DNA of 63,977 nucleotides, counting the filler, from Octopus bimaculoides (lineage: Eukaryota): NCBI RefSeq assembly GCF_001194135.2. It is 5 parts of 5 records of this genome, joined end to end, with 100 filler letters (N's around TTAATTAATTAA, not from the genome) between each part and the next. Parts side by side here need not be neighbours in the genome. Positions count along the whole stretch, not along the records: positions 14,937 to 40,649 come from NC_068989.1; 4 more parts are not named here. One strand, 5' to 3'. Numbering within the stretch: position 1 is the first letter of the stretch; each line of letters starts with the position of its first letter. Positions 1-63,977 of this stretch are shown one piece after another. The position numbers were made by a program, and so were the translations under genes. Below the pieces are notes generated by a model, which worked only from the letters and a program-made list of their open reading frames with translations, did not search any database and was not told where the DNA came from.

Positions 1-111
1 CTTTGTAAGCCTAGTACTTATTCTATTGGTGTCTTTTGCTGAACCGCTAAGTTACGAGGACGTAAACACACCAGCATCGGTTGTTAAGCGATGTTGGGGG
101 GACAAACACAC

Positions 112-154
<43 letters not shown>

Positions 155-320
155 CATATATACGACGGACTTCTTTCAGTTTCCGTCTACCAAATCCACT
201 CACAAGGCTTTGGTCGGCCCGAGGCTATAGTAGAAGACATTTGCCCAAGGTGCCACGCAGTGGGACTGAACCCTGAACCATGTGGTTGGTAAGCAAGCTA
301 CTTACCACACAGCCACTCCT
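1..320 (-). mobile_element. tRNA-derived SINE (family 'Y', CORE-like ACCTTGGGCAA motif) with internal (AC)/(AT) microsatellite
   Basis: The reverse complement reads GTGTGGTAAGTAGCTTGCTTACCAACCACATGGTTCAGGGTTCAGTCCCACTGCGTGGCACCTTGGGCAAATGTCTTCTACTATAGCC, a tRNA-like head with a B-box-like segment. Homologous copies recur at ~11720-11980(-), 38950-39235(-), 40530-40649(-), 43090-43230(-), 44490-44890(+) and 54175-54330(+). Confidence 0.8.
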
Positions 321-1007
321 CGATGACGACTGTCGTGACGATTATGAGGAGAAGTTACTAAATGATGACAGAAGCTAGAAAAAGCAGTTACGTGAAGTAA
401 AGGAGAAAAAGAACGAATGACGAGGAAGGAGACGTCTTTAGGATAGTTTTTTTAATTTTCCTCCCATCAGCTGCTTGATCATTTATTAAACTGTGAAACT
501 AATCGAGTTAAAATGGTTTCAAAATGGTGTTTGAACTATCTGAAACGAAATTCACACTGGATACTAGTTCAGATTTTGAACATTAAATGCCTGATATAAA
601 ATCATCAGCAAAAAACGTAATTGCAGATGGCATATACGTCAGCCATGACGAATAACCATAAAAATATAACCTTTATATCTTCAGTATGTTTCAGGACTTG
701 ATACTCATACATCAATATGAAAAACTCTTTTGATATGGATATACAAATCCAGTTTGAATGGAATCGCACAAGCTGCAGCATTTGAGAAACGGAAACGGAC
801 CGTCAACACGATAGGTTTAGTGAAATTCTCAATTAAAAAAATTATGCAAAAATTCTCGATACAGTCAACACCTCTAATAAAAGCAACTTTCTCTATACGG
901 TTTAACTCATAACACGTGTGTTTCAGAAACTAAACTGCGAAAGCGCTTACACACAATACGCAAACTTCTTTCTAAAAAGTTCGTATCAACCTGTTTCTTA
1001 AGATTCC

Positions 1008-1059
<52 letters not shown>

Positions 1060-1116
1060 NNNNNNNNNNNNNNNNNNNNNNNNNNNNNNNNNNNNNNNNN
1101 NNNNNNNNNNNNNNNN

Positions 1117-1349
1117 TAAGCAACAAGGATATCCAGAGGTAATGCAGTACGATCGTTTCATGCAACTCCATTTAATTGAACAATGCAATCATTACATCAA
1201 TTTAAAATGCAGAGCGCTCCTCAGCTGCACAAAGAAATAGAGTTTGTGCAGTTGAGGAGTGCTCTGCCTTTGTTCAATTGCATCGTTCAATTAAATGGAG
1301 TTGCATGAAACGATCGTACTGCATTACTTCTGGATATCCTTGTTGCTTA
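1117..1349. mobile_element. Fold-back / MITE-like palindromic element
   Basis: 73-bp terminal inverted repeats (TAAGCAACAAGGATATCCAG...) with 2 mismatches, plus an inner 25-bp inverted repeat. It begins and ends with TA and has no coding capacity. Confidence 0.75.
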
Positions 1350-1418
1350 TTTTGATATATATATATATATATATTCGATTCAGAAACGTACATCGTGATA
1401 CATTGATAAAGCCTAAAG

Positions 1419-4357
1419 CAGGAGTCATCAGCTTCTTTGCCTTCACAGGTGGGATCGAGTATTAATGACGGATAGCGGGCCGGATGAAGACCATAAAAAA
1501 AATAATAATTATGGAAAATTACACATGCTAAAATTTAATCACGAGTGTTGGCTTTACTTAAAAATAATTTGTATTAACCACAGATGAATGTAGTAATGGA
1601 AAAACATCATTTATTCAATTTACGACATCGTTGGAATCGTTTAAAAAATCTTAAAAATACATAGCAGCCAAAAAATTAATGAGAAACTGTTTTCTGTTCC
1701 TTGAAATCTTCTCAATATTAGTCTTCAAACTTGTTTATGCCAAGAACAAGATATTATCAAGATGATTATTAGTTAATCTTGTTCTCAAATTATTCTTAGT
1801 TTGCTTCAATTTGGAAAATAATTGCTCACACTGATAAGTGCATCCAGACAAAGATGCCATCTTTTTTTTCCTGATTCACTAAGTTGGTATACTTCCCACT
1901 TAGAAAAATATATTTTGCATAGAAATGAATCAACGAAACATCTTTAGAATGAAATTTAGATCTCAATAAGTTGTCACACTGCATATCAATCAATTCCATT
2001 TGAAAACACTCTGGTACTGTCTCCACCTCCACATCAAATGGTGCAACAAACAATTTAAACTGATTTGCATGCAAAGGAAAGTCAGCAAAACGTGATGCAA
2101 ATTCATTTCTCAAATCCTAGATTATATTCACAAATACCTCTGAATCCTACGATATTCTTCCTTCAAATGATGGAAAATGCGCATAATTTTTATTTCGAAG
2201 TTGATTTTCCTACAACTGTAGCTTTTTTTCAAGGGCAACATGGTTATACATTTCATTTACGTGCTGAGTTTTACTTTGAAGTTGTAAATTTAAGTTATTT
2301 AAATGAGTCCCAATAAATGCCAAAGTTATAAGCCAATCAAGACCTCGAAAATGTGAACTGTTCACATGTTTGCTTTCGAGAAATATCGCCACCTCTTTGT
2401 GTAAGGCAAATACTCTTTTTACCATTGATCTTCGGCTAAGCCAGTGTACATCGGAGAAATAAGCAAGGTCACCATATTCTGCCTCAGTATCTAGCAAAAA
2501 CTGTTGAAATTAACGATGATTTAATCCACGAGATAGGCCCAGATTCACGACCTTCACAACAATATCCATAACATTCTTAAATTTCAAAGACTTGACATAC
2601 AATGTCTCTTTATGGATAATGCAATGAATTTGAACAAGTTTATGTGTGATTCCAAGGCTTTCTATATGTTCTTGCAGTAGTGCAACAAAGCTTTTTTTGT
2701 TTTTGTCTTACCATCGCCGGGGCACCATCAGTTGTGATGCCAATTAGCGTCGAAAAATCAAACTTCATTTCTGATATCATTTTCAACAAAGCTTCAAAGA
2801 TGTCTTCTCCGGTTACGGTTTCCTTCATAGGAATTAACTGAATAAATTCTTCAAAGATCTGAAAAGTTGAAGTCACTCCTCGCACAAAGAAGACAGCAAG
2901 TTGTGCAGTGTCACTTAAGTCTGTACTCTCATCGACTGCAAATGAAAAATATTGTAATTCACTACAGGTGTTGATTAATTGATTTTTAACATCTACTGAC
3001 ATTTCTTCAACTCGCCGAGTGACCGTCCTCGGAGACAGACTGATAGTTTCAAATAAAAACTTCTTTCTGGACAAACAATTTGCCAACACTGCCAATAAGC
3101 AGTCTTGAAAAAGATCACCATCTGTAAACGATTTCATCCTTTCATCAATGCGCTTTGAGACTTTATAGCTGGCAATTGTATTTGCCACATTTTCGTCTTT
3201 TCTGTTTTTAAAAAATGACGTTTGTTTTCCAAAACTAGACTTCAACCGCTCAACTTCATCTTTCCATGCTAAAATGTTCACTATGGTGCATCTCGTAATG
3301 TTGCCTAATATTTGCTAACTTATTCACAGCAGTGCTTTCTAGACATGAGACAAATCGGGTTCCCACTATGCTCAAGGAAGGAGTAATCTAATGTCCAAAT
3401 TTTTTGGAAAATTCAGCATCTACCTTTCTTGGTTTTGCTTTCATGGTCATCGACATTTTTCCTAAGAATAAAATTAAAATTTAAATTTAAAATTTTACAT
3501 CTGAATAATTCTATTTTCCTAATGGCAGACCTTTTATTATATTCGAAAGCCTTGTCTCTCATATTACAATTGTAATAATACCAGTTGGTTATGGCTAATG
3601 TGGGTGATGATGATGATAAAGGCGGAAATAGGTAAGCGTATGGTGGCAAGCACAACAAGAAGAAACAAATGAGATTTTAAACGATGACAATAAATGTATT
3701 ATTTGTAAGATACAATAATGAAATGAATCAATATGAATCAATAAAAGTCCCTTGTTGGAGAAGAGATGTGTAATAATATAACAGAACCCAATGAAGAATT
3801 TGAGCACGAGAAAATGAGTGTTTGTAACTTACCGACGGTAGCTGGCGAGGATAAGCTGTTGTCGGTTTCACGAGTCAGAGATGGGTGGAGAGCGGGTCGC
3901 CGTTGACGGAGTGAAGGCAGTACGCCGACTGAGACAACTGTCCTTTCGAGGCAGTATTTTTATGTCCGTCGGCAGGCTCAAGTCGGCTCAACTTTTTGTT
4001 GTATTTTTTATGCGGAAGTGGTGGTGATTGGGTAGAAATGTTTCGGAATTGTATTATTATTATTGTTATTGTTATTATTTTTGTGTTATGTGAATGGAAA
4101 TGATGTGCGGTGCTCTACGTCTGCGACGAATTTTTGTGTTTTTGCTGTCAAAGCGTTCACATCCGGTTGGTAAAGTGAATCAGATTTGTGGAAGAATGTA
4201 ACAGCAAGCCTTTTATTGTATTCGAAAGTCTCGTCTCTCATATTACAATAAATTTTGATTTTAAAGAAACAACTCATTGGGTATCAGTTCTTGCGGGTCG
4301 GTCAACATCTCTTCGCTGACCGCATCCGGCCTGCGGGCCGCAGGTTGTCGACCCCTG
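1419..4357 (-). mobile_element. hAT DNA transposon, Buster/Charlie/SPIN-like, ~2.9 kb, decayed
   Basis: Imperfect TIRs CAGGAGTCATCAGCTT (1419) and revcomp CAGGGGTCGACAACCT (4357). 8-bp flanks GCCTAAAG (1411-1418) and GTTTAAAG (4358-4365) have a central TA, as in Buster-type TSDs. Subterminal GCGGGCCG motifs and an internal transposase are present. Confidence 0.85.
1676..3450 (-). pseudogene. Frameshifted hAT (Buster/GTF2IRD2-like) transposase
   Basis: Pieces in ORFs 2640-3281, 2210-2497 and 1826-2113 and adjacent frames give an N-terminal BED-like finger (..KPICL..NIRQHYEMHH), AVDESTDLSDTAQL, ITTDGAPAM, IHCIIH, VHWLSR and a C-terminal CEQLFSKLKQTKNNLRTRLT. Multiple stops and frameshifts. Confidence 0.9.
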
Positions 4358-4419
4358 GTTTAAAGTATGATATTAAGTTATCAATATAAATATTGAACAG
4401 TGCACCTTCTTACAAACGA

Positions 4420-4445
4420 TGATAATGATGATGATGATGACAATA

Positions 4446-4476
<31 letters not shown>

Positions 4477-4505
4477 CGACGGCGACGACGACGACGACGA
4501 TGACT
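4420..4505. repeat. (GAT)n/(GAC)n trinucleotide microsatellite
   Basis: Direct reading of the sequence. Confidence 0.95.
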
Positions 4506-5494
4506 ATCGTGGTGATAATTTGGAGAAATTTACAAAGTGAGGATGGAAGTGAGAAAAGGAGGCAGGAATTAGCGTAAGATGTAAACATTTTTACTACAAA
4601 ACCTTTACATCATTCTCTCGATAATTAATCATGTGAAGAAATAGCTGCCACAATACTCGTACACGTTCCTCGGCCAATACTTTAGAGATAATGCATATTT
4701 AAATTAAATGGTAATTGTTAATTTTCTTAATTGCTTAAATTATAGGATTTCCTTGTACCTTCTCTATTTATTTGATAAGATATCCTTTTTATTTTTTATT
4801 TTTATTTTTCATATCTCCATTTCCTTATATTCCCTCTTTTATTTTCTTTTTCTTTTTCTGTTTGTTTTTCTGCCTTTGCTTCGCTTTGGTTTAATTTAAT
4901 TTTGTTTTGGATTTATCCTCTTCATTTGGCACTTGTGATATTTACTCCACCACCTTATTTAAGAATCACATCATAGCCTTCCAATTGCAGCTGTAACAAT
5001 GATACCTAGTCCAATAATTTAGGATTACATATAGTCTTAGTCTACTGTTACTTTACCTGTTATAGTTCATTTTTTTATAATCCCTGATTACTAGTTAGAT
5101 TCTAATTGTTAACTATTTTGTTTTTATATGGGTTACTGGTAATCAACTGGATAGTCGTTGATACTTCAAATTTAAAAATAATTAGCAATACCATGACGGC
5201 GTTTTGGTTTGTTCATTTGCAAATGCTTACCTATCATATAAGGTAAATTAAACAAATGATAGATTGATTAGTTGTTTCGGTAACTAATCAATTGGGTAAC
5301 AATAAAGGAGTGAAATTCAACCAGTGCGTGTGTTTATTATTATTGGCTTAATAACCCTTCATATATACAAGATTTGTTTCAACAAACGAATTCTTGATGT
5401 GATCCAGAATCTTGCAAACCAAATATAAAAACGACATATTAATTTTTACAGTAAAAATTGACAATGATATCAGAGCGTGTATGTATATGTATGT

Positions 5495-5497
5495 ACG

Positions 5498-5553
<56 letters not shown>

Positions 5554-5609
5554 CCTGCCTGCCTGTCTGCCTGCCTGTCTGCCTGCCTGCCTGTCTGCCT
5601 GCCTGCCTG

Positions 5610-5673
<64 letters not shown>

Positions 5674-5971
5674 TATCTATGTATATGTATATATATATAT
5701 GCATATATATATATATATGTATATAGCTATATGTATATATATATAGATATATATGTATGTATATGAATATATATATGTAGGCATATATATGTATAAATAT
5801 GTATTTTGTATCTTTATTTGTCTCTTTATTTTGTCTCTTTGTTCCTTTCTGTGGAAGAACGTAGGCTCGAAACGTTAAAGACTTTTTCACTTTCCGAGCG
5901 TTAAATTAATACACCTGTTTGTTGTCTACACCACCTGTCTTCGTCTTCTATTTTTTTTGCAAATTCTCCCT

Positions 5972-6030
<59 letters not shown>
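5495..6030. repeat. Compound microsatellite (ATCT)n-(GCCT)n-(AT)n around a short interspersed repeat
   Basis: Direct reading. It accounts for the YLSI/YIYI ORFs in the track. Confidence 0.9.
5845..5880 (+). ncRNA. Minimal type-I hammerhead-ribozyme-like motif (degenerate, Penelope-associated type)
   Basis: cttt-CTGTGGA-A-GAAC-gtag-GCTC-GAA-ACGT-T-aaag. Stem I is cttt/aaag, stem III is palindromic ACGT and the GAAA core is present. The core has A6>U and one stem II mismatch. Confidence 0.45.
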
Positions 6031-6033
<3 letters not shown>

Positions 6034-6185
6034 CAGTCGGATCGTAGAAAGAGAATGTTGAAATGAATCTAACGGTTTCTTTTGTGCGTTTTTAAATGGC
6101 TTCTAAACACCTTCCATGCTGCAATTGTTTTTGATTTAGCACACTATCTCAGATCAAGTCACTTGCTATGCAAGCACATCTCCTT

Positions 6186-6224
<39 letters not shown>

Positions 6225-7913
6225 CACACATCCATATATTGTATATATGTATGCATACACCTTCCCCACACAGATGTCGTTCTTTGAGGCATGAAAATCT
6301 AATAGAATGATGCTCTAAACGTTCTGGATTTAAAATTTAAAAACACGATATTGGATCCTCCTAAGTTTACGACAGACATTTCGGTTATGATTATAAAATA
6401 ATTCGATTTACTTTACGTCACAGGAGTTGTTGCGTTATATTAACTACAAGACTATATAGACAAGTATATTGCTTCTTGGGGCCTCTCAAAAAAGACAACA
6501 TATTTATGATATATATGTATGAATAAATATCTACTAGAAACATAATTATGACCAGAATATTTACGTTAATATGCAGAGGTCGACAGATAGTTAGTCATCT
6601 ACGTGTGTCCCTGTGTTTAGTGTTCATGATATATATGTCTGAATACGTTTAGGAAAAAAATCAATAAAAATGATAGCGATGTAGGAAAATATATTATAAC
6701 AGAAAAACCAATGCAGTTTTAGTAGAATTGGCTTGTTATCTTCTGCATAGATTAAAATAGTTTCGACTTGAAAACATGACCAGATATACTTAATGTATAA
6801 TATTTTCATATGCAATAGCGTATTCATACATACTTACATATATGTACTAGAATACACATGTACAAATATGCGAATAAACTAAACGCGCCAATGTGAATAT
6901 ATCCATTACACACATTTATGAGATACATACAACCTCTAATATGGTCGCGTGCACGCATACACACACATACATAGAAATATATATACATACACATACACCC
7001 GTACACAGAAAAATATATACACAACTATTTACATACGAGAGTAAGTGATAATTTGGTAATGTTATGTGTTTGTGTGTGTGTGTTTGTGCGTATGTGTGTT
7101 TTTGTATGTGTATGTGTTTGTTTGTTTGTGTATGTGTTTGGTGTGTGTATGTGTGAGTACTGTATACGTGCTTGTATGTATGCATGTATGAGGGTGGGCT
7201 AAAAAGTTCATAGACTGACTATGAAGGAGTGATGCTAGAGATGTGAAATCTTACATGTAGTAATTTCACCACCTCTTATCAGTAAGTGCATTCTTTCTTC
7301 CCAAGTAGATATCTGTCTGTTCAAAGAAGATTTCAAAAGTAACTAGTAGCAACTTCTCTGGTTGACCACCTTCCTGTATTCTCCTGATTTGGCCCTAACT
7401 GGCTATCATCTGTTCACATACATGAAAAAACCCTTGCCTTGATGTCATATCAAACTGATGTCATATCTACTGTTGCGCGACGGGAGGAAAGCATCTTCAC
7501 TAATGGGATCCAAGGACTGTGACAGCAATTGCAAAAGTGCGTGTACTACAAAGTGTATACTGAAAAATAAACCTGATTTGGTGACAGTCCATAAGAGTGC
7601 TTTGGTTAGCCGACATTCATATGCATATATGCATGTGTGAAAGCATAGATGTGTGTGTGTATATATATAAGTATATANNNNNNNNNNNNNNNNNNNNNNN
7701 NNNNNNNNNNNNNNNNNNNNNNNNNNNNNNNNNNNNNNNNNNNNNNNNNNNNNNNNNNNNNNNNNNNNNNNNNNNNNNNNNNNNNNNNNNNNNNNNNNNN
7801 NNNNNNNNNNNNNNNNNNNNNNNNNNNNNNNNNNNNNNNNNNNNNNNNNNNNNNNNNNNNNNNNNNNNNNNNNNNNNNNNNNNNNNNNNNNNNATATATA
7901 TATATATATATAT

Positions 7914-8750
7914 ATACTAACTGACGTATCCGGTAAATACCCGAGAAAGCGGGGCTTATCCCTTGGGTCCGTTCTCATAATTATTTCACTAATCCAATAA
8001 CAACAATACAAAATATTTAGCCCCTGAAACGGTTTTTGTGCACTTACAGAGAATATCGAACTGTCTTACACAAGATCTTGTTTTTAGGAATTCCCAATAA
8101 GTTATGTATTCCAAAATTGTGAAGTCAGTTATGTAATAACATGAAATTAGTTACCCGATTGTAAGAATTCAAATAAAGTAGCCCCGAAAAGGGCTTTAAT
8201 GCATTACCAGAGTATATAGAACATAGAAGGAAATGCTAATAAGGTATGCATACAAAAATCGTGAAACATGTTACGTAATAATAGGATAATCAGATATGAG
8301 ATAATAACAATTCAAAGTAAATAACTCTGAAAAGGGCTTTTATCCATTCCTAGAGGATGTTACCCTCAGGGGCAGTAGTGTTGGTATATTCGTGAATAAG
8401 TCACTAACCGAAAGAAGTGGAAAATACTATTTACTTGTTTAAGGGTTGTACTGGATAAATTGCGAAAATAACTCTAACAGTTCAAATACTAAGAAATAAG
8501 CATACTCAATTTCATTTTTACCAAATAATTTAGGAAAATGAATGGGTTATTTCCCTTGGCTATATAGAAGGATCCCTTCCAGGTGCACTATTTTCGATTT
8601 TTTTTTCAACAATCTGAGTATGCCATGAGGTTTCCAGACATGAATTCTACTCACGTATCAAGTTTCATCAAAATCGCTAAAACGATGTAGGTGGAGTGTT
8701 AGCTAACAACACAAACACACACACACAGAATTTCCCATATATGTAGTAGA
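7914..8750. mobile_element. Possible Helentron-associated non-autonomous element (HINE-like)
   Basis: Starts TATACTAACTGA. Ends with AAGTTTCATCAAAATCG, an (AC) tract and ...TATATGTAGTAGAT, and sits in (AT)n. This is a resemblance to HINE/DINE-type architecture only. Confidence 0.4.
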
Positions 8751-9677
8751 TGTATATATATANNNNNNNNNNNNNNNNNNNNNNNNNNNNNNNNNNNNNN
8801 NNNNNNNNNNNNNNNNNNNNNNNNNNNNNNNNNNNNNNNNNNNNNNNNNNNNNNNNNNNNNNNNNNNNNNNNNNNNNNNNNNNNNNNNNNNNNNNNNNNN
8901 NNNNNNNNNNNNNNNNNNNNNNNNNNNNNNNNNNNNNNNNNNNNNNNNNNNNNNNNNNNNNNNNNNNNNNNNNNNNNNNNNNNNNNNNNNNNNNNNNNNN
9001 NNNNNNNNNNNNNNNNNNNNNNNNNNNNNNNNNNNNNNNNNNNNNNNNNNNNNNNNNNNNNNNNNNNNNNNNNNNNNNNNNNNNNNNNNNNNNNNNNNNN
9101 NNNNNNNNNNNNNNNNNNNNNNNNNNNNNNNNNNNNNNNNNNNNNNNNNNNNNNNNNNNNNNNNNNNNNNNNNNNNNNNNNNNNNNNNNNNNNNNNNNNN
9201 NNNNNNNNNNNNNNNNNNNNNNNNNNNNNNNNNNNNNNNNNNNNNNNNNNNNNNNNNNNNNNNNNNNNNNNNNNNNNNNNNNNNNNNNNNNNNNNNNNNN
9301 NNNNNNNNNNNNNNNNNNNNNNNNNNNNNNNNNNNNNNNNNNNNNNTATATATATATATATATATTCATATATGTATGTATATGTGTATGAATACATATG
9401 ATTATGTATGTACGCATGTGTGAACGCATGCATGTATTTATGTAAGTACGTATGTACTTACGTAGTGTACTTGTGTATGCACGTTTGCATGTACGGACAT
9501 ACATACATAGATATATACATACATAAATATATACATATAAACATACGTACATATGTAGAAACACACATACGTACGCATGTATGTACGTAGATCGTATGTA
9601 CGTATGTATGTACATACGAACGTATTATATATGTATGTATGTACGTACATGCATGCATACATACCTACATACATACA

Positions 9678-9709
<32 letters not shown>

Positions 9710-10119
9710 CACAGGCAGCTACATACCCGGCACGCTTAGTGTTGGAGATTAATTAACTTCACTGTCACTTGCTTCAGCCAGAGGCTGTGGCCTTGCTGGG
9801 GCACCGTCATTAGTGCGATTATGTATTAACGAATTTACGCTAAATTTCATCCTCAATATAAATGGCACAACTATCATCCTGGTTATTGTTCTGCTCGCAT
9901 TCATTGAAGAAACATTTTTATTAACGATCTTTGAATTCACCATGTAGAGATTTTGCCACAAGCAACATGGCTGCATGTGACATCATCAGTAACAAAGTGA
10001 TGAACAGAAGAAAACCAATACCGAGAAAGGTAAAGAGAAGCTTATTAGTTGCAGCTATGGAAGCGGCTGAAATTATCAAATTCTTAATTTATTTATATAT
10101 TTGATCTATTCTGTCGGCC

Positions 10120-10531
10120 AGTCCATCCATCCATCCATCCATCCATTTATGCATCTGGTCATTCTATCCATCCATCTATGTACCTGGTCAATCAATCCAT
10201 CCATCCATTTATGCATCTGGTCATTCTATCCATCCATCTATGTATCTGGTCAATCAATCCATCCATCCATTTATGCATCTCGTCATTCTATCCATCCATC
10301 TATGTATCTGGTCAATCAATCCATCCATCCATTTATGCATCTGGTCATTCTATCNNNNNNNNNNCTGGTCATTCTATCCATCCATCTATGTATCTGGTCA
10401 ATCAATCCATCCATCCATTTATGCATCTCGTCATTCTATCCATCCATCTATGTATCTGGTCAATGCATCCATCCATCCATCCATCCATCCATCCATCCAT
10501 CCATCCATCCATCCATCCATCCATCCATCCA
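10120..10531. repeat. 62-bp minisatellite built from (TCCA)n, ~5-6 units, ending in pure (CCAT)n
   Basis: Unit ATCTGGTCATTCTATCCATCCATCTATGTATCTGGTCAATCAATCCATCCATCCATTTATGC repeats head-to-tail, with a 10-N gap inside. Confidence 0.9.
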
Positions 10532-11824
10532 TTCAAGAAAAATAATTTACAAGTAACTCAGTGAAAATGAATCAGAAGACTGGAAATATGAGTTGACAGT
10601 CAATATATGTCATAGAAGCTTCACATGAAGATACGAATTTCTACTAGCACACATTGACGCTTGTCCTACAGTATTGTATTGCAATTACAATTCGTCACTC
10701 GCCGACAGATGTGAGTAACTAAGATCAATCGAAATACTAATACACAATCAAAATAGATTATCTTTCTGCAAAAGAACGCCGAGAGATTACGAGACAAACA
10801 TCAGGCAATCGGATACTCTCATTAGATGAAAAACTAATAATGAATTCACGAATCACCAGCTGCAACATTGTGATAAGATGCTCAAATTCAACAAAGAACT
10901 GCTGGTGGGAATTACAAGTAAATTAATAGCATTTGAAAATAGGATCTACATTCAGTAAGCCAAAAGTTTTGGTTCCGTAGAAAATTACAAGAACATAGGA
11001 CTGTGAACGACAAGTTTGTTCTAAACAAACAATATATCGCAACACGAAACACCATCACATTAGAGTAGTAAATATTTTCATGTGGGATGATCTGGTGTCA
11101 TTCGATGGAAGGAAGGATCCAGAATATAAATAAGCAACAATTTCGATATATTAGGGTTAAATAAATAGCGGGGACAGAAATTTGTGTAAACTCTCCTAAA
11201 ACATATAACTTAACTTACAAAATCTACTGAACGGGAAAAATCAACTGCTAGACCTGATCCGGTCTAGTTGTACCTGTTAGCAGCTGAANNNNNNNNNNGA
11301 TCCCTAGTTCTCGTTAGAACTTTTTTCTAGGGCAAGGTAAACTCGCATAAAAAAAACCCAAAAAAAAAACAAGACAAAACAAAAAAAACAAAACTATCCG
11401 AAGTGCAGTTGGCTTCTGCTAGTGGTTTTATAGCTGATTGGGCTAATAAATGGGTTCAGTGGGGGTACGAAACTTTAACCACTGAAAACAAATTCATACA
11501 CAGGGAATTCCTGGTCTCCTGAAACATCTGCACGGACTTAGCGAGTTTAGGAAGATGTCTTACTCGGTCACGAGTTGAGTTTACTTCTACCATATGTATG
11601 CGCGCACGCGCGTCTTCCCTCATTTTACTTGCTTTAGTCATTTGACGGCGCTCATAATGAGGGACCGCCTTGAAGAATTTTAGTCAAGAATATCGACCCC
11701 CAGGACTTTTTAAAACACCTGTTATGTGTTCTGTTGGAATCTTTTGCCGAACTGCTTGGTTATACGGACATAAACATGCCAACACCTGTTGTCAAGCGGT
11801 GGTTGGGGACAAATATTGACACCA

Positions 11825-11859
<35 letters not shown>

Positions 11860-12875
11860 TTAATACATAAACATAAATGACAGGGTTCTTTCAGTTTCCG
11901 TCAACCAAACCCACTCACAAGGCCCTGATCTGCCTGAGGCGCTATAGTAGAAGACACGCAGTAGGACTGAACCCGTAACCCCGCCCCTACATACATATAG
12001 TCGCTGGGAATGTATTAGCAGGGAATGTTACGTACTCAAGCAAATGATTACATCATGCATTTATTTATTTGTATACGCAATTGTCCATAAAAGTACTCTC
12101 CTTACATCTAATTTTGTGTATTTGCCTTTTTTTTAACTTTCATATCCGCTCCACGAAGATCAGCCTTGAAGCCGGTCTCCTACACTGGAACTATCTAGGT
12201 TGGCTGAACACATTGGTGTTTAAGTTTCGGATTTATCCGAGCACTATTTGGTGACTATCTATACCAAGCTAGCTTTAGCATTCTTCCACACACACACACA
12301 AACACACAGACACGCAGACACACATAGACGCGTACACACACTCCCACATCTCTATCAATCTGTCTCTCTCTCTATACATAGAGAGAGACAGAGAGAAAGA
12401 GAAAGAGATAGGGAGATAGAGATGTGCATGTATACTCACACATACACACATACACACGTGTGTGTCTTTATCATTCCATTTAGGTATAGGAATACTAATA
12501 ATCAGTAGTACACATATGCTTTGCAGTAAAACATCAGGAGTCTACAGAGAGAAATATCCATTAGTCAATGACGCAAGAATAGGAGTTACATAATATCTTC
12601 TAAATATATAACCGTTAAATGCAACAGAAGCAATGTTAGATTAAATTAGATATCTGTGTATCGTACTAAATATAAATACATCGCGAAGGGCAAATTTAAT
12701 GCATTTGTTCTGAGATGATATCATATCTCTTACGGACGTGTTGTGTTTTTAAACACAAAATACATCAAAGGAAGACGAAAATTGTCTGAGAATGCAAGAG
12801 GCATTTCTTCCTCATTGAGCGTTGCACACATACGAACAAACACATACATACATACACACGCGCGGGTGCGGATGC

Positions 12876-13365
12876 CTCCAGCTTCGGTGTCTGGATTACA
12901 AATGTACATTCATACCAATAATAATTGGACTACTTGGTTTTGTAAGCAAATGCTTAACTGTCTGGTTGAGATTGTATTTTCAGAAAAAGAAATCAGCCAA
13001 CTGACTTGCACATTACAAATACAATCTGTGAGCGGAACAGTAAAGCTATGCAAGGCTTTTCTCAGGTTTAATATGTGATATTGTTTTCATTCTTTATTTT
13101 CCTTTGTATCTTTGTTAGAAATCAGATCCTTCTTCAAAGGAAGAATTTAAATAATTGTAAACAGAAGAGAAACATACATACACACACGTGCGCACGTGTA
13201 TATACACACATTAAATCATATTCACAAAATTAGCAATTCCCGGAAGTGTCTCGACTGATCAAAATAGCTTTGTTACTTTCTTATCGACCGGTTTGAATCC
13301 TACGAAAAAGAAAACGAACATATATAAGTGCATGCATACATACATACATACACACATACATACAC

Positions 13366-13448
<83 letters not shown>

Positions 13449-13790
13449 ACGGACCACATATTGCTATTTGGGACAGAGGGTCAAAGGTATGTACCATCAT
13501 AGAGATCAGCTGATCTGCAGATATAAATATCTCTTTGAAAATCAAAGAAAAAGAGGGTATCTATGGACAACTGCTTTGAAACATCCAGCTTTTATATCCA
13601 GATTACGAATTCATATTCATACCAATAATAATTGAAGCACTAAGTTTTGTTAGTAAATGCTTAAAGGAGAATCTGGATCAACTAGGATTTTCAGAAAGCG
13701 AAATCGACCGGCTAGTTCGTACATTACAAGTGCAATTTGTGAGTGGAACAGTAAAAATATGCAAGACTTTTCTCAAGTTCCAAATGTGAA
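12876..13790 (+). mobile_element. Two diverged 3'-end fragments of an RLE-type (R4/NeSL-like) non-LTR retrotransposon (12876-13078 and 13586-13790)
   Basis: Both encode a similar C-terminus: FIPIII(G/E)..S/F...LGFSESEI..L..TLQ.Q.VSGTVK(L/I)CK(A/T)FL(R/K)F then stop. The PIIIGA-like motif is typical of the end of RLE domains. Confidence 0.6.
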
Positions 13791-14161
13791 TTTCTCTGTG
13801 TTAACTACATCCCAAAGATGGAGCTTTGTATCTTTGCTGGAAACCGGCTCCGTCCTCAGTGGAAGATTTATAATAATTAAAAAAATAGAAGAGACATACA
13901 TACATACATACATACACACATACATACATACGTACATACGTACGTACATACATACTTACATATAATATCACACACGTCTGAGGAAGTATGTATATGAGTT
14001 TATGTATATGTGCATATATGTGAACCTGCATAAACGTGCGCATGCATACATGTACATATACATACATGCATACAGGGATACGTGCATTCATCGGTACAAA
14101 CATACATGTATACTTAGATATATGAGTGTGTATATGTATTTAACGATAAACTATAAGCAAA

Positions 14162-14218
<57 letters not shown>

Positions 14219-14233
14219 GTCTGTCTATGTATG

Positions 14234-14264
<31 letters not shown>

Positions 14265-14789
14265 CTATCTATCTGTCTATCTGTCAACTATCTATCTGTC
14301 AACTGTCTATCTATAATTTTAAACGCACAAACCTGGATAGATTCTTACATACATGTTCATTCATATACACAGCACACACACACGCACACATACATACACA
14401 CATGTAATTAGGATATAATTACTATTTGCGTGGATTTTGATTTATTTCATCCCACATCAGGGAATAACTGTCGGGTTTCCATCCCTATGGAATATTGCAG
14501 TTATTATGTATCAAATTTATGTTTAAGGATACATTTAAACATTTATATATGATATACATAGCTACATATATACTTTCGTACAAGCACGCAATTCCATTCG
14601 TATATTCATGCAAACACATACACGCACACACATGCGCGCGCTCACACATGCGCGCGCTCACACACATGCGCGCGCGCACACATACACTCACACAGGCGCG
14701 CACCCACGCATGCACGCATGCACACATGCACGCACACACATATCCTATTGTAAACAAATCTAAATGCGTATCAAATAGTAGCATTGTTA

Positions 14790-14820
<31 letters not shown>

Positions 14821-14836
14821 ATATATTATATATATA

Positions 14837-14936
14837 NNNNNNNNNNNNNNNNNNNNNNNNNNNNNNNNNNNNNNNNNNNNTTAATTAATTAANNNNNNNN
14901 NNNNNNNNNNNNNNNNNNNNNNNNNNNNNNNNNNNN
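14837..14936. other. Artificial scaffold join: N44-TTAATTAATTAA-N44
   Basis: Exactly 44 N, a 12-nt palindromic six-frame stop linker, then 44 N. Identical copies at 40650-40749, 45942-46041 and 62667-62766. Confidence 0.97.
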
Positions 14937-14951
14937 TCATTATTATTATTA

Positions 14952-15027
<76 letters not shown>

Positions 15028-15169
15028 GATACCTTTTCTTGGTGTCAGCAAGACGTCGTTTTGAGTCGCCCATAAGTTTGCTCGTCTGTTTCTATGTTCA
15101 AAAAGTTGTTAATGGTTGAAATTTTGTTATATAAGTCTTCAACTAACAATTTCAGAATTCGGTTTTTGA

Positions 15170-15545
15170 CGAATCAGAAAGGCTTTGTACTACACGATTC
15201 GAAGCAGATGGGTGCAGTATCTCGCTCAACAGTTTGGGGTGGTTGGCTGGTTGGAGATGGAATGGACTTTACCGACTACCTCGACAACCTCCCACGGCTC
15301 TCAGCGAGAAATCCAGAATTCTGCGATAGGCTGATAACAGCCGATGAAATTCAGGAAGTGATGGTAGCTGCACAAAAAGTTGCGGAGGGTGGATGGTCTG
15401 TCCTACGAGCTTTATCTTCATATATTACATTTATTCGGAACCCACTCGGCAGATGTCTACTGTGGCAAGCAATAGATTTGGATAATTCCTAATCTTGTGA
15501 AAAGAAGTGTAGTGGGGCTGCTGAGAAAGGACTAGAACAGGGTCC
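15170..15545 (+). mobile_element. L1/Tx1-like LINE ORF2 fragment (pre-RT region), decayed
   Basis: Frameshifted peptide DFTDYLDNLPRLSARNPEFC..ITADEIQEVM...DGLSYELY...LFG...IPNLVKRSVVGLLRKD. Confidence 0.7.
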
Positions 15546-16430
15546 GACATCATGGATTTGTTTCTCCAGGTGTTGAACCTATTTCTGAGTTAATCTTTGC
15601 TTCTTTCAAAGTTTTATATTCCTTCAGAATACTGCCGACTGCCCCTATTTCTGTCGTGAGGGACATCATTCGTTTGACGTTGTCTGCATATATGGATACA
15701 GATTTATAACATTCTTGATCGAACAGGATGCTCCTCAACACTTGAAGCTTCCGCAGTAGTAGCTCGAGTTTCAGGACACGATAAAGATGAGGGAGGACAC
15801 TGTTGAGGGGCCAAGTGCGATTCAAGACACGGTTTCGATAAGTGGCTGTATGTTTTGACGAACCGAACGGATGCCGCTGTGCATGGTAACGATGCAACCA
15901 TAACTATCTACCTTGAAAGCAGCGGTCAAATAGTGATGTTCGATCCTATCAAAAGGTTGGACCCTACCAAAGTCAGCTTTACTACCTATTCTTTCTATGA
16001 TGTATCGCATGTTGTTAGAGGTTGTCGTTGACAGACCTGGTTGGGACAGTGCACATCAGCGCTTTTCTGACCAAACTGTTGACGACAAACGCCAAACGTT
16101 TTACTATCTGCACGGACAAAGTCTTAAACTTTATGTTCAGCAGAATTACGGGCCAGACATTGTTATTTACATATTCTTTTTTCAAGCCCTTCCTCAGAAA
16201 TGATATCACTAAAATATCGTATATGCCCAAAGTTCAAAGGGCATACCACACAAAGCAGGCCACCTGCGCCTCGTATAATCCTTTGCTGCCTGTCATATTT
16301 CAGCCATTGTTATCAACATTTTGCAGCACTACGCATCTTACGCCGAGTGTTGCGCCAGACCATCGAGGCAGACACTAATATCCACTACCCTCTCTGTCGC
16401 CCCTCTCTTCGAATATTTACAGCATAGTGC
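15541..16430 (-). mobile_element. L1/Tx1-like LINE ORF2 fragment (RT domain), decayed
   Basis: WPVILLN.KFK.L...RL..VV..LV.....VPTRSVNDNL, MRYIIERI, PFDRIEH.YL, RGPQQCPPS (QGCPLS-like), SIYADNV (YADD-like) and AKINSE. Confidence 0.8.
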
Positions 16431-16689
16431 CGCTAAAAAGCTTCACACATCTATTTGAAACTGAGTTACACCCGACTGTCCTGTAGGCCAAAGGCTGAAC
16501 TGTGTATTTGTTGACATATCACGTATCTGCTACCTAGGTCCATTGAACGGGTTTACTTCTTCGTATGTCTTTCCAAATCGCTTTTTTCTATTTTGTTTAT
16601 TTAATCGCCATTAATTTAATCGGTTGTTCCAGCCTCCCATAAGCACTAAAGAACTGGTTGTTCCCAAGAACACTTCTAACATCTAAAGA

Positions 16690-17591
16690 AACCCGTGTGC
16701 CCTACCTAACACAGAGTATAGACGTCAACAGTGCTGAAGGCATTCAAAACCCTTAAATCAACTGAGATTAACCAGGCAATAAGAAGACAAACACACCCTT
16801 TCACACAACTCATATGCGACAACATTACTATAAAATCGGGTTGAATCAGAGGACATCCTGATGCCTATATCTATCGTTAGGCTTATTTGATCGAGTGTGT
16901 TGTACAAGATTGAAACAGTTTACAGTGTTACAAGCAGTTGGATTATTATGTCGCGTGTGTCTATGAGTTATCGTTGGTAGTTTATTGTCTTGACCAATTC
17001 TTCCTGGCCTGTATTCTCTATCTGAGTTCTCAAACCGTGATGTTATGATGATGTAAAATGTGTATTACTATTCGAGAAATTACTAGTGTTGTGTATGTCT
17101 GCTTTTTCTATATATTGAATTTTTTCACAGTACCCAGCCTTAGCTAAAGCAGCATTATAATAAGTTGCATGTGATTCGAAAATGTTATTGTTAGCGGATA
17201 ATCTAGAAATTCTTGTAGAAATACTCTTAGCTAATCCCCGTATTACTGAAGAAGGATAGTTGGATGTTACATTTATGTATTTAATATGATCATTTGGCTT
17301 ATGAAATGGTTCAAATAATCTAGTATCAAGACAGAAGGTAGAGTCAAAAAAATTTATTCTACGATAATCCTTTCCCATAGTAATGTTTCGTCCTAGTTAT
17401 TTTTAATCTAAACAAAGTGTTTCTATGCCTTTGTAGTAGTACTTTACTACTTCTGTCCAGACAAAATAAGGCGCCATCCCTATATAGACCCCTGTTACTT
17501 CTGGAAAGAAAGACTGGATTAATGAAAGGATATATATTCCGATTAGGTCTGTTACCTGTGCAGAGTCAGATGACCCCATTGCTATATCAAA
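16690..17591 (-). mobile_element. Penelope-like element RT palm/thumb fragment
   Basis: FDIAMGSSDSAQVTDLIGIYIL, GLYRDG (YRDDG-like), INFFDSTFCL, FEPFHKPN..KYINVTSNYP..I...ISTRISRLS....F......Y..AL...GY, and a downstream degenerate (W)FNP motif near 16840. Confidence 0.8.
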
Positions 17592-18590
17592 NNNNNNNNN
17601 NNNNNNNNNNNNNNNNNNNNNNNNNNNNNNNNNNNNNNNNNNNNNNNNNNNNNNNNNNNNNNNNNNNNNNNNNNNNNNNNNNNNNNNNNNNNNNNNNNNN
17701 NNNNNNNNNNNNNNNNNNNNNNNNNNNNNNNNNNNNNNNNNNNNNNNNNNNNNNNNNNNNNNNNNNNNNNNNNNNNNNNNNNNNNNNNNNNNNNNNNNNN
17801 NNNNNNNNNNNNNNNNNNNNNNNNNNNNNNNNNNNNNNNNNNNNNNNNNNNNNNNNNNNNNNNNNNNNNNNNNNNNNNNNNNNNNNNNNNNNNNNNNNNN
17901 NNNNNNNNNNNNNNNNNNNNNNNNNNNNNNNNNNNNNNNNNNNNNNNNNNNNNNNNNNNNNNNNNNNNNNNNNNNNNNNNNNNNNNNNNNNNNNNNNNNN
18001 NNNNNNNNNNNNNNNNNNNNNNNNNNNNNNNNNNNNNNNNNNNNNNNNNNNNNNNNNNNNNNNNNNNNNNNNNNNNNNNNNNNNNNNNNNNNNNNNNNNN
18101 NNNNNNNNNNNNNNNNNNNNNNNNNNNNNNNNNNNNNNNNNNNNNNNNNNNNNNNNNNNNNNNNNNNNNNNNNNNNNNNNNNNNNNNNNNNNNNNNNNNN
18201 NNNNNNNNNNNNNNNNNNNNNNNNNNNNNNNNNNNNNNNNNNNNNNNNNNNNNNNNNNNNNNNNNNNNNNNNNNNNNNNNNNNNNNNNNNNNNNNNNNNN
18301 NNNNNNNNNNNNNNNNNNNNNNNNNNNNNNNNNNNNNNNNNNNNNNNNNNNNNNNNNNNNNNNNNNNNNNNNNNNNNNNNNNNNNNNNNNNNNNNNNNNN
18401 NNNNNNNNNNNNNNNNNNNNNNNNNNNNNNNNNNNNNNNNNNNNNNNNNNNNNNNNNNNNNNNNNNNNNNNNNNNNNNNNNNNNNNNNNNNNNNNNNNNN
18501 NNNNNNNNNNNNNNNNNNNNNNNNNNNNNNNNNNNNNNNNNNNNNNNNNNNNNNNNNNNNNNNNNNNNNNNNNNNNNNNNNNNNNNNNNN

Positions 18591-18885
18591 CAACGTACAA
18601 TTCTTCACAATTAGGGCATTTGATGCAGTAGATTAGATTTCTACTTTTGCAGTTCATGTTCGCATTGGTGAATATTTTCCCTGTTTTTGTGTTCATATAT
18701 GGGCCGGTATGGATTGATCGGCATGTGCCGCATCGGCTATCATTGCATTTGGATACAGTGAATGTTTGATTTTTGTTGCTGAGGTCAAACCTTGCCTTTG
18801 TTAATAGTTTTTTCAAGTTTTTAGGTTGTCTCTTACTGAGAGTTATATTTTGATCTGTAATGATATTTCTCAATTCCTTACTTTG
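18591..18885 (-). mobile_element. Penelope-like element linker + GIY-YIG endonuclease N-terminal fragment
   Basis: RQPKNLKKLLTKARF..KCNDSRCGTC..I..G...NMNCKSRNLIYCIKCPNCEELYV, truncated by the N gap. Confidence 0.85.
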
Positions 18886-19570
18886 TGCAAAGTAAGGAAT
18901 TGAGAAATATCATTGCGCTGAATTGGCTTTCTATCCCATCGAATGATGCGAGGTAGACTGGATAAGATCGACTATACACCACATTTACCTCTAAATTGTT
19001 AAACCACACAATCAGACAGAGATACGTTCGTTGAGCTGTCATTCTCATTTATAAAATCATAACTTAAACTCGTTTTCCTTTACCACATGCGCAGAATCGG
19101 CTGTGCAGATTAAGACATTCGCTTTGAATCCATAAAGATCATGGTCCAGTGCCGGGCAAGCGTCTCCCATTGTGATTTCAGGTCAAAGATTGCTTTGTGA
19201 TTGAAATTGGTAAGAGGAAACTGTGTGAAAGCACAAGATGTATACTGTATATATGCATGTGTGTATGTGTGTGTGAGTGTGTGTGTGTGTGCGTGCGTGC
19301 GTATGTGAATGCTCCTCCACGATTTCACAACTTGTGTTGATTTGTTTACATACAAATTGGCGACTCGTCAAAAAATAACAATATAACTAGTTACAGACAG
19401 AGAAAACCGTTTAAGGGTGTACGCCAGTGTGACAGAATTGCAATGATTGATGCAAGTAAATGAATTTAAAAACGCTAATGAAATGTCTTTAAAAAAAAGA
19501 TTACAGTCACCGAATTGTAATACACATTTGCTTAAGCAAATTCATTACTAATTACTGAGGGTAAAATATC

Positions 19571-19589
19571 TTCATTTCTTCTATTGCAG
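19571..19589 (+). promoter_or_regulatory. Candidate splice acceptor of a 5'-UTR intron (GPCR copy 1); paralogous site ends at 24291
   Basis: TTCATTTCTTCTATTGCAG|G, conserved in copy 2 as TTTATTTCTTCTATTGCAG|G at the edge of the duplicated unit. Confidence 0.5.
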
Positions 19590-19832
19590 GTACAACTACA
19601 AAAGCTAGTGCATATATACATATACAAAGTCAACATACCGTTGTTCTATGTTCCGAATTTTGGTTACATTCAAATACTTAAAACTGATTTATTATGTCTT
19701 CAATATATTGAAAGCATTTTCAATTTTGACCTATTCATATTACTACATTGCAGTAAAATTCATCAACAAATAGATATCAAATATATCTCTTGAATTTCTT
19801 CAATCTTGCTGCTTCAACATATTCAGTTTCAA

Positions 19833-21764
19833 ATGGAAATTATCTTAAAACATTACTTTTCTATTTTATTTCTTATCCTTATGAATCACGCCATTCTAAC
19901 TTCAAGTTCTACCTTAAAATGTTTCAATACTACGGATTGTGAATTTTGCTCATTTGAAAAACACTGTCATGTATACAAAAGATGCTGTTGTAATGAAGAT
20001 CAACAGAAAACTGTGGAGTCCAAATATTTCGATCCATCAATATATTATAATTGTAGCCTTGTTCAGACAAAAAGATATTATATCTTTGACCGCTGTCCAT
20101 CAAATTACAGTGATATAAGTCATGTGACCAGATGTGAATATCCGAAAAACAATGATAGTCTAGACAATATTCTTGTGTTCGGTGAAACAACTAAAAGACT
20201 CTACAGGAACCGATATTGTGCTTTGTGTCACACGGAGAAATATATATTATGGAATATTGTTTATGACTGCGTTAAAACAGTAAATATAAATCGTGCCAAT
20301 TTAATGAATATGATTGAAAATGGTAAATGTAACAAACGCAAAGCTCCTCCGGATGATTTAAAACCTTATCTGGTTCCTTGCATACCCAGTGTTAATAAAT
20401 GCTCGCCTCATATATTAAATAAAACATTTAAATATCAATGTCCAACTTTCGAAAAGCCACAATGTACATCGTCTAATGATTATACTGATCGAGACATCTT
20501 ATGTTGCAGTGTATCAACCAGTACAGCACCGAGTCAAAAGAGATTTCCATTAACTATAATTTTTAATTATAATATCAAATATTTAATTATTAAAGCTGAA
20601 AAAGACGGTACTGAAACTAATGCGAAATTGCCATTTTGTCCAAAATACACCAATTACGATAAAAACACAATGCGTTGTCGCACGAATTTTTATCACCCTA
20701 TCTTAAATTGTACAGCGACGAGATTAAAGGACTCCGAATATCATATCACTAGTGATGGCCTTCTCTATTTAAATACTACCCAACGTTGGCTCAATCAATC
20801 AGAATTCAGTGTTGATGAAGATGGTTTAAGTATCTGTGTAAAGAATGATAACAATGAAATATCAAAATATTCCGAAATTGAGAGCTATATCACATTAGTG
20901 GGACTAGCAATCTCTGTTCCTGCTCTAGCAGTTACTATTCTAGTTTATCTCTGTATACCTGATCTCCGTACCTTACCAGGTAAATTACTCATTAGTCTTT
21001 CATCAGCACTGTTTGTAGCTGATCTTCTCTTTCTTATCTCAACAAAAGTCACTACATCTACAGTGCTGTGTAAGTCTTTAGCTGTTGTAATGCATTATGC
21101 GTTTTTAGCGACTTTCTTCTGGACGAATGTCATGTCATTTGATGCCTGGCACACTTTCTCAGGGATTACACAACTTCGGAGTTCAGAAAAGGATACCAAA
21201 AGACTTGTATTATATTCCTTATATGCTTGGATCTGTCCACTTGTAATAGTATCAGTGTCACTGATATTTGAGTACACACCTGGAAATCATGGACTTTCTC
21301 CAGAATATGGAATTGGTATTTGCTGGATTACAAACGTGAACAGTTTGCTTTGGTTCTTCGCAATCCCTGTAATCATTATTTTATGTCTGAATATTATAGC
21401 GTATAGCATCACTATTAGAGAGTTGTATTTGGTCAGCAAACTTTCTTCGAAATATTTATCAAAACGAAACAAAAAGGTGTTCCTTATTTACATAAAATTA
21501 AGCTTCATCATGGGTTTAACGTGGATGCTCGGATTCCTTTATACGTTTACGAAGATTGACGAATTTTCTCTACTATTTTGCATCTTAAACTCTTTCGTCG
21601 GTTTACTCATTTCTTTGTCATTTCTCTTAACAAGGATCGTCTGCCGCAGTTTTCTACATATGTTTCTTAAAATACGAAAATTTGTCAATTCCTCAAATGC
21701 TGATGTTTCGACAATTAATGAAACAATGTCGACCTATACCCAACATGATACGTCACTAAAATAA
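19833..21764 (+). CDS. Class B (Methuselah-like / non-GAIN adhesion-like, 7tm_2) GPCR with uninterrupted CDS, copy 1, 643 aa
   Basis: The first in-frame ATG is at 19833 (the track starts at TTG 19806). Signal-peptide-like N-terminus, Cys-rich ectodomain (CS.EKHCHVYKRCCC; LYRNRYCALCH; EYHITSDGLLYL...EFSV...SIC), seven hydrophobic segments with LRTLPGK, C..LAVVMHYAFLATFFW.NVMSFD, YAWICP, GICWI, KLSFIMGLTW and LNSFVG. Confidence 0.93.
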   Translation: MEIILKHYFSILFLILMNHAILTSSSTLKCFNTTDCEFCSFEKHCHVYKRCCCNEDQQKTVESKYFDPSIYYNCSLVQTKRYYIFDRCPSNYSDISHVTRCEYPKNNDSLDNILVFGETTKRLYRNRYCALCHTEKYILWNIVYDCVKTVNINRANLMNMIENGKCNKRKAPPDDLKPYLVPCIPSVNKCSPHILNKTFKYQCPTFEKPQCTSSNDYTDRDILCCSVSTSTAPSQKRFPLTIIFNYNIKYLIIKAEKDGTETNAKLPFCPKYTNYDKNTMRCRTNFYHPILNCTATRLKDSEYHITSDGLLYLNTTQRWLNQSEFSVDEDGLSICVKNDNNEISKYSEIESYITLVGLAISVPALAVTILVYLCIPDLRTLPGKLLISLSSALFVADLLFLISTKVTTSTVLCKSLAVVMHYAFLATFFWTNVMSFDAWHTFSGITQLRSSEKDTKRLVLYSLYAWICPLVIVSVSLIFEYTPGNHGLSPEYGIGICWITNVNSLLWFFAIPVIIILCLNIIAYSITIRELYLVSKLSSKYLSKRNKKVFLIYIKLSFIMGLTWMLGFLYTFTKIDEFSLLFCILNSFVGLLISLSFLLTRIVCRSFLHMFLKIRKFVNSSNADVSTINETMSTYTQHDTSLK

Positions 21765-22981
21765 TAGAAATTTTTCCAGAAATATTCTAGACAACAGATA
21801 TTCTACCACAGTACACAACCTTTAGTAACGCTGCGTTCTATAAACTACACTGTAAGGCCTGTAACGTCACAACACTTGCTGCATTTTGTATCAGACTACT
21901 TTACATTTATGATAATGATATAAACGTTAAGAATTATAATAAAATGCAGACTGTGAGGGCGTCACTGATATCCTTCAACGGGCTTTCATATTAAGAACTG
22001 AAACACAGTTCCATCAATCTCAGCTTCTTATCTACTCCAGGGGACATTTTGTGGTTTTATTTATTGTCAACAAGCTTTTAACCGACTTCAGTATTTTGAG
22101 TTTCTTTTAAAGGCTAATAAATGTTTCAATAATTGGATAACACTGAATTCCTATAACATTTCAAATGCTTTTCGAATTCCGAATATATGCGTCTTTGATC
22201 ACTCTCCATAGATCTCGATTGGAAAAGAATTCACTTATTTGCCTAAATTTGGTCTGTCTTCATGAAACCATTCTCTTCACATCACATACTTATAGTAGAA
22301 TCCAATGAGATTGGAGGTGGTCTGATTCGCCAAGATTTTTGTTATGTAGAAAATATTGACAGAGCGAGCACAGTAAACTTGCCGTACCTAATGAAATATC
22401 CAACATTTTTCCAAGAGTCTTTCTCGAGGTAAATTTATGAAGAAGGAAATAAAAGAAAGCAAGAGATGTTTCTCTATGTCTGAGAGGGTCTCTATGTCTT
22501 TGTTCCGGTATCAGTTGTTTCAATTGCTCTTGTGTTATATATTCAACTACGATGTTTTCCAACTACATATTTACAAAACACATTTCAACATTCACATTAA
22601 CTATTTGTTCTCTCTAAAATATTTCGTGTATACGCGGTAAGCAATACATTTTCATTTCTATCATAAACACCGTAGAAAACAAATTTGGCTCACATGGAAA
22701 TTTTATGCTTCCAAATTTTCTAGTGTTGCAGATTATAGCCTTCCAAATATGACCCTCAAGATCGTGTTATTTGTAATATATAGAGAAACAGCATGTATAT
22801 GACACGACTGCTCACATCTCATCTTATATTCCATAACTGATTATATTTATTGAAATGATATATGATGTATTATTCATATTAAATTACTTCTTTCAATACA
22901 CGACTTGATACAATAAAAGTCCAGTAATATTTTGTGTACTGGTGACATTGCAAAATGCGTCACATTACCAATCAGATTATA

Positions 22982-23881
22982 CTGGGTAATCCCATAAATA
23001 ATGCGAATTATTCGTAGGTGAACAGGATGAACTACCTGCATCAACTTGCTATAAAACCAAGTAGTAATTTTACTTTGTCCTTATTCTCAGTGCATGTTTT
23101 GAAGAGTGCAGTTCGATTTTAACAGTTATTTCTTCGAAGCTATAATGGAAGTGACAAAGGAGCATATTCGGCATATTTTGCTTTATGAGTTCAATAAAGG
23201 CAACAACGCAACGGTAAGTGCGAGGAATATTAATGCAGTATTTGGGGATCAGACAATAAGAATAAACCTTGTCAACAGTGGTTCCAGAAATTCCGAGCCG
23301 GAAACTACAGACTAGAAGACGAGCCTTGTCCTAGAACATCTGTAGAGCTCGACGACGGAGTTCTGCAAACCTGGTGGAACAAAATCCCATCGTAACTGTT
23401 GAAAAACTAGCAGAGAAGCTTGGATTTGGTCATTTAACCAGTCATTCAAATCAGTGCTAGAAGAAAAATGACCATCTTTGGTTTCAAGATGGAAGGTGCT
23501 CTTCTATCAGGATAATGCTCGGCCACATACAGCGAGAACGAAATTCCACAGGCTGGAACAGTTTGAATGAGAAACGATGCCCCACCCACTATATTCACTG
23601 GACATTGCCCCCATCTGATTATCATTTATTTCACACTCTTCAAAATCAATTGGACTGAAAAATATGAATTCTGTAGACGAGGTCAGGAAAGTACATGAGT
23701 ATTTTTCGGCATACACAAGTAAATTTTGGAAGAGGGGTCTTGCAAATTGACAAGATGGTTGAAATACCATTGTAGAAAATGAAAGAGAGTATATTTTAGA
23801 TTGAAAAAGAACTTTGTTTATCTTAATTCTGAAAAATAAAAGAAATATTTTAAAAATCGTATTATTTATGGGATGACCAGA
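22982..23881 (+). mobile_element. Internally deleted mariner (900 bp) between the two GPCR copies
   Basis: TIRs CTGGGTAATCCCATAAATAATGCG and revcomp TCTGGTCATCCCATAAATAATACG, flanked by TA. Transposase N-terminus MEVTKEHIRHILLYEFNKG is joined directly to C-terminal QDNARPH and YS(P)DIAPSDYHLF pieces. Confidence 0.9.
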
Positions 23882-24504
23882 TATTACGTCAATACAAACA
23901 TATAATGTCCTGTTATAAAAAGATTTCCTAAATTACGCCATATGGGAGTGTGGAGTGGCTGCAGGTGTCTGTGTTTGTATGTGTCCCAACTCAGTTTCAC
24001 ATTTGCTGTTAGTTTGTTTTCGTCTTCGCAACTTAGAGTTTCATTAGTAAGATGCCGATAGGAAAAGTACCAAATATAGAAACATTACTGTGTTCGATTT
24101 GTTCCATTAAAACCTTCACTGCCGTGTCCCAATAAAGTTGCACTCCGATGGCTAAAACAAGTAAAAATATGACAAAATAATACGAGTTCAAAATATAAAG
24201 AAATAATATTATCAAATTGTTATAAGCAATTCCTTGCATCGTTTGATTATTGAATATTATTAGTAAAATATCTTTATTTCTTCTATTGCAGGTATAACTA
24301 CGAAAACTATATAACACAAAACAACTTACTCTTAAGCTATAGCTCATTCTTGTTTGCTTATATTCAAAAACATAAATACATTGGAGGCATTTTCAATTTT
24401 GACCTATTCATATTACGCCATTCTAGTAAAATTCATCAACGAATTGATATCAGTATATATCCTGGATTTCTTCAAGTTTGTTGCTTCAACATTTTCAGTT
24501 CCGA

Positions 24505-26463
24505 ATGGAAATCGTCTTAAAATATTACTTTTCTATTTTATTTCTTATCACTATATTTATGAATAACATCATTCTAACATCAAATTCCCTACTAAACTGC
24601 TTACGTACGACGGACTGTGAATTTTGCTCTCTTGGACAACACTGTCATATGTATGATAGATGCTGCTGTAATGAAAATCAACAGAAAACTGATGAGTCCA
24701 AATATTTCGATCCATCAATATATTATAGTTGCAGCCTTGTTCAGAACGAAGCATATTATATCTTTGATCGCTGTCCATCAAATCACAGTGATACAAGTCA
24801 TATAACCGGATGTGAATATCTTAAAAACAACGATAGCCCGGACAATACTCCTGTGTTCGGTGAAACAACTAAAAGACTTTATAGGAACCGACATTGCGGT
24901 CTGTGCCACTCGGAAAAATATATATTATGGGAGACAGTTTATGACTGCAAAAATACAGTAAATATAAACCCTGCCAATATAATGAATATGATTGAAAATG
25001 GTAAATGTGACAAACGGTACGCTCCTCCTGATAATTTAAAGCCGTATCTGGTTCCTTGCATTCCAAGTGTTCCTAAATGCTCGCCTCATATATTAAATGA
25101 AACATTAGAACATCACTGTCTAAATTTAGCAAGTAAGAACCATAGAGGAAAGGACCAATGTATATTAGCTAATAGCTATACTAATGAAGGCATTATATGT
25201 TGCAATAATACTGACAACAAAAAATTTGATTTTTCAAGTTTGCCTTCCTTAACTATCATTTTTTATTATAATGCCAAATATTTAATCATTAAAGAACTGA
25301 AAGGCGGTACTGTAATTGAAAAGAAATTGCCATTTTGTCCAAAATACACCAATTACGATAAAAACACAATGCGTTGTCGCGCGGATTTTTATCACCCTAT
25401 CTTAAATTGTACAGCGACGAGATTAAAGGACTCCGAATATCATATCACTGGTGATGGTCTTCTCTATTTAAATACTACCCAACGTTGGCTCAATCAATCA
25501 GAATTCAGTATTGATGAAGATGGTTTAAGTATCTGTGTAAAGAATGATAACAATGAAATATCAAAATATTCCGAAATTGAGAGCTATATCACATTAGTGG
25601 GACTAGCAATCTCTGTTCCTGCTCTAGCAGTTACTATTCTAGTTTATCTCTGTATACCTGATCTCCGTACCTTACCAGGTAAATTACTCATTAGTCTTTC
25701 ATCAGCACTGTTTGTCGCTGATCTTCTCTTACTTATCTCACCACAATTCACTACATCTACAGTGCTGTGTAAGTCTTTAGCTGTTGCAATGCATTATTCC
25801 TTTCTAGCGACTTTCTTTTGGATGAACGTCATGTCATTTGATGCCTGGCACACTTTCTCAAGACTTACACAACTCCGGAGTTCAGAAAAGGATACTAAAA
25901 GACTTGTATTATATTCCTTATATGCTTGGATCTGTCCACTTGTAATAGTATCAGTGTCACTGATATTTGAGTACACACCTGGAAATCATGGACTTTCTCC
26001 AGAATATGGAATTGGTATTTGCTGGATTACAAACGTGAACAGTTTGCTTTGGTTCTTGGCAATCCCTGTTATCATTATATTATGCCTCAATATTATAGCG
26101 TATAGCATCACTATTAGAGAATTATATTTGGCCTACAAACTTTCTTCAAAATATTTATCAAAGCAAAACAAAAAGGTGTTCTTTATTTACATAAAATTAT
26201 GCTTCATCATGGGTTTAACATGGATGTTCGCATTCCTTTATACGTTTACGAAGATTGACGAATTTTCTCTACTATTTTGCATTTTAAACTCTTTCGTCGG
26301 TTTATTCATTTCTTTGTCGTTTCTCTTAACAAGGATCGTCTGCCGCAGTTTTCTACGTATGTTTCTTAAAATGCGAAAATATGTCGAATCCTCAAACGCT
26401 GATGTTTCGACGATTACTGAAACAAACTCGACCAATATTCAAAATGAAACGTCACTAAAATAA
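24505..26463 (+). CDS. Class B (Methuselah-like / non-GAIN adhesion-like) GPCR with uninterrupted CDS, copy 2, 652 aa
   Basis: The first in-frame ATG is at 24505. Same architecture as copy 1 with an intact reading frame and a near-identical juxtamembrane/7TM core. Confidence 0.93.
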   Translation: MEIVLKYYFSILFLITIFMNNIILTSNSLLNCLRTTDCEFCSLGQHCHMYDRCCCNENQQKTDESKYFDPSIYYSCSLVQNEAYYIFDRCPSNHSDTSHITGCEYLKNNDSPDNTPVFGETTKRLYRNRHCGLCHSEKYILWETVYDCKNTVNINPANIMNMIENGKCDKRYAPPDNLKPYLVPCIPSVPKCSPHILNETLEHHCLNLASKNHRGKDQCILANSYTNEGIICCNNTDNKKFDFSSLPSLTIIFYYNAKYLIIKELKGGTVIEKKLPFCPKYTNYDKNTMRCRADFYHPILNCTATRLKDSEYHITGDGLLYLNTTQRWLNQSEFSIDEDGLSICVKNDNNEISKYSEIESYITLVGLAISVPALAVTILVYLCIPDLRTLPGKLLISLSSALFVADLLLLISPQFTTSTVLCKSLAVAMHYSFLATFFWMNVMSFDAWHTFSRLTQLRSSEKDTKRLVLYSLYAWICPLVIVSVSLIFEYTPGNHGLSPEYGIGICWITNVNSLLWFLAIPVIIILCLNIIAYSITIRELYLAYKLSSKYLSKQNKKVFFIYIKLCFIMGLTWMFAFLYTFTKIDEFSLLFCILNSFVGLFISLSFLLTRIVCRSFLRMFLKMRKYVESSNADVSTITETNSTNIQNETSLK

Positions 26464-27956
26464 TTGAAACTTCTCCAGAAATATTCTAGACAACAGACAT
26501 TCTACCACAGTACACAACCTATTGTAATGCTACATTCTATAAACTACACTGTAAAAGTCTCTAACACCACTTACTGCATTCTATCTCAGACTAATTTATG
26601 TTTATGATAACCTTATAAGCGTTAAGTATTATAATTAGAATGCAGATTTTGATGACGTTCTTGATATCCTTCAACGAGCTTTCGTATTAGAAACTGAAAC
26701 AGAGTTTCCTCTCACTACACACTTTCACCAATCTCAGATTGTCACCCTCTCCAGCAAGCTTTTTCAGAATGTATCTATTGCCAACGATTTTTAAATCGAC
26801 TTCAGTACTTTTGTTTTCTCATGGGGATTAATAACATTTCAACAATTAGATAATGTTGAATATCTATAAGTTTTCAAATATTTTTCATATTCTGGATAAA
26901 TACATCTTCGATCACTTTCATCATAGATCTCGTTCAGAAAAATTCACCTACGTGGCTGACATGTACATTCTCAAGCATTCGCTTGTTGGCTTGAAACCAT
27001 TCTTTTCACATCACATGTAATATTTATATCAGAATCCAATGAGACTAAATGTCGTCTGCATCGTTAAGAATTTTTGTTATCTCGGAAATATGACAGAACA
27101 AGTACAGTGAACTTGCCGTACATAATGGAATGTCCAATATTCTTGTATGAGTCCTCAAGGTAAATTTGAACTGAAATGAAATAAAAGACAGCAGAACTTT
27201 ACATTCTCCGGAGTCAACTGTCTCGTTGTTATCAAACTACAATGTTTGCAGGACAAATTTCGAATATGCTGTGAACATTACATGTAATAAATATAGCAAA
27301 ATCTAAGGAGGGCGATGATAATGTGTATTGACAAGATTTTTCTTGTTTGGAATATGAGAATGAGAATGGTAAAATAGCCGTTGCGTGATGAATATCCAAC
27401 TTTTCTGTAAACATTCTGCTTAAAATAAATTTGACAGGAGGAAAGTAAAAGAAAAACAATAGGGTTTTACATCATCTATTTTAAGAAACTGGTTTCATTT
27501 GGGGACGAACTAACTTAAAATATCTTCTATCTTGTATTGACCCATGATTTTTCAAACTATAACTAAACTAAATCTATTTCAAACGTTCCCATTGTGCATC
27601 TGTTACGTTTAGATGCGTGATAAATTGCGTGATGGGAATTTGTACAATTCATGACTGCTTCTATATCGTGAGATATCATATTCCATTCGTTAATTACTAC
27701 TACTCTAAATAATTATATGTATTATGCCTCAATATCATGCGTGTCTCTTTTGCATGACTACATACTTTTCTTTCCTTCCAACATCAAAGAACTTTGCACC
27801 TTACTTGACATTTTATATTACACTACTATTTCTAATTCTTCAGTGCCTACATTGAATGATTAAATTCCATAGCAGACTGTATGATATAAATATTATATTT
27901 TATGGAACTATACTTCATGCAATTAGTTACACTACATTATTATTATTAACGCACAT

Positions 27957-28460
27957 CCTTAGGCGACGAGCTGGAAGAATCGGTAGCACTCCGGGTAAAA
28001 TGCTTAGCGTCATTTCGTCTGTCTATACATTCTGAGTTCAGATTCCGCCGAAGTCGACTTTGTCTTTTCATCCTTTCGGGGTTGATAAAATAAGTACCAG
28101 CTGAGTACTAGGGTCGATATAATCGATTATCCCTCTCCCACAAATATCAGGCCTTGTGCCTATAGTAGAAGGGATTATTAATGTGTATCCTAAGGCGACG
28201 AGCTGGAAAAATCATTAGCACTCCGAGCAAAATGCTAAGCGGCATTTCGTCCGTTTTTACGTTCTGAGTTCATATTCCGCCGAGGTCGACTTTGCCTTTC
28301 ATCTTTTCGGGGTCGATAAAACAAGTACCAGTTGAGCACTGAGGTTAATGTAATCGACTTACCCTTCCCTCGAATTTAATGGCCTTGCACCAAAATTTGA
28401 AATCACTATTAATGCGCATCCTAAGACGACAAGCTTTGTTCCTAAATTTGAAGTCAATAT
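27957..28460 (+). mobile_element. Tandem array of tRNA-derived SINE family 'X' (Deu/Nin-like central domain): two full copies and one deleted copy
   Basis: GGCGACGAGCTGG.AGAATC.TTAGCAC...TTCTGAGTTCA.ATTCCGCCGAGGTCGACTTTGCCTTTCATCCTTTCGGGGTCGATAAAATAAGTACCAG. Other copies at ~28600-28810(-), 31790-31990(+), 32090-32310(-), 32320-32470(-), 32560-32655(-), 44990-45210(+), 53090-53310(+) and 55360-55640(+). Confidence 0.8.
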
Positions 28461-28875
28461 TACATGTATTGTTAAATATGTCTGCTTTTATTATTAGAGT
28501 TGTTGTTTTATATGTTCGGTTCCATTAACTGCAAGTTTTATTACATTACATGATGAGGTTGCTTACCTTTCATGTCATGCTCATTTGCAGTTTATGCAGG
28601 GTGTCTCAATAAACTTTTCCACCAAAGGCACAAGGCCTGAAATTTGGGGTGAAGTAGAGCTAATTGATTACATTGAACCCAGCACTTGACTGGTACTTAT
28701 TTATAGACTCCGTAAGCATGAAAAACAAAGCCGATCTCAACGGTATTTGAACTCGGAAAAAAATGCTTCTAAGCATTTTGTCCGGCGTACTAACGATTCT
28801 ACCAGATCACTTTGAGGTGTCTCATAATAATGGGAAACATCTTATACACAACTGGGACTGGAACACGCAAATCTA

Positions 28876-30102
28876 CCAGGTTGAATCAAAAGGTTTTTTT
28901 TAATTTAAAGCTTTGGTTAATAGTTCAAACAGATTGTATATAGAAAGTGTTTATTCATCAAAATATATCCCATCATATTCTATTGTCATCGTTGTGCTAG
29001 AAGCTCAATTCCACGCTTACACCATTTGGCTGGTTCAGAGGCAAAAAAACTCCCCGCATACGTTTTCAAACTTACCTACATTGTTAAACCTCCGACTGTG
29101 CAGGAAATGGGTCATAGCTTGGAGAAGGTGGTAATCAGATGGTGCAAGGTCTGGACTATAGGCAAGATGAGGCAGCACAAGTTTCTCAAGTTTGTGCTTA
29201 GTCCCATTGGCAGTGTATGCCGAGATATTGTCATGCTGTAGGGATGCGCGTCTTCGATTGACTAATGCCAGTAGCAGGCTTTTGAAGCATCGTATACTCG
29301 CTGCAGTTTATGAGCATGAAAATTAATGTTCACAGCATGACCATCTGAGACAAGCTCAAAATGCAACAACCCCTTCAAATTCCACCAAACACATAACATG
29401 ACCTTCTATTCAAACCACCCTTATTTGACAACAGGTTCTGAAGCCTGGCTTCAACGCTGCTACGTATTTCTGTTATTAGGATTGCGAAAATAGATCCATT
29501 TTTCATCCCCAGATACAACTCGTCGCCAAAAACGGACATTTAAAGGATTCTCCAACAGTTGTTTGCAAATGTTCTCACGTTGTTGAGACTGGTCATTGGT
29601 AAGTTCATGAGGAACTTCTCCACAACTTCTCGAGCTTATGGAGGTGTCAGTTGATTGTGCTTTACGAATGATCAGGTTCTACCAACAATGTACGAGCTTG
29701 TGCTTGTCTGTTGTTTAACCATTTCAAGCAAGGCCACATTTTCCATATCAGAAGATTCCTTGACCTTAGTTTTCCTTTGAGGCTGGTGTCACCTTCCTTG
29801 AAATTTTGATCCCACACCTTCGTTGACAGTTCATTAATTTCTGTTGAATTTGTCCTTGCACTCAGTCCTTTTCTCCACAGATAGCGTAAATGGCTCTAAT
29901 TGCAATTTTTTCACCACTTATTATCAAAGGTGTGAAATAAAGAATAAGCAATTAATGTTTGTATACTATATATTGAAAACAAGAATAAACTATTCAGCAG
30001 CGATTGGATAACAAGTTGTATCAAATTAATGATGTAACATGAAGATATAAGTCGCCAAAAATCAACACAGAAAATCAGAAAAAAACTTTTGACTCAATCT
30101 GG
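28876..30102 (-). mobile_element. Full-length (1227 bp) decayed mariner
   Basis: TIRs CCAGGTTGAATCAAAAGGTTTTT and revcomp CCAGATTGAGTCAAAAGTTTTTT, flanked by TA. The minus strand carries LAYSPDLAPSDYHL and other transposase remnants. Confidence 0.85.
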
Positions 30103-33100
30103 TAATATAAATAAATTATAAATATTACAAATAAAGTATGTTCCATCAGTATGAGACGCCCTGAATTACGTAATTATTTATATTCGATAACATTTCCTTA
30201 CAGGTTTTCTTACATTTCACCATTGTTAATATTACACATCTTGTTATATTTAATAATGAATTATTCTGTTTTAGAGAGAGAGTTTTGCACGTCTTATTAA
30301 ATATCAGTGATATGCATTATGCAATTTGTTATATTTCATGAATTACCGTTATGAATTACTTGCCATGTTGCATTATACAGCAGCCTATAATAACTTTATA
30401 GCCACGGGAATAAAATGCAAATTTATTTAACTTGTGAAAACCTCATGAAAAATTAACAAGAACTAATGAAATTTTGTTTCAATAATTCTAGGCTGTTGAT
30501 TAACAGCCCAGTCAAGATGGTATTTTCTTCATCTCCTACTCTTGTATTTGCACACATTTGAAAAATCACTTTCTGAAATGAACTTCCATTATGCAGCTGA
30601 GGAGTACATTTTCATTGCACATCTTATGTGGTGTTCTCACTACATAAATAAATGAAGTTTGTACGAAACGTACGTACTGCTATAACCTAATACATTTTTG
30701 TTGCTTTTCTTCAAATTTTATTCACCAAATCTCTTGATCTCGTTTTTGGTTTTTACCCTACCAAATTCTGGTGCCACATACATTTTAAGTATCACATTTA
30801 ATCTTTTGATTAAATCTATATTATATATATATATATATNNNNNNNNNNNNNNNNNNNNNNNNNNNNNNNNNNNNNNNNNNNNNNNNNNNNNNNNNNNNNN
30901 NNNNNNNNNNNNNNNNNNNNNNNNNNNNNNNNNNNNNNNNNNNNNNNNNNNNNNNNNNNNNNNNNNNNNNNNNNNNNNNNNNNNNNNNNNNNNNNNNNNN
31001 NNNNNNNNNNNNNNNNNNNNNNNNNNNNNNNNNNNNNNNNNNNNNNNNNNNNNNNNNNNNNNNNNNNNNNNNNNNNNNNNNNNNNNNNNNNNNNNNNNNN
31101 NNNNNNNNNNNNNNNNNNNNNNNNNNNNNNNNNNNNNNNNNNNNNNNNNNNNNNNNNNNNNNNNATAAATTTAATTAGGTGTTAAATAACCACCTAAGGG
31201 ATATTAAATATCCAAAGTATTTACTGGGTTTTTTACCTATATAAATAACAATATTATGAACTATCGCTCTTAACAAATTGGTAAATAAATAAAATAAACA
31301 TACAGCTTATCAATGTATAAATATGAATTAGAAATAGAGAACAAAATAATGAAGTGAATAACTAAATAATTTTATCATGAAATGATAAATTCAATTCAAT
31401 TTTATTATTTTATACAAACAAATGACACATCTCATAAATTACAACTTTTTCGAGAATAATAAAATACCGTTTAAATATAATGAGGTGAGTTTCATCAGAT
31501 AGATATATCTTCTTTTTTTTTTTTTTTTGTTGCTTTTCAATTGCGATGAGCAAACCAGTGTAATTTCAGGAACAAGGCAAATGACTTGTTAAAGTTGAGC
31601 AAATAATATTAGAAAACTTTTGTTTGGTACCTGAAATTCATGACAAATACTATCATTCGAAATAAAATTAACTTTTCGTAAAATATTTAATAAGAAATGA
31701 CACCATTTATATGTAAGGCAAGTATGTATAACAAATATTTTACTCAAATTTCCAATAAATCATTTTAATGTTATAAGATGGAAAAATCGTTAAATTAGTG
31801 CTATAAACGTTTTACAGTATTTCTTCTGACTCTTTATGTCCTGAGTTCAAATGTACACAAGGCCAGCCTTTCACATCATTCGTCCGAGGTCGAGAAAATA
31901 AAATCCTAGTCAAGTACTGGGGTCGATGTAATCCACCAACTACCTCCCCTCAAAATTACTGGACTCGCGCCTAAATCAGAAGCACTATTAATTGTCCAAA
32001 TATTATAGTCACTTGCTTACACTCCTCCTCCTCCCTCTTCTTCACTCGACTTCCAGCAACTATGATGACAGACGTACACCACCAATCCTGCAATAATCCT
32101 TTCCATTCTAGATGCAAGGCCTGAAATCTTGGGGAAGAAGGTAAGTCGATTACATCGATATTAGTGCTCAGCTGGTACGTATTTTATCGAATGCGAAAGA
32201 ATGAAAGACAAAGTCGACCTTGACGGAATTTGAACTCGGGACGTAATGCTGGAAGAAATGTCGCTAAGCATTCTGTCCGGAGTGATAACGGTTCTGTCAG
32301 TTCGCTGCCTTCCAGTCACGGTAATAAAAGTTTTAACTTTTGGTACAAGACCAGAAAGTTCGGGGAGGGGTTAAGTCGATTACGTCGATCCCGGTGTTCA
32401 AATGGTACTTATTTTACCGACCCTGAAATGATGAAAAGCAAAGTCGACCTCGGCGGAATTTGAACTCAGAATCACGGTAAAAATACCGTCTGTGTGACAT
32501 TGTTCCATCATCATATGTTTCCAACTAATATTCATTTCAAATTTTTTCAACAAGGGCAGCTTGGGGAATATGGGAATGAGTCGATTACATCGAACCGAGT
32601 GTTCAACTGGTACTTATTTTATCGACCTCGAATAAAGTCGACCTCGGCGGAATAATACCTTGGTTGCTTAAAATTATTGCTTTAAGACAATCATCGTTTA
32701 CAATCGCAGCAATAATGCGTTCGAAATACGGTGGTTATCGTCCTTAAGTCAGATAACTAACTTCTGGTATGCAGGCTTAAACCATAAAAAATTATGAGAA
32801 AATTGACTTCTTTGTTACAATATTTCTGTTGAATTACGTTGCCCTTGTGTAAATTAATTCTGAAAAGAGTGAAGATTTTAAAAAAATAACTGTGATTATC
32901 AAGTAGGTTTGGGGAGCATAAATTAACAAACTTTAACAGAGTTTTCATGTAGATTCCTTTAAAACGGAAAGTTTATAGTAGAAGCAGGGTCGACTTCAGG
33001 CGGGTTGGGTTAGTTTCAAAATGGTTGAACTATCGTCTCGTCCATTACCAAACATAGTAAGTCAAAATTTACATAATATTCTTGCCTCTAGGAATATTCA

Positions 33101-33248
33101 ACATAAACCATTCAATAAATAAATCAGACGCTCGTCTCTCCTACCATATTTACGGATTGATGGTTCAAGTACTAACAGTGTACTTCGTTAGATCTCTGTG
33201 TTGATTCGATTTCAGCTAAGAATTGGGTTGGGTCAGTATTGCGATCAC

Positions 33249-33405
33249 AAGGGGATGGTAGCGAACCCTGCTGTACTCTTCCACCACAACTTTCTCTCAC
33301 TCTTTCTTCCTGTTTCTGTTGTACCTGTATTTCAATACAGAAAAGGGGAGAAAATTCACTGATTTTTGTGAATGTATATAGGAATCCCAAAATCCATGTT
33401 AAACC
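33249..33405. other. Chimera: SINE internal fragment (33249-33334) fused to a 71-bp copy of GPCR copy 3 (33335-33405 = 35748-35818)
   Basis: 70/71 identity to the TM6-ECL3-TM7 coding region of the 35600-37519 gene. The SINE part matches the family at 39390-39773. Confidence 0.9.
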
Positions 33406-34707
33406 ATCCTTTTGGATTCGTTAAGAGAGCTTGTAATGAGACAGATCTTACATAGCCATTAGGACACCGAATGTTTTCATACATTGAATTGACATCTATT
33501 AATTAGATTCATTTTGCTGGAGACTTGTCCTTTTTATGTTGTATAAATTTCCGTCTGCAAAACAGACCCTGAATGCGTCAACCACGTCGCAGATCGTCTC
33601 TCGTCAGTGGCATGTCGTTCATGTGAAGTGCATGTGGAGTTTGAATGGAGTGAGCTTTAGGAGTGAAAAATAGCCCAATTAAATTGAGAAAGTTTTTTTG
33701 ATTTCACTGTCAATCATATAAGACTTCCATATGCTGTACTCGATGTCATGTAAGGCGCATTTTTTTAAAACATATCTCAAAAGATCACCTTGAATCCTAT
33801 ATGCAAAGTTGTCCCATTCCCTCATAAGCTTTATTGAATTATAAACTATTCTTTTCCCTCAATATTCGTTGCTGACATTGGGGTGCATCTAATATACCCA
33901 TGTATCATTCATACCACTAGCTATGGTAATCACATTATATATTTCCGTTTCCCGCTTCCCAATACAGGAATTTATAGGAGACTTGCTAACTGGAATGTTC
34001 CTCAGTGGATATATTTTTTAACCCACTTGATATAAAAACAGGCACTTTGGGTGGACTTAGTAAATCGCGGCAAATAGTGAAAACGATTAATCGAAGCACT
34101 CGATAACTTCACCAATAGTCATAATCGAGTATGGTAGAACAAGAAAAGACTCTGGAAAATTCGTCTACGACTGTTAACAAATATGTGTTTCTGTTTTTGT
34201 TTTTACTTCAGGATACTTTAATTCGACAGAAAGGCGTCCAAATGCATATGTAACTTTGATTAACTTGCTTTCTTGTTTATTGTTTCAATTTAGCGCAGAC
34301 TAAAGGTGAAAAGCCATCTTTATCATCTGTAGAGTAAGGCAACTTCTTTATCCGCACACTGTCTGACAGTACCAGGAAGGCATAGGTGAATATGGATATC
34401 TCTCAGATATCCATATTCGCTAGACATCCCTAGATATAATTTCAAAATGCACAATCCAAATGCCATTTTATTCAAGACTACTTCCCATGATCGATCATGA
34501 ATACTATTGAACGTTGGTCAGTAATAAGTACAAAATGCCTTTTAGATAAGAATTAAGGCCTTTTCATACTACCTCAGTAACTGATGTAGACTACGTTTCA
34601 GCACATGGATGCAATTCATAACCTTACAGAATTCTTTACATTAATATTACAAACAGGTCAATCACTGCGATTCAGAGCAGCAGAAACAAATTTCTCANNN
34701 NNNNNNN

Positions 34708-34724
34708 CGACGCTCTTCCGATCT
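34708..34724 (+). other. Illumina adapter remnant (artifact)
   Basis: CGACGCTCTTCCGATCT directly after a 10-N gap is the 3' end of the TruSeq read-1 primer/adapter. Confidence 0.95.
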
Positions 34725-35599
34725 ATCGTCGATCGAATTAAGATTTGTATTTTCGAGTTCATCCTTTAAACGATTCAATAGCGAAGATGTCGATAGGCAA
34801 AAAAAGATTTGTCAGAAAAATGAATGAGCTTTCTCAAAAAATCAAGAATCCATTTTGCATGGTGTGCAAACATTCGGAGTGAATGCTTTAAAAAAGGACA
34901 TCGAAGATGACGTAAATAGCTGAATAATAGATGCAGTCAATAATAATCCAATTCAGTTTGACCGTTACCAAATTCATCTCCTAGAATTTTAATTGCTGTC
35001 GCTGATCTTTGATATCTCAAATGTAATTTAATCGTGTTTCCAGCGTGTTATTTCTGCGATTATTGACGAAGTTAATCTTAAAGGTTTACTTACAATTTAC
35101 TAACCCAGTCTGTTGCAGTGTCTCAATTGACAATTTCAGCAGTATTCATCCATATTCATTCAATTTCTTAAATATGTCCGCTTTTTGATGAGTCTTTGCT
35201 TTGTCTTCTCATAATTATGAGTGATGGGAGTATGTTACCAAAAGTCAATTATCCGAGGGAGGTCGTTCACTGAATCTGCTGTGAAATCTCAATTCAGAAT
35301 GGAATGGAATGGAAAACGAATGCAGCTTAAAGCATAAAATCTGAAAGCTAAAACTTTTTTTAAATCTCCTTGTCAATTAGAATGCTGTCACAGATTCAGC
35401 AAACAATAACACTTCTTATGTCAGGTAACTGGCTTCTTGTGCACAATCTTCAGTCTTTTTTAGTTCTGGGAAAACCAAACAATCGTCTCATCGAACGCCA
35501 AACATAACAAGATTCAATTCGCATAACAGACCTTTTTTCAAGCTAAGAGCGCCGAGTAAATAATAAATATAAACCAAATGTATGTTTAACAAATGCTGT

Positions 35600-37519
35600 T
35601 TATTGGATATTTCTTTCAGATGCTGATGGTGATGTACGGTATAAAGTAGACATTTTCGAGAAATTCCCAAACTGCAGGCATTTTCTAGCTATTACTCTTG
35701 TGGAAAGAAAAGAAAAACAAACAAACAATCCCAAAAATGAATTACCGATACAGAAAAGGAGAGAAAATTCACTGATTTTTGTGAATGTATATAGGAATCC
35801 CAAAATCCATGTTAAACCCATAACAAGACTGAGCTTGAAGAAAATTTTGAAGTTAATATTATGGTAACTTAATAAATATTTTGAAGAACGCTTCATTTCT
35901 AAACGGAGGCCTCTTGAAATAAAAATAAAAGCTAAAACATTAAGTGTTAACAGTATAATAACTGGAATTCCAAACACCCATAAAAGACATTTTCCATTTG
36001 TAATCCAACATATACCCTTGCCATATGCTGGGGAAACTGCTTTGTTTTCTGGTATATACTCAAGTAGGAGTGACATCGTTACAATTATAAGTGGACTGAG
36101 CCATGCATATATAGAATACAGTAAAAGTTTTTTATTACCCTGATTAGAAATATGAAATTGCATCAATCCTGAGAAAGTGCGGCAGGCATCAAACGATACG
36201 ACATTCATCCAGAAGAACGATGCCAAGAAAGAATAATGCATCAAAACAGCTGTCAAAATACATTGAATAGTATACGGAGGCACATATCTAGAAATAAGAA
36301 ACAAAACCTCTGCCAAAAACAGCGATGACAGAAGATTGATTACGAATTTGCCTGGTAAAGTACGTAGTTCAGGTATACAGAGATAAGTTACAATTGTTAT
36401 TAGTAGAGCAGGAACAGAAATAGTAAGACCTATAAATGTAATATAACTCTCAGATGTAGCATATTTTGATATTGCACCGAAGTCCTTATCTATGCAGATA
36501 CTTATGCCTTGAGTATCCTGACTGAATTCTGATCTGTTCAGTAGTCGTTGAGTTTTATTCAAATAAAGCAGACCGTCATCAGTGAGGTAATATTCATCAT
36601 CATTTAGTCTCACTGCAATACAATTGATGAGTGAATGGAAGAAAACTGAACGACACTGGTTTTGATAAACATCAAATAATAAATCACTGTTACAGAGAAT
36701 TGCTTCATGCCTTCCTGCGCTTCTATTCGTGTCGCCACTCTCTTGAATAGCATTTATGTACTGCAATATATTACTGCTGTGGTCGAATATTATAGTCAAT
36801 GGATAGGTTCTTCCAAACTCTTTGCGATCTGCACCAAAATATGTAGAGTTTAAGTCATTACATAAAGCACAGTTTTGGTACTTATTTGAAGAAGCCGGTG
36901 ACTTGGAATTTGTTTCACATAACTCCGATCTATTTTCATGTTGCTCTTTTATAGAACAATTCGAAATATCGTATAAGCATTCATATAGATTATTAATAAA
37001 TGTAATATCTGGGACATCAAATGAATAAAAGTTACATGTGCCATTTGAAAGGTGCCTTGAAAGTTGCTGATATGTAATATTACTCATATTGCATTCATAA
37101 ATCGATTTTCCCAAAATGTATTCTTGATCGTTGCACAAAGCACAGAATACATTCTTGTACAATTTTTTGTCTACTTTCCCGAAAGCTGGTACTTTCAAGA
37201 TATAATCTCCATCAACAGAATTCTCACATTTTCTCACATATTCTTTAATAGGGTAACTAGGAAGGCATTTGTCAAGGGCAATGTAATATCCAATTTTCAG
37301 TTTCGTACAACTTTGTGCAGAAATATTTTGATTATGAGAAACATTACGATTAGGCAGGTCTACACAGCAATTCTTAAATAAGTGACATTCAGGTTGACAA
37401 GAACATTTGTGATATAGCTCCCATTCCGAGCAAGAAACTGATGTTGCATCATAATACTTACTTTGCAAACATAAATTAGCATTTATAAAAAAGTAGAAGA
37501 TAAATGAAACCCACTTCAT
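35600..37519 (-). CDS. Class B (Methuselah-like / SMB-motif) GPCR with uninterrupted CDS, copy 3, 639 aa, diverged paralog
   Basis: ATG in AAACAATG context and a signal-peptide-like MKWVSFIFYFFINA. Motifs: CSCQPECHLFKNCCVD (SMB-like), LYKNVFCALCN, EYYLTDDGLLYL...EFS...ISIC, LRTLPGK, HYSFLASFFWMNVVSFD, YAWLSP, GICWI, KLSLVMGLTW and GNSFLG. Confidence 0.93.
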   Translation of the reverse strand: MKWVSFIFYFFINANLCLQSKYYDATSVSCSEWELYHKCSCQPECHLFKNCCVDLPNRNVSHNQNISAQSCTKLKIGYYIALDKCLPSYPIKEYVRKCENSVDGDYILKVPAFGKVDKKLYKNVFCALCNDQEYILGKSIYECNMSNITYQQLSRHLSNGTCNFYSFDVPDITFINNLYECLYDISNCSIKEQHENRSELCETNSKSPASSNKYQNCALCNDLNSTYFGADRKEFGRTYPLTIIFDHSSNILQYINAIQESGDTNRSAGRHEAILCNSDLLFDVYQNQCRSVFFHSLINCIAVRLNDDEYYLTDDGLLYLNKTQRLLNRSEFSQDTQGISICIDKDFGAISKYATSESYITFIGLTISVPALLITIVTYLCIPELRTLPGKFVINLLSSLFLAEVLFLISRYVPPYTIQCILTAVLMHYSFLASFFWMNVVSFDACRTFSGLMQFHISNQGNKKLLLYSIYAWLSPLIIVTMSLLLEYIPENKAVSPAYGKGICWITNGKCLLWVFGIPVIILLTLNVLAFIFISRGLRLEMKRSSKYLLSYHNINFKIFFKLSLVMGLTWILGFLYTFTKISEFSLLFCIGNSFLGLFVCFSFLSTRVIARKCLQFGNFSKMSTLYRTSPSASERNIQ

Positions 37520-38709
37520 TGTTTATTCTTAAGGATTATTAATTATGTTTTCTATTATAATAATTTTTTTCGCAACAAAAAGTGGTATTGTTCAATGATT
37601 CCAAATTCAATATGAATGGTTACTCATTATCAATCTTTAAGTTAACGAACTACGCTACTCTATACTTTCAAATGTGAGCCGATGAGGGGACCTTTACGTG
37701 GTCGCTCGATCTACAAGACGCAGCAGCAAAATCGCCCTCTCTCACATCACTTCTTAACCAATGTACAGGACATTGGATAATTTAGTTTTCTAGATATCTC
37801 TAAAAAGATGGGCTGGCCAAGGTTGGAATACCTTGGCAGAGTCGTTAAAGTGTCAGAGAGAATACCTTGCTGTATTTGTTTCGACTGTCTGCGGTGTATT
37901 CAAATCCTGCGGAGGCCTGCTTTGCTTTTCATTCCTTCATAGGCAATAAAGTAACAATCAAGGGATAACTCCTTCTCTCATTCTCACTCTCTCTCTCTAT
38001 CTATCTATCTATCTCTATTTTTCCCACTCCCTCTCTCTCTCTATGAAAAAGTTACGTTGAAGAACCCAAGAAAAAAAAGTCAATCTAGCAGCCCCATTAA
38101 TCCTTTTACCGCCGCCCAGTAAACATGATGAGATAAAAAAAAAAAAAAAGGATCTACTCAATCAAGGCTGACCCGATGGTAGACAACAGCAACAACATCA
38201 ACAACAGTAACTAATCAAAAGCTCGGATTTGCACTTATACAATCAAGAACATATAATTACAATATGATATTTATATTCGTGGTTTCCCACTTGAATAAGT
38301 TGAGTGTTTAATAGGATTTTTATCAAAAATAAATCGTGTCGATCACCTATGGTTGAATTATTAAAACTAAAGCTTTAGTTTACATTCCTCAAGCAAGAAT
38401 ATACTCTGTGGTTACTTCACAGTTAATGTATATCAAAATGAATGCTTATTGACTTCTTGGTAACAACTTTCACTCACAGTTCAAATTATTTTAGAACAAA
38501 ATACTCCTGCTGCTTTATGTCTTTTCTAATGGAGTTCTCAGTATATGTCGTATAAGTATCTCCAGGAACATATGGGCTTAAGTTGTGGCTGCCTGGAATA
38601 AAATGTTAAGAAATAATTGAATAACCAATATCATAAATAACATACATACTGTTGAAATATCATTTTATTAAACAAGCATCAATAACATCAGAAATAAGCA
38701 GAGTTAAGC

Positions 38710-38746
<37 letters not shown>

Positions 38747-38789
38747 TGATGATGATGATGATATCGGAATTGACATGAGAGTAGAGGAA

Positions 38790-38850
38790 GCCCAAAAAGC
38801 TGCTCTGCTGGGGACAGCTAAGATTTTGGGGGTGGGGGTAAGTAGTACGA
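38790..38850 (+). mobile_element. Extreme 3' fragment of an R4/Dong-like RLE retroelement after an (AAT)n(GAT)n tract
   Basis: Encodes RVEEAQKAALLGTAKILG, the QKxALLGTAxILR C-terminal motif. Confidence 0.55.
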
Positions 38851-39389
38851 TCTAATCTCGAATATAAAGCGTCTCACCATCGCCACCATCACTCTCGAAT
38901 ACACAACATAGTTTATCTTTAACAAATCGCTAATATATTTCTTAAAGGCTGGTACTCATTCTATCGTTCTCTATAGCTGAATCGCTAAGTTATGTGAGCA
39001 TAAACAAACCAACATCGGTTATCAAGTGAGGAGAGGGACAAACATAGACACAGACACACACGCCCACAAACACACACACGATAGACTTCCACACTGTTTC
39101 CGTCTACTAAATCCACTTACAGGCATAGATCGGCTATAGAAGAAGAAGACTATTGGTAAAGACGCCAAACAAAGACTGAACCTGGGACCAAATGGTCGCA
39201 AAGCGATTTTCTTAACCACACAGCCATGCCTGCGCCAATAGTTTTTTGTTTGTTTGTTTGTTTGTGTGTTTGTTTTTTCAAGGGGCGTTATACAGCTGTA
39301 AAGTTTAAAACGCATATAACAAACACTAAAAGCAGCCAGGCTGTCACGATTGCTGAGTAATCTCTGCTTAAAGCTTTTGAGCGAAGACT

Positions 39390-39773
39390 TGTTGTTGGCA
39401 CTCTGTCGCTTACGACGTCGAGGGTTTCAATTGATCCGATCAACGGAACAGCCTGCTCGTGAAATTAACGTGCAAGTGGCTGAGCACTCCACAGACACGT
39501 GTACCCTTAACGTAGTTCTCGGGGATATTCAGCGTGACACAGTGTGACAAGGCTGACCCTTGGAATTACAGGCACAACAGAGACAGGAAGAAAAAGTGAG
39601 AGAAAGTTGTGGTAGAAGAGTACAGCAAGGTTCGCCACCAACCCCTGCCGGAGCGTCGTGGAGCTTTAGGTGTTTTTGCTCAATAAACACTCACAACGCC
39701 CGGTCTGGGAATCGAAACCGCGATCTTATGACCGCGAGTCCGCTGCCCTAACCACTGGGCCAGTGCGACTGCA
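39390..39773 (-). mobile_element. Full-length tRNA-derived SINE (family 'Z') with (CAA)n tail and 45-bp flanking direct repeats
   Basis: The minus strand has an A-box TGGCCCAGTGG, a B-box-like GGTTTCGATTCC and tail CAACAACA. Flanks 39345-39389 and 39774-39818 are 44/45 identical. Confidence 0.88.
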
Positions 39774-40472
39774 CACGATTGCTGAGTAATCTCTACTTAA
39801 AGCTTTTGAGCGAAGACTATAGCATACGTAAAAATAATGTTATGTTATTTTTGATTTTTTTAAATGCGTTTATCATTTAAAACCATCGTAATCTGATTCC
39901 TCGTTTCTGATTCTTCAAATAATTCTCGCTATTCTTCTTAATTTAGCATTTCATCAGTGTCACTTCCTTTCATTTTATCATAGTTTTCATCTATGCTTGC
40001 AATGATGACTGTAGTAACATACCGATCATTCCACGGCACTTTATCTTCTGCTCTTTATCTTCTGCTCATCTTTATCTTCTTATATATGCTCACTTATATA
40101 TGCTCACTTTATATATGCTTATATATGCTCACTTATATATGCTCTTATATATGCTCACTTTATCTTCTGCTCTATCCAATTCGTTATCGATGCCAGTCTT
40201 TGAAAAGCTCATAGAAACCATATGTTCAGGCAAAACATTCCAAGCTACATTAACACCGATTCGGGGATTTGGAGGTGGGGTTGCTATTTGAGGTTATATT
40301 CTATAACTTTTTCATTTTATTCCGCACTTTATAAGCTGACACCACAATATCCTGTACTTTAAGTCCTAGTATTGGAAGCAATACAAATGAAGTAATTTTT
40401 TGTTTACTTCCATACATTTATTATAACGGTGCATATTGTTTTTGCTTGCGTGTGTGTTTGAATATGTGCATG

Positions 40473-40515
<43 letters not shown>

Positions 40516-40749
40516 TTAGTGTGTGTTTTATGTCTGATAGTTATTCTATCGATGTATTTTGCTGAACCACTAAGTCATAGTGATGTAAGCAAACCAACAC
40601 CGGTTGTCAAGCGGTGACGGGGACAAACACAGGCACAAAAACACACAATNNNNNNNNNNNNNNNNNNNNNNNNNNNNNNNNNNNNNNNNNNNNTTAATTA
40701 ATTAANNNNNNNNNNNNNNNNNNNNNNNNNNNNNNNNNNNNNNNNNNNN

Positions 40750-41574
40750 GCCAGTCCACTTATGCGTACCTTCCTTCATCGGACACTAAACTCCACTTGC
40801 GAAGACCTGTTGAGGCAAGTGAAATCGAAATCGAGTTAAATTCGACGACTGGCACCCATGCCAACGTTGTCTCCTTCATTGGATACGAAACTCAGCTTGC
40901 GAAGACTTATTGGGGAAAGCGAAATCGTGAAGGCACCTGTGCCCAGCGTTGCTTTTCTGGCACTTGTGCCCGCGGTATGTGTAAGGACTTTCGAGAGAGA
41001 TCGTTGCCAGTGCCCCTGGACTGGCTCTTGTGCGGGTGGCACATAAAATACACCATTTTGAGCGTGGCCGTTGCCAGTACCACCTGATTGGCATTCGCGC
41101 CGGTGGCACGTAAAAGCACCCACTACACTCTCTGAGTGGTCGGCGTTAGGAAGGGCATCCAGCTGTAGAAACTCTGCCAATTGGAAATATGCTGTGCGTC
41201 AGAAGGCCCGGCAAGCAAAGTGAGACCTAAATCTAAGGGCTCAGCCAGTCCACTTATGCGTACCTTCCTTCCTTCCTTCATTGGACACTAGACTCCACTT
41301 GCGAAGACCTGTTGAGGCAAGTGAAATCGAAATCGAGTTACATTGGACACTAAACTCCACTTGCGAAGACCTGTTGAGGCAAGTGAAATTGAAATCGAGT
41401 TAAATTGGACACTAAACTCCACTTGCGAAGACCTTGTTGAGGCAAGTGAAATCGAACTAAATTCTACGACTGGCACCCATGCCAACGTCGTCTCCCTCAT
41501 TGGACACGAAACTCAGCTTGCGAAGACTTATTGGGGCAAGCGAAATCGAAATCGTGATGGCACCTGTGCCCAGC
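40750..41574 (+). repeat. Interspersed repeat, two tandem copies, with internal 62-bp tandem units carrying a CACTTGC-N14-GCAAGTG hairpin
   Basis: Copies begin GCCAGTCCACTTATGCGTACC at 40750 and 41243. Units start at 41281, 41343 and 41405. The first copy ends in GGCGTTAGGAAGGGCATCCAGCTGTAGAAA, and a related end occurs at ~45500-45560(-). Confidence 0.75.
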
Positions 41575-43019
41575 NNNNNNNNNNNNNNNNNNNNNNNNNN
41601 NNNNNNNNNNNNNNNNNNNNNNNNNNNNNNNNNNNNNNNNNNNNNNNNNNNNNNNNNNNNNNNNNNNNNNNNNNNNNNNNNNNNNNNNNNNNNNNNNNNN
41701 NNNNNNNNNNNNNNNNNNNNNNNNNNNNNNNNNNNNNNNNNNNNNNNNNNNNNNNNNNNNNNNNNNNNNNNNNNNNNNNNNNNNNNNNNNNNNNNNNNNN
41801 NNNNNNNNNNNNNNNNNNNNNNNNNNNNNNNNNNNNNNNNNNNNNNNNNNNNNNNNNNNNNNNNNNNNNNNNNNNNNNNNNNNNNNNNNNNNNNNNNNNN
41901 NNNNNNNNNNNNNNNNNNNNNNNNNNNNNNNNNNNNNNNNNNNNNNNNNNNNNNNNNNNNNNNNNNNNNNNNNNNNNNNNNNNNNNNNNNNNNNNNNNNN
42001 NNNNNNNNNNNNNNNNNNNNNNNNNNNNNNNNNNNNNNNNNNNNNNNNNNNNNNNNNNNNNNNNNNNNNNNNNNNNNNNNNNNNNNNNNNNNNNNNNNNN
42101 NNNNNNNNNNNNNNNNNNNNNNNNNNNNNNNNNNNNNNNNNNNNNNNNNNNNNNNNNNNNNNNNNNNNNNNNNNNNNNNNNNNNNNNNNNNNNNNNNNNN
42201 NNNNNNNNNNNNNNNNNNNNNNNNNNNNNNNNNNNNNNNNNNNNNNNNNNNNNNNNNNNNNNNNNNNNNNNNNNNNNNNTATATATATATAAGCAATAAT
42301 AAATCTCTGAGGGAGATATAAACAGTAGCCACACGACACCGTGAAGTATATTTGCCACCTAGATGTAGCTAACCCTTAAGGGTTGATGCTACTGTAGCTT
42401 GTGGCCCCAGGAAGACATCTCCTCCAGCTGTCTATTGACACACTATCTGTGCCCTATCAGTATTTGCATTGAGAATCACTTCCCATCGCCAACCAGTGGT
42501 TGTCACACACTGATGACGAGTTATTACCCAGAAGCCTGGGTCCGTATGTATCACATCAGGCTAGAGATGGGAACGATGACTTCCCTTCGCAAATACTGAT
42601 AGGGCACAGATAGTGTGTCAATAGCCAGCTGGAGGAGATATCTTCCTGGGGCTACAAGCTACAGTAGCATTGTGTAGTTGTTTTATTATTTTAATATTTA
42701 TTACTTTGTATTTTATTATAGGTCCTTTTAGTGTATTTATTTATGAAACTTTTCTATATGTGACTGTGGATTTTCATGGATGAATCCAATAATTGTGGGT
42801 TTTTTCTCTAAATTATATATTTATACATATGCATATATATATATTTATATCACAGGCATGAGAACAGGGGGTGCCTGCACCCCCTTCCCTAAAATATCTT
42901 GTGAGCAATGAAAACGCTTTGGACATCCTCCTGAAAAACTGAGTTTGCACCCACTAGGCTAATTTTGTTCTCTCGCTTATGATACATACAAGCATACACA
43001 CACATGCACATGTGCGCAC

Positions 43020-43087
<68 letters not shown>

Positions 43088-43399
43088 ACACAACAGGCTT
43101 CTTTCGGTTTCCATCAAGGCTTTGGTCGACCTGTTACTGTAGTAGAAGACAGCTGCCCAAGGTGCCATGCTGTGGGACTTTAACAGGAACCATGCAACCT
43201 TGGGGTTGGAAAGTGAACTATTTACTACATGCCTACACCTGTGTAAATAAAAGTAATAACTTCCCTGCTTCACACAAAAGCAACACTAAATAGAATTAGC
43301 AACTGACCAGAAGGAAAATGACAAGATAATGAAGATGGAGAGCTACTAACAATGTGAAAAGAAAAGATAAAGTAACCTTTATATACATTTATACATTTG

Positions 43400-43945
43400 T
43401 TTCACAAGATTCTTGATGTGAAAACGTGTGTTGAAACAGATGTTGTTATATTTAAGGATAGTCATCTTTTTCCAATTGAACATGCACACTGTTTATTTGA
43501 TCTTCACTTCAGTTTTTATTTGTATTATTTTTAGTTTTTAGTTTATACATCTGTCAATGTTTTTTCATCACACATTCTGTAACTTCATCAGGGACAGAGA
43601 GTTACTGATGAGGCCACAGAATGTATGACGAAAGAATTTTGACAGACATATAAACTAAAAATAATATGAATAAAAACTAAAATGAAGATCAAATATATTA
43701 GTGCATGTGTTTGATTGACAGGAAAAGAAATGACCATCCCCAAGTATCACAACCTTCATATAGCAACGGAAGAACTCTTTGATAAACAAACAACCGATTG
43801 ATTGTTTAACCAACACATTAAACAAATGTTGGTTGGATATTTTACTGAATGGCTAACTATAAAGAAGTGACACTGAACCAGTGCATGTGCTTGTTATCAA
43901 AGGTGTAATGACCCTTCCAAGATACAAGATTTGTTCCAACACACA
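43400..43945. mobile_element. Imperfect fold-back of two divergent copies of a repeat, each carrying a hammerhead-like core
   Basis: The arms either side of ~43595 align as reverse complements over ~150 bp. Cores are CTGATGA-G-GCCAC-N7-ATGAC-GAAA (+) and CTGATGA-A-GTTAC-N7-GTGAT-GAAA (-). The same family also occurs at ~5200-5420. Confidence 0.6.
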
Positions 43946-45739
43946 AATTCGCATAAAAAATTTTGCAAAGCTCAGTATTTGCTTACAGTAACTGATATTG
44001 TGNNNNNNNNNNNNNNNNNNNNNNNNNNNNNNNNNNNNNNNNNNNNNNNNNNNNNNNNNNNNNNNNNNNNNNNNNNNNNNNNNNNNNNNNNNNNNNNNNN
44101 NNTTGTAACTGATATTGTGGCTTATTGTAACTGATATTGTGGTTTATTGTATAACAAATCTATGAACATTTGCACAGTTGCTAGCCCTTTGACCCAATAA
44201 TTCTCAATGAAATGTCTGGCCTTCTACAGAACATTAGAATCAATTTTATTTAGCAAATTGTGAATCAAATTTATTTGGTTGTCAAATAAATTCGTTTCTT
44301 TTTTGTGTTTTCTTTTCATTTATTTTAATCCTTATTTTTCATCAACAATTTTTTAATTTATTCAAATTTCAGAAAGGAAAACAAAAATTGTAGAAGATGA
44401 ATAGAGCTAAAACACACACACACACAAACACACACACACATGCATGCATACATACTCACAAAACGCTATGATAAAGATATTTTTCGAGTCATGTGGTTGT
44501 GCGGTTAAGAAGCTTGCTTACCAACCACATGGTTCCAGGTTCAGTCCAATTGCAAGACACCTTGGGCAAGTGTCTTCTACTATAGCTTTGGGTCAACCAA
44601 AGCCTTGTAAGTGGATTTAGTAGAGGGAAGCTGAAAGTCCATCATGTAAGTGTTTGTGCGTGTGTGTGTGTGTGTGTGTTGTCTTTGTGCCTGTGTTTGT
44701 CCCCCACCACCGTTTGACAACCAGGGTTAGTTTATTTAAGTCCCCATAACTTAACAGCTTGGCAAAAAGAGACTGATAGAATAAGCACCAGGCTTAACAA
44801 AAGACAAGTACTGGGGCTGATTCATTTGACTAAACATTCTTCAAGGCAGTGCCCCAGCATGGCAACTGTCTAATGACTGTAACAAGTAAAAGATAAAAGA
44901 AAGTTTTAAATAACATTGGAAAAGATTAGGATCAATTGCAATTTATCCTAATCTTTTCAATGTTATATTAATATTAACTTTCAGTTAATACGACGAGCTA
45001 ACAGAATTATTAGCATGCCAGGGAAAATGCTTAATGGTATTTCATCGGTCTTTATGTTCTGAGTTCAAATTCTGCCATGGTGGACTTTGCCTTTCATCCT
45101 TCTGGGGTCGATAAAATAAGTATCAGTTGAGCGCTGGGGTAGATGCAATCAGTTCAGCTCCTCCCCCGATCTTGCTGGCCTTGTACCAAAATTTGAAATC
45201 AATATTAATTTTTAACTGTTGGCTTGTCAGATCAATAAAGGTAAATTAATCTAAGGGAAGTAACTCTCAGATTTAAACTAGCTCACATTTCTAAAGTTAA
45301 GTTGGACAACATTCTGTCTCACATTCATCTGAAGGAATGAAAGTTAATAACATTGGATCAATGTGGACAGTTAAATAAAGGTGACGAGTGAGCAGAGCTG
45401 TGTCGAGCATGGTGCTACGCAAAATGCTCCCAGTACAGGAGTGTAAAGTGTAAGGTTGTAAAGACCCTTTATGTTGTCCAAGTCATGGAACAGCTCTTGT
45501 GCTGGTGCCACGAAAAAAGGCATCCACAGCATTCTGTCAAATGGTTGCTGTAACGAATTCCATCCAGCCATTCAAACAAAGCCAAATATACGAAAGTGAG
45601 ATGCCGAGTTCCAACCGTGGCAACCCATGCAAGCAATGTCAGCATGGAAAGTTGATGAGTTGATGCACATATATTAATACACACACATATACCCAGTTAT
45701 ATTTATACATATCTCTATATAGACATACCTATAAATACA

Positions 45740-45770
<31 letters not shown>

Positions 45771-46041
45771 ACATATTTACACACACAAGTAAGCGCATAA
45801 ATGCAAAACAAGGTGGAAAAAATTAGTACCCAAATACCAAAGGTAGAGTAATATGCATTTTTATTAAAGCCGCAAAAATATCACAAAAATCTGCTACTCA
45901 GAGTTTCACATTCCCGTTCATTGGGCAGTAATAATACAGAANNNNNNNNNNNNNNNNNNNNNNNNNNNNNNNNNNNNNNNNNNNNTTAATTAATTAANNN
46001 NNNNNNNNNNNNNNNNNNNNNNNNNNNNNNNNNNNNNNNNN

Positions 46042-46073
<32 letters not shown>

Positions 46074-46077
46074 TATA

Positions 46078-46139
<62 letters not shown>

Positions 46140-47014
46140 TGTATGTATGTGCATGTAATGAAATGTGGGTAGGCTTGAGTGAAAATTCCCGAGATAATTT
46201 GAATCAATATTAAGTCTATCCGACCATTTTCTGTATCCGTAATTTCATATACCAATTGACAGTCGCTGGACACATCTCCAACATGAATATAGTTCTATCT
46301 AACCCCCATCATTGTAACCGCTTCAATGTTTCAACTAATCATTAACTGACCATTACGTGGACATATGTACGACATAAATGTACTAACATTTGATCATTTG
46401 CCGCACTGATATTTCAATACTATTACTGGACATTAACTGACCATTATCTGGACATTCGCTGGACGCATTCCCAACATGAGAACTACCTGCATTAAGAACC
46501 CTGTTATAATGTATCGCTACCCACTCATGTAAAGGTAATAGTTTAGATGGAGAGAAATGGTACAAAATCTCTCTTTAAAAATAATTCTTAGCAATAACAG
46601 AATATTTTGGTACAGGAAATAGAAGCATTTTCTTAGCTGACCTAATGGAATTTAAAAGTGAGTTTTGTATATCACTTCTCTTCGAACGTTAACGAATTAA
46701 TCTTGATAAAATGTATTTATATGTAACATAGATGTGCAGAATTTATGTACAAAAGTTATTTATATCTCCACACATTAAGTATATATATATATATATAATT
46801 TTGTATTGTGTAGTTAAACGTATATACACTAATAATATATGTAAACACTAGAGTAGTACTTATGGACGAGCTTAGCATCTACATATAAGTTGCAAACGTA
46901 TACAAATTATTGCATCTCAACTTAAAAGTTATATGTCTTTATAGGTGTTATTTCTGTAAGGAAATATTGTACTCGTGTACTTCCTTTGTTGGGTGGTCGT
47001 TCTCCTCTTTTCTG

Positions 47015-47069
<55 letters not shown>

Positions 47070-47330
47070 ATATGCTCATATATGTGTATATATANNNNNN
47101 NNNNNNNNNNNNNNNNNNNNNNNNNNNNNNNNNNNNNNNNNNNNNNNNNNNNNNNNNNNNNNNNNNNNNNNNNNNTATATATATACATATATATATATAC
47201 ACATATATATCTGGATGGTCGATTGATAGGTAAAAGGATGTTACAGTTAAGACTCAGTCTTTCTGATAGGTAGTAATATAGAAATAAATAACTTCCACAC
47301 ACGTTCATATATATATTCGTATATGTTGAT

Positions 47331-47374
<44 letters not shown>

Positions 47375-47885
47375 CAATAGAATGTGGCGGAGACAGATAC
47401 GGAAGTGAGATTAAATAGGTTATTACTGCTTTATAAACACAACATATGGAACAACTGATCTCAAATCAGGTTTCTAGTCTTTTAAGCCCCATACATCCGA
47501 AAACACACACATTCACACTCACTCACACTCCTCACTCCTGCTGGCACATGTATACATTACATAAAATACAGCGAAACAGTTTTTAGATTTTCCACACGTT
47601 CTGTCACATTTAACTCCACTAATCTGTTTAGTTTTATTTCAAAGGAACGTTATTTCGTTATGTCTAACTGCTTTAATTTTATGTTTGTTCAGTTCATTGA
47701 TGTTTCCGACAGGTGTTTATCTGTGACTTTTCTGTTTAAAGGTATTGGTCTCTATGTCTGTCCTTCTATCTATCTATTTTAACTATTTATATCTCTCCCT
47801 TCTATAATCTCTCTTTTATGGATTGTGACTAAATTATTGTGTGCATATATGCATGCGCACACATATGTATGTGTCTTTAAATGTG

Positions 47886-47956
<71 letters not shown>

Positions 47957-48169
47957 TTATATATTCTTACACATATACTCATATAGGTGTATGCATATTC
48001 ATGTATGCATACACACACACACATATATGAATATGTATAAATTGGTGTATGGGTATACATACATACATGTTTATATATAATAACGTATTCATATCTAAAT
48101 ATATTTATCTATCTATAAATGTATCTGTCAATATATAATACATACATACAGATCCTTAACATCAAATAG

Positions 48170-48590
48170 TAGGAGCGATGCACCAACAAGGAAGTCTTCA
48201 ATAACTCAGAAATGCCAAGTGTCGAAGCCACCGTCATCAATCATCGTTCTAACGTGGTCAGGACTCCTACGGACTATCCTCTACGGCGAGCTCGATAATG
48301 TTAAACAACATCAAGAAGCTCTAAAACGTAGATTCAAACACTAACTGAAGTGTTCCCTCCTTGAAGCCAGCCTCAGCTCTAACACCAAGGAAACAGAAGC
48401 CGCCGACCATCCATCCTTGCGAAGAGCGATTCAGTTCGGTTGTTCCACTTTTGAGGAGAGGAGAAAGACTGAAGAAGAAGCAAAAAGAAGGCCCGGCAAC
48501 TCCCGCCCTGCCATGCGATAAACGCCTGAGTCTGTTCCATTCCCAGCCTGGCTTTCAGAGCCATGTCAGGTTTAAGCATCATAGCGGCAC
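48170..48590 (+). mobile_element. RTE-clade LINE 3' fragment
   Basis: RRTNKEVF...MPSVEATV...RWSG..RTILYGEL...KRRFK, then a degenerate C-terminal C/H finger (..FHSQPGFQSHVRFKH). Confidence 0.7.
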
Positions 48591-48670
48591 CAGATGAACA
48601 ACCAAGCTCGGACATGTGCAGGTGCCGACGACGACGACGATGACGGTGTATGTGTGCGTATGTATGCATA

Positions 48671-48735
<65 letters not shown>

Positions 48736-50181
48736 AATAAGACAGTTTGATTCGGCTCAACAGATGCATTGAGAATTAAATTTTCTCAGACTGCGTTTCT
48801 GTATAGGAAACCGGTGGCGCCTTGCTATTTGGCTGGTGTTTGAAGGCACTTGCGAACCATCAGATACATGAACCAGCGCGAGTGTGTGTTACCACATGCA
48901 TCAGTGAGTAGACGTAGGTGCCTGATGTGTATGCGTGTGTATGAGTGATGTATGTAGTAGGATGCACGCGTACGTGCGCAAGTTACATTTTGCATTTATT
49001 ACTTTAAACGTGCTCGCACGATGAAATAAATTCAATTTTGACGCCTGTTGAAAAATTACCTTGGTTCAATATATAATAATCTCCTTAAACACGGGAGAAA
49101 TCAATTCATGATAATATGGAGTTTATACAGAATTTATGGCGCCAAAAGTTGATCGTTAGAGTTTCAAGACATCAGGTACTTTGGTGTAAACGTCATCAGT
49201 CACGTGTTTACAAAGTTCGTACGCTTTGTACGCTGTTAGTTAATTTTAACTCCACAATTAAGCATTCGTTCTTGTGGGAAACTTCATACAGTGTGCACCT
49301 GTTAATATTTTTCTATCTACCACCATTTCATGCCCGATAATTGTAGTGTATTGTAATTTCACCACGCTGAAAGTGCATGTGAGCCTACGATATGGTGTGT
49401 TTGTCTAGCCAGTATAACAGTAGAATAGTTATGATCGTGAAGTTGCAACTTTTGCACGTATATATATATATATATATATATATATATNNNNNNNNNNNNN
49501 NNNNNNNNNNNNNNNNNNNNNNNNNNNNNNNNNNNNNNNNNNNNNNNNNNNNNNNNNNNNNNNNNNNNNNNNNNNNNNNNNNNNNNNNNNNNNNNNNNNN
49601 NNNNNNNNNNNNNNNNNNNNNNNNNNNNNNNNNNNNNNNNNNNNNNNNNNNNNNNNNNNNNNNNNNNNNNNNNNNNNNNNNNNNNNNNNNNNNNNNNNNN
49701 NNNNNNNNNNNNNNNNNNNNNNNNNNNNNNNNNNNNNNNNNNNNNNNNNNNNNNNNNNNNNNNNNNNNNNNNNNNNNNNNNNNNNNNNNNNNNNNNNNNN
49801 NNNNNNNNNNNNNNNNNNNNNNNNNNNNNNNNNNNNNNNNNNNNNNNNNNNNNNNNNNNNNNNNNNNNNNNNNNNNNNNNNNNNNNNNNNNNNNNNNNNN
49901 NNNNNNNNNNNNNNNNNNNNNNNNNNNNNNNNNNNNNNNNNNNNNNNNNNNNNNNNNNNNNNNNNNNNNNNNNNNNNNNNNNNNNNNNNNNNNNNNNNNN
50001 NNNNNNNNNNNNNNNNNNNNNNNNNNNNNNNNNNNNNNNNNNNNNNATATATATATATATATATATATATACACTATATACATAAGTGTGTACAGAGAGA
50101 GAGAAAGAGAGATAAATAGATAGATATATGCATACATACATACCTACATACATACATACATACATACATAGACAGGCATGC

Positions 50182-50228
<47 letters not shown>

Positions 50229-50232
50229 TAGG

Positions 50233-50290
<58 letters not shown>

Positions 50291-50415
50291 TCTTAATACA
50301 CTCATACACACACACGCAGGTACACAAAAACAACATTTTTAGACACTGAAAAATGTCGATCGTGATGCGTAACTTCATCTTACTTTATACTATCCACGAC
50401 ATGAAATATATAATT

Positions 50416-50452
50416 GCTTCCATGGTAACAAGCTTAACTTTCTGGTAGCAGC

Positions 50453-50507
<55 letters not shown>

Positions 50508-50775
50508 AATTAACCTTATCTGCTCCGTGGAAACAGCCTAACACTTTATAGTCTCCGTAACAATGAAGTTAACGTTATCGACTTCATAACAGCAAAGGTA
50601 ATCGTCATTGTCTCCATGGCAACAAACTTTAGATAAGATTATTCGACTGACACTGTGGTTGATCATAAACAGAAATTTAGATTGAAGTAGTTGCAATGGT
50701 AATTAACATTTGGGTCTTTAATTAACGACTTATGACTTCAAACATACTATTGGTATCATCAGACACGATGGAAAC
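50416..50775. promoter_or_regulatory. Cluster of RFX X-box-like motifs
   Basis: GCTTCCATGGTAAC (50416), TGCTCCGTGGAAAC (50521), GTCTCC-GTAAC (50551), GTCTCCATGGCAAC (50610, canonical), GTTGCAATGGTAAT (50690) and GACACGATGGAAAC (50762). Confidence 0.35.
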
Positions 50776-50807
50776 ATTTGCGAATAAGCGAAGAATTATT
50801 TCAGGCT

Positions 50808-50873
<66 letters not shown>

Positions 50874-51301
50874 ACATTAGTAGCAGCAGTAGTACTAGTA
50901 GTAGCAGGAGTATTTTTTTGCTGTTGCTTTTTGTTGTTTTGTTGTTCTTGTTAATAATACGTGGTAGTAATTTTCACTGCGAATGTAGCAGTAGAATATA
51001 TTGTCTTGGTGGTTGCATCCCTGTAATGGTGATAGGTAGAGGTGCTGCTTTCGGTGGGGGTGTTTGTCGTGGAGGTACTGGTCGTTGAGGTTGTGATTGT
51101 CATAGTGGAGAGTGGTAATTGGCGAGGGTGCTGAGGATGATCGTGGTAGTGATGGGGATGGTGGTTTTAATACTAATAATCGTAATGGTAGTACCATTTT
51201 CCTCCACTATGTTTTTAATTATACTTTGTCCTTTTAATGCACATCACCTGTCAGCTTTCATCCATTCCCCCCTCTTGTCTCACTTACATTAATACTACTA
51301 T

Positions 51302-51332
<31 letters not shown>

Positions 51333-51818
51333 TCATCCAGCTTTCATCCACCCCTCTTGCATTACCCATCGACCTTCGCATCACCCATCACCCTTCACAT
51401 TACCCGTCACCAATTGCATCTCCCATCCACGCTCTCATCGACCGTTTATTGCCCACCTTTCCAGTTTCACACCAATCACTATTCATAGTTCGTCTCATCG
51501 TAACATTACACCTCAACTCACTCGTCTTGTCGCAAATTGCCGACTTCTCAAAGTATAACTGACCATCAGCAATGTCAGTTATGCCACTTTTATGACTTAC
51601 ATAGGTCATAGGCACTACTACTTGCGACAGACATAGTTAATACAGCAAAACTTTCGAGATCGATGAAACAAAGTACTAGTCAAATCTTATAGTCGATGTC
51701 GACTTCCCCTCTCCACTCAAAATTAGAAAGAACTCTTATCAACACAATCCGCCCTCTCATCATCATTATCATCAGCCTTCTACTTCATCATCTTATTATT
51801 ATTATTATTATTATTATC

Positions 51819-51874
<56 letters not shown>

Positions 51875-51875
<1 letters not shown>

Positions 51876-52091
51876 GTTCAGTAGTTTTATTTTTATAACG
51901 TGCTTTCACTTCACTACCGAGCGCAGCTCTGTGTGCCATGGGTATGTGCTGTCGTTTGCTGTGGTGCTCTTATGTTTACTGTATTGAAAGTGTTTTGCGT
52001 AGAATGTGTGCAGTACCCAGTAGTGCAATTTTCTGTATGTTATATATATTTGTAAGTCCTGGTGTTTTTGTTATGTATTTGTCTGAATATT
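51875..52091 (-). mobile_element. 3' end of R4/Dong-like RLE retrotransposon with (AAT)n tail
   Basis: Encodes KYITKTPGLTNIYNIQKIALLGTAHILRKTLSIQ*, then a short 3' UTR and (AAT)n. The same family occurs at 61050-61224. Confidence 0.75.
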
Positions 52092-52436
52092 NNNNNNNNN
52101 NNNNNNNNNNNNNNNNNNNNNNNNNNNNNNNNNNNNNNNNNNNNNNNNNNNNNNNNNNNNNNNNNNNNNNNNNNNNNNNNNNNNNNNNNNNNNNNNNNNN
52201 NNNNNNNNNNNNNNNNNNNNNNNNNNNNNNNNNNNNNNNNNNNNNNNNNNNNNNNNNNNNNNNNNNNNNNNNNNNNNNNNNNNNNNNNNNNNNNNNNNNN
52301 NNNNNNNNNNNNNNNNNNNNNNNNNNNNNNNNNNNNNNNNNNNNNNNNNNNNNNNNNNNNNNNNNNNNNNNNNNNNNNNNNNNNNNNNNNNNNNNNNNNN
52401 NNNNNNNNNNTTATTATTATTATTATTATTATTATT

Positions 52437-52997
52437 GGGTGAGAGAGCAGTGCATGCCAACAAAGTGACACTGGAGTAAAATATACGAAGCCCATTATGC
52501 CCATCATGACTACCCGTCTGATAAGGGTACACCAGGCACATGCATCACAGCCATATGTACGCGACATGGTTTATCTCATATCAAGATAAACAGCGCATGA
52601 CCTCGCAGGTGGAGCCCAGTTAGAATTTTCTTCAGGTCGAGTAGCCCATCCTGCTCAAAAGGTCCCTAAATAAGGTTTGTTTAAGAATGTTGAGCAAAAC
52701 ACCCACGTTTCCAAAGGTGAATTATTCAAACCCTAAAGATTTCCTCTCAACGCATGGCTATGATGCTCCCCCACTACTTCTGCTCATGATCAGAGATGCA
52801 CATATCGTCAGCCACCAAGGGACATGCTCAACTGGTTAAGGTCAAACAACTTACAAGCAATTCTGTGGTATCGAGAAGAATATTTGCTGTAGACCATCTT
52901 TTTATACCAAGACAAAACAATGTACATGATAACACTTCCAATCAGTTAAGATCAGAAGCCATGAGAGCCACTGCCTGATATTGCATCAGGGCATTTA
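52437..52997 (-). mobile_element. ~560-bp non-coding interspersed element embedded in (ATT)n
   Basis: Unique-looking sequence bounded on both sides by ATT repeats, with no long ORF. The family is not identified and its orientation is inferred from the tail. Confidence 0.45.
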
Positions 52998-53016
52998 TTA
53001 TTATTATTATTATTAT

Positions 53017-53049
<33 letters not shown>

Positions 53050-53399
53050 CTTTTGTTGTTGTTGCAGCAGCATGAGTACTAGTAGTTGTAAAGCGGTGAG
53101 CTGGCAGAATCGTTAGCAAGCCGGGCGAAATGCTTGGCGCGATTTCGTTCGCCTTCACGTACTAATGTCAACTCCGCCACCACCACCCCCGAGGTCGACT
53201 TAGCTTTTCATCCTTTCGGTGTTCATAAAATGAGTACCAATGAAACCCTGGGGTCGATGTAATCGACTAGTCCCCTTCCACCAAATTTCAGGCTCTGTGC
53301 CTCCAATTGAAATTATTGTTATTATTATTTTTATATGAAAACTCACAGCTTATTTTGCTGGGTACGATGGAAAGTGTCCGCTGTCCACACCCTGCAGAC

Positions 53400-54120
53400 T
53401 AACGTGACACATGTTTACTGGTCATGCTTCAAGAACACTGCGAAGAATTCTTGAAGTTCCAAGCGATGCTGATTTTTGCAGGTGTTCTACTCCACATTTG
53501 CATCAATCTTTTTCAGCAATGTTGGTAGTTGAATGCTGATACTTCCAAGCGCACCAATTACTATTGGTACCATGTCTGCTCTTTTTATTGACCACAGCCT
53601 TCGTATTTCCCATGGTTGTTTATGTTTTCTTCTTTCACATAAATCCTATTGTCACCGGGGCATGCTATGTCGATTATCATACATGTTCTTTTTTTTTGTT
53701 TTCACCGCAACAGTGTTCAGTTTCCGATGTCCGGTCGGATGATCACACTGGATCATTGCAATTCTCATTTTCGGTTACTCCTTGTCGAATGTTTTCATAC
53801 TACGTCTTTGATTTTTGTAGGCTGTGATTTCCGCAGAGCACCCAATGGCTTATTCTTGCCACATTGTCATGTCGTCTTTTTGTATTCGCGTTGTGCCAAT
53901 TTCAGGCATTCGCTTACGACTTGCCATGCCATTTGAACCCTGCCACCACGCATTCTGCATTTGTGGCTATCGGCAATGTTGTCTATTCTGCACTTCATAT
54001 AGCTGGTCCTTAACAGTTATTCCAGAGCTGCGCATACAAGTGCTTCTGTCTTTATCTGCAGATCGCTCCTCCTCATCCATAGCAACTGTATCTGTCTTGG
54101 CGTTCACATCCCTTGCAAAC
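53400..54120 (-). mobile_element. R4/Dong-clade (RLE) non-LTR retrotransposon 3' half, decayed
   Basis: CRIDN..D.HKCRM (zinc knuckle), VVSECLKLAQREYK, RPDI, IIDIACPGDNRI (PD..D endonuclease) and P(I)VIGA-like end, across frameshifts. Confidence 0.8.
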
Positions 54121-54329
54121 TGATATGTAAATATCGAGCGCATTGGTTAATAGAATTTCTTTATTTGTGTTTTAAAGTTGTGTGGTAAGTAGCTTTCTTA
54201 CCAACCACATGCTTCCGAGCTCAGTCCCACTGCATGGCACCTTGGGCAAGTGTCTTCTATAATAGCCTCGGGTTCACCAATGCCTTGTTAATGGATTTGG
54301 TAGACGGAAACTGGAAGAAGTCCATCGTG

Positions 54330-54389
<60 letters not shown>

Positions 54390-56356
54390 TGTGGGGGGGG
54401 GTGTACGGCGAGCTTCCTTTAGCAAGATTCACTTTAAAGACGTTGGTGAGCCCGAGACTTTAAAATACGGTTTGTCAACTTCAAATACAGTCGGACTGAC
54501 TTTCATACCTTCTGATTGCGAAGCAAACTTCTTAACCATACAGCCATGCCTGCGCCAAGAATACAAGAAATTTACTAGCAAAAAGCCAAAGGTATTATGC
54601 TAGATCTCACTTCATATTTTAATAAATTAATGCTGAATGACTTGTTGTTCCAGACCATTCTGTTAACTCCAGAATATTATTACTTCAATGAAAGCATTTT
54701 TTCTCGGCATTATATTTCATTATTTCTTTCACTATATTTTAATTTATTGTCAAAGCTACTTCTTGAAAACGACTGAATGTCATTAATGTGATTATTATAC
54801 ATTTCTGGCGTCCTTTCCCAGTCGAAATTTCTGTTACTACTCTGATAATATTCATTGTATGTGATGTCAAGCGAATTTTTTTTTCTTCCCTTCATTTCAG
54901 TATTTTCACTGAAGCAGACATGTAAATATATACTCCCTCACTCACATGCTATATACTGTTGCTATGTTAATCTTGTGTTTACATACATACAGCCACTATG
55001 TAAATTTGAAATATACATACTGTAGATGCAAGTACTCATACATTTATTATTTATTTAGATATTGCGAAGCGTTAGCTATATTAGTGAAACTATAAGAATA
55101 TAAACACGTTCCATTTTTGCTCTCGATTTGCAGAAATAGGAATAGAGGTCTTCTGGCGGAATGTTTCACGATATTTTAACATTTCCTAGAGAAGACGTAA
55201 CCAATCACATTCTCCAGTCGGTAGCATAGGGATACGTTACTTTGCAGCTAAATGTATTGTGCTACGAATTCTCTGATGTGAGGTCGCTAAATTATACATA
55301 CATTCATACACCAGTTTCAGTTTTAACGTAAGTAATCACTGAAAGCTATGAATTATCAGAGATGGTTACGAGTTGAACAAAACATTTAGCAGTATTTCTT
55401 TCATATCTTAACGTTCTGATTTCAAATTTCAGCCGAAGTTTGCTTTGCCTTTCATCCTTTCAGTGTCGATAAATTAAAGCAGCAATCAAATACTAAGTAC
55501 GATGTAACTAACCTGCCCCTCCCCTCAAAATTTCTGCTTTTGTGCCACAATTAGAAAGACTCATTTAAGGTGGCATACTGGCAGAATCGTTAGCATACTG
55601 GACAAAATGTTAAGCAGTATTTATTCCGGGTTGCGTTCAGTTCAAAAGTCGGGAAACAAGGGAAAAAAACAGCTGGACTAGTCATGAATTGCAATAAATG
55701 GTCCAAATAAACCAAGACGTTTTGGAACAAATTCCTGGTCAACTCAACTGGCTAAGGTCAAGCAACCGACAAGGAAATCTATGGTATTGAGGAGAATATT
55801 TACTGTGGCCCGTCTTTTTATTCCAAACGGTCATAAGCCATGACAGCCATTACCTGGTACTGCATCAGAGCATAGAGCTAGTGGCTGGTCTTAGATTAGG
55901 CTAACGGTTATGAGAATGCATGTAATGCGAATAGAAATGAAAATTTTGAATTCAAACGTATTGCTGGAATACATTTTAATACAACTGTTTTACTTTGCTG
56001 TGCAAAATCACAAAAATGTTCATTCGATCAGTTGAACGTACTACCTCACTGCGTTGGAAAGAAAATCGTAAATTCGGACAATGAGCCGCGAAAACAAAAA
56101 AACCGAGATCCGCGTTTTGAGCCTTGTTTAACTTACATAGAGTAAATATGTATGTCTGTGCATGTATATATGTATATATTTATATATATAGGCATATGTA
56201 CATATTTATAATATATCTAAAAACATATATATGTATATATACATTTACATACATACACATATGTGCATGTATGTGTATTTATACGTGTGCGTGTGTGTAT
56301 GTATGTGTGTGTGTGTATGAATTTATGTATTTATATACTTTATATACGCGTGTATG

Positions 56357-56431
<75 letters not shown>

Positions 56432-58034
56432 CTTAGTAATCTGTTTGTTACGTTAGTAATCGTATTATCTACTTTCGATTCCTGTAACACGAAGCAAGTT
56501 GTATCTTTAACTAAGTTGCTTCATTTCAAGTTGTTGCAATTTATTCAACTAAATGTTTGTACCACATGAACGTTCGCGTAGTTCTTTCTCCCTTCAGTTG
56601 CAGTATCTACAAATCTCCTTACAAAAAGATTTAAACACACCTATAGCTAGTTAAAAAATACGCTATCTGATGTGATACATATTTGTGTATATACACCCAA
56701 ACACTACGGTATTGTTGACATACAGGAAAGCAATAGCAACCGTAATCAATAATAATTTATGTATGAACTAAACATTTTCCTCTATTACATTATTATGTTC
56801 CCTTTTTCAATGCACTAAACGTACTTGTGGCATACTGGTATATATTCAAATACAGCATCACTATATTTCCTCTGTTTCTATATAATTATATGTTTTGCCG
56901 ACGGAGTAGAAAATACTTCGCTGAGGAGATGTAATAATACCGAAACAAGTACTATGCTGTCACAAGATTGTTTGCAATCAAAAATTCAAGGCAAGTTATA
57001 TTTTCCATGATATCCCCACATTTCAATCAACCTTTCTTTTAAGAGTTATGATACCTGTTTGTTATTTATAGGTTTTCAACACATTTGTAGGGAGATTTTT
57101 GTCAATTAATCACTTAGATAAAAGGAGAGCGTTGCAGCTCACTTGAAGTACTGTAGCGCAGATGTAGATTAATAAATTAAATGAGAAATAAGGAAAGCTA
57201 ACAATGCAGAATTTCAAATAAAAACAAAAAATTATATTTCGGGCGCAAAGCCCCTCTTCAGAAGGATATAGTCAAAGAAATCCAAAAGGGCAGCATCTAC
57301 GTAAACACACATTTCTTTGACTATATCTTATTTTTTTTTTTATCTTTATGCATTGCTTGAAGCATTCTTTTTTTTCTCATTTCATTTATTATTCTAATCA
57401 CTTGATAATCTAAGTTGAACGAAGTTTTAAAATTCATTACACTAGACTATAAGACTCCACGTCACTGGTGTTGATTAAGCAGAACACTCACCACCAGGCA
57501 TTCTCCCTCCCCCTTCTCTGTCTCTTTCTTTCTCTTCCTCTCCCCCTCTCTCTCCCTCTTTCTCTCCTTTATCCTCTCTCATATATACGTATATACACAT
57601 ATATACATATATATTTTACATTTTTAATTTCATGCATGCACATTGTTTTTTAGCTTGTCGATTACACAGTATTGTAAGGATAGCNNNNNNNNNNNNNNNN
57701 NNNNNNNNNNNNNNNNNNNNNNNNNNNNNNNNNNNNNNNNNNNNNNNNNNNNNNNNNNNNNNNNNNNNNNNNNNNNNNNNNNNNNNNNNNNNNNNNNNNN
57801 NNNNNNNNNNNNNNNNNNNNNNNNNNNNNNNNNNNNNNNNNNNNNNNNNNNNNNNNNNNNNNNNNNNNNNNNNNNNNNNNNNNNNNNNNNNNNNNNNNNN
57901 NTATATATATATATATATATATAATACACACACAAAAAAAAATATGTATATATACATATATATTTTACATTTTTAATTTCATGCATGCACATTGTTTTTT
58001 AGCTTGTCGATTACACAGTATTGTAAGGATAGCT

Positions 58035-58811
58035 GGGCACCGTTTGTGAGAAAAACTGCGCCATGACGCAATTCACTCTGCCAGAAATTTTAAAACGACA
58101 TGCTATACTGCTTGGCATTCTCGCCGGAAGCTCCAATACGTACATTTCAGAATGTGTGGGTGTCAATATGAGGATGGTGCAATCTGAGGAGATGCATCGA
58201 GAGTGCTAAAAATCAAACATCCAGTCAACATCATGGTGTTTGGACTGATGACTTGTGACGGCGACGTTATGCCTCCATTCATCTTCCAACACGACCTCAC
58301 CCTCAACAGCGAGGCCTACATCAAGTGTCTGGAGGAGGTAGTGCTACCCTGGGTCAAGAGGGTGCCTGCTAGAAGACTCTATATCTGGTAAGAGGAATCT
58401 GCACCATGCCACAAAAAGCAGGAGAGCCAAATCATGTCAGACAATTTCTGCTCCACACCACTCCTAACATCTAGCTATCTAACTCCCTAGACTGCAACTG
58501 CCTTGATTATTATGTGTGGGGCATAGTTAAGCGAGAGACCAACAAAAGTCCTTGTAACACCAACGATGTTCTGAAGGCAAGGATTATGGCAGCATTCATC
58601 AGCTTAAAGAAGGAAACCATCCAGAAAAGTTGCAGGAGAGTCTGAGGTCGTCTGGAGGTCGTAGTTGAAGCCAATGGCGATTTTATTGAATAAATTAACT
58701 AAAGTATTTCAAGATATGTTAATGTAATTTCGGTAAAATGTCCGTTGAAATGAAATGTCAATGTTATTTTCATTTTGCGTAATTTGACAACAGTTTATTT
58801 AACGCACCCTG
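58035..58811 (+). mobile_element. Internally deleted Tc1/mariner of maT (DD37D)-like type, left end missing
   Basis: KIKHPVNIMVFG..TCDGDVMPPFIF...LN...YI..LEEVVLPW, then DSAPCH-like and NSLDCNCLDYYVWG pieces. The right TIR reads revcomp CAGGGTGCGTTAAATAAAC and is followed by TA repeats. Confidence 0.75.
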
Positions 58812-58855
<44 letters not shown>

Positions 58856-59149
58856 NNNNNNNNNNNNNNNNNNNNNNNNNNNNNNNNNNNNNNNNNNNNN
58901 NNNNNNNNNNNNNNNNNNNNNNNNNNNNNNNNNNNNNNNNNNNNNNNNNNNNNNNNNNNNNNNNNNNNNNNNNNNNNNNNNNNNNNNNNNNNNNNNNNNN
59001 NNNNNNNNNNNNNNNNNNNNNNNNNNNNNNNNNNNNNNNNNNNNNNNNNNNNNNNNNNNNNNNNNNNNNNNNNNNNNNNNNNNNNNNNNNNNNNNNNNNN
59101 NNNNNNNNNNNNNNNNNNNNNNNNNNNNNNNNNNNNNNNNNNNNNNNNN

Positions 59150-59182
<33 letters not shown>

Positions 59183-60205
59183 CACTATATATTATATTCC
59201 ATTATATTCCACTAAGCTAGCAGAATTGCTTCAACGTCGGGCTTAATGCTGAACGGTATTTGTTCCGGAATTTTACGTTTTGGCTTCAAATGCAAGGTTA
59301 ACGTTACCTTTCAACCCCATATACCAACTGTAAATATGGGGTTCAGGAACATCATCGATCCCTTACTGAAATCTATGGCATCGACGAAATCATTCCCTGA
59401 AAAGCCGCTGACTTTGTACATATATCAGAGACTATTATAAGCCAACACATAATACATAACTAACTTCGATTTTCTTCATTAATTTCTTCTTTCCACAACA
59501 TATATATATATTTATTTATTTACTTTGTTTTCATACTTTGTCTTTGTATTTAGTTTCCAAGATTGTTGATATGATTTTGTGTGCTTCATTTAAATTTATT
59601 TAAAAAAAAAATAAGAAATTCAATACTGACTTCCATTGTATAATAGTTACTTTCGTATAAAACAAAAATTTAATCATTGACATCACACGCCATTTTAATG
59701 TGTGCCACATACGTCATTGATCATTTACAGATATGACGTCATTCAAAGCAACGGCAACATCAGCAATGTTTTTGTATGTTGGAGGAGGTGTAGAAGCAAC
59801 AAGACTAACTGACTATCATCTAAGGAGATCTTTACCGTTTACATTTTCAGCAAATTAGAAATTCTGTTGAGACGCCAGACATGTTGACATTACGGGATGC
59901 TGGAGCCATTCTTTCCTCGTTTCGTAGTTGATTTCATTATTTAACATTCTCTCAAATTTATTTCACGGCAGTAATTGTATTAAGGCGCATATAAAATGTG
60001 CTTGTGTACACAGGCAAACACATGTATGTATGCATGTATGTATGTACGTTTAAATACATAAAGGCACGCGCGCGCACAAACAGTCACACACATACACATA
60101 CATATATTTTATGTAAACGAACACGTAAAACAGAAATACAGACACACATATGCACAGATATCGTACGTAGCGACACACACATATCATATGCATATTACAT
60201 TTGTG

Positions 60206-60237
<32 letters not shown>

Positions 60238-60361
60238 TTGTTGTTGCTATTGTTTGTGAGCATTTATGTACGTACGTATGTGTGAGTGTCTATATATATA
60301 TAAACATAAATACATAAATATACAAGCAGAGATGCTTGCACAAACAGATAGATAGACAGAC

Positions 60362-60419
<58 letters not shown>

Positions 60420-60428
60420 GTAGATAGG

Positions 60429-60474
<46 letters not shown>

Positions 60475-60922
60475 CTCAAGCGCACTTCTTATCCAACAAC
60501 AGATATCGGCATTATCACAGAATCAGTTCTCTTATGTGTATATTCGTAAAATGCACACATATACACATGCGTGCGAATGCATACATAAATGTGTGAGCGT
60601 ATGACTATCCGTGTGTGCACCCGTGTGATTATGAGACATACACATGAATCTCACAAGTTACATTTAATTCAACTTGCACACATTTACTCTGGGCATGTGC
60701 TCTGCTACTAACTTCAAATCAGTTATACCCCTATTTCACTGATTTCAAGTGAAATCAGTAAAAATTGCTGATGGCGAATTAATGAAGGGAGAGAGTGTAA
60801 CTTGCGACAGAGGCAGTATCAATACCGAAAGGTAATATTTATTCTGACTTAGACGTAGATAATTTACATTATTTACATTATTTACATTCGACGGATATTT
60901 GTCCTCATCTTGTTTGTTGTTA

Positions 60923-60966
60923 ACAGAACGTTTCGGCTGTTATTACCTCCGACCTTCTTCGGGTGT
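60923..60966 (-). ncRNA. Degenerate type-I hammerhead-ribozyme-like motif
   Basis: acac-CCGAAGA-A-GGTCG-N10-CAGCC-GAA-ACGT-T-ctgt. Full topology is present, with U4>C and stem mismatches. Confidence 0.45.
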
Positions 60967-61016
60967 CTTGGGGAAATTTCGAACCTGGGTTCTCATTCCT
61001 AAGGTATTTTTCTATG

Positions 61017-61448
<432 letters not shown>

Positions 61449-61489
61449 CATTATTATTATTATTATTATCATCATTATTATTATTATTC

Positions 61490-61561
61490 AGCTCACTGTC
61501 TGGAATCGCACTCGGAATTTTGGGGTTAGTAGCCCGCGCTCTTAACCACTACGCCATATGC
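61490..61561 (-). mobile_element. Very short tRNA-derived SINE head with (AAT)n tail
   Basis: The reverse complement reads GGCGTAGTGGTTAAGAGCGCGGGCTACTAACCCCAAAATTCCGAGTGCGATTCC, with A-box and B-box-like segments, no proper cloverleaf, and runs into (AAT)n. Confidence 0.6.
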
Positions 61562-61574
61562 TAACTCCAGTGCC

Positions 61575-61767
61575 GAGACCACCAGATCACATGATTTCGA
61601 TCTTCTTTGATCTCATTGGTGATGGACGTTCGACCGCTACAGATAGCGGCGACTCGTCTCTGCTAGGGATAGAGAGAAAATCGGTGCCAGCTGGTATCGC
61701 AATTAGCCAATTAGCTTGTTAACAAATGAGACAAATGAAGATCGAAATGATGTGATCTGGTGATCTC
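61575..61767. mobile_element. MITE-like element, ~190 bp
   Basis: 31-bp terminal inverted repeats GAGACCACCAGATCACATGATTTCGATCTTC with 2 mismatches. Confidence 0.65.
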
Positions 61768-62180
61768 TCTCCTAGCGATATAAACAAACAAGCTTGAATT
61801 CTGCACCAAAGGCCTATACGTGAGTTTCTCTCATGGCGTCTACCGCAGTAAAATTTCTTCTAACAGAACATCCACGTTTAAGTGGGAATAATTGAAACTT
61901 GAATGCATACCTATTTAAATCATTTGTGCTTTATATACTTCAATCTTACAGTTCCCTTCCGGGATATCTGTAATATTGTACACACATATATGTGCGCGTA
62001 TATTTCCTCCTTCATGGAAATTTCTCTCTTCTATTTCTCTTCTCTCCGCCAGGGAAATTTCCCACGTGGATATATATATATATATATATATGCAAATATC
62101 TATTATATATAAGCAAATGTATGAGTGTGTGTGTGTGTGTGTGTCTGTCTGTGGCTGTGTGTGTTTGTGTGTGTGTGTGC

Positions 62181-62249
<69 letters not shown>

Positions 62250-62789
62250 GAAACGAAGGATTTCTCAATAGCTTTAAGCAGGATATAAAATATAATTTGA
62301 GCGGGGATGAGGTTAATAAGAACTTCATTGCTTCACCATGGGCCGGTTTCGTTAGTCAGTGATGTGGTTAGTAATTTTATTAAATATTCATCTGATGCCA
62401 TCCGACATTCCTTTAAGTTTCACGATTGCCCGAACAATCAAAAGAGTATTCTTTGCTTTGATTAGAATCCTACGTGGTCGCCTGATTACATTCTACACCA
62501 TGCATTAAGCGCTTAGCCTCCTGCTCGTTATGAACGCTACCTGGACATACATGCAGACAAACACACACATACACACATATGCGTGTATGCGTGTGTGTGC
62601 ATGTGTGTGCGTATGCGTGTGTGTATGCCTGTCTATGTATGTATATATATATATATATATATATATNNNNNNNNNNNNNNNNNNNNNNNNNNNNNNNNNN
62701 NNNNNNNNNNTTAATTAATTAANNNNNNNNNNNNNNNNNNNNNNNNNNNNNNNNNNNNNNNNNNNNGTATGATCCATGTTCATTTATGA

Positions 62790-63815
62790 TGTTTACCCAA
62801 CGTTTCTCTATGTCATGTATTCCATCTTTAAAAAAAACAATTCATCTTTTGCTGTGATAAACTGTCCGAATGGTTCAATTACCTCTTCTCTATTTAAGAA
62901 TGTTTTATTGCTTATGAAAAGCTCAAAATACTTAAATAAGTGATGATCAGTCGGAGAGATATCAGGGAAATGGGGAGGATGTTGCAAAATCTCATAATTC
63001 AGGCTTTGCAACTTTTGGACCGTAGCTTGAGGAGTGTGAGGACGTGCTTTGTCATGGAGCAAAATTGGGTCATCTCTGTTCACTGGTCTGGGTTGCTTTT
63101 TCTTCAAATTCTCATGCATACAATCATTTCCTGGCAATACGATGTTGCTGTTACCGTTTTTCCTTGTTGCAAAAATGAATAATGAATAACTCCCTTCGCA
63201 GACTACCATACAGTGACCACTTACTTTTTTAGGGTGCAATGGTGGGTTCGGGTAGTTTCTAGGTGACTCTCCTACCTCTAATCACTGTCCTGTTCTCCTG
63301 CTGTTGTCAGAGTATCCATTTCTCATCACAAGTAATGATTTGATGCAAAAATGGTCTTTTTCCAGTCGAGAAAGTAATAAGGAACACACTTCGGGGCGTC
63401 TGTTTTTTTAATCTCGTTCAGTTGATGTGGAACAAACCTATCCGTTTTCTTGACTTTTCCAATTTTTTACAGGTGTCCAAAAACAGTTGTGCGAGATGTT
63501 TGGAGTTCTGATGGAAGTTTTCGAACCTTTGTTCTCGGATTTTGTTCAACTAAAGCATTTAATCCACCATGCCGAATAACTGATTTTGGCCTACCCATTG
63601 GCCTATTTTCAAGGCTATCATCCCCTGAACGAAAGCTTTGGAACCATCTCTGAACAGTTCTGATGTCAACAAAACCATTACTAAGAGCCCACTTGATAAT
63701 CCGTAGAGCTTCTGCGGCAGAGTGACCCAGTTTGTACTCATACGAGAAAATCACTCAACATAGTTTGGTTGTCATCATTTTCATAAGGTCTGTGGGTACG
63801 AATTTTGTAAACTAA
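62790..63815 (-). mobile_element. Decayed mariner (Hsmar1/SETMAR-like transposase)
   Basis: EYKLGHSAAEA, TVQRWFQSFRSGDDSLE..P.GRP, IITCDEKW, LLHDKARPH and HPPHFPDISPTDHHLF, with frameshifts. Putative TIR end near 63815; the other end abuts the scaffold join. Confidence 0.88.
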
Positions 63816-63977
63816 TATTGTTAGGAAAGAAAAAAGTTAAGATTAAGTCCAAGGTATACATAATTTAGTTTTTAAATGACTGAAATAACAAGTAATTAAA
63901 AATGCGACATTACATGAGAAATGACCTATATAAATTATCTAACAAACTGAATTGCAGAAAATATAAATTATCTAACA

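What the first reader, a model, noticed from the sequence alone, without database searches (positions are those of the whole stretch)
19833..37519. Cluster of three intact class-B GPCRs with intron-free CDSs and variable Cys-rich ectodomains: candidate lineage-specific receptor repertoire
Secretin and adhesion GPCRs are normally intron-rich. Here three 639-652 aa receptors have uninterrupted CDSs, are tandemly arrayed (two recent, one older, convergent) and keep open frames in a region where every transposon ORF has decayed. Divergence is concentrated in the ectodomain. Intron-free, tandem, ectodomain-diversifying organisation is the pattern of chemosensory and immune recognition families, so this may be part of an uncharacterised cephalopod expansion of Methuselah-like receptors. 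Function is inference only.
Basis: partly seen in the sequence, partly recalled or inferred. Interest (0 to 1): 0.8.

Follow-up and report, generated by a model that had tools for sequence, protein, structure and literature searches.

The report
Known octopus Methuselah-like receptor gene cluster
These are three intact, single-exon receptor genes from a tandem cluster on an Octopus bimaculoides chromosome, and this octopus-specific 'Methuselah-like' GPCR expansion, including these same three genes, was already described in 2019, so the finding is real but not new.

Summary
The piece carries three uninterrupted class-B GPCR reading frames: A 19833-21764 (+), 643 aa; B 24505-26463 (+), 652 aa; C 35600-37519 (-), 639 aa. 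All have a strong Pfam 7tm_2 match. A and B are 81% identical, A and C 45%. No assembly gap touches a CDS.

The window is Octopus bimaculoides chromosome CM046609.1. By exact spacing the genes are Ocbimv22034333m, 34334m and 34335m, the last three of 15 'class B group 4' genes on Scaffold69694 in Ritschard et al. 2019 (PMC6408891). That paper already reports the octopus-specific, tandem Methuselah-like expansion, its expression and its purifying selection. A and B are sucker/skin-restricted. C is expressed in viscera, axial nerve cord and embryo.

What I add:
- The ectodomain is a degenerate Somatomedin-B-like knot plus DUF8401. It has no Methuselah_N, GAIN/GPS or HRM, and no fold match in the PDB.
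- The intron-free CDS is shared with the Lottia homolog, so it is not a cephalopod novelty.
- The 5'/3' divergence contrast between A and B is largely a gene-conversion effect. Ortholog comparisons still show a faster-evolving ectodomain (omega 0.7-1.0, against 0.23 in the 3' part).

A chemosensory or immune role remains untested. Interest is low.

The parts
19833..21764 (+). Gene A: single-exon CDS, 643 aa (= Ocbimv22034333m, whose model starts at Met17). Signal peptide about aa 1-24, ectodomain to about aa 350, 7TM aa 351-593 (nt 20883-21611), short C-tail.
   Evidence: ORF. 7tm_2 E 2.4e-28. Exact spacing match to Table S2. AF2 full-length model pLDDT 78.5 with seven transmembrane helices plus a C-terminal helix.
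24505..26463 (+). Gene B: single-exon CDS, 652 aa (= Ocbimv22034334m, whose model starts at Met19). 7TM aa 360-602 (nt 25582-26310).
35600..37519 (-). Gene C: single-exon CDS, 639 aa (= Ocbimv22034335m, whose model is 147 bp shorter at the 5' end). Ectodomain nt 36449-37519, 7TM aa 358-600 (nt 35720-36448). Convergent with A and B.
   Evidence: Found on GCA_001194135.2 CM046609.1. The O. sinensis ortholog P0001 is 90% identical and the same length.
19561..22461 (+). Tandem duplication unit, copy A. It includes about 270 bp upstream of the ATG and about 700 bp downstream of the stop codon.
   Evidence: Self-BLASTN 19561-22461 vs 24263-27193, 82.8% over 2983 columns.
24263..27193 (+). Tandem duplication unit, copy B.
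20669..21668 (+). Gene-conversion tract between A and B (counterpart in B about 25368-26367). It covers the juxtamembrane beta-domain and most of the 7TM, and is 88-100% identical per 100 nt (eight of ten windows at 95% or more) inside a background of about 60-90%.
   Evidence: Sliding identity. A-B dS is 0.02 in the juxtamembrane domain and 0.12 in the 7TM, against 0.40 in the 5' ectodomain. Ortholog dS there is 0.13-0.23.
20394..20582 (+). Hypervariable, predicted-disordered ectodomain loop of A (aa about 188-250). It separates the N-terminal Cys-rich half from the juxtamembrane beta-domain.
   Evidence: 58-65% nt identity with indels. pLDDT below 50 at aa 189-250. omega about 1.
33334..33405 (-). 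72-bp relic of a C-like receptor (TM7 peptide GLTWILGFLYTFTKISEFSPLFCI), lying in a segment that is absent from O. sinensis.
   Evidence: tblastn 96% to C aa 568-591. The segment 32428-34697 has no counterpart in L002.
30839..31164 (.). Assembly gap (326 N), intergenic between B and C.
   Evidence: It corresponds to about 2.5 kb of receptor-free DNA in O. sinensis.
34698..34707 (.). Assembly gap (10 N), 893 bp downstream of C's stop codon. It coincides with the end of collinearity with O. sinensis.

Best explanation
These are three functional members of the already described octopus-specific tandem cluster of Methuselah-like (Mth/Mthl clade) class-B GPCRs, 'group 4' of Ritschard et al. 2019, on O. 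bimaculoides chromosome CM046609.1.

Each single exon encodes:
- a signal peptide;
- a Cys-rich ectodomain, made of a degenerate Somatomedin-B-like knot and DUF8401 (an N-terminal alpha/beta half, a disordered hypervariable loop, then a juxtamembrane beta-rich domain);
- a 7TM bundle of the adhesion/Mth type;
- a short tail.

Shown:
- The frames are intact in two octopus species.
- The 7TM is under purifying selection.
- The duplication is at DNA level and carries flanking DNA with it.
- Copy number turns over: two A/B-type copies here, three in O. sinensis, plus relics.
- A conversion tract of about 1 kb keeps the signalling half of A and B nearly identical, while the ectodomain halves keep the older divergence.

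From the literature: A and B are transcribed almost only in sucker and skin; C is transcribed in viscera, axial nerve cord and embryo.

Inferred:
- An extracellular ligand, still unknown, binds the DUF8401 ectodomain and activates the 7TM to couple to a G protein.
- This happens without the autoproteolytic tethered-agonist step of adhesion GPCRs, because there is no GAIN/GPS.
- Paralogs differ mainly in ligand specificity and tissue, not in downstream signalling.
For: - Identity and position. The window protein is found on GCA_001194135.2 CM046609.1. Spacing matches Table S2 to the base: A end to B start is 2795 bp and B stop to C stop is 9137 bp.
- Family. 7tm_2 E about 1e-25 to 1e-28. CDD 7tmB3_Methuselah-like 1.6e-82 for gene A's model, from Table S3. 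DUF8401 is recorded for the window's C and its 652-aa neighbour, which is gene B. The best PDB sequence and fold matches are adhesion-GPCR 7TMs, with TM-score normalised to the target of 0.75-0.82.
- Function retained. C against its O. sinensis ortholog has the same length, 90% identity and 7TM omega 0.34. A and B orthologs have 7TM omega 0.21-0.26. Invariant TM3 Cys and ECL2 Cys-Trp across 70 homologs.
- Expression. Table S2.
- DNA-level duplication with flanks.
- Gene conversion.
- Birth and death. Three copies plus a relic in O. sinensis, and a relic here.
- Cluster monophyly relative to Lottia, Owenia, Lingula, Penaeus and amphioxus in an NJ tree.
Against: - No ligand, G-protein coupling or cell type is known for any member.
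- The expression values are proportions across 12 bulk tissues, so absolute levels may be low.
- The ectodomain's N-terminal knot is modelled with low confidence (pLDDT 45-72).
- My tree is a simple NJ tree without Drosophila sequences. The assignment to the Mthl clade rests on the published phylogeny and the CDD match.
- The conversion inference rests on pairwise dS with modest counts. For the 3' part, Fisher p is 0.079 and 0.011.
Confidence: 0.82

Rival explanations
1. One reading: this is a chemosensory or immune-type recognition repertoire. The ectodomains would be under diversifying selection to recognise many external ligands (prey or surface chemicals, microbes), with A and B acting in sucker and skin sensory or epithelial cells.
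For: - A and B are expressed only in sucker and skin.
- Ortholog omega in the ectodomain half is 0.72 (A) and 0.96 (B), and 1.0-1.5 in the hypervariable loop, against 0.23-0.24 in the 3' part.
- Copy-number turnover and relics.
- Conversion spares the ectodomain, as it does in some recognition-gene families.
Against: - Family-wide omega is 0.306, with no positively selected sites in the published codon tests.
- The repertoire is small: 15 genes on the scaffold, and 45 across two species.
- The Cys scaffold is conserved.
- The fastest region is a predicted disordered loop, where omega about 1 is what relaxed constraint gives.
- C and other cluster members are expressed in viscera, nerve cord, embryo or ova.
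- The intron-free structure is ancestral, not a repertoire signature.
Confidence: 0.2
2. The genes are retrocopies or decaying duplicates. They would be intron-free because they were retroposed, with open frames kept only by youth, and without function.
For: Single-exon CDS. TE-rich, gap-rich surroundings. Narrow and possibly low expression.
Against: - The duplication unit carries about 270 bp of upstream and about 700 bp of downstream non-coding DNA, so it is a tandem DNA duplication, not retroposition.
- The single-copy Lottia homolog is intron-free too.
- All frames are intact in O. sinensis as well, at dS 0.08-0.2 with 7TM omega 0.2-0.34.
- A/B divergence in the 5' half (dS 0.40) is about 3-4 times the species split, yet both frames remain open.
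Confidence: 0.03
3. They are adhesion GPCRs proper, activated by a tethered agonist after autoproteolysis, and sense cell-cell or cell-matrix contact or mechanical force.
For: The closest solved 7TMs by sequence and fold are adhesion GPCRs: ADGRD1, G2, G6, L3, L4. Some O. sinensis paralogs are auto-named 'latrophilin receptor-like'.
Against: - No GPS or GAIN Pfam hit in the three proteins or in 63 relatives.
- No GAIN structure among the Foldseek hits to a pTM 0.70 ectodomain model; best E-value 0.2.
- The stalk before TM1 (NDNNEISKYSEIES) has no H-L/T cleavage motif and no hydrophobic Stachel-like peptide (sequence).
Confidence: 0.05

Closest known systems
Octopus-specific class-B 'group 4' Methuselah-like GPCR expansion (Ritschard, Fitak, Simakov, Johnsen 2019, PMC6408891)
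   Same: These are the same genes. Ocbimv22034333m, 34334m and 34335m on Scaffold69694 match the window's A, B and C to the base in spacing. [quoted passage not shown]
   Different: Nothing in kind. The paper does not describe the ectodomain architecture, the ancestral intron-free state or the A/B gene-conversion mosaic. Its gene models start at internal Met codons, which removes the signal peptide.
Drosophila Methuselah / Methuselah-like receptors (Mth/Mthl family as defined by the 7TM; de Mendoza et al. 2016, PMC4768249)
   Same: - The 7TM is of the same clade (CDD cd15039).
- There is no GPS.
- The family is prone to lineage-specific tandem expansions and extinctions.
- Non-arthropod members lack the Mth ectodomain, and some carry Somatomedin_B.
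   Different: No Methuselah_N ectodomain; the ectodomain is a Somatomedin-B-like knot plus DUF8401 instead. No known ligand, and no lifespan or stress phenotype.
Adhesion GPCRs (ADGRD1, ADGRG2, ADGRL3 and others)
   Same: They give the best solved-structure matches for the 7TM, at 22-27% identity and TM-score normalised to the target of 0.75-0.82. Both have large extracellular regions.
   Different: No GAIN/GPS and no tethered-agonist motif. The CDS is a single exon, not many exons.
Bilaterian Somatomedin_B-DUF8401-7tm_2 receptors (Lottia LOTGIDRAFT_155591, Branchiostoma 'ADGRL2'-named proteins, Owenia and Penaeus proteins)
   Same: Same domain order. Shared motifs: CxCDxxCxxYxDCC, and YxNxYCALCN twice. 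Few or no introns: Lottia 0, Owenia 1, and amphioxus with none in its ectodomain.
   Different: The octopus cluster proteins are shorter (ectodomain about 350 aa against 440-750), their SMB knot has degenerated below Pfam's threshold, and they are multiplied in tandem.

Membership tests
Class B (7tm_2) GPCR | Full-length match to the secretin/adhesion-type seven-helix domain | tested here: met
   PF00002 E 2.8e-25 to 2.4e-28, profile positions 5-250 of 250, in A, B and C. The AF2 model has a seven-helix bundle at pLDDT mostly 85-98. Foldseek probability 1.00 to class-B 7TMs.
Class B (7tm_2) GPCR | Conserved TM3 Cys and ECL2 Cys-Trp (disulfide pair) | tested here: met
   C413 and C497 are invariant and W498 nearly invariant across 70 homologs.
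Ritschard 2019 'group 4' octopus cluster | Being one of the listed loci on Scaffold69694 | tested here: met
   Gene lengths and intergenic distances (2795 bp, 9137 bp) are identical to Table S2 rows Ocbimv22034333m-35m. The source assembly was confirmed.
Mth/Mthl family (7TM-defined) | 7TM groups with Methuselah-like receptors rather than with secretin or adhesion receptors | tested here: inconclusive
   Published InterProScan for gene A's model gives CDD cd15039 7tmB3_Methuselah-like at 1.6e-82, and the published tree places group 4 next to Mthl15. In my own pairwise test, A scores 103 bits to a Methuselah_N-bearing receptor, P0080. The best human adhesion GPCR scores 68 bits in a separate phmmer search. 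The two scores come from different programs, so the comparison is only rough. I did not build a tree with Drosophila sequences.
Methuselah proper (ectodomain-defined) | Methuselah_N ectodomain (PF06652; 10-Cys fold of PDB 1FJR) | tested here: not met
   No PF06652 hit in A, B, C or 63 relatives. No Mth ectodomain among the Foldseek PDB hits; best E-value 0.2. hhalign of the ectodomain profile against the N-terminus of P0080 gives probability 0.3%.
Adhesion GPCR | GAIN domain with GPS autoproteolysis site and tethered agonist | tested here: not met
   No GPS or GAIN Pfam hits. No GAIN fold match. No HL/T motif before TM1.
Secretin-type (B1) hormone receptor | Hormone-receptor (HRM) ectodomain | tested here: not met
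   No HRM hit. B1 receptors match only through the 7TM and rank behind adhesion GPCRs.
SMB-DUF8401-7tm_2 receptors | DUF8401 (PF28443) ectodomain | tested here: met
   Precomputed PF28443 hits for the window's C (weak) and for its 652-aa neighbour, gene B, and for nearly all homologs. The model is absent from the local Pfam copy, so I could not re-score it.
SMB-DUF8401-7tm_2 receptors | N-terminal Somatomedin_B domain | tested here: inconclusive
   C scores 16.1 bits, below the 23.1 cut-off. A and B have no hit. 24 of 63 relatives hit at E <= 0.01. The Cys pattern aligns, but the region is modelled at low pLDDT.
Chemosensory-type receptor repertoire | Positive selection on ligand-binding residues | tested here: inconclusive
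   Pairwise omega is 0.7-1.0 in the ectodomain half and 1.0-1.5 in the loop. The published site tests are negative. No recombination-aware site model could be run.
Chemosensory-type receptor repertoire | Expression in sensory receptor cells | not testable with these tools
   Only bulk-tissue proportions are available (sucker and skin for A and B).

The most novel reading that the evidence does not exclude
The sucker- and skin-restricted pair A/B, and their O. sinensis counterparts, could be contact chemoreceptors or microbe sensors. They would bind ligands through a structurally novel ectodomain (DUF8401, with no PDB fold match). Gene conversion would keep the signalling half uniform while the ectodomain and its hypervariable loop diverge. 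That would be a GPCR-based complement to the nicotinic-receptor-like chemotactile receptors of octopus suckers.
Probability: 0.12. Interest if true: 0.6.

Novelty: already known. Interest (0 to 1): 0.18.

Why it matters
The cluster is one of two octopus-specific class-B GPCR expansions that have been linked to arm, sucker and skin biology. If its ligands were found, it would bear on how octopus peripheral tissues sense their surroundings. As a scan finding, however, it re-discovers a published result, and these very genes are in that paper's tables.

The small additions made here would help anyone planning selection tests or de-orphanisation:
- the ectodomain is a Somatomedin-B-like knot plus DUF8401, with no solved structural relative;
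- the intron-free state is ancestral in molluscs;
- A/B gene conversion confounds any comparison of ectodomain against 7TM;
- the current gene models cut off the signal peptide.

Tried and rejected
- **Pfam on the three proteins and 63 relatives** for Methuselah_N, GPS/GAIN and HRM: none found.
- **Foldseek of the ectodomain model against the PDB**: no hit at E <= 0.001, and TM-score normalised to the query of 0.10 or less. Mth-ectodomain, GAIN and HRM folds are rejected.
- **hhalign of the ectodomain profile against the N-terminus of a Methuselah_N-bearing receptor**: probability 0.3%. The BLASTP alignment of A to that receptor does run about 100 residues upstream of TM1. I treat that as an unproven lead, not as homology.
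- **Retrocopy idea**: rejected because the duplication carries its flanks and because Lottia is intron-free.
- **A hidden fourth gene in the gaps**: the matching O. sinensis DNA holds no receptor sequence.
- **Pfam on short flanking ORFs** to name the transposon remains: nothing above cut-off.
- **Bacterial promoter/terminator scan**: irrelevant for a eukaryotic locus, and ignored.
- **Literature searches** for DUF8401, Mthl15 function, or later work on octopus sucker class-B GPCRs: nothing beyond Ritschard 2019 and de Mendoza 2016.
- **Region boundaries**: my first dN/dS table used boundaries about 28 columns off. One search corrects it, and the conclusions did not change.


Full report
**Observation.** A is 19833-21764 (+), 643 aa from the first ATG. 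B is 24505-26463 (+), 652 aa. C is 35600-37519 (-), 639 aa. The next longest ORF free of N is 132 aa, and the DNA is 33-35% GC. Each protein has a full-length Pfam 7tm_2 match in its C-terminal half, E 2.8e-25 to 2.4e-28. A and B are 81% identical, and A and C 45%. A and B lie head to tail, and C is convergent.

The N runs are at 17592-18590, 30839-31164 and 34698-34707. None lies inside a CDS, so the frame-continuity caveat does not affect the three genes.

**Source and prior description.** An exact-sequence look-up places protein C on Octopus bimaculoides assembly GCA_001194135.2, chromosome CM046609.1, at about 75.0 Mb. Ritschard et al. 2019 (PMC6408891) describe two octopus-specific class-B expansions. 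Their 'group 4' comprises 45 Methuselah-like receptors from O. bimaculoides and Callistoctopus minor. It is tandemly co-localised, has a homogeneous omega of 0.306 and no positively selected sites, and is said to derive from Mthl15.

Their Table S2 lists 15 group-4 genes on Scaffold69694. The last three are:
- Ocbimv22034333m, 202444-204327 (+);
- Ocbimv22034334m, 207122-209026 (+);
- Ocbimv22034335m, 218163-219935 (-).

These fit the window exactly. The first two models equal A from Met17 (1884 bp) and B from Met19 (1905 bp). The A-end to B-start distance is 2795 bp in both the table and the window. The distance from B's stop to C's stop is 9137 bp in both. All three published models are single-exon.

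The table gives expression as proportions across 12 tissues:

| Gene | Tissues (proportion of expression) |
|---|---|
| A | sucker 0.22, skin 0.78 |
| B | sucker 0.46, skin 0.54 |
| C | stage-15 embryo 0.09, viscera 0.64, axial nerve cord 0.27 |

Table S3 gives CDD 7tmB3_Methuselah-like at 1.6e-82 for gene A's model. I found no later functional work.

**Anatomy of the proteins.** Homologs are widespread:
- many paralogs on the same chromosome in O. bimaculoides and on the syntenic O. sinensis chromosome;
- a more distant octopus paralog on another chromosome;
- proteins from Lottia, Owenia, Lingula, Penaeus, mites, bugs, echinoderms, rotifers and amphioxus.

Their precomputed architecture is PF28443 (DUF8401) plus 7tm_2, often preceded by Somatomedin_B. 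Among 63 aligned relatives, 62 hit 7tm_2 and 24 hit Somatomedin_B at E <= 0.01. None hits Methuselah_N, GPS/GAIN or HRM. In the window proteins, Somatomedin_B is sub-threshold in C (16.1 bits against a cut-off of 23.1) and undetected in A and B. The family consensus nonetheless shows the SMB-like CxCDxxCxxYxDCC knot, followed by two YxNxYCALCN motifs. The ectodomains carry 24, 24 and 23 Cys, mostly at shared positions.

An AlphaFold2 model of A's ectodomain (pLDDT 76.5, pTM 0.70) has three parts: a structured alpha/beta half, a disordered loop (aa about 188-228, extended to 189-250 in the full-length model) and a juxtamembrane beta-rich domain. Foldseek against the PDB finds nothing at E <= 0.001. 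The fold is therefore not that of the Methuselah ectodomain, a GAIN domain or an HRM.

The full-length model (pLDDT 78.5) has a confident seven-helix bundle. Its best matches are adhesion-GPCR 7TMs (ADGRG2, L4, D1, L3; TM-score normalised to the target 0.75-0.82), ahead of secretin-type receptors. The sequence search of the PDB agrees. There is no cleavage motif and no hydrophobic tethered-agonist peptide before TM1.

**Intron-free structure.** The CDS is also uninterrupted in the three or four O. sinensis orthologs, in the distant O. sinensis paralog P0030 and in the Lottia gigantea homolog. Owenia has one intron. Branchiostoma belcheri has five, all in the 7TM part, with an 815-aa ectodomain exon. 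Intron poverty is thus a property of this receptor family, at least in molluscs. It is not a derived signature of the octopus cluster.

The A/B duplication is 19561-22461 against 24263-27193 and includes non-coding flanks. It is therefore a tandem DNA duplication, not retroposition.

**Evolution of the A/B pair.** The syntenic O. sinensis locus has three intact A/B-type genes, a 47-aa relic and the convergent C ortholog. By the variable region, A is orthologous to Osin1 and B to Osin3.

Nei-Gojobori estimates show a mosaic:

| Region (alignment columns) | A-B paralog dS | A-Osin1 ortholog dS | B-Osin3 ortholog dS | Fisher p (A-B vs each ortholog pair) |
|---|---|---|---|---|
| 5' part, 1-290 | 0.40 | 0.13 | 0.095 | 7e-5, 8e-7 |
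| 3' part, 291-628 | 0.094 | 0.16 | 0.19 | 0.079, 0.011 |

In the juxtamembrane domain, A and B differ at a single synonymous site in 88 codons.

At nucleotide level, identity jumps from 58-90% to mostly 95-100% (88-100%) over 20669-21668. It falls back to 60-80% after the stop codon. The simplest reading has two steps. The duplication is about 3-4 times older than the split between O. bimaculoides and O. sinensis. A later gene conversion then homogenised the 3' kilobase.

Ortholog pairs are not confounded in this way, and they still show a faster ectodomain. Omega is 0.72 (A) and 0.96 (B) in the 5' part, against 0.23-0.24 in the 3' part, and 1.0-1.5 in the disordered loop. C against its ortholog gives 0.53 and 0.43. 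This fits relaxed constraint, with or without some positive selection. It does not demonstrate diversifying selection.

**Gaps.** Against the gap-free O. sinensis locus, the window is collinear from 37600 down to 34724, which is 17 bp from the 10-N gap. The next 2.27 kb (34697-32428) has no counterpart in O. sinensis and contains a 72-bp relic of a C-like TM7 (33334-33405). Collinearity resumes at 32427-31165 and again at 30494-26000. The 326-N gap plus 344 bp faces about 2.5 kb of O. sinensis DNA with no receptor similarity. The stop-to-stop distance between B and C is 9.1 kb here and 9.0 kb in O. sinensis. The gap sizes are unverified, but no gene appears to be hidden.

**Mechanism.** The best-supported account is this. 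These are working class-B receptors of the Mth/Mthl clade. An unknown extracellular ligand is read by the Somatomedin-B-like/DUF8401 ectodomain. The signal passes to an adhesion-like 7TM without autoproteolysis. The paralogs are partitioned by tissue: A and B in sucker and skin, C in viscera and nerve cord. The cluster evolves by tandem duplication, loss and conversion.

Gene integrity, selective constraint, architecture and evolutionary dynamics are shown. Ligand binding, G-protein coupling and any sensory or immune role are inferred. The chemosensory or immune reading stays possible for A and B but is unsupported beyond tissue distribution. The retrocopy and true-adhesion-GPCR readings are rejected.

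**Verdict.** My additions are incremental. Novelty: already known. Interest: low.

Noticed in passing
window 33334-33405 (-): A 72-bp relic encoding 24 aa of a C-like TM7 (96% identical to C aa 568-591). It sits next to a repeat copy (33250-33333, about 90% identical to 39563-39646), inside a 2.27-kb segment that O. sinensis lacks.
   Followed up: partly
L003 7381-9318, 9947-11887, 15801-17759; relic at L003 14403-14543: The syntenic O. sinensis locus has three intact A/B-type genes, against two in O. bimaculoides, plus a 47-aa TM2-TM3 relic. Copy number is therefore turning over between species. Copies 1 and 2 are only about 600 bp apart.
   Followed up: partly
window 34698-34707 and 30839-31164: The 10-N gap coincides with the point where collinearity with O. 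sinensis stops. The 326-N gap faces about 2.5 kb in O. sinensis, so its stated length may be an underestimate, or there is an indel.
   Followed up: partly
window 19833-19880 and 24505-24558; L003 9947: The 2015-era models (Ocbimv22034333m and 34m) and the NCBI model P0012 start at an internal Met. That drops the hydrophobic N-terminus, which looks like the signal peptide (AF2 helix aa 2-21). The first ATG is the more plausible start.
   Followed up: partly
window 27942-28435, 28607-28811, 32091-32654: Several copies, direct and inverted, of an interspersed repeat of about 200-400 bp (70-83% identity) lie in the B-C intergenic region. It was not classified.
   Followed up: no
window 17403-17591 and 18591-18873 (-), flanking the 999-N gap: Two ORF fragments abut the gap: a Cys-rich one (...CNDSRCGTCRSI...LIYCIKCPNCEELYV) and one reading FDIAMGSSDSAQV. 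From memory they resemble GIY-YIG and reverse-transcriptase motifs of Penelope-like retroelements. Pfam gave no hit, so this is unconfirmed.
   Followed up: partly
proteins P0023, P0092, P0093, P0094 (O. vulgaris, O. sinensis): Some annotated octopus relatives carry DUF8401 but no 7tm_2. One example is P0094, a 432-aa 'isoform X3'. They could be truncated models, pseudogenes or secreted ectodomain-only products.
   Followed up: no
L007 3001-8066 (Branchiostoma belcheri P0047): All five introns of the amphioxus homolog fall in the 7TM-coding part, and its 815-aa ectodomain is a single exon. That is the opposite of what exon shuffling of ectodomain modules would predict.
   Followed up: no
protein A aa 247-355 vs P0080 aa 65-169: The BLASTP alignment to a Methuselah_N-bearing receptor continues about 100 residues upstream of TM1, into the juxtamembrane beta-domain. 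A profile test was negative. Remote homology between the C-terminal part of DUF8401 and part of the Mth ectodomain is possible but unproven.
   Followed up: partly

What the first reader, a model, noticed from the sequence alone, without database searches (positions are those of the whole stretch)
20812..21358. Gene-conversion mosaic: two identical tracts flank an island of amino-acid change at TM2-ECL1-TM3
Copies 1 and 2 are identical over 205 bp (20812-21016 = 25511-25715) and 161 bp (21198-21358 = 25897-26057), including synonymous sites, although their ectodomains and 3' flanks carry many substitutions and indels. The ~60 codons between the tracts have 9 amino-acid differences (FLISTKVT/LLISPQFT, V/A, A/S, T/M, GI/RL). 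This fits recent conversion that spared, or was selected against at, a likely ligand-facing segment.
Basis: partly seen in the sequence, partly recalled or inferred. Interest (0 to 1): 0.7.

Follow-up and report, generated by a model that had tools for sequence, protein, structure and literature searches.

The report
Gene conversion between tandem octopus receptor genes
Two neighbouring octopus receptor genes that duplicated long ago have recently copied parts of their membrane-spanning halves onto each other, leaving a short older stretch in between; this is a clear but ordinary case of concerted evolution, with no sign that selection protects that stretch.

Summary
Window 20812-21016 equals 25511-25715 (205 bp) and 21198-21358 equals 25897-26057 (161 bp). 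The 181 bp between them carry 17 nucleotide and 9 amino-acid differences.

The genes are two intronless tandem Methuselah-like class-B GPCRs (7tm_2 plus DUF8401 ectodomain), c1 at 19833-21764 and c2 at 24505-26463. They belong to a published octopus-specific expansion.

O. sinensis and O. vulgaris carry orthologues of both copies, so the duplication predates the species split. Paralogue dS is 0.40 and orthologue dS is 0.15. In the flanks, the ectodomain and 21359-21470, c1 groups with orthologue A and c2 with orthologue C (100% bootstrap). In 20624-21016 and 21198-21358, c1 groups with c2 (100%), with dS of 0-0.03 and shared derived bases. Orthologue dS in those same tracts is 0.09-0.19, so constraint does not explain the identity. 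This is interlocus gene conversion.

The island holds older divergence (dS 0.22, dN/dS 0.31, 8 synonymous and 9 non-synonymous changes). It shows no excess of amino-acid change, and only 2 of its 17 differing sites follow the orthologue pattern. Two of the nine changes lie in intracellular loop 2. "Spared" is supported; "selected against" and "ligand-facing" are not. Exact identity still needs long-read confirmation.

The parts
19833..21764 (+). Copy 1 (c1): intronless Methuselah-like class-B GPCR gene, 643 aa from the first ATG (the open frame starts at 19806). It is the orthologue of copy A in O. sinensis and O. vulgaris.
   Evidence: ORF found. Pfam 7tm_2 E=2.5e-28. 91-92% nucleotide identity and conserved gene order with L001 6457-9638 and L002 9440-12204. 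c1 groups with A at 100% bootstrap in the flanks and ectodomain.
24505..26463 (+). Copy 2 (c2): tandem paralogue, 652 aa from the first ATG (the open frame starts at 24478). It is the orthologue of copy C in O. sinensis and O. vulgaris.
   Evidence: ORF found. Pfam 7tm_2 E=7e-28. 89-90% identity with L001 15172-21656. c2 groups with C at 100% bootstrap in the variable ectodomain part, TM5-ICL3 and the 3' flank.
20624..20811 (+). Left part of the converted block (= 25323-25510). It encodes the last beta-strands of the ectodomain, before the stalk and TM1. It has 5 differences, all singletons, 4 of them non-synonymous.
   Evidence: Identity runs of 58, 65 and 51 bp. dS 0.028 against orthologue dS of 0.19-0.30. 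c1+c2 cluster at 100% bootstrap.
20812..21016 (+). Identical tract 1 (= 25511-25715), 205 bp. It encodes the last ectodomain strand, the stalk, TM1, ICL1 and most of TM2.
   Evidence: 0 mismatches. Run-length P<2e-4. c1+c2 cluster at 100% bootstrap. Four bases derived in the window species are shared by both copies: 20931, 20933, 20940, 20945. Orthologue dS here is 0.13-0.18.
21017..21197 (+). Island (= 25716-25896), 181 bp. It encodes the end of TM2, ECL1, TM3 and the start of ICL2. It has 17 nucleotide and 9 amino-acid differences and represents older, only partly homogenised divergence.
   Evidence: dS 0.216, dN 0.067, omega 0.31. Site table. c2 keeps family-ancestral states (21099T, 21101C, 21105C, 21124T, 21164A) that are also found in distant paralogues. 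Two or three shared derived sites lie among the differences (21023, 21074, 21191). Helix boundaries come from the AF2 model.
21198..21358 (+). Identical tract 2 (= 25897-26057), 161 bp. It encodes TM4, ECL2 and the start of TM5.
   Evidence: 0 mismatches. P<2e-4 for the second-longest run. c1+c2 cluster at 100% bootstrap. Orthologue dS here is 0.09-0.19.
21359..21470 (+). Unconverted old segment (= 26058-26169). It encodes the rest of TM5, ICL3 and the start of TM6. The difference between paralogues is kept in both species lineages.
   Evidence: c1-c2 dS is 0.41 and A-C dS is 0.62. Seven sites follow the pattern c1=A, c2=C. The split {A,B,c1}|{c2,C} has 100% bootstrap.
21471..21673 (+). Intermediate segment (= 26170-26372). 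It encodes TM6, TM7 and helix 8. Divergence is about 4% and the phylogenetic signal is ambiguous.
   Evidence: dS 0.10, similar to the orthologue level. No split is well supported. It lies inside the low-divergence block.
35600..37519 (-). Copy 3 (c3): a more distant family member (639 aa, about 68% nucleotide identity in the 7TM region). It was used as an outgroup and takes no part in the conversion.
   Evidence: ORF. Pfam 7tm_2. 68% identity. Its O. sinensis orthologue is P0022, 90% amino-acid identity.

Best explanation
c1 and c2 are an old tandem pair of intronless octopus-specific Methuselah-like GPCR genes. After the window species separated from the O. sinensis/O. vulgaris lineage, non-allelic (interlocus) gene conversion copied sequence between them within the half that encodes the end of the ectodomain, the stalk and the 7TM domain.

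The most recent transfers cover about 20624-21016 and 21198-21358. The 181-bp island between them was not included in those transfers and keeps older divergence, both synonymous and non-synonymous. The N-terminal ectodomain, TM5-ICL3 (21359-21470) and the flanks have not been converted since before the species split.

Shown here: the identity, the dS mosaic, the conflict between orthology and paralogy along the gene, and the shared derived bases.

Inferred: the mechanism, which is heteroduplex formation and repair between misaligned tandem copies. The gap could result from two separate short tracts, or from one long heteroduplex repaired in patches. The diverged island may itself act as a barrier, because mismatches stop heteroduplex extension. 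The direction of transfer could not be determined.
For: 1. The tracts are exactly identical and the run lengths exceed chance, including at third codon positions.

2. Both copies have orthologues in O. sinensis (L001) and O. vulgaris (L002) with conserved gene order. c1 matches A at 91-92% and c2 matches C at 89-90%.

3. Overall orthologue dS is 0.153 (c1-A) and 0.145 (c2-C). Paralogue dS is 0.40 in the ectodomain and 0.41 in TM5-ICL3, but 0.028 in the stalk segment and 0 in both tracts, with a 95% upper bound of 0.035.

4. Segment trees: c1+A and c2+C have 100% bootstrap in the 5' flank, ectodomain, TM5-ICL3 and 3' flank. c1+c2 has 100% in the stalk segment, tract 1 and tract 2.

5. After polarising with distant paralogues, both copies share bases derived in the window species, namely 20735, 20931, 20933, 20940, 20945 and 21252. 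At about ten amino-acid positions both window copies carry one residue and all six sinensis/vulgaris copies carry another.

6. Orthologues differ at synonymous sites inside the tracts (dS 0.09-0.19), so constraint on the nucleotide sequence does not explain the identity.

7. Two independent assemblies with no N in the fetched loci show the same process. Os_B and Os_C are 99-100% identical over the 5' half. A, B and C are 93-99% identical in the stalk and TM1-4 region. Os_A and Ov_A differ in the stalk segment (dS 0.12, against about 0.01 elsewhere), which points to an event after those two species split.

8. The island has 8 synonymous and 9 non-synonymous changes. c2 retains states also seen in distant paralogues P0004 and P0006, which fits retained old sequence rather than new mutation.
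Against: - The window assembly has N gaps and no reads are available. Exact identity of short paralogous tracts could be sharpened by consensus mixing or by a repeat contig being placed twice.
- The fine mosaic inside 20624-21673 does not survive a strict BIC penalty.
- The island is not a clean unconverted block. c1 and c2 still group together there (83% bootstrap), only 2 of the 17 differing sites follow the orthologue pattern, and 2-3 shared derived sites lie among the differences. Its history therefore includes earlier or patchy conversion and cannot be resolved from two sequences.
- c2 is unusually far from its orthologue at synonymous sites in the island (12/42 vs 41/361, P=0.006). This needs an extra assumption: either conversion of Os_C by A or B in the other lineage, or an unsampled donor.
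Confidence: 0.8

Rival explanations
1. Assembly artefact. The two tracts are identical only because a short-read or scaffolded assembly collapsed near-identical paralogous sequence, placed one repeat contig twice, or polished both copies with mixed reads.
For: The piece contains N gaps at 17592-18590, 30839-31164 and 34698-34707. Loci from O. bimaculoides, the likely source species, are also gap-rich. Tracts of 161-205 bp are about the size that k-mer assemblers cannot tell apart.
Against: An artefact could erase a few true differences, but it cannot create the wider signal. Both copies share derived bases and residues across about 700 bp. Both keep copy-specific, orthologue-matching states on either side of and between the tracts, for example 21124, 21176, and seven sites in 21359-21470. 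The same concerted pattern appears in the fetched O. sinensis and O. vulgaris loci, which contain no N.
Confidence: 0.08
2. One long recent c1-c2 conversion covered 20624-21358. Afterwards the island, mainly in c2, was overwritten by a short ectopic conversion from a third, more distant family member.
For: c2 carries a cluster of changes (21099T, 21101C, 21105C, plus 21124T and 21164A) identical to paralogues P0004 and P0006. c2's L and P at the TM2/ECL1 border occur in P0014. c1's T-K motif (21042A, 21045A) occurs in another paralogue at the end of L004 and in protein P0008. c2 has excess synonymous distance from its orthologue in the island (P=0.006).
Against: No sampled paralogue matches c2's island better than c1 does (87.8% or less, against 90.6%). 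Run-length tests of c1 and c2 against P0004, P0006 and P0014 show nothing (P>0.1). Six c2 states occur in no sequence examined. The shared states are family-ancestral, so c2 may simply have retained them while Os_C was converted by A or B.
Confidence: 0.1
3. Selection against conversion, as at L/M opsin exon 5. The island is kept different because its amino-acid differences give c1 and c2 distinct ligand or signalling properties, so convertants that erase them are removed.
For: There is a divergence peak flanked by zero divergence. Four replacements lie at the extracellular end of TM2 and in ECL1. The pattern is known from other duplicates undergoing conversion (PMC3924837).
Against: dN/dS is 0.31 and the N:S ratio matches other segments. 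The paralogue-specific states are not conserved across species: only 2 of the 17 differing sites follow the orthologue pattern, and c1+c2 still group at 83%. The replacements fall at positions that vary across the family, and two are in ICL2. The O. sinensis paralogues show no clear peak here. The segment that does meet the cross-species criterion is 21359-21470, where most differences are synonymous.
Confidence: 0.12
4. Constraint on the nucleotide sequence keeps the tracts identical without any exchange. Candidates are an RNA structure needed for A-to-I editing, an overlapping element, or codon bias.
For: Cephalopod coding sequences are known to carry editing-related constraint at synonymous sites (general knowledge, not tested here).
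Against: Orthologues differ freely at synonymous sites in the same tracts (dS 0.13-0.18 in tract 1 and 0.09-0.19 in tract 2), while the paralogues within the species are identical. The two copies also share derived bases.
Confidence: 0.01
5. Unequal crossing-over or a recent partial duplication, not conversion, produced the young segments.
For: Copy number differs between species: two copies here, against three plus a relic fragment in O. sinensis and O. vulgaris. Unequal exchange therefore does occur in this cluster.
Against: The young segments are internal patches bounded on both sides by sequence that keeps orthology, namely the ectodomain and 5' flank on the left and TM5-ICL3 and the 3' flank on the right. 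A single crossover would give identity running to the end of the unit and chimeric flanks. c1 is A-like and c2 is C-like at both ends.
Confidence: 0.03

Closest known systems
Interlocus gene conversion with a divergence peak in tandem GPCR duplicates: primate L/M (red/green) opsins (Teshima & Innan 2008; review PMC3924837)
   Same: Both involve tandem GPCR paralogues older than the species compared. Paralogues are more alike than orthologues over most of the unit. A short coding segment keeps its divergence between homogenised flanks.
   Different: In the opsins, the peak carries paralogue-specific tuning residues that are conserved across species and functionally proven. Here the island's differences are mostly lineage-specific singletons, omega is 0.31, and no function is known.
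Mosaic concerted evolution of receptor pairs: EMR2/CD97/EMR3 (adhesion GPCRs), CCR2/CCR5, TLR1/TLR6 (PMC2720389, PMC2077338)
   Same: Conversion is confined to part of a receptor gene, so one module is homogenised while another diverges. EMR2/CD97 belong to the same 7tm_2 superfamily.
   Different: In EMR2/CD97 the ligand-binding EGF ectodomain is the homogenised part. Here the ectodomain diverges and the stalk and 7TM half is homogenised. The genes here have no introns, so tract limits are not set by exon structure.
Octopus-specific Methuselah-like GPCR expansion ('group 4', Ritschard et al. 2019, PMC6408891)
   Same: Same gene family: secretin-type 7TM, tandem clusters, specific to octopuses, reported to be under purifying selection.
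   Different: That study mentions gene conversion only in passing and did not analyse it. The conversion mosaic and the copy-number difference between species in this sub-cluster are described here for the first time, as far as the searched literature shows.
Clustered protocadherin gene conversion (Noonan et al. 2004, cited in PMC3924837)
   Same: Tandem arrays of single-exon receptor ectodomain/TM units, in which conversion homogenises some segments while specificity-bearing ectodomain segments stay diverse.
   Different: A different protein family and a different region. This comparison rests on the citation and on general knowledge; it was not tested here.

Membership tests
Interlocus (non-allelic) gene conversion / concerted evolution | Paralogues within a species are more similar than orthologues between species in a segment, while neighbouring segments keep orthology | tested here: met
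   In 20624-21016 and 21198-21358, c1-c2 identity is 97-100%, against 91-96% for c1-A and c2-C, and c1+c2 has 100% bootstrap. In the flanks, ectodomain and TM5-ICL3, c1+A and c2+C have 100% bootstrap.
Interlocus (non-allelic) gene conversion / concerted evolution | Identity includes synonymous sites, and run lengths exceed a permutation null (GENECONV/Sawyer criterion) | tested here: met
   dS is 0 in both tracts against 0.40 in unconverted parts. Permutation P<2e-4 for all sites and for condensed polymorphic sites; P<=4e-4 for third positions.
Interlocus (non-allelic) gene conversion / concerted evolution | Both paralogues share substitutions derived after the duplication and after speciation | tested here: met
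   Eight polarised sites in 20700-21358 are derived in the window species and present in both copies. Five sites are derived in O. sinensis and shared by A and C.
Interlocus (non-allelic) gene conversion / concerted evolution | The sequence is real in the organism (reads or an independent assembly of the same species) | not testable with these tools
   No reads and no second assembly of the window species are available.
Divergence peak maintained by selection against conversion (Teshima-Innan model) | A peak of divergence flanked by homogenised sequence | tested here: met
   17/181 differences against 0/366 in the tracts, P=4e-9. Synonymous 8/43 against 1/122, P=9e-5.
Divergence peak maintained by selection against conversion (Teshima-Innan model) | Within the peak, sequences cluster by orthology and paralogue-specific states are conserved across species | tested here: not met
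   In the island, c1+c2 has 83% bootstrap and only 2 of the 17 differing sites follow c1=A, c2=C. The criterion is met instead by 21359-21470 (7 sites, 100% bootstrap).
Divergence peak maintained by selection against conversion (Teshima-Innan model) | An excess of amino-acid change, or known functional sites, in the peak | tested here: not met
   omega is 0.31. N:S is 9:8 against 52:32 in the ectodomain (P=0.59). No functional data exist.
Methuselah-like / secretin-type (class B) GPCR, octopus expansion | 7tm_2 seven-helix domain with the TM3-ECL2 cysteine pair | tested here: met
   PF00002 E=2.5e-28. Seven helices plus helix 8 in the AF2 model. C413 and C497 are invariant in the family alignment. 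Foldseek TM-score 0.72-0.85 against adhesion-GPCR 7TM structures.
Methuselah-like / secretin-type (class B) GPCR, octopus expansion | Family-specific ectodomain (DUF8401, PF28443), as in the other octopus members | tested here: met
   Precomputed PF28443 hits on c2 (P0001) and on all full-length octopus homologues. The local Pfam copy lacks this model.
Methuselah-like / secretin-type (class B) GPCR, octopus expansion | Drosophila-type Methuselah N-terminal ectodomain (PF06652) | tested here: not met
   No hit even at E<=10. PF06652 appears only on the distant crustacean hits. 'Mth-like' is therefore a name taken from 7TM similarity and automated annotation.
Adhesion GPCR | GAIN domain with a GPS autoproteolysis motif before TM1 | tested here: not met
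   No GPS or GAIN Pfam hit at E<=10. No HL/T-type motif is visible in ...SICVKNDNNEISKYSEIESYITL... before TM1. The 7TM is nevertheless closest to adhesion-GPCR structures.

The most novel reading that the evidence does not exclude
The conversion-resistant segments are not accidents of tract placement. They mark the residues that give each paralogue of this orphan, octopus-specific receptor family its own ligand or G-protein specificity. The candidates are TM5-ICL3, which stays paralogue-specific in both species lineages, and possibly the TM2-ECL1-TM3 island in this species. On this reading, concerted evolution of the shared signalling core, together with protected specificity patches and a freely diverging ectodomain, provides a natural chimera map for de-orphanising the family.
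Probability: 0.12. Interest if true: 0.55.

Novelty: new member of a known kind. Interest (0 to 1): 0.35.

Why it matters
Trees and dN/dS tests on the octopus Methuselah-like GPCR expansion assume that each gene has a single history. This cluster shows that the ectodomain and the 7TM halves of the same gene have different histories. Recent-looking, species-specific "duplications" in the 7TM region are partly conversion, and the true duplication here is about 2.7 times older in dS than the species split. Published timing and selection estimates for the family (PMC6408891) would be biased unless the genes are partitioned.

There is also a practical consequence. The near-identical tracts already confuse gene models: the O. 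vulgaris model P0003 fuses two copies. They also make this region a risk for short-read assemblies. As biology, it is a clean textbook-type example rather than a new mechanism.

Tried and rejected
- Positive selection in the island: rejected. omega is 0.31, with 8 synonymous and 9 non-synonymous changes.
- Nucleotide-level constraint: rejected, because orthologue dS in the tracts is 0.09-0.19.
- Ectopic donor for the island. I fetched three O. bimaculoides paralogue loci (L003, L004, L005) and ran run-length tests. No donor was found and all P>0.1. It is kept as a minor rival explanation.
- Direction of conversion, from A-type vs C-type states in the tracts: the states are mixed, so it is undetermined.
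- Penalised change-point segmentation recovered only the coarse block 20624-21673. The fine mosaic needs the permutation, likelihood-ratio and phylogenetic evidence.
- Identifying the source contig: look-up of the window's own protein P0001 and of P0008 returned nothing. That the species is O. bimaculoides is an inference. Every named full-length octopus homologue comes from three species, and two of those (O. sinensis, O. vulgaris) carry their own ~90% orthologues of the window genes.
- Mapping the nine residues onto a binding pocket: only helix boundaries could be read from the AF2 output. Model coordinates are not exposed, so pocket-facing orientation was not tested.
- Pfam scan of eight small flanking ORFs: no hits.
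Full report
**What is in the window.** The piece 14937-40649 carries three intact, intronless open reading frames of about 640-660 codons.
- c1 lies at 19806-21764 on the + strand, with its first ATG at 19833.
- c2 lies at 24478-26463 on the + strand, with its first ATG at 24505.
- c3 lies at 35600-37519 on the - strand.

Each matches only Pfam 7tm_2, the secretin-type seven-helix receptor domain, with E-values from 1e-25 to 1e-28. The closest database proteins all come from Octopus species and are annotated "G-protein coupled receptor Mth-like". They carry 7tm_2 together with DUF8401 (PF28443). By sequence and by predicted fold, the 7TM domain is closest to solved adhesion-GPCR 7TM structures (ADGRD1 E=6e-18; Foldseek TM-score 0.72-0.85). 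No GPS/GAIN domain and no Drosophila Methuselah ectodomain was detected. This family is the octopus-specific, tandemly clustered "group 4" Methuselah-like expansion described by Ritschard et al. 2019. That paper reports purifying selection and mentions gene conversion only in passing (PMC6408891).

**Checking the observation.**
- c1 and c2 lie in a tandem duplicated unit, 19561-22461 vs 24263-27193, that is 82.8% identical overall and has indels.
- Both claimed tracts are exact: 205 bp (20812-21016 = 25511-25715) and 161 bp (21198-21358 = 25897-26057).
- Placing the observed differences at random never produced runs this long in 5,000 trials. This held for the whole unit, the CDS, the conserved 3' half alone, and condensed polymorphic sites in the GENECONV style. 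For third codon positions P was <2e-4 and 4e-4.
- The contrast between island and tracts is 17/181 vs 0/366 (P=4e-9).

There are two refinements. First, the low-divergence block is wider than reported. 20624-21016 has only 5 differences in 393 bp, and a penalised segmentation gives one 4.2% block at 20624-21673 between flanks of 16-36% and 22%. Second, the fine mosaic inside that block passes the permutation tests and a likelihood-ratio test (2dlnL=44.8 for five segments) but not a strict BIC penalty.

**Orthologues settle the mechanism.** Loci were fetched from O. sinensis (L001) and O. vulgaris (L002). Each holds three intact tandem copies, A, B and C.
- c1 is the orthologue of A: 91-92% identity, with conserved gene order from 18914 to 22084.
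- c2 is the orthologue of C: 89-90% identity, with conserved gene order from 23881 to 30494.
- The duplication therefore predates the species split. Overall orthologue dS is 0.153 (c1-A) and 0.145 (c2-C). Paralogue dS is 0.40 in the ectodomain and 0.41 in 21359-21470.

Along the gene, c1-c2 dS runs as follows:

| Segment | c1-c2 dS |
|---|---|
| Ectodomain, N-terminal part | 0.40 |
| Ectodomain, variable part | 0.40 |
| Stalk segment, 20624-20811 | 0.028 |
| Tract 1 | 0 |
| Island | 0.216 |
| Tract 2 | 0 |
| TM5-ICL3, 21359-21470 | 0.41 |
| TM6 to C-terminus | 0.10 |

Neighbour-joining trees built per segment agree with this. c1+A and c2+C have 100% bootstrap in the 5' flank, ectodomain, TM5-ICL3 and 3' flank. 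c1+c2 has 100% bootstrap in the stalk segment, tract 1 and tract 2.

Polarising with more distant paralogues shows bases that are derived in the window species and present in both copies: 20735, 20931, 20933, 20940, 20945 and 21252. At about ten amino-acid positions, both window copies carry one residue while all six sinensis/vulgaris copies carry another.

Orthologues differ at synonymous sites inside the tracts (dS 0.09-0.19). Sequence constraint, including any RNA-editing-related constraint, therefore does not explain the identity. Because the young segments are internal patches bounded on both sides by orthology-preserving sequence, conversion fits better than a single unequal crossover.

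**The process recurs in this cluster.** In O. sinensis and O. vulgaris, B and C are 99-100% identical over the 5' half, and A, B and C are 93-99% identical across the stalk and TM1-4 region. Os_A and Ov_A differ in the stalk segment (dS 0.12, against about 0.01 elsewhere), which implies an event after those two very close species separated. The fetched parts of these two assemblies contain no N. This makes a purely artefactual origin of the pattern in the window unlikely.

**What the island is.** An AlphaFold2 model of c1 (mean pLDDT 68.5, 7TM region mostly 75-93) gives the following helix boundaries in ATG numbering:

| Element | Residues |
|---|---|
| TM1 | 347-374 |
| TM2 | 381-403 |
| ECL1 | 404-409 |
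| TM3 | 410-443 |
| ICL2 | 444-452 |
| TM4 | 453-481 |
| ECL2 | 482-501 |
| TM5 | 502-537 |

The nine replacements map as follows:
- F400L lies at the extracellular end of TM2.
- T404P, K405Q and V406F lie in ECL1.
- V419A, A423S and T431M lie in TM3.
- G444R and I445L lie in ICL2.

So the island runs from TM2 through ECL1 and TM3 into a cytoplasmic loop.

The island holds 8 synonymous and 9 non-synonymous changes (dS 0.216, dN 0.067, omega 0.31). Its N:S ratio does not differ from the ectodomain or from the rest of the 7TM region (P=0.59 and 0.77). It is therefore an island of older divergence, not of amino-acid change.

Site by site:
- Five c2 states (21099T, 21101C, 21105C, 21124T, 21164A) match the distant paralogues P0004 and P0006, so they look ancestral and retained.
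- Two sites (21124, 21176) follow the orthologue pattern c1=A, c2=C.
- Three sites are unique to c1 and six are unique to c2.
- Two or three shared derived sites (21023, 21074, 21191) lie among the differences, and c1+c2 still group at 83% bootstrap.

The simplest reading is that the island was homogenised earlier or in patches and was then left out of the latest transfers. In the other lineage, Os_C was partly converted towards A or B. That would also explain why c2 is unusually far from Os_C at synonymous sites here (12/42 vs 41/361, P=0.006).

I tested whether an ectopic donor had overwritten the island. No sampled paralogue matches c2's island better than c1 does (87.8% or less, against 90.6%), and run-length tests against P0004, P0006 and P0014 were not significant. 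The matches of c1's T-K motif and c2's L...P motif to other family members remain an unresolved lead.

**A better candidate for a protected segment.** 21359-21470 encodes the rest of TM5, ICL3 and the start of TM6. It keeps the A-type vs C-type difference in both lineages: seven orthologue-pattern sites, 100% bootstrap, and dS of 0.41 in the window species and 0.62 in O. sinensis. At the protein level the difference is small (LYL[V/F]S vs LYLA[Y/C]) and most of the differences are synonymous. A mechanical barrier, where divergence blocks heteroduplex extension, explains this as well as selection does.

Gene conversion is supported, and the island was indeed spared by the latest events. Selection against conversion and a ligand-facing role are not supported by any test I could run. 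The pattern is of a known kind. L/M opsins, EMR2/CD97, CCR2/CCR5, TLR1/TLR6 and clustered protocadherins all show mosaic conversion with divergence peaks (PMC3924837, PMC2720389). What is new is the instance. In this octopus-specific receptor family the stalk and 7TM half evolves in concert while the ectodomain diverges, so family trees, duplication dates and dN/dS estimates need partitioning.

**Remaining uncertainty.** The window assembly has N gaps and no reads are available, so the exact zero-difference state of the tracts needs long-read confirmation. The number of events, their direction and their order cannot be resolved from two sequences. That the window comes from O. bimaculoides is an inference, not a result.

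Noticed in passing
L001 9639-14641 (O. sinensis) and L002 about 12205-17245 (O. vulgaris), compared with window 22085-24195: O. sinensis and O. vulgaris carry a third intact tandem copy, B, between the orthologues of c1 and c2. The window species has none, and there is no N gap in that interval. B's variable ectodomain part is old (dS 0.45-0.66 against A and C), so B was probably lost in the window lineage or is missing from its assembly.
   Followed up: partly
L001 9817 to about 10700 vs 15671 to about 16550; the same region in L002: The 5' flank and N-terminal ectodomain of copies B and C are 99-100% identical in O. sinensis and O. vulgaris (dS 0.06 against about 0.30 for A-C). This is an independent conversion or partial re-duplication, and it affects the ectodomain half, the opposite module to the one homogenised in the window.
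   Followed up: partly
L001 14403-14641 and L002 17007-17245: A relic gene fragment lies between B and C. About 142 bp are homologous to c1 21009-21150, which is the TM2-TM3 island region (87% identity). This is followed by about 100 bp of 3'-flank-like sequence. The window has no counterpart.
   Followed up: no
L002 10001-18213 (protein P0003, O. vulgaris): The annotated 573-aa O. vulgaris gene model is a chimera. Residues 1-479 follow copy A up to ECL2. The model then jumps back to ectodomain sequence, probably in the next copy, which repeats the segment matching c1 residues 295-383. Separately, copy A is an intact 654-codon ORF in the O. sinensis locus (L001 7354-9318) but no gene is called there.
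   Followed up: partly
window 33335-33405 vs 35748-35818: A 71-bp fragment is 98.6% identical to the TM7-coding end of c3 and lies about 2.3 kb downstream of that gene. Beside it (33250-33333) is a copy of a repeat also found at 39563-39646 (90% identity, inverted). It is probably a small recent fragment duplication.
   Followed up: no
window 17587-18873 (- strand), next to the 999-N gap at 17592-18590: An open frame is interrupted by the gap. Its readable part (…CNDSRCGTCRS…NLIYCIKCPNCEELYV) resembles, from memory, the Cys-rich lead-in and GIY-YIG start of a Penelope-like retroelement endonuclease. Pfam gave no hit on the 94 readable residues.
   Followed up: partly
window 27942-28435, 28607-28811 and 32091-32654: A family of about 200-bp repeats, 70-83% identical, lies downstream of c2. 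Some copies are direct and some inverted. Related copies occur in the O. sinensis locus and near another family member in O. bimaculoides (L003 13038-13504).
   Followed up: no
window 20931-20945 (= 25630-25644): Four substitutions within 15 bp (20931, 20933, 20940, 20945) are derived in the window species and present in both copies. Such a tight cluster suggests one multi-base event or a micro-conversion from an unsampled paralogue that later spread between c1 and c2.
   Followed up: no
window 20682-20811 (= 25381-25510): Of the five differences that have arisen inside the otherwise homogenised stalk segment, four are non-synonymous (T/A, N/D, S/G, V/I in the last ectodomain strands). The number is too small to test.
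   Followed up: no
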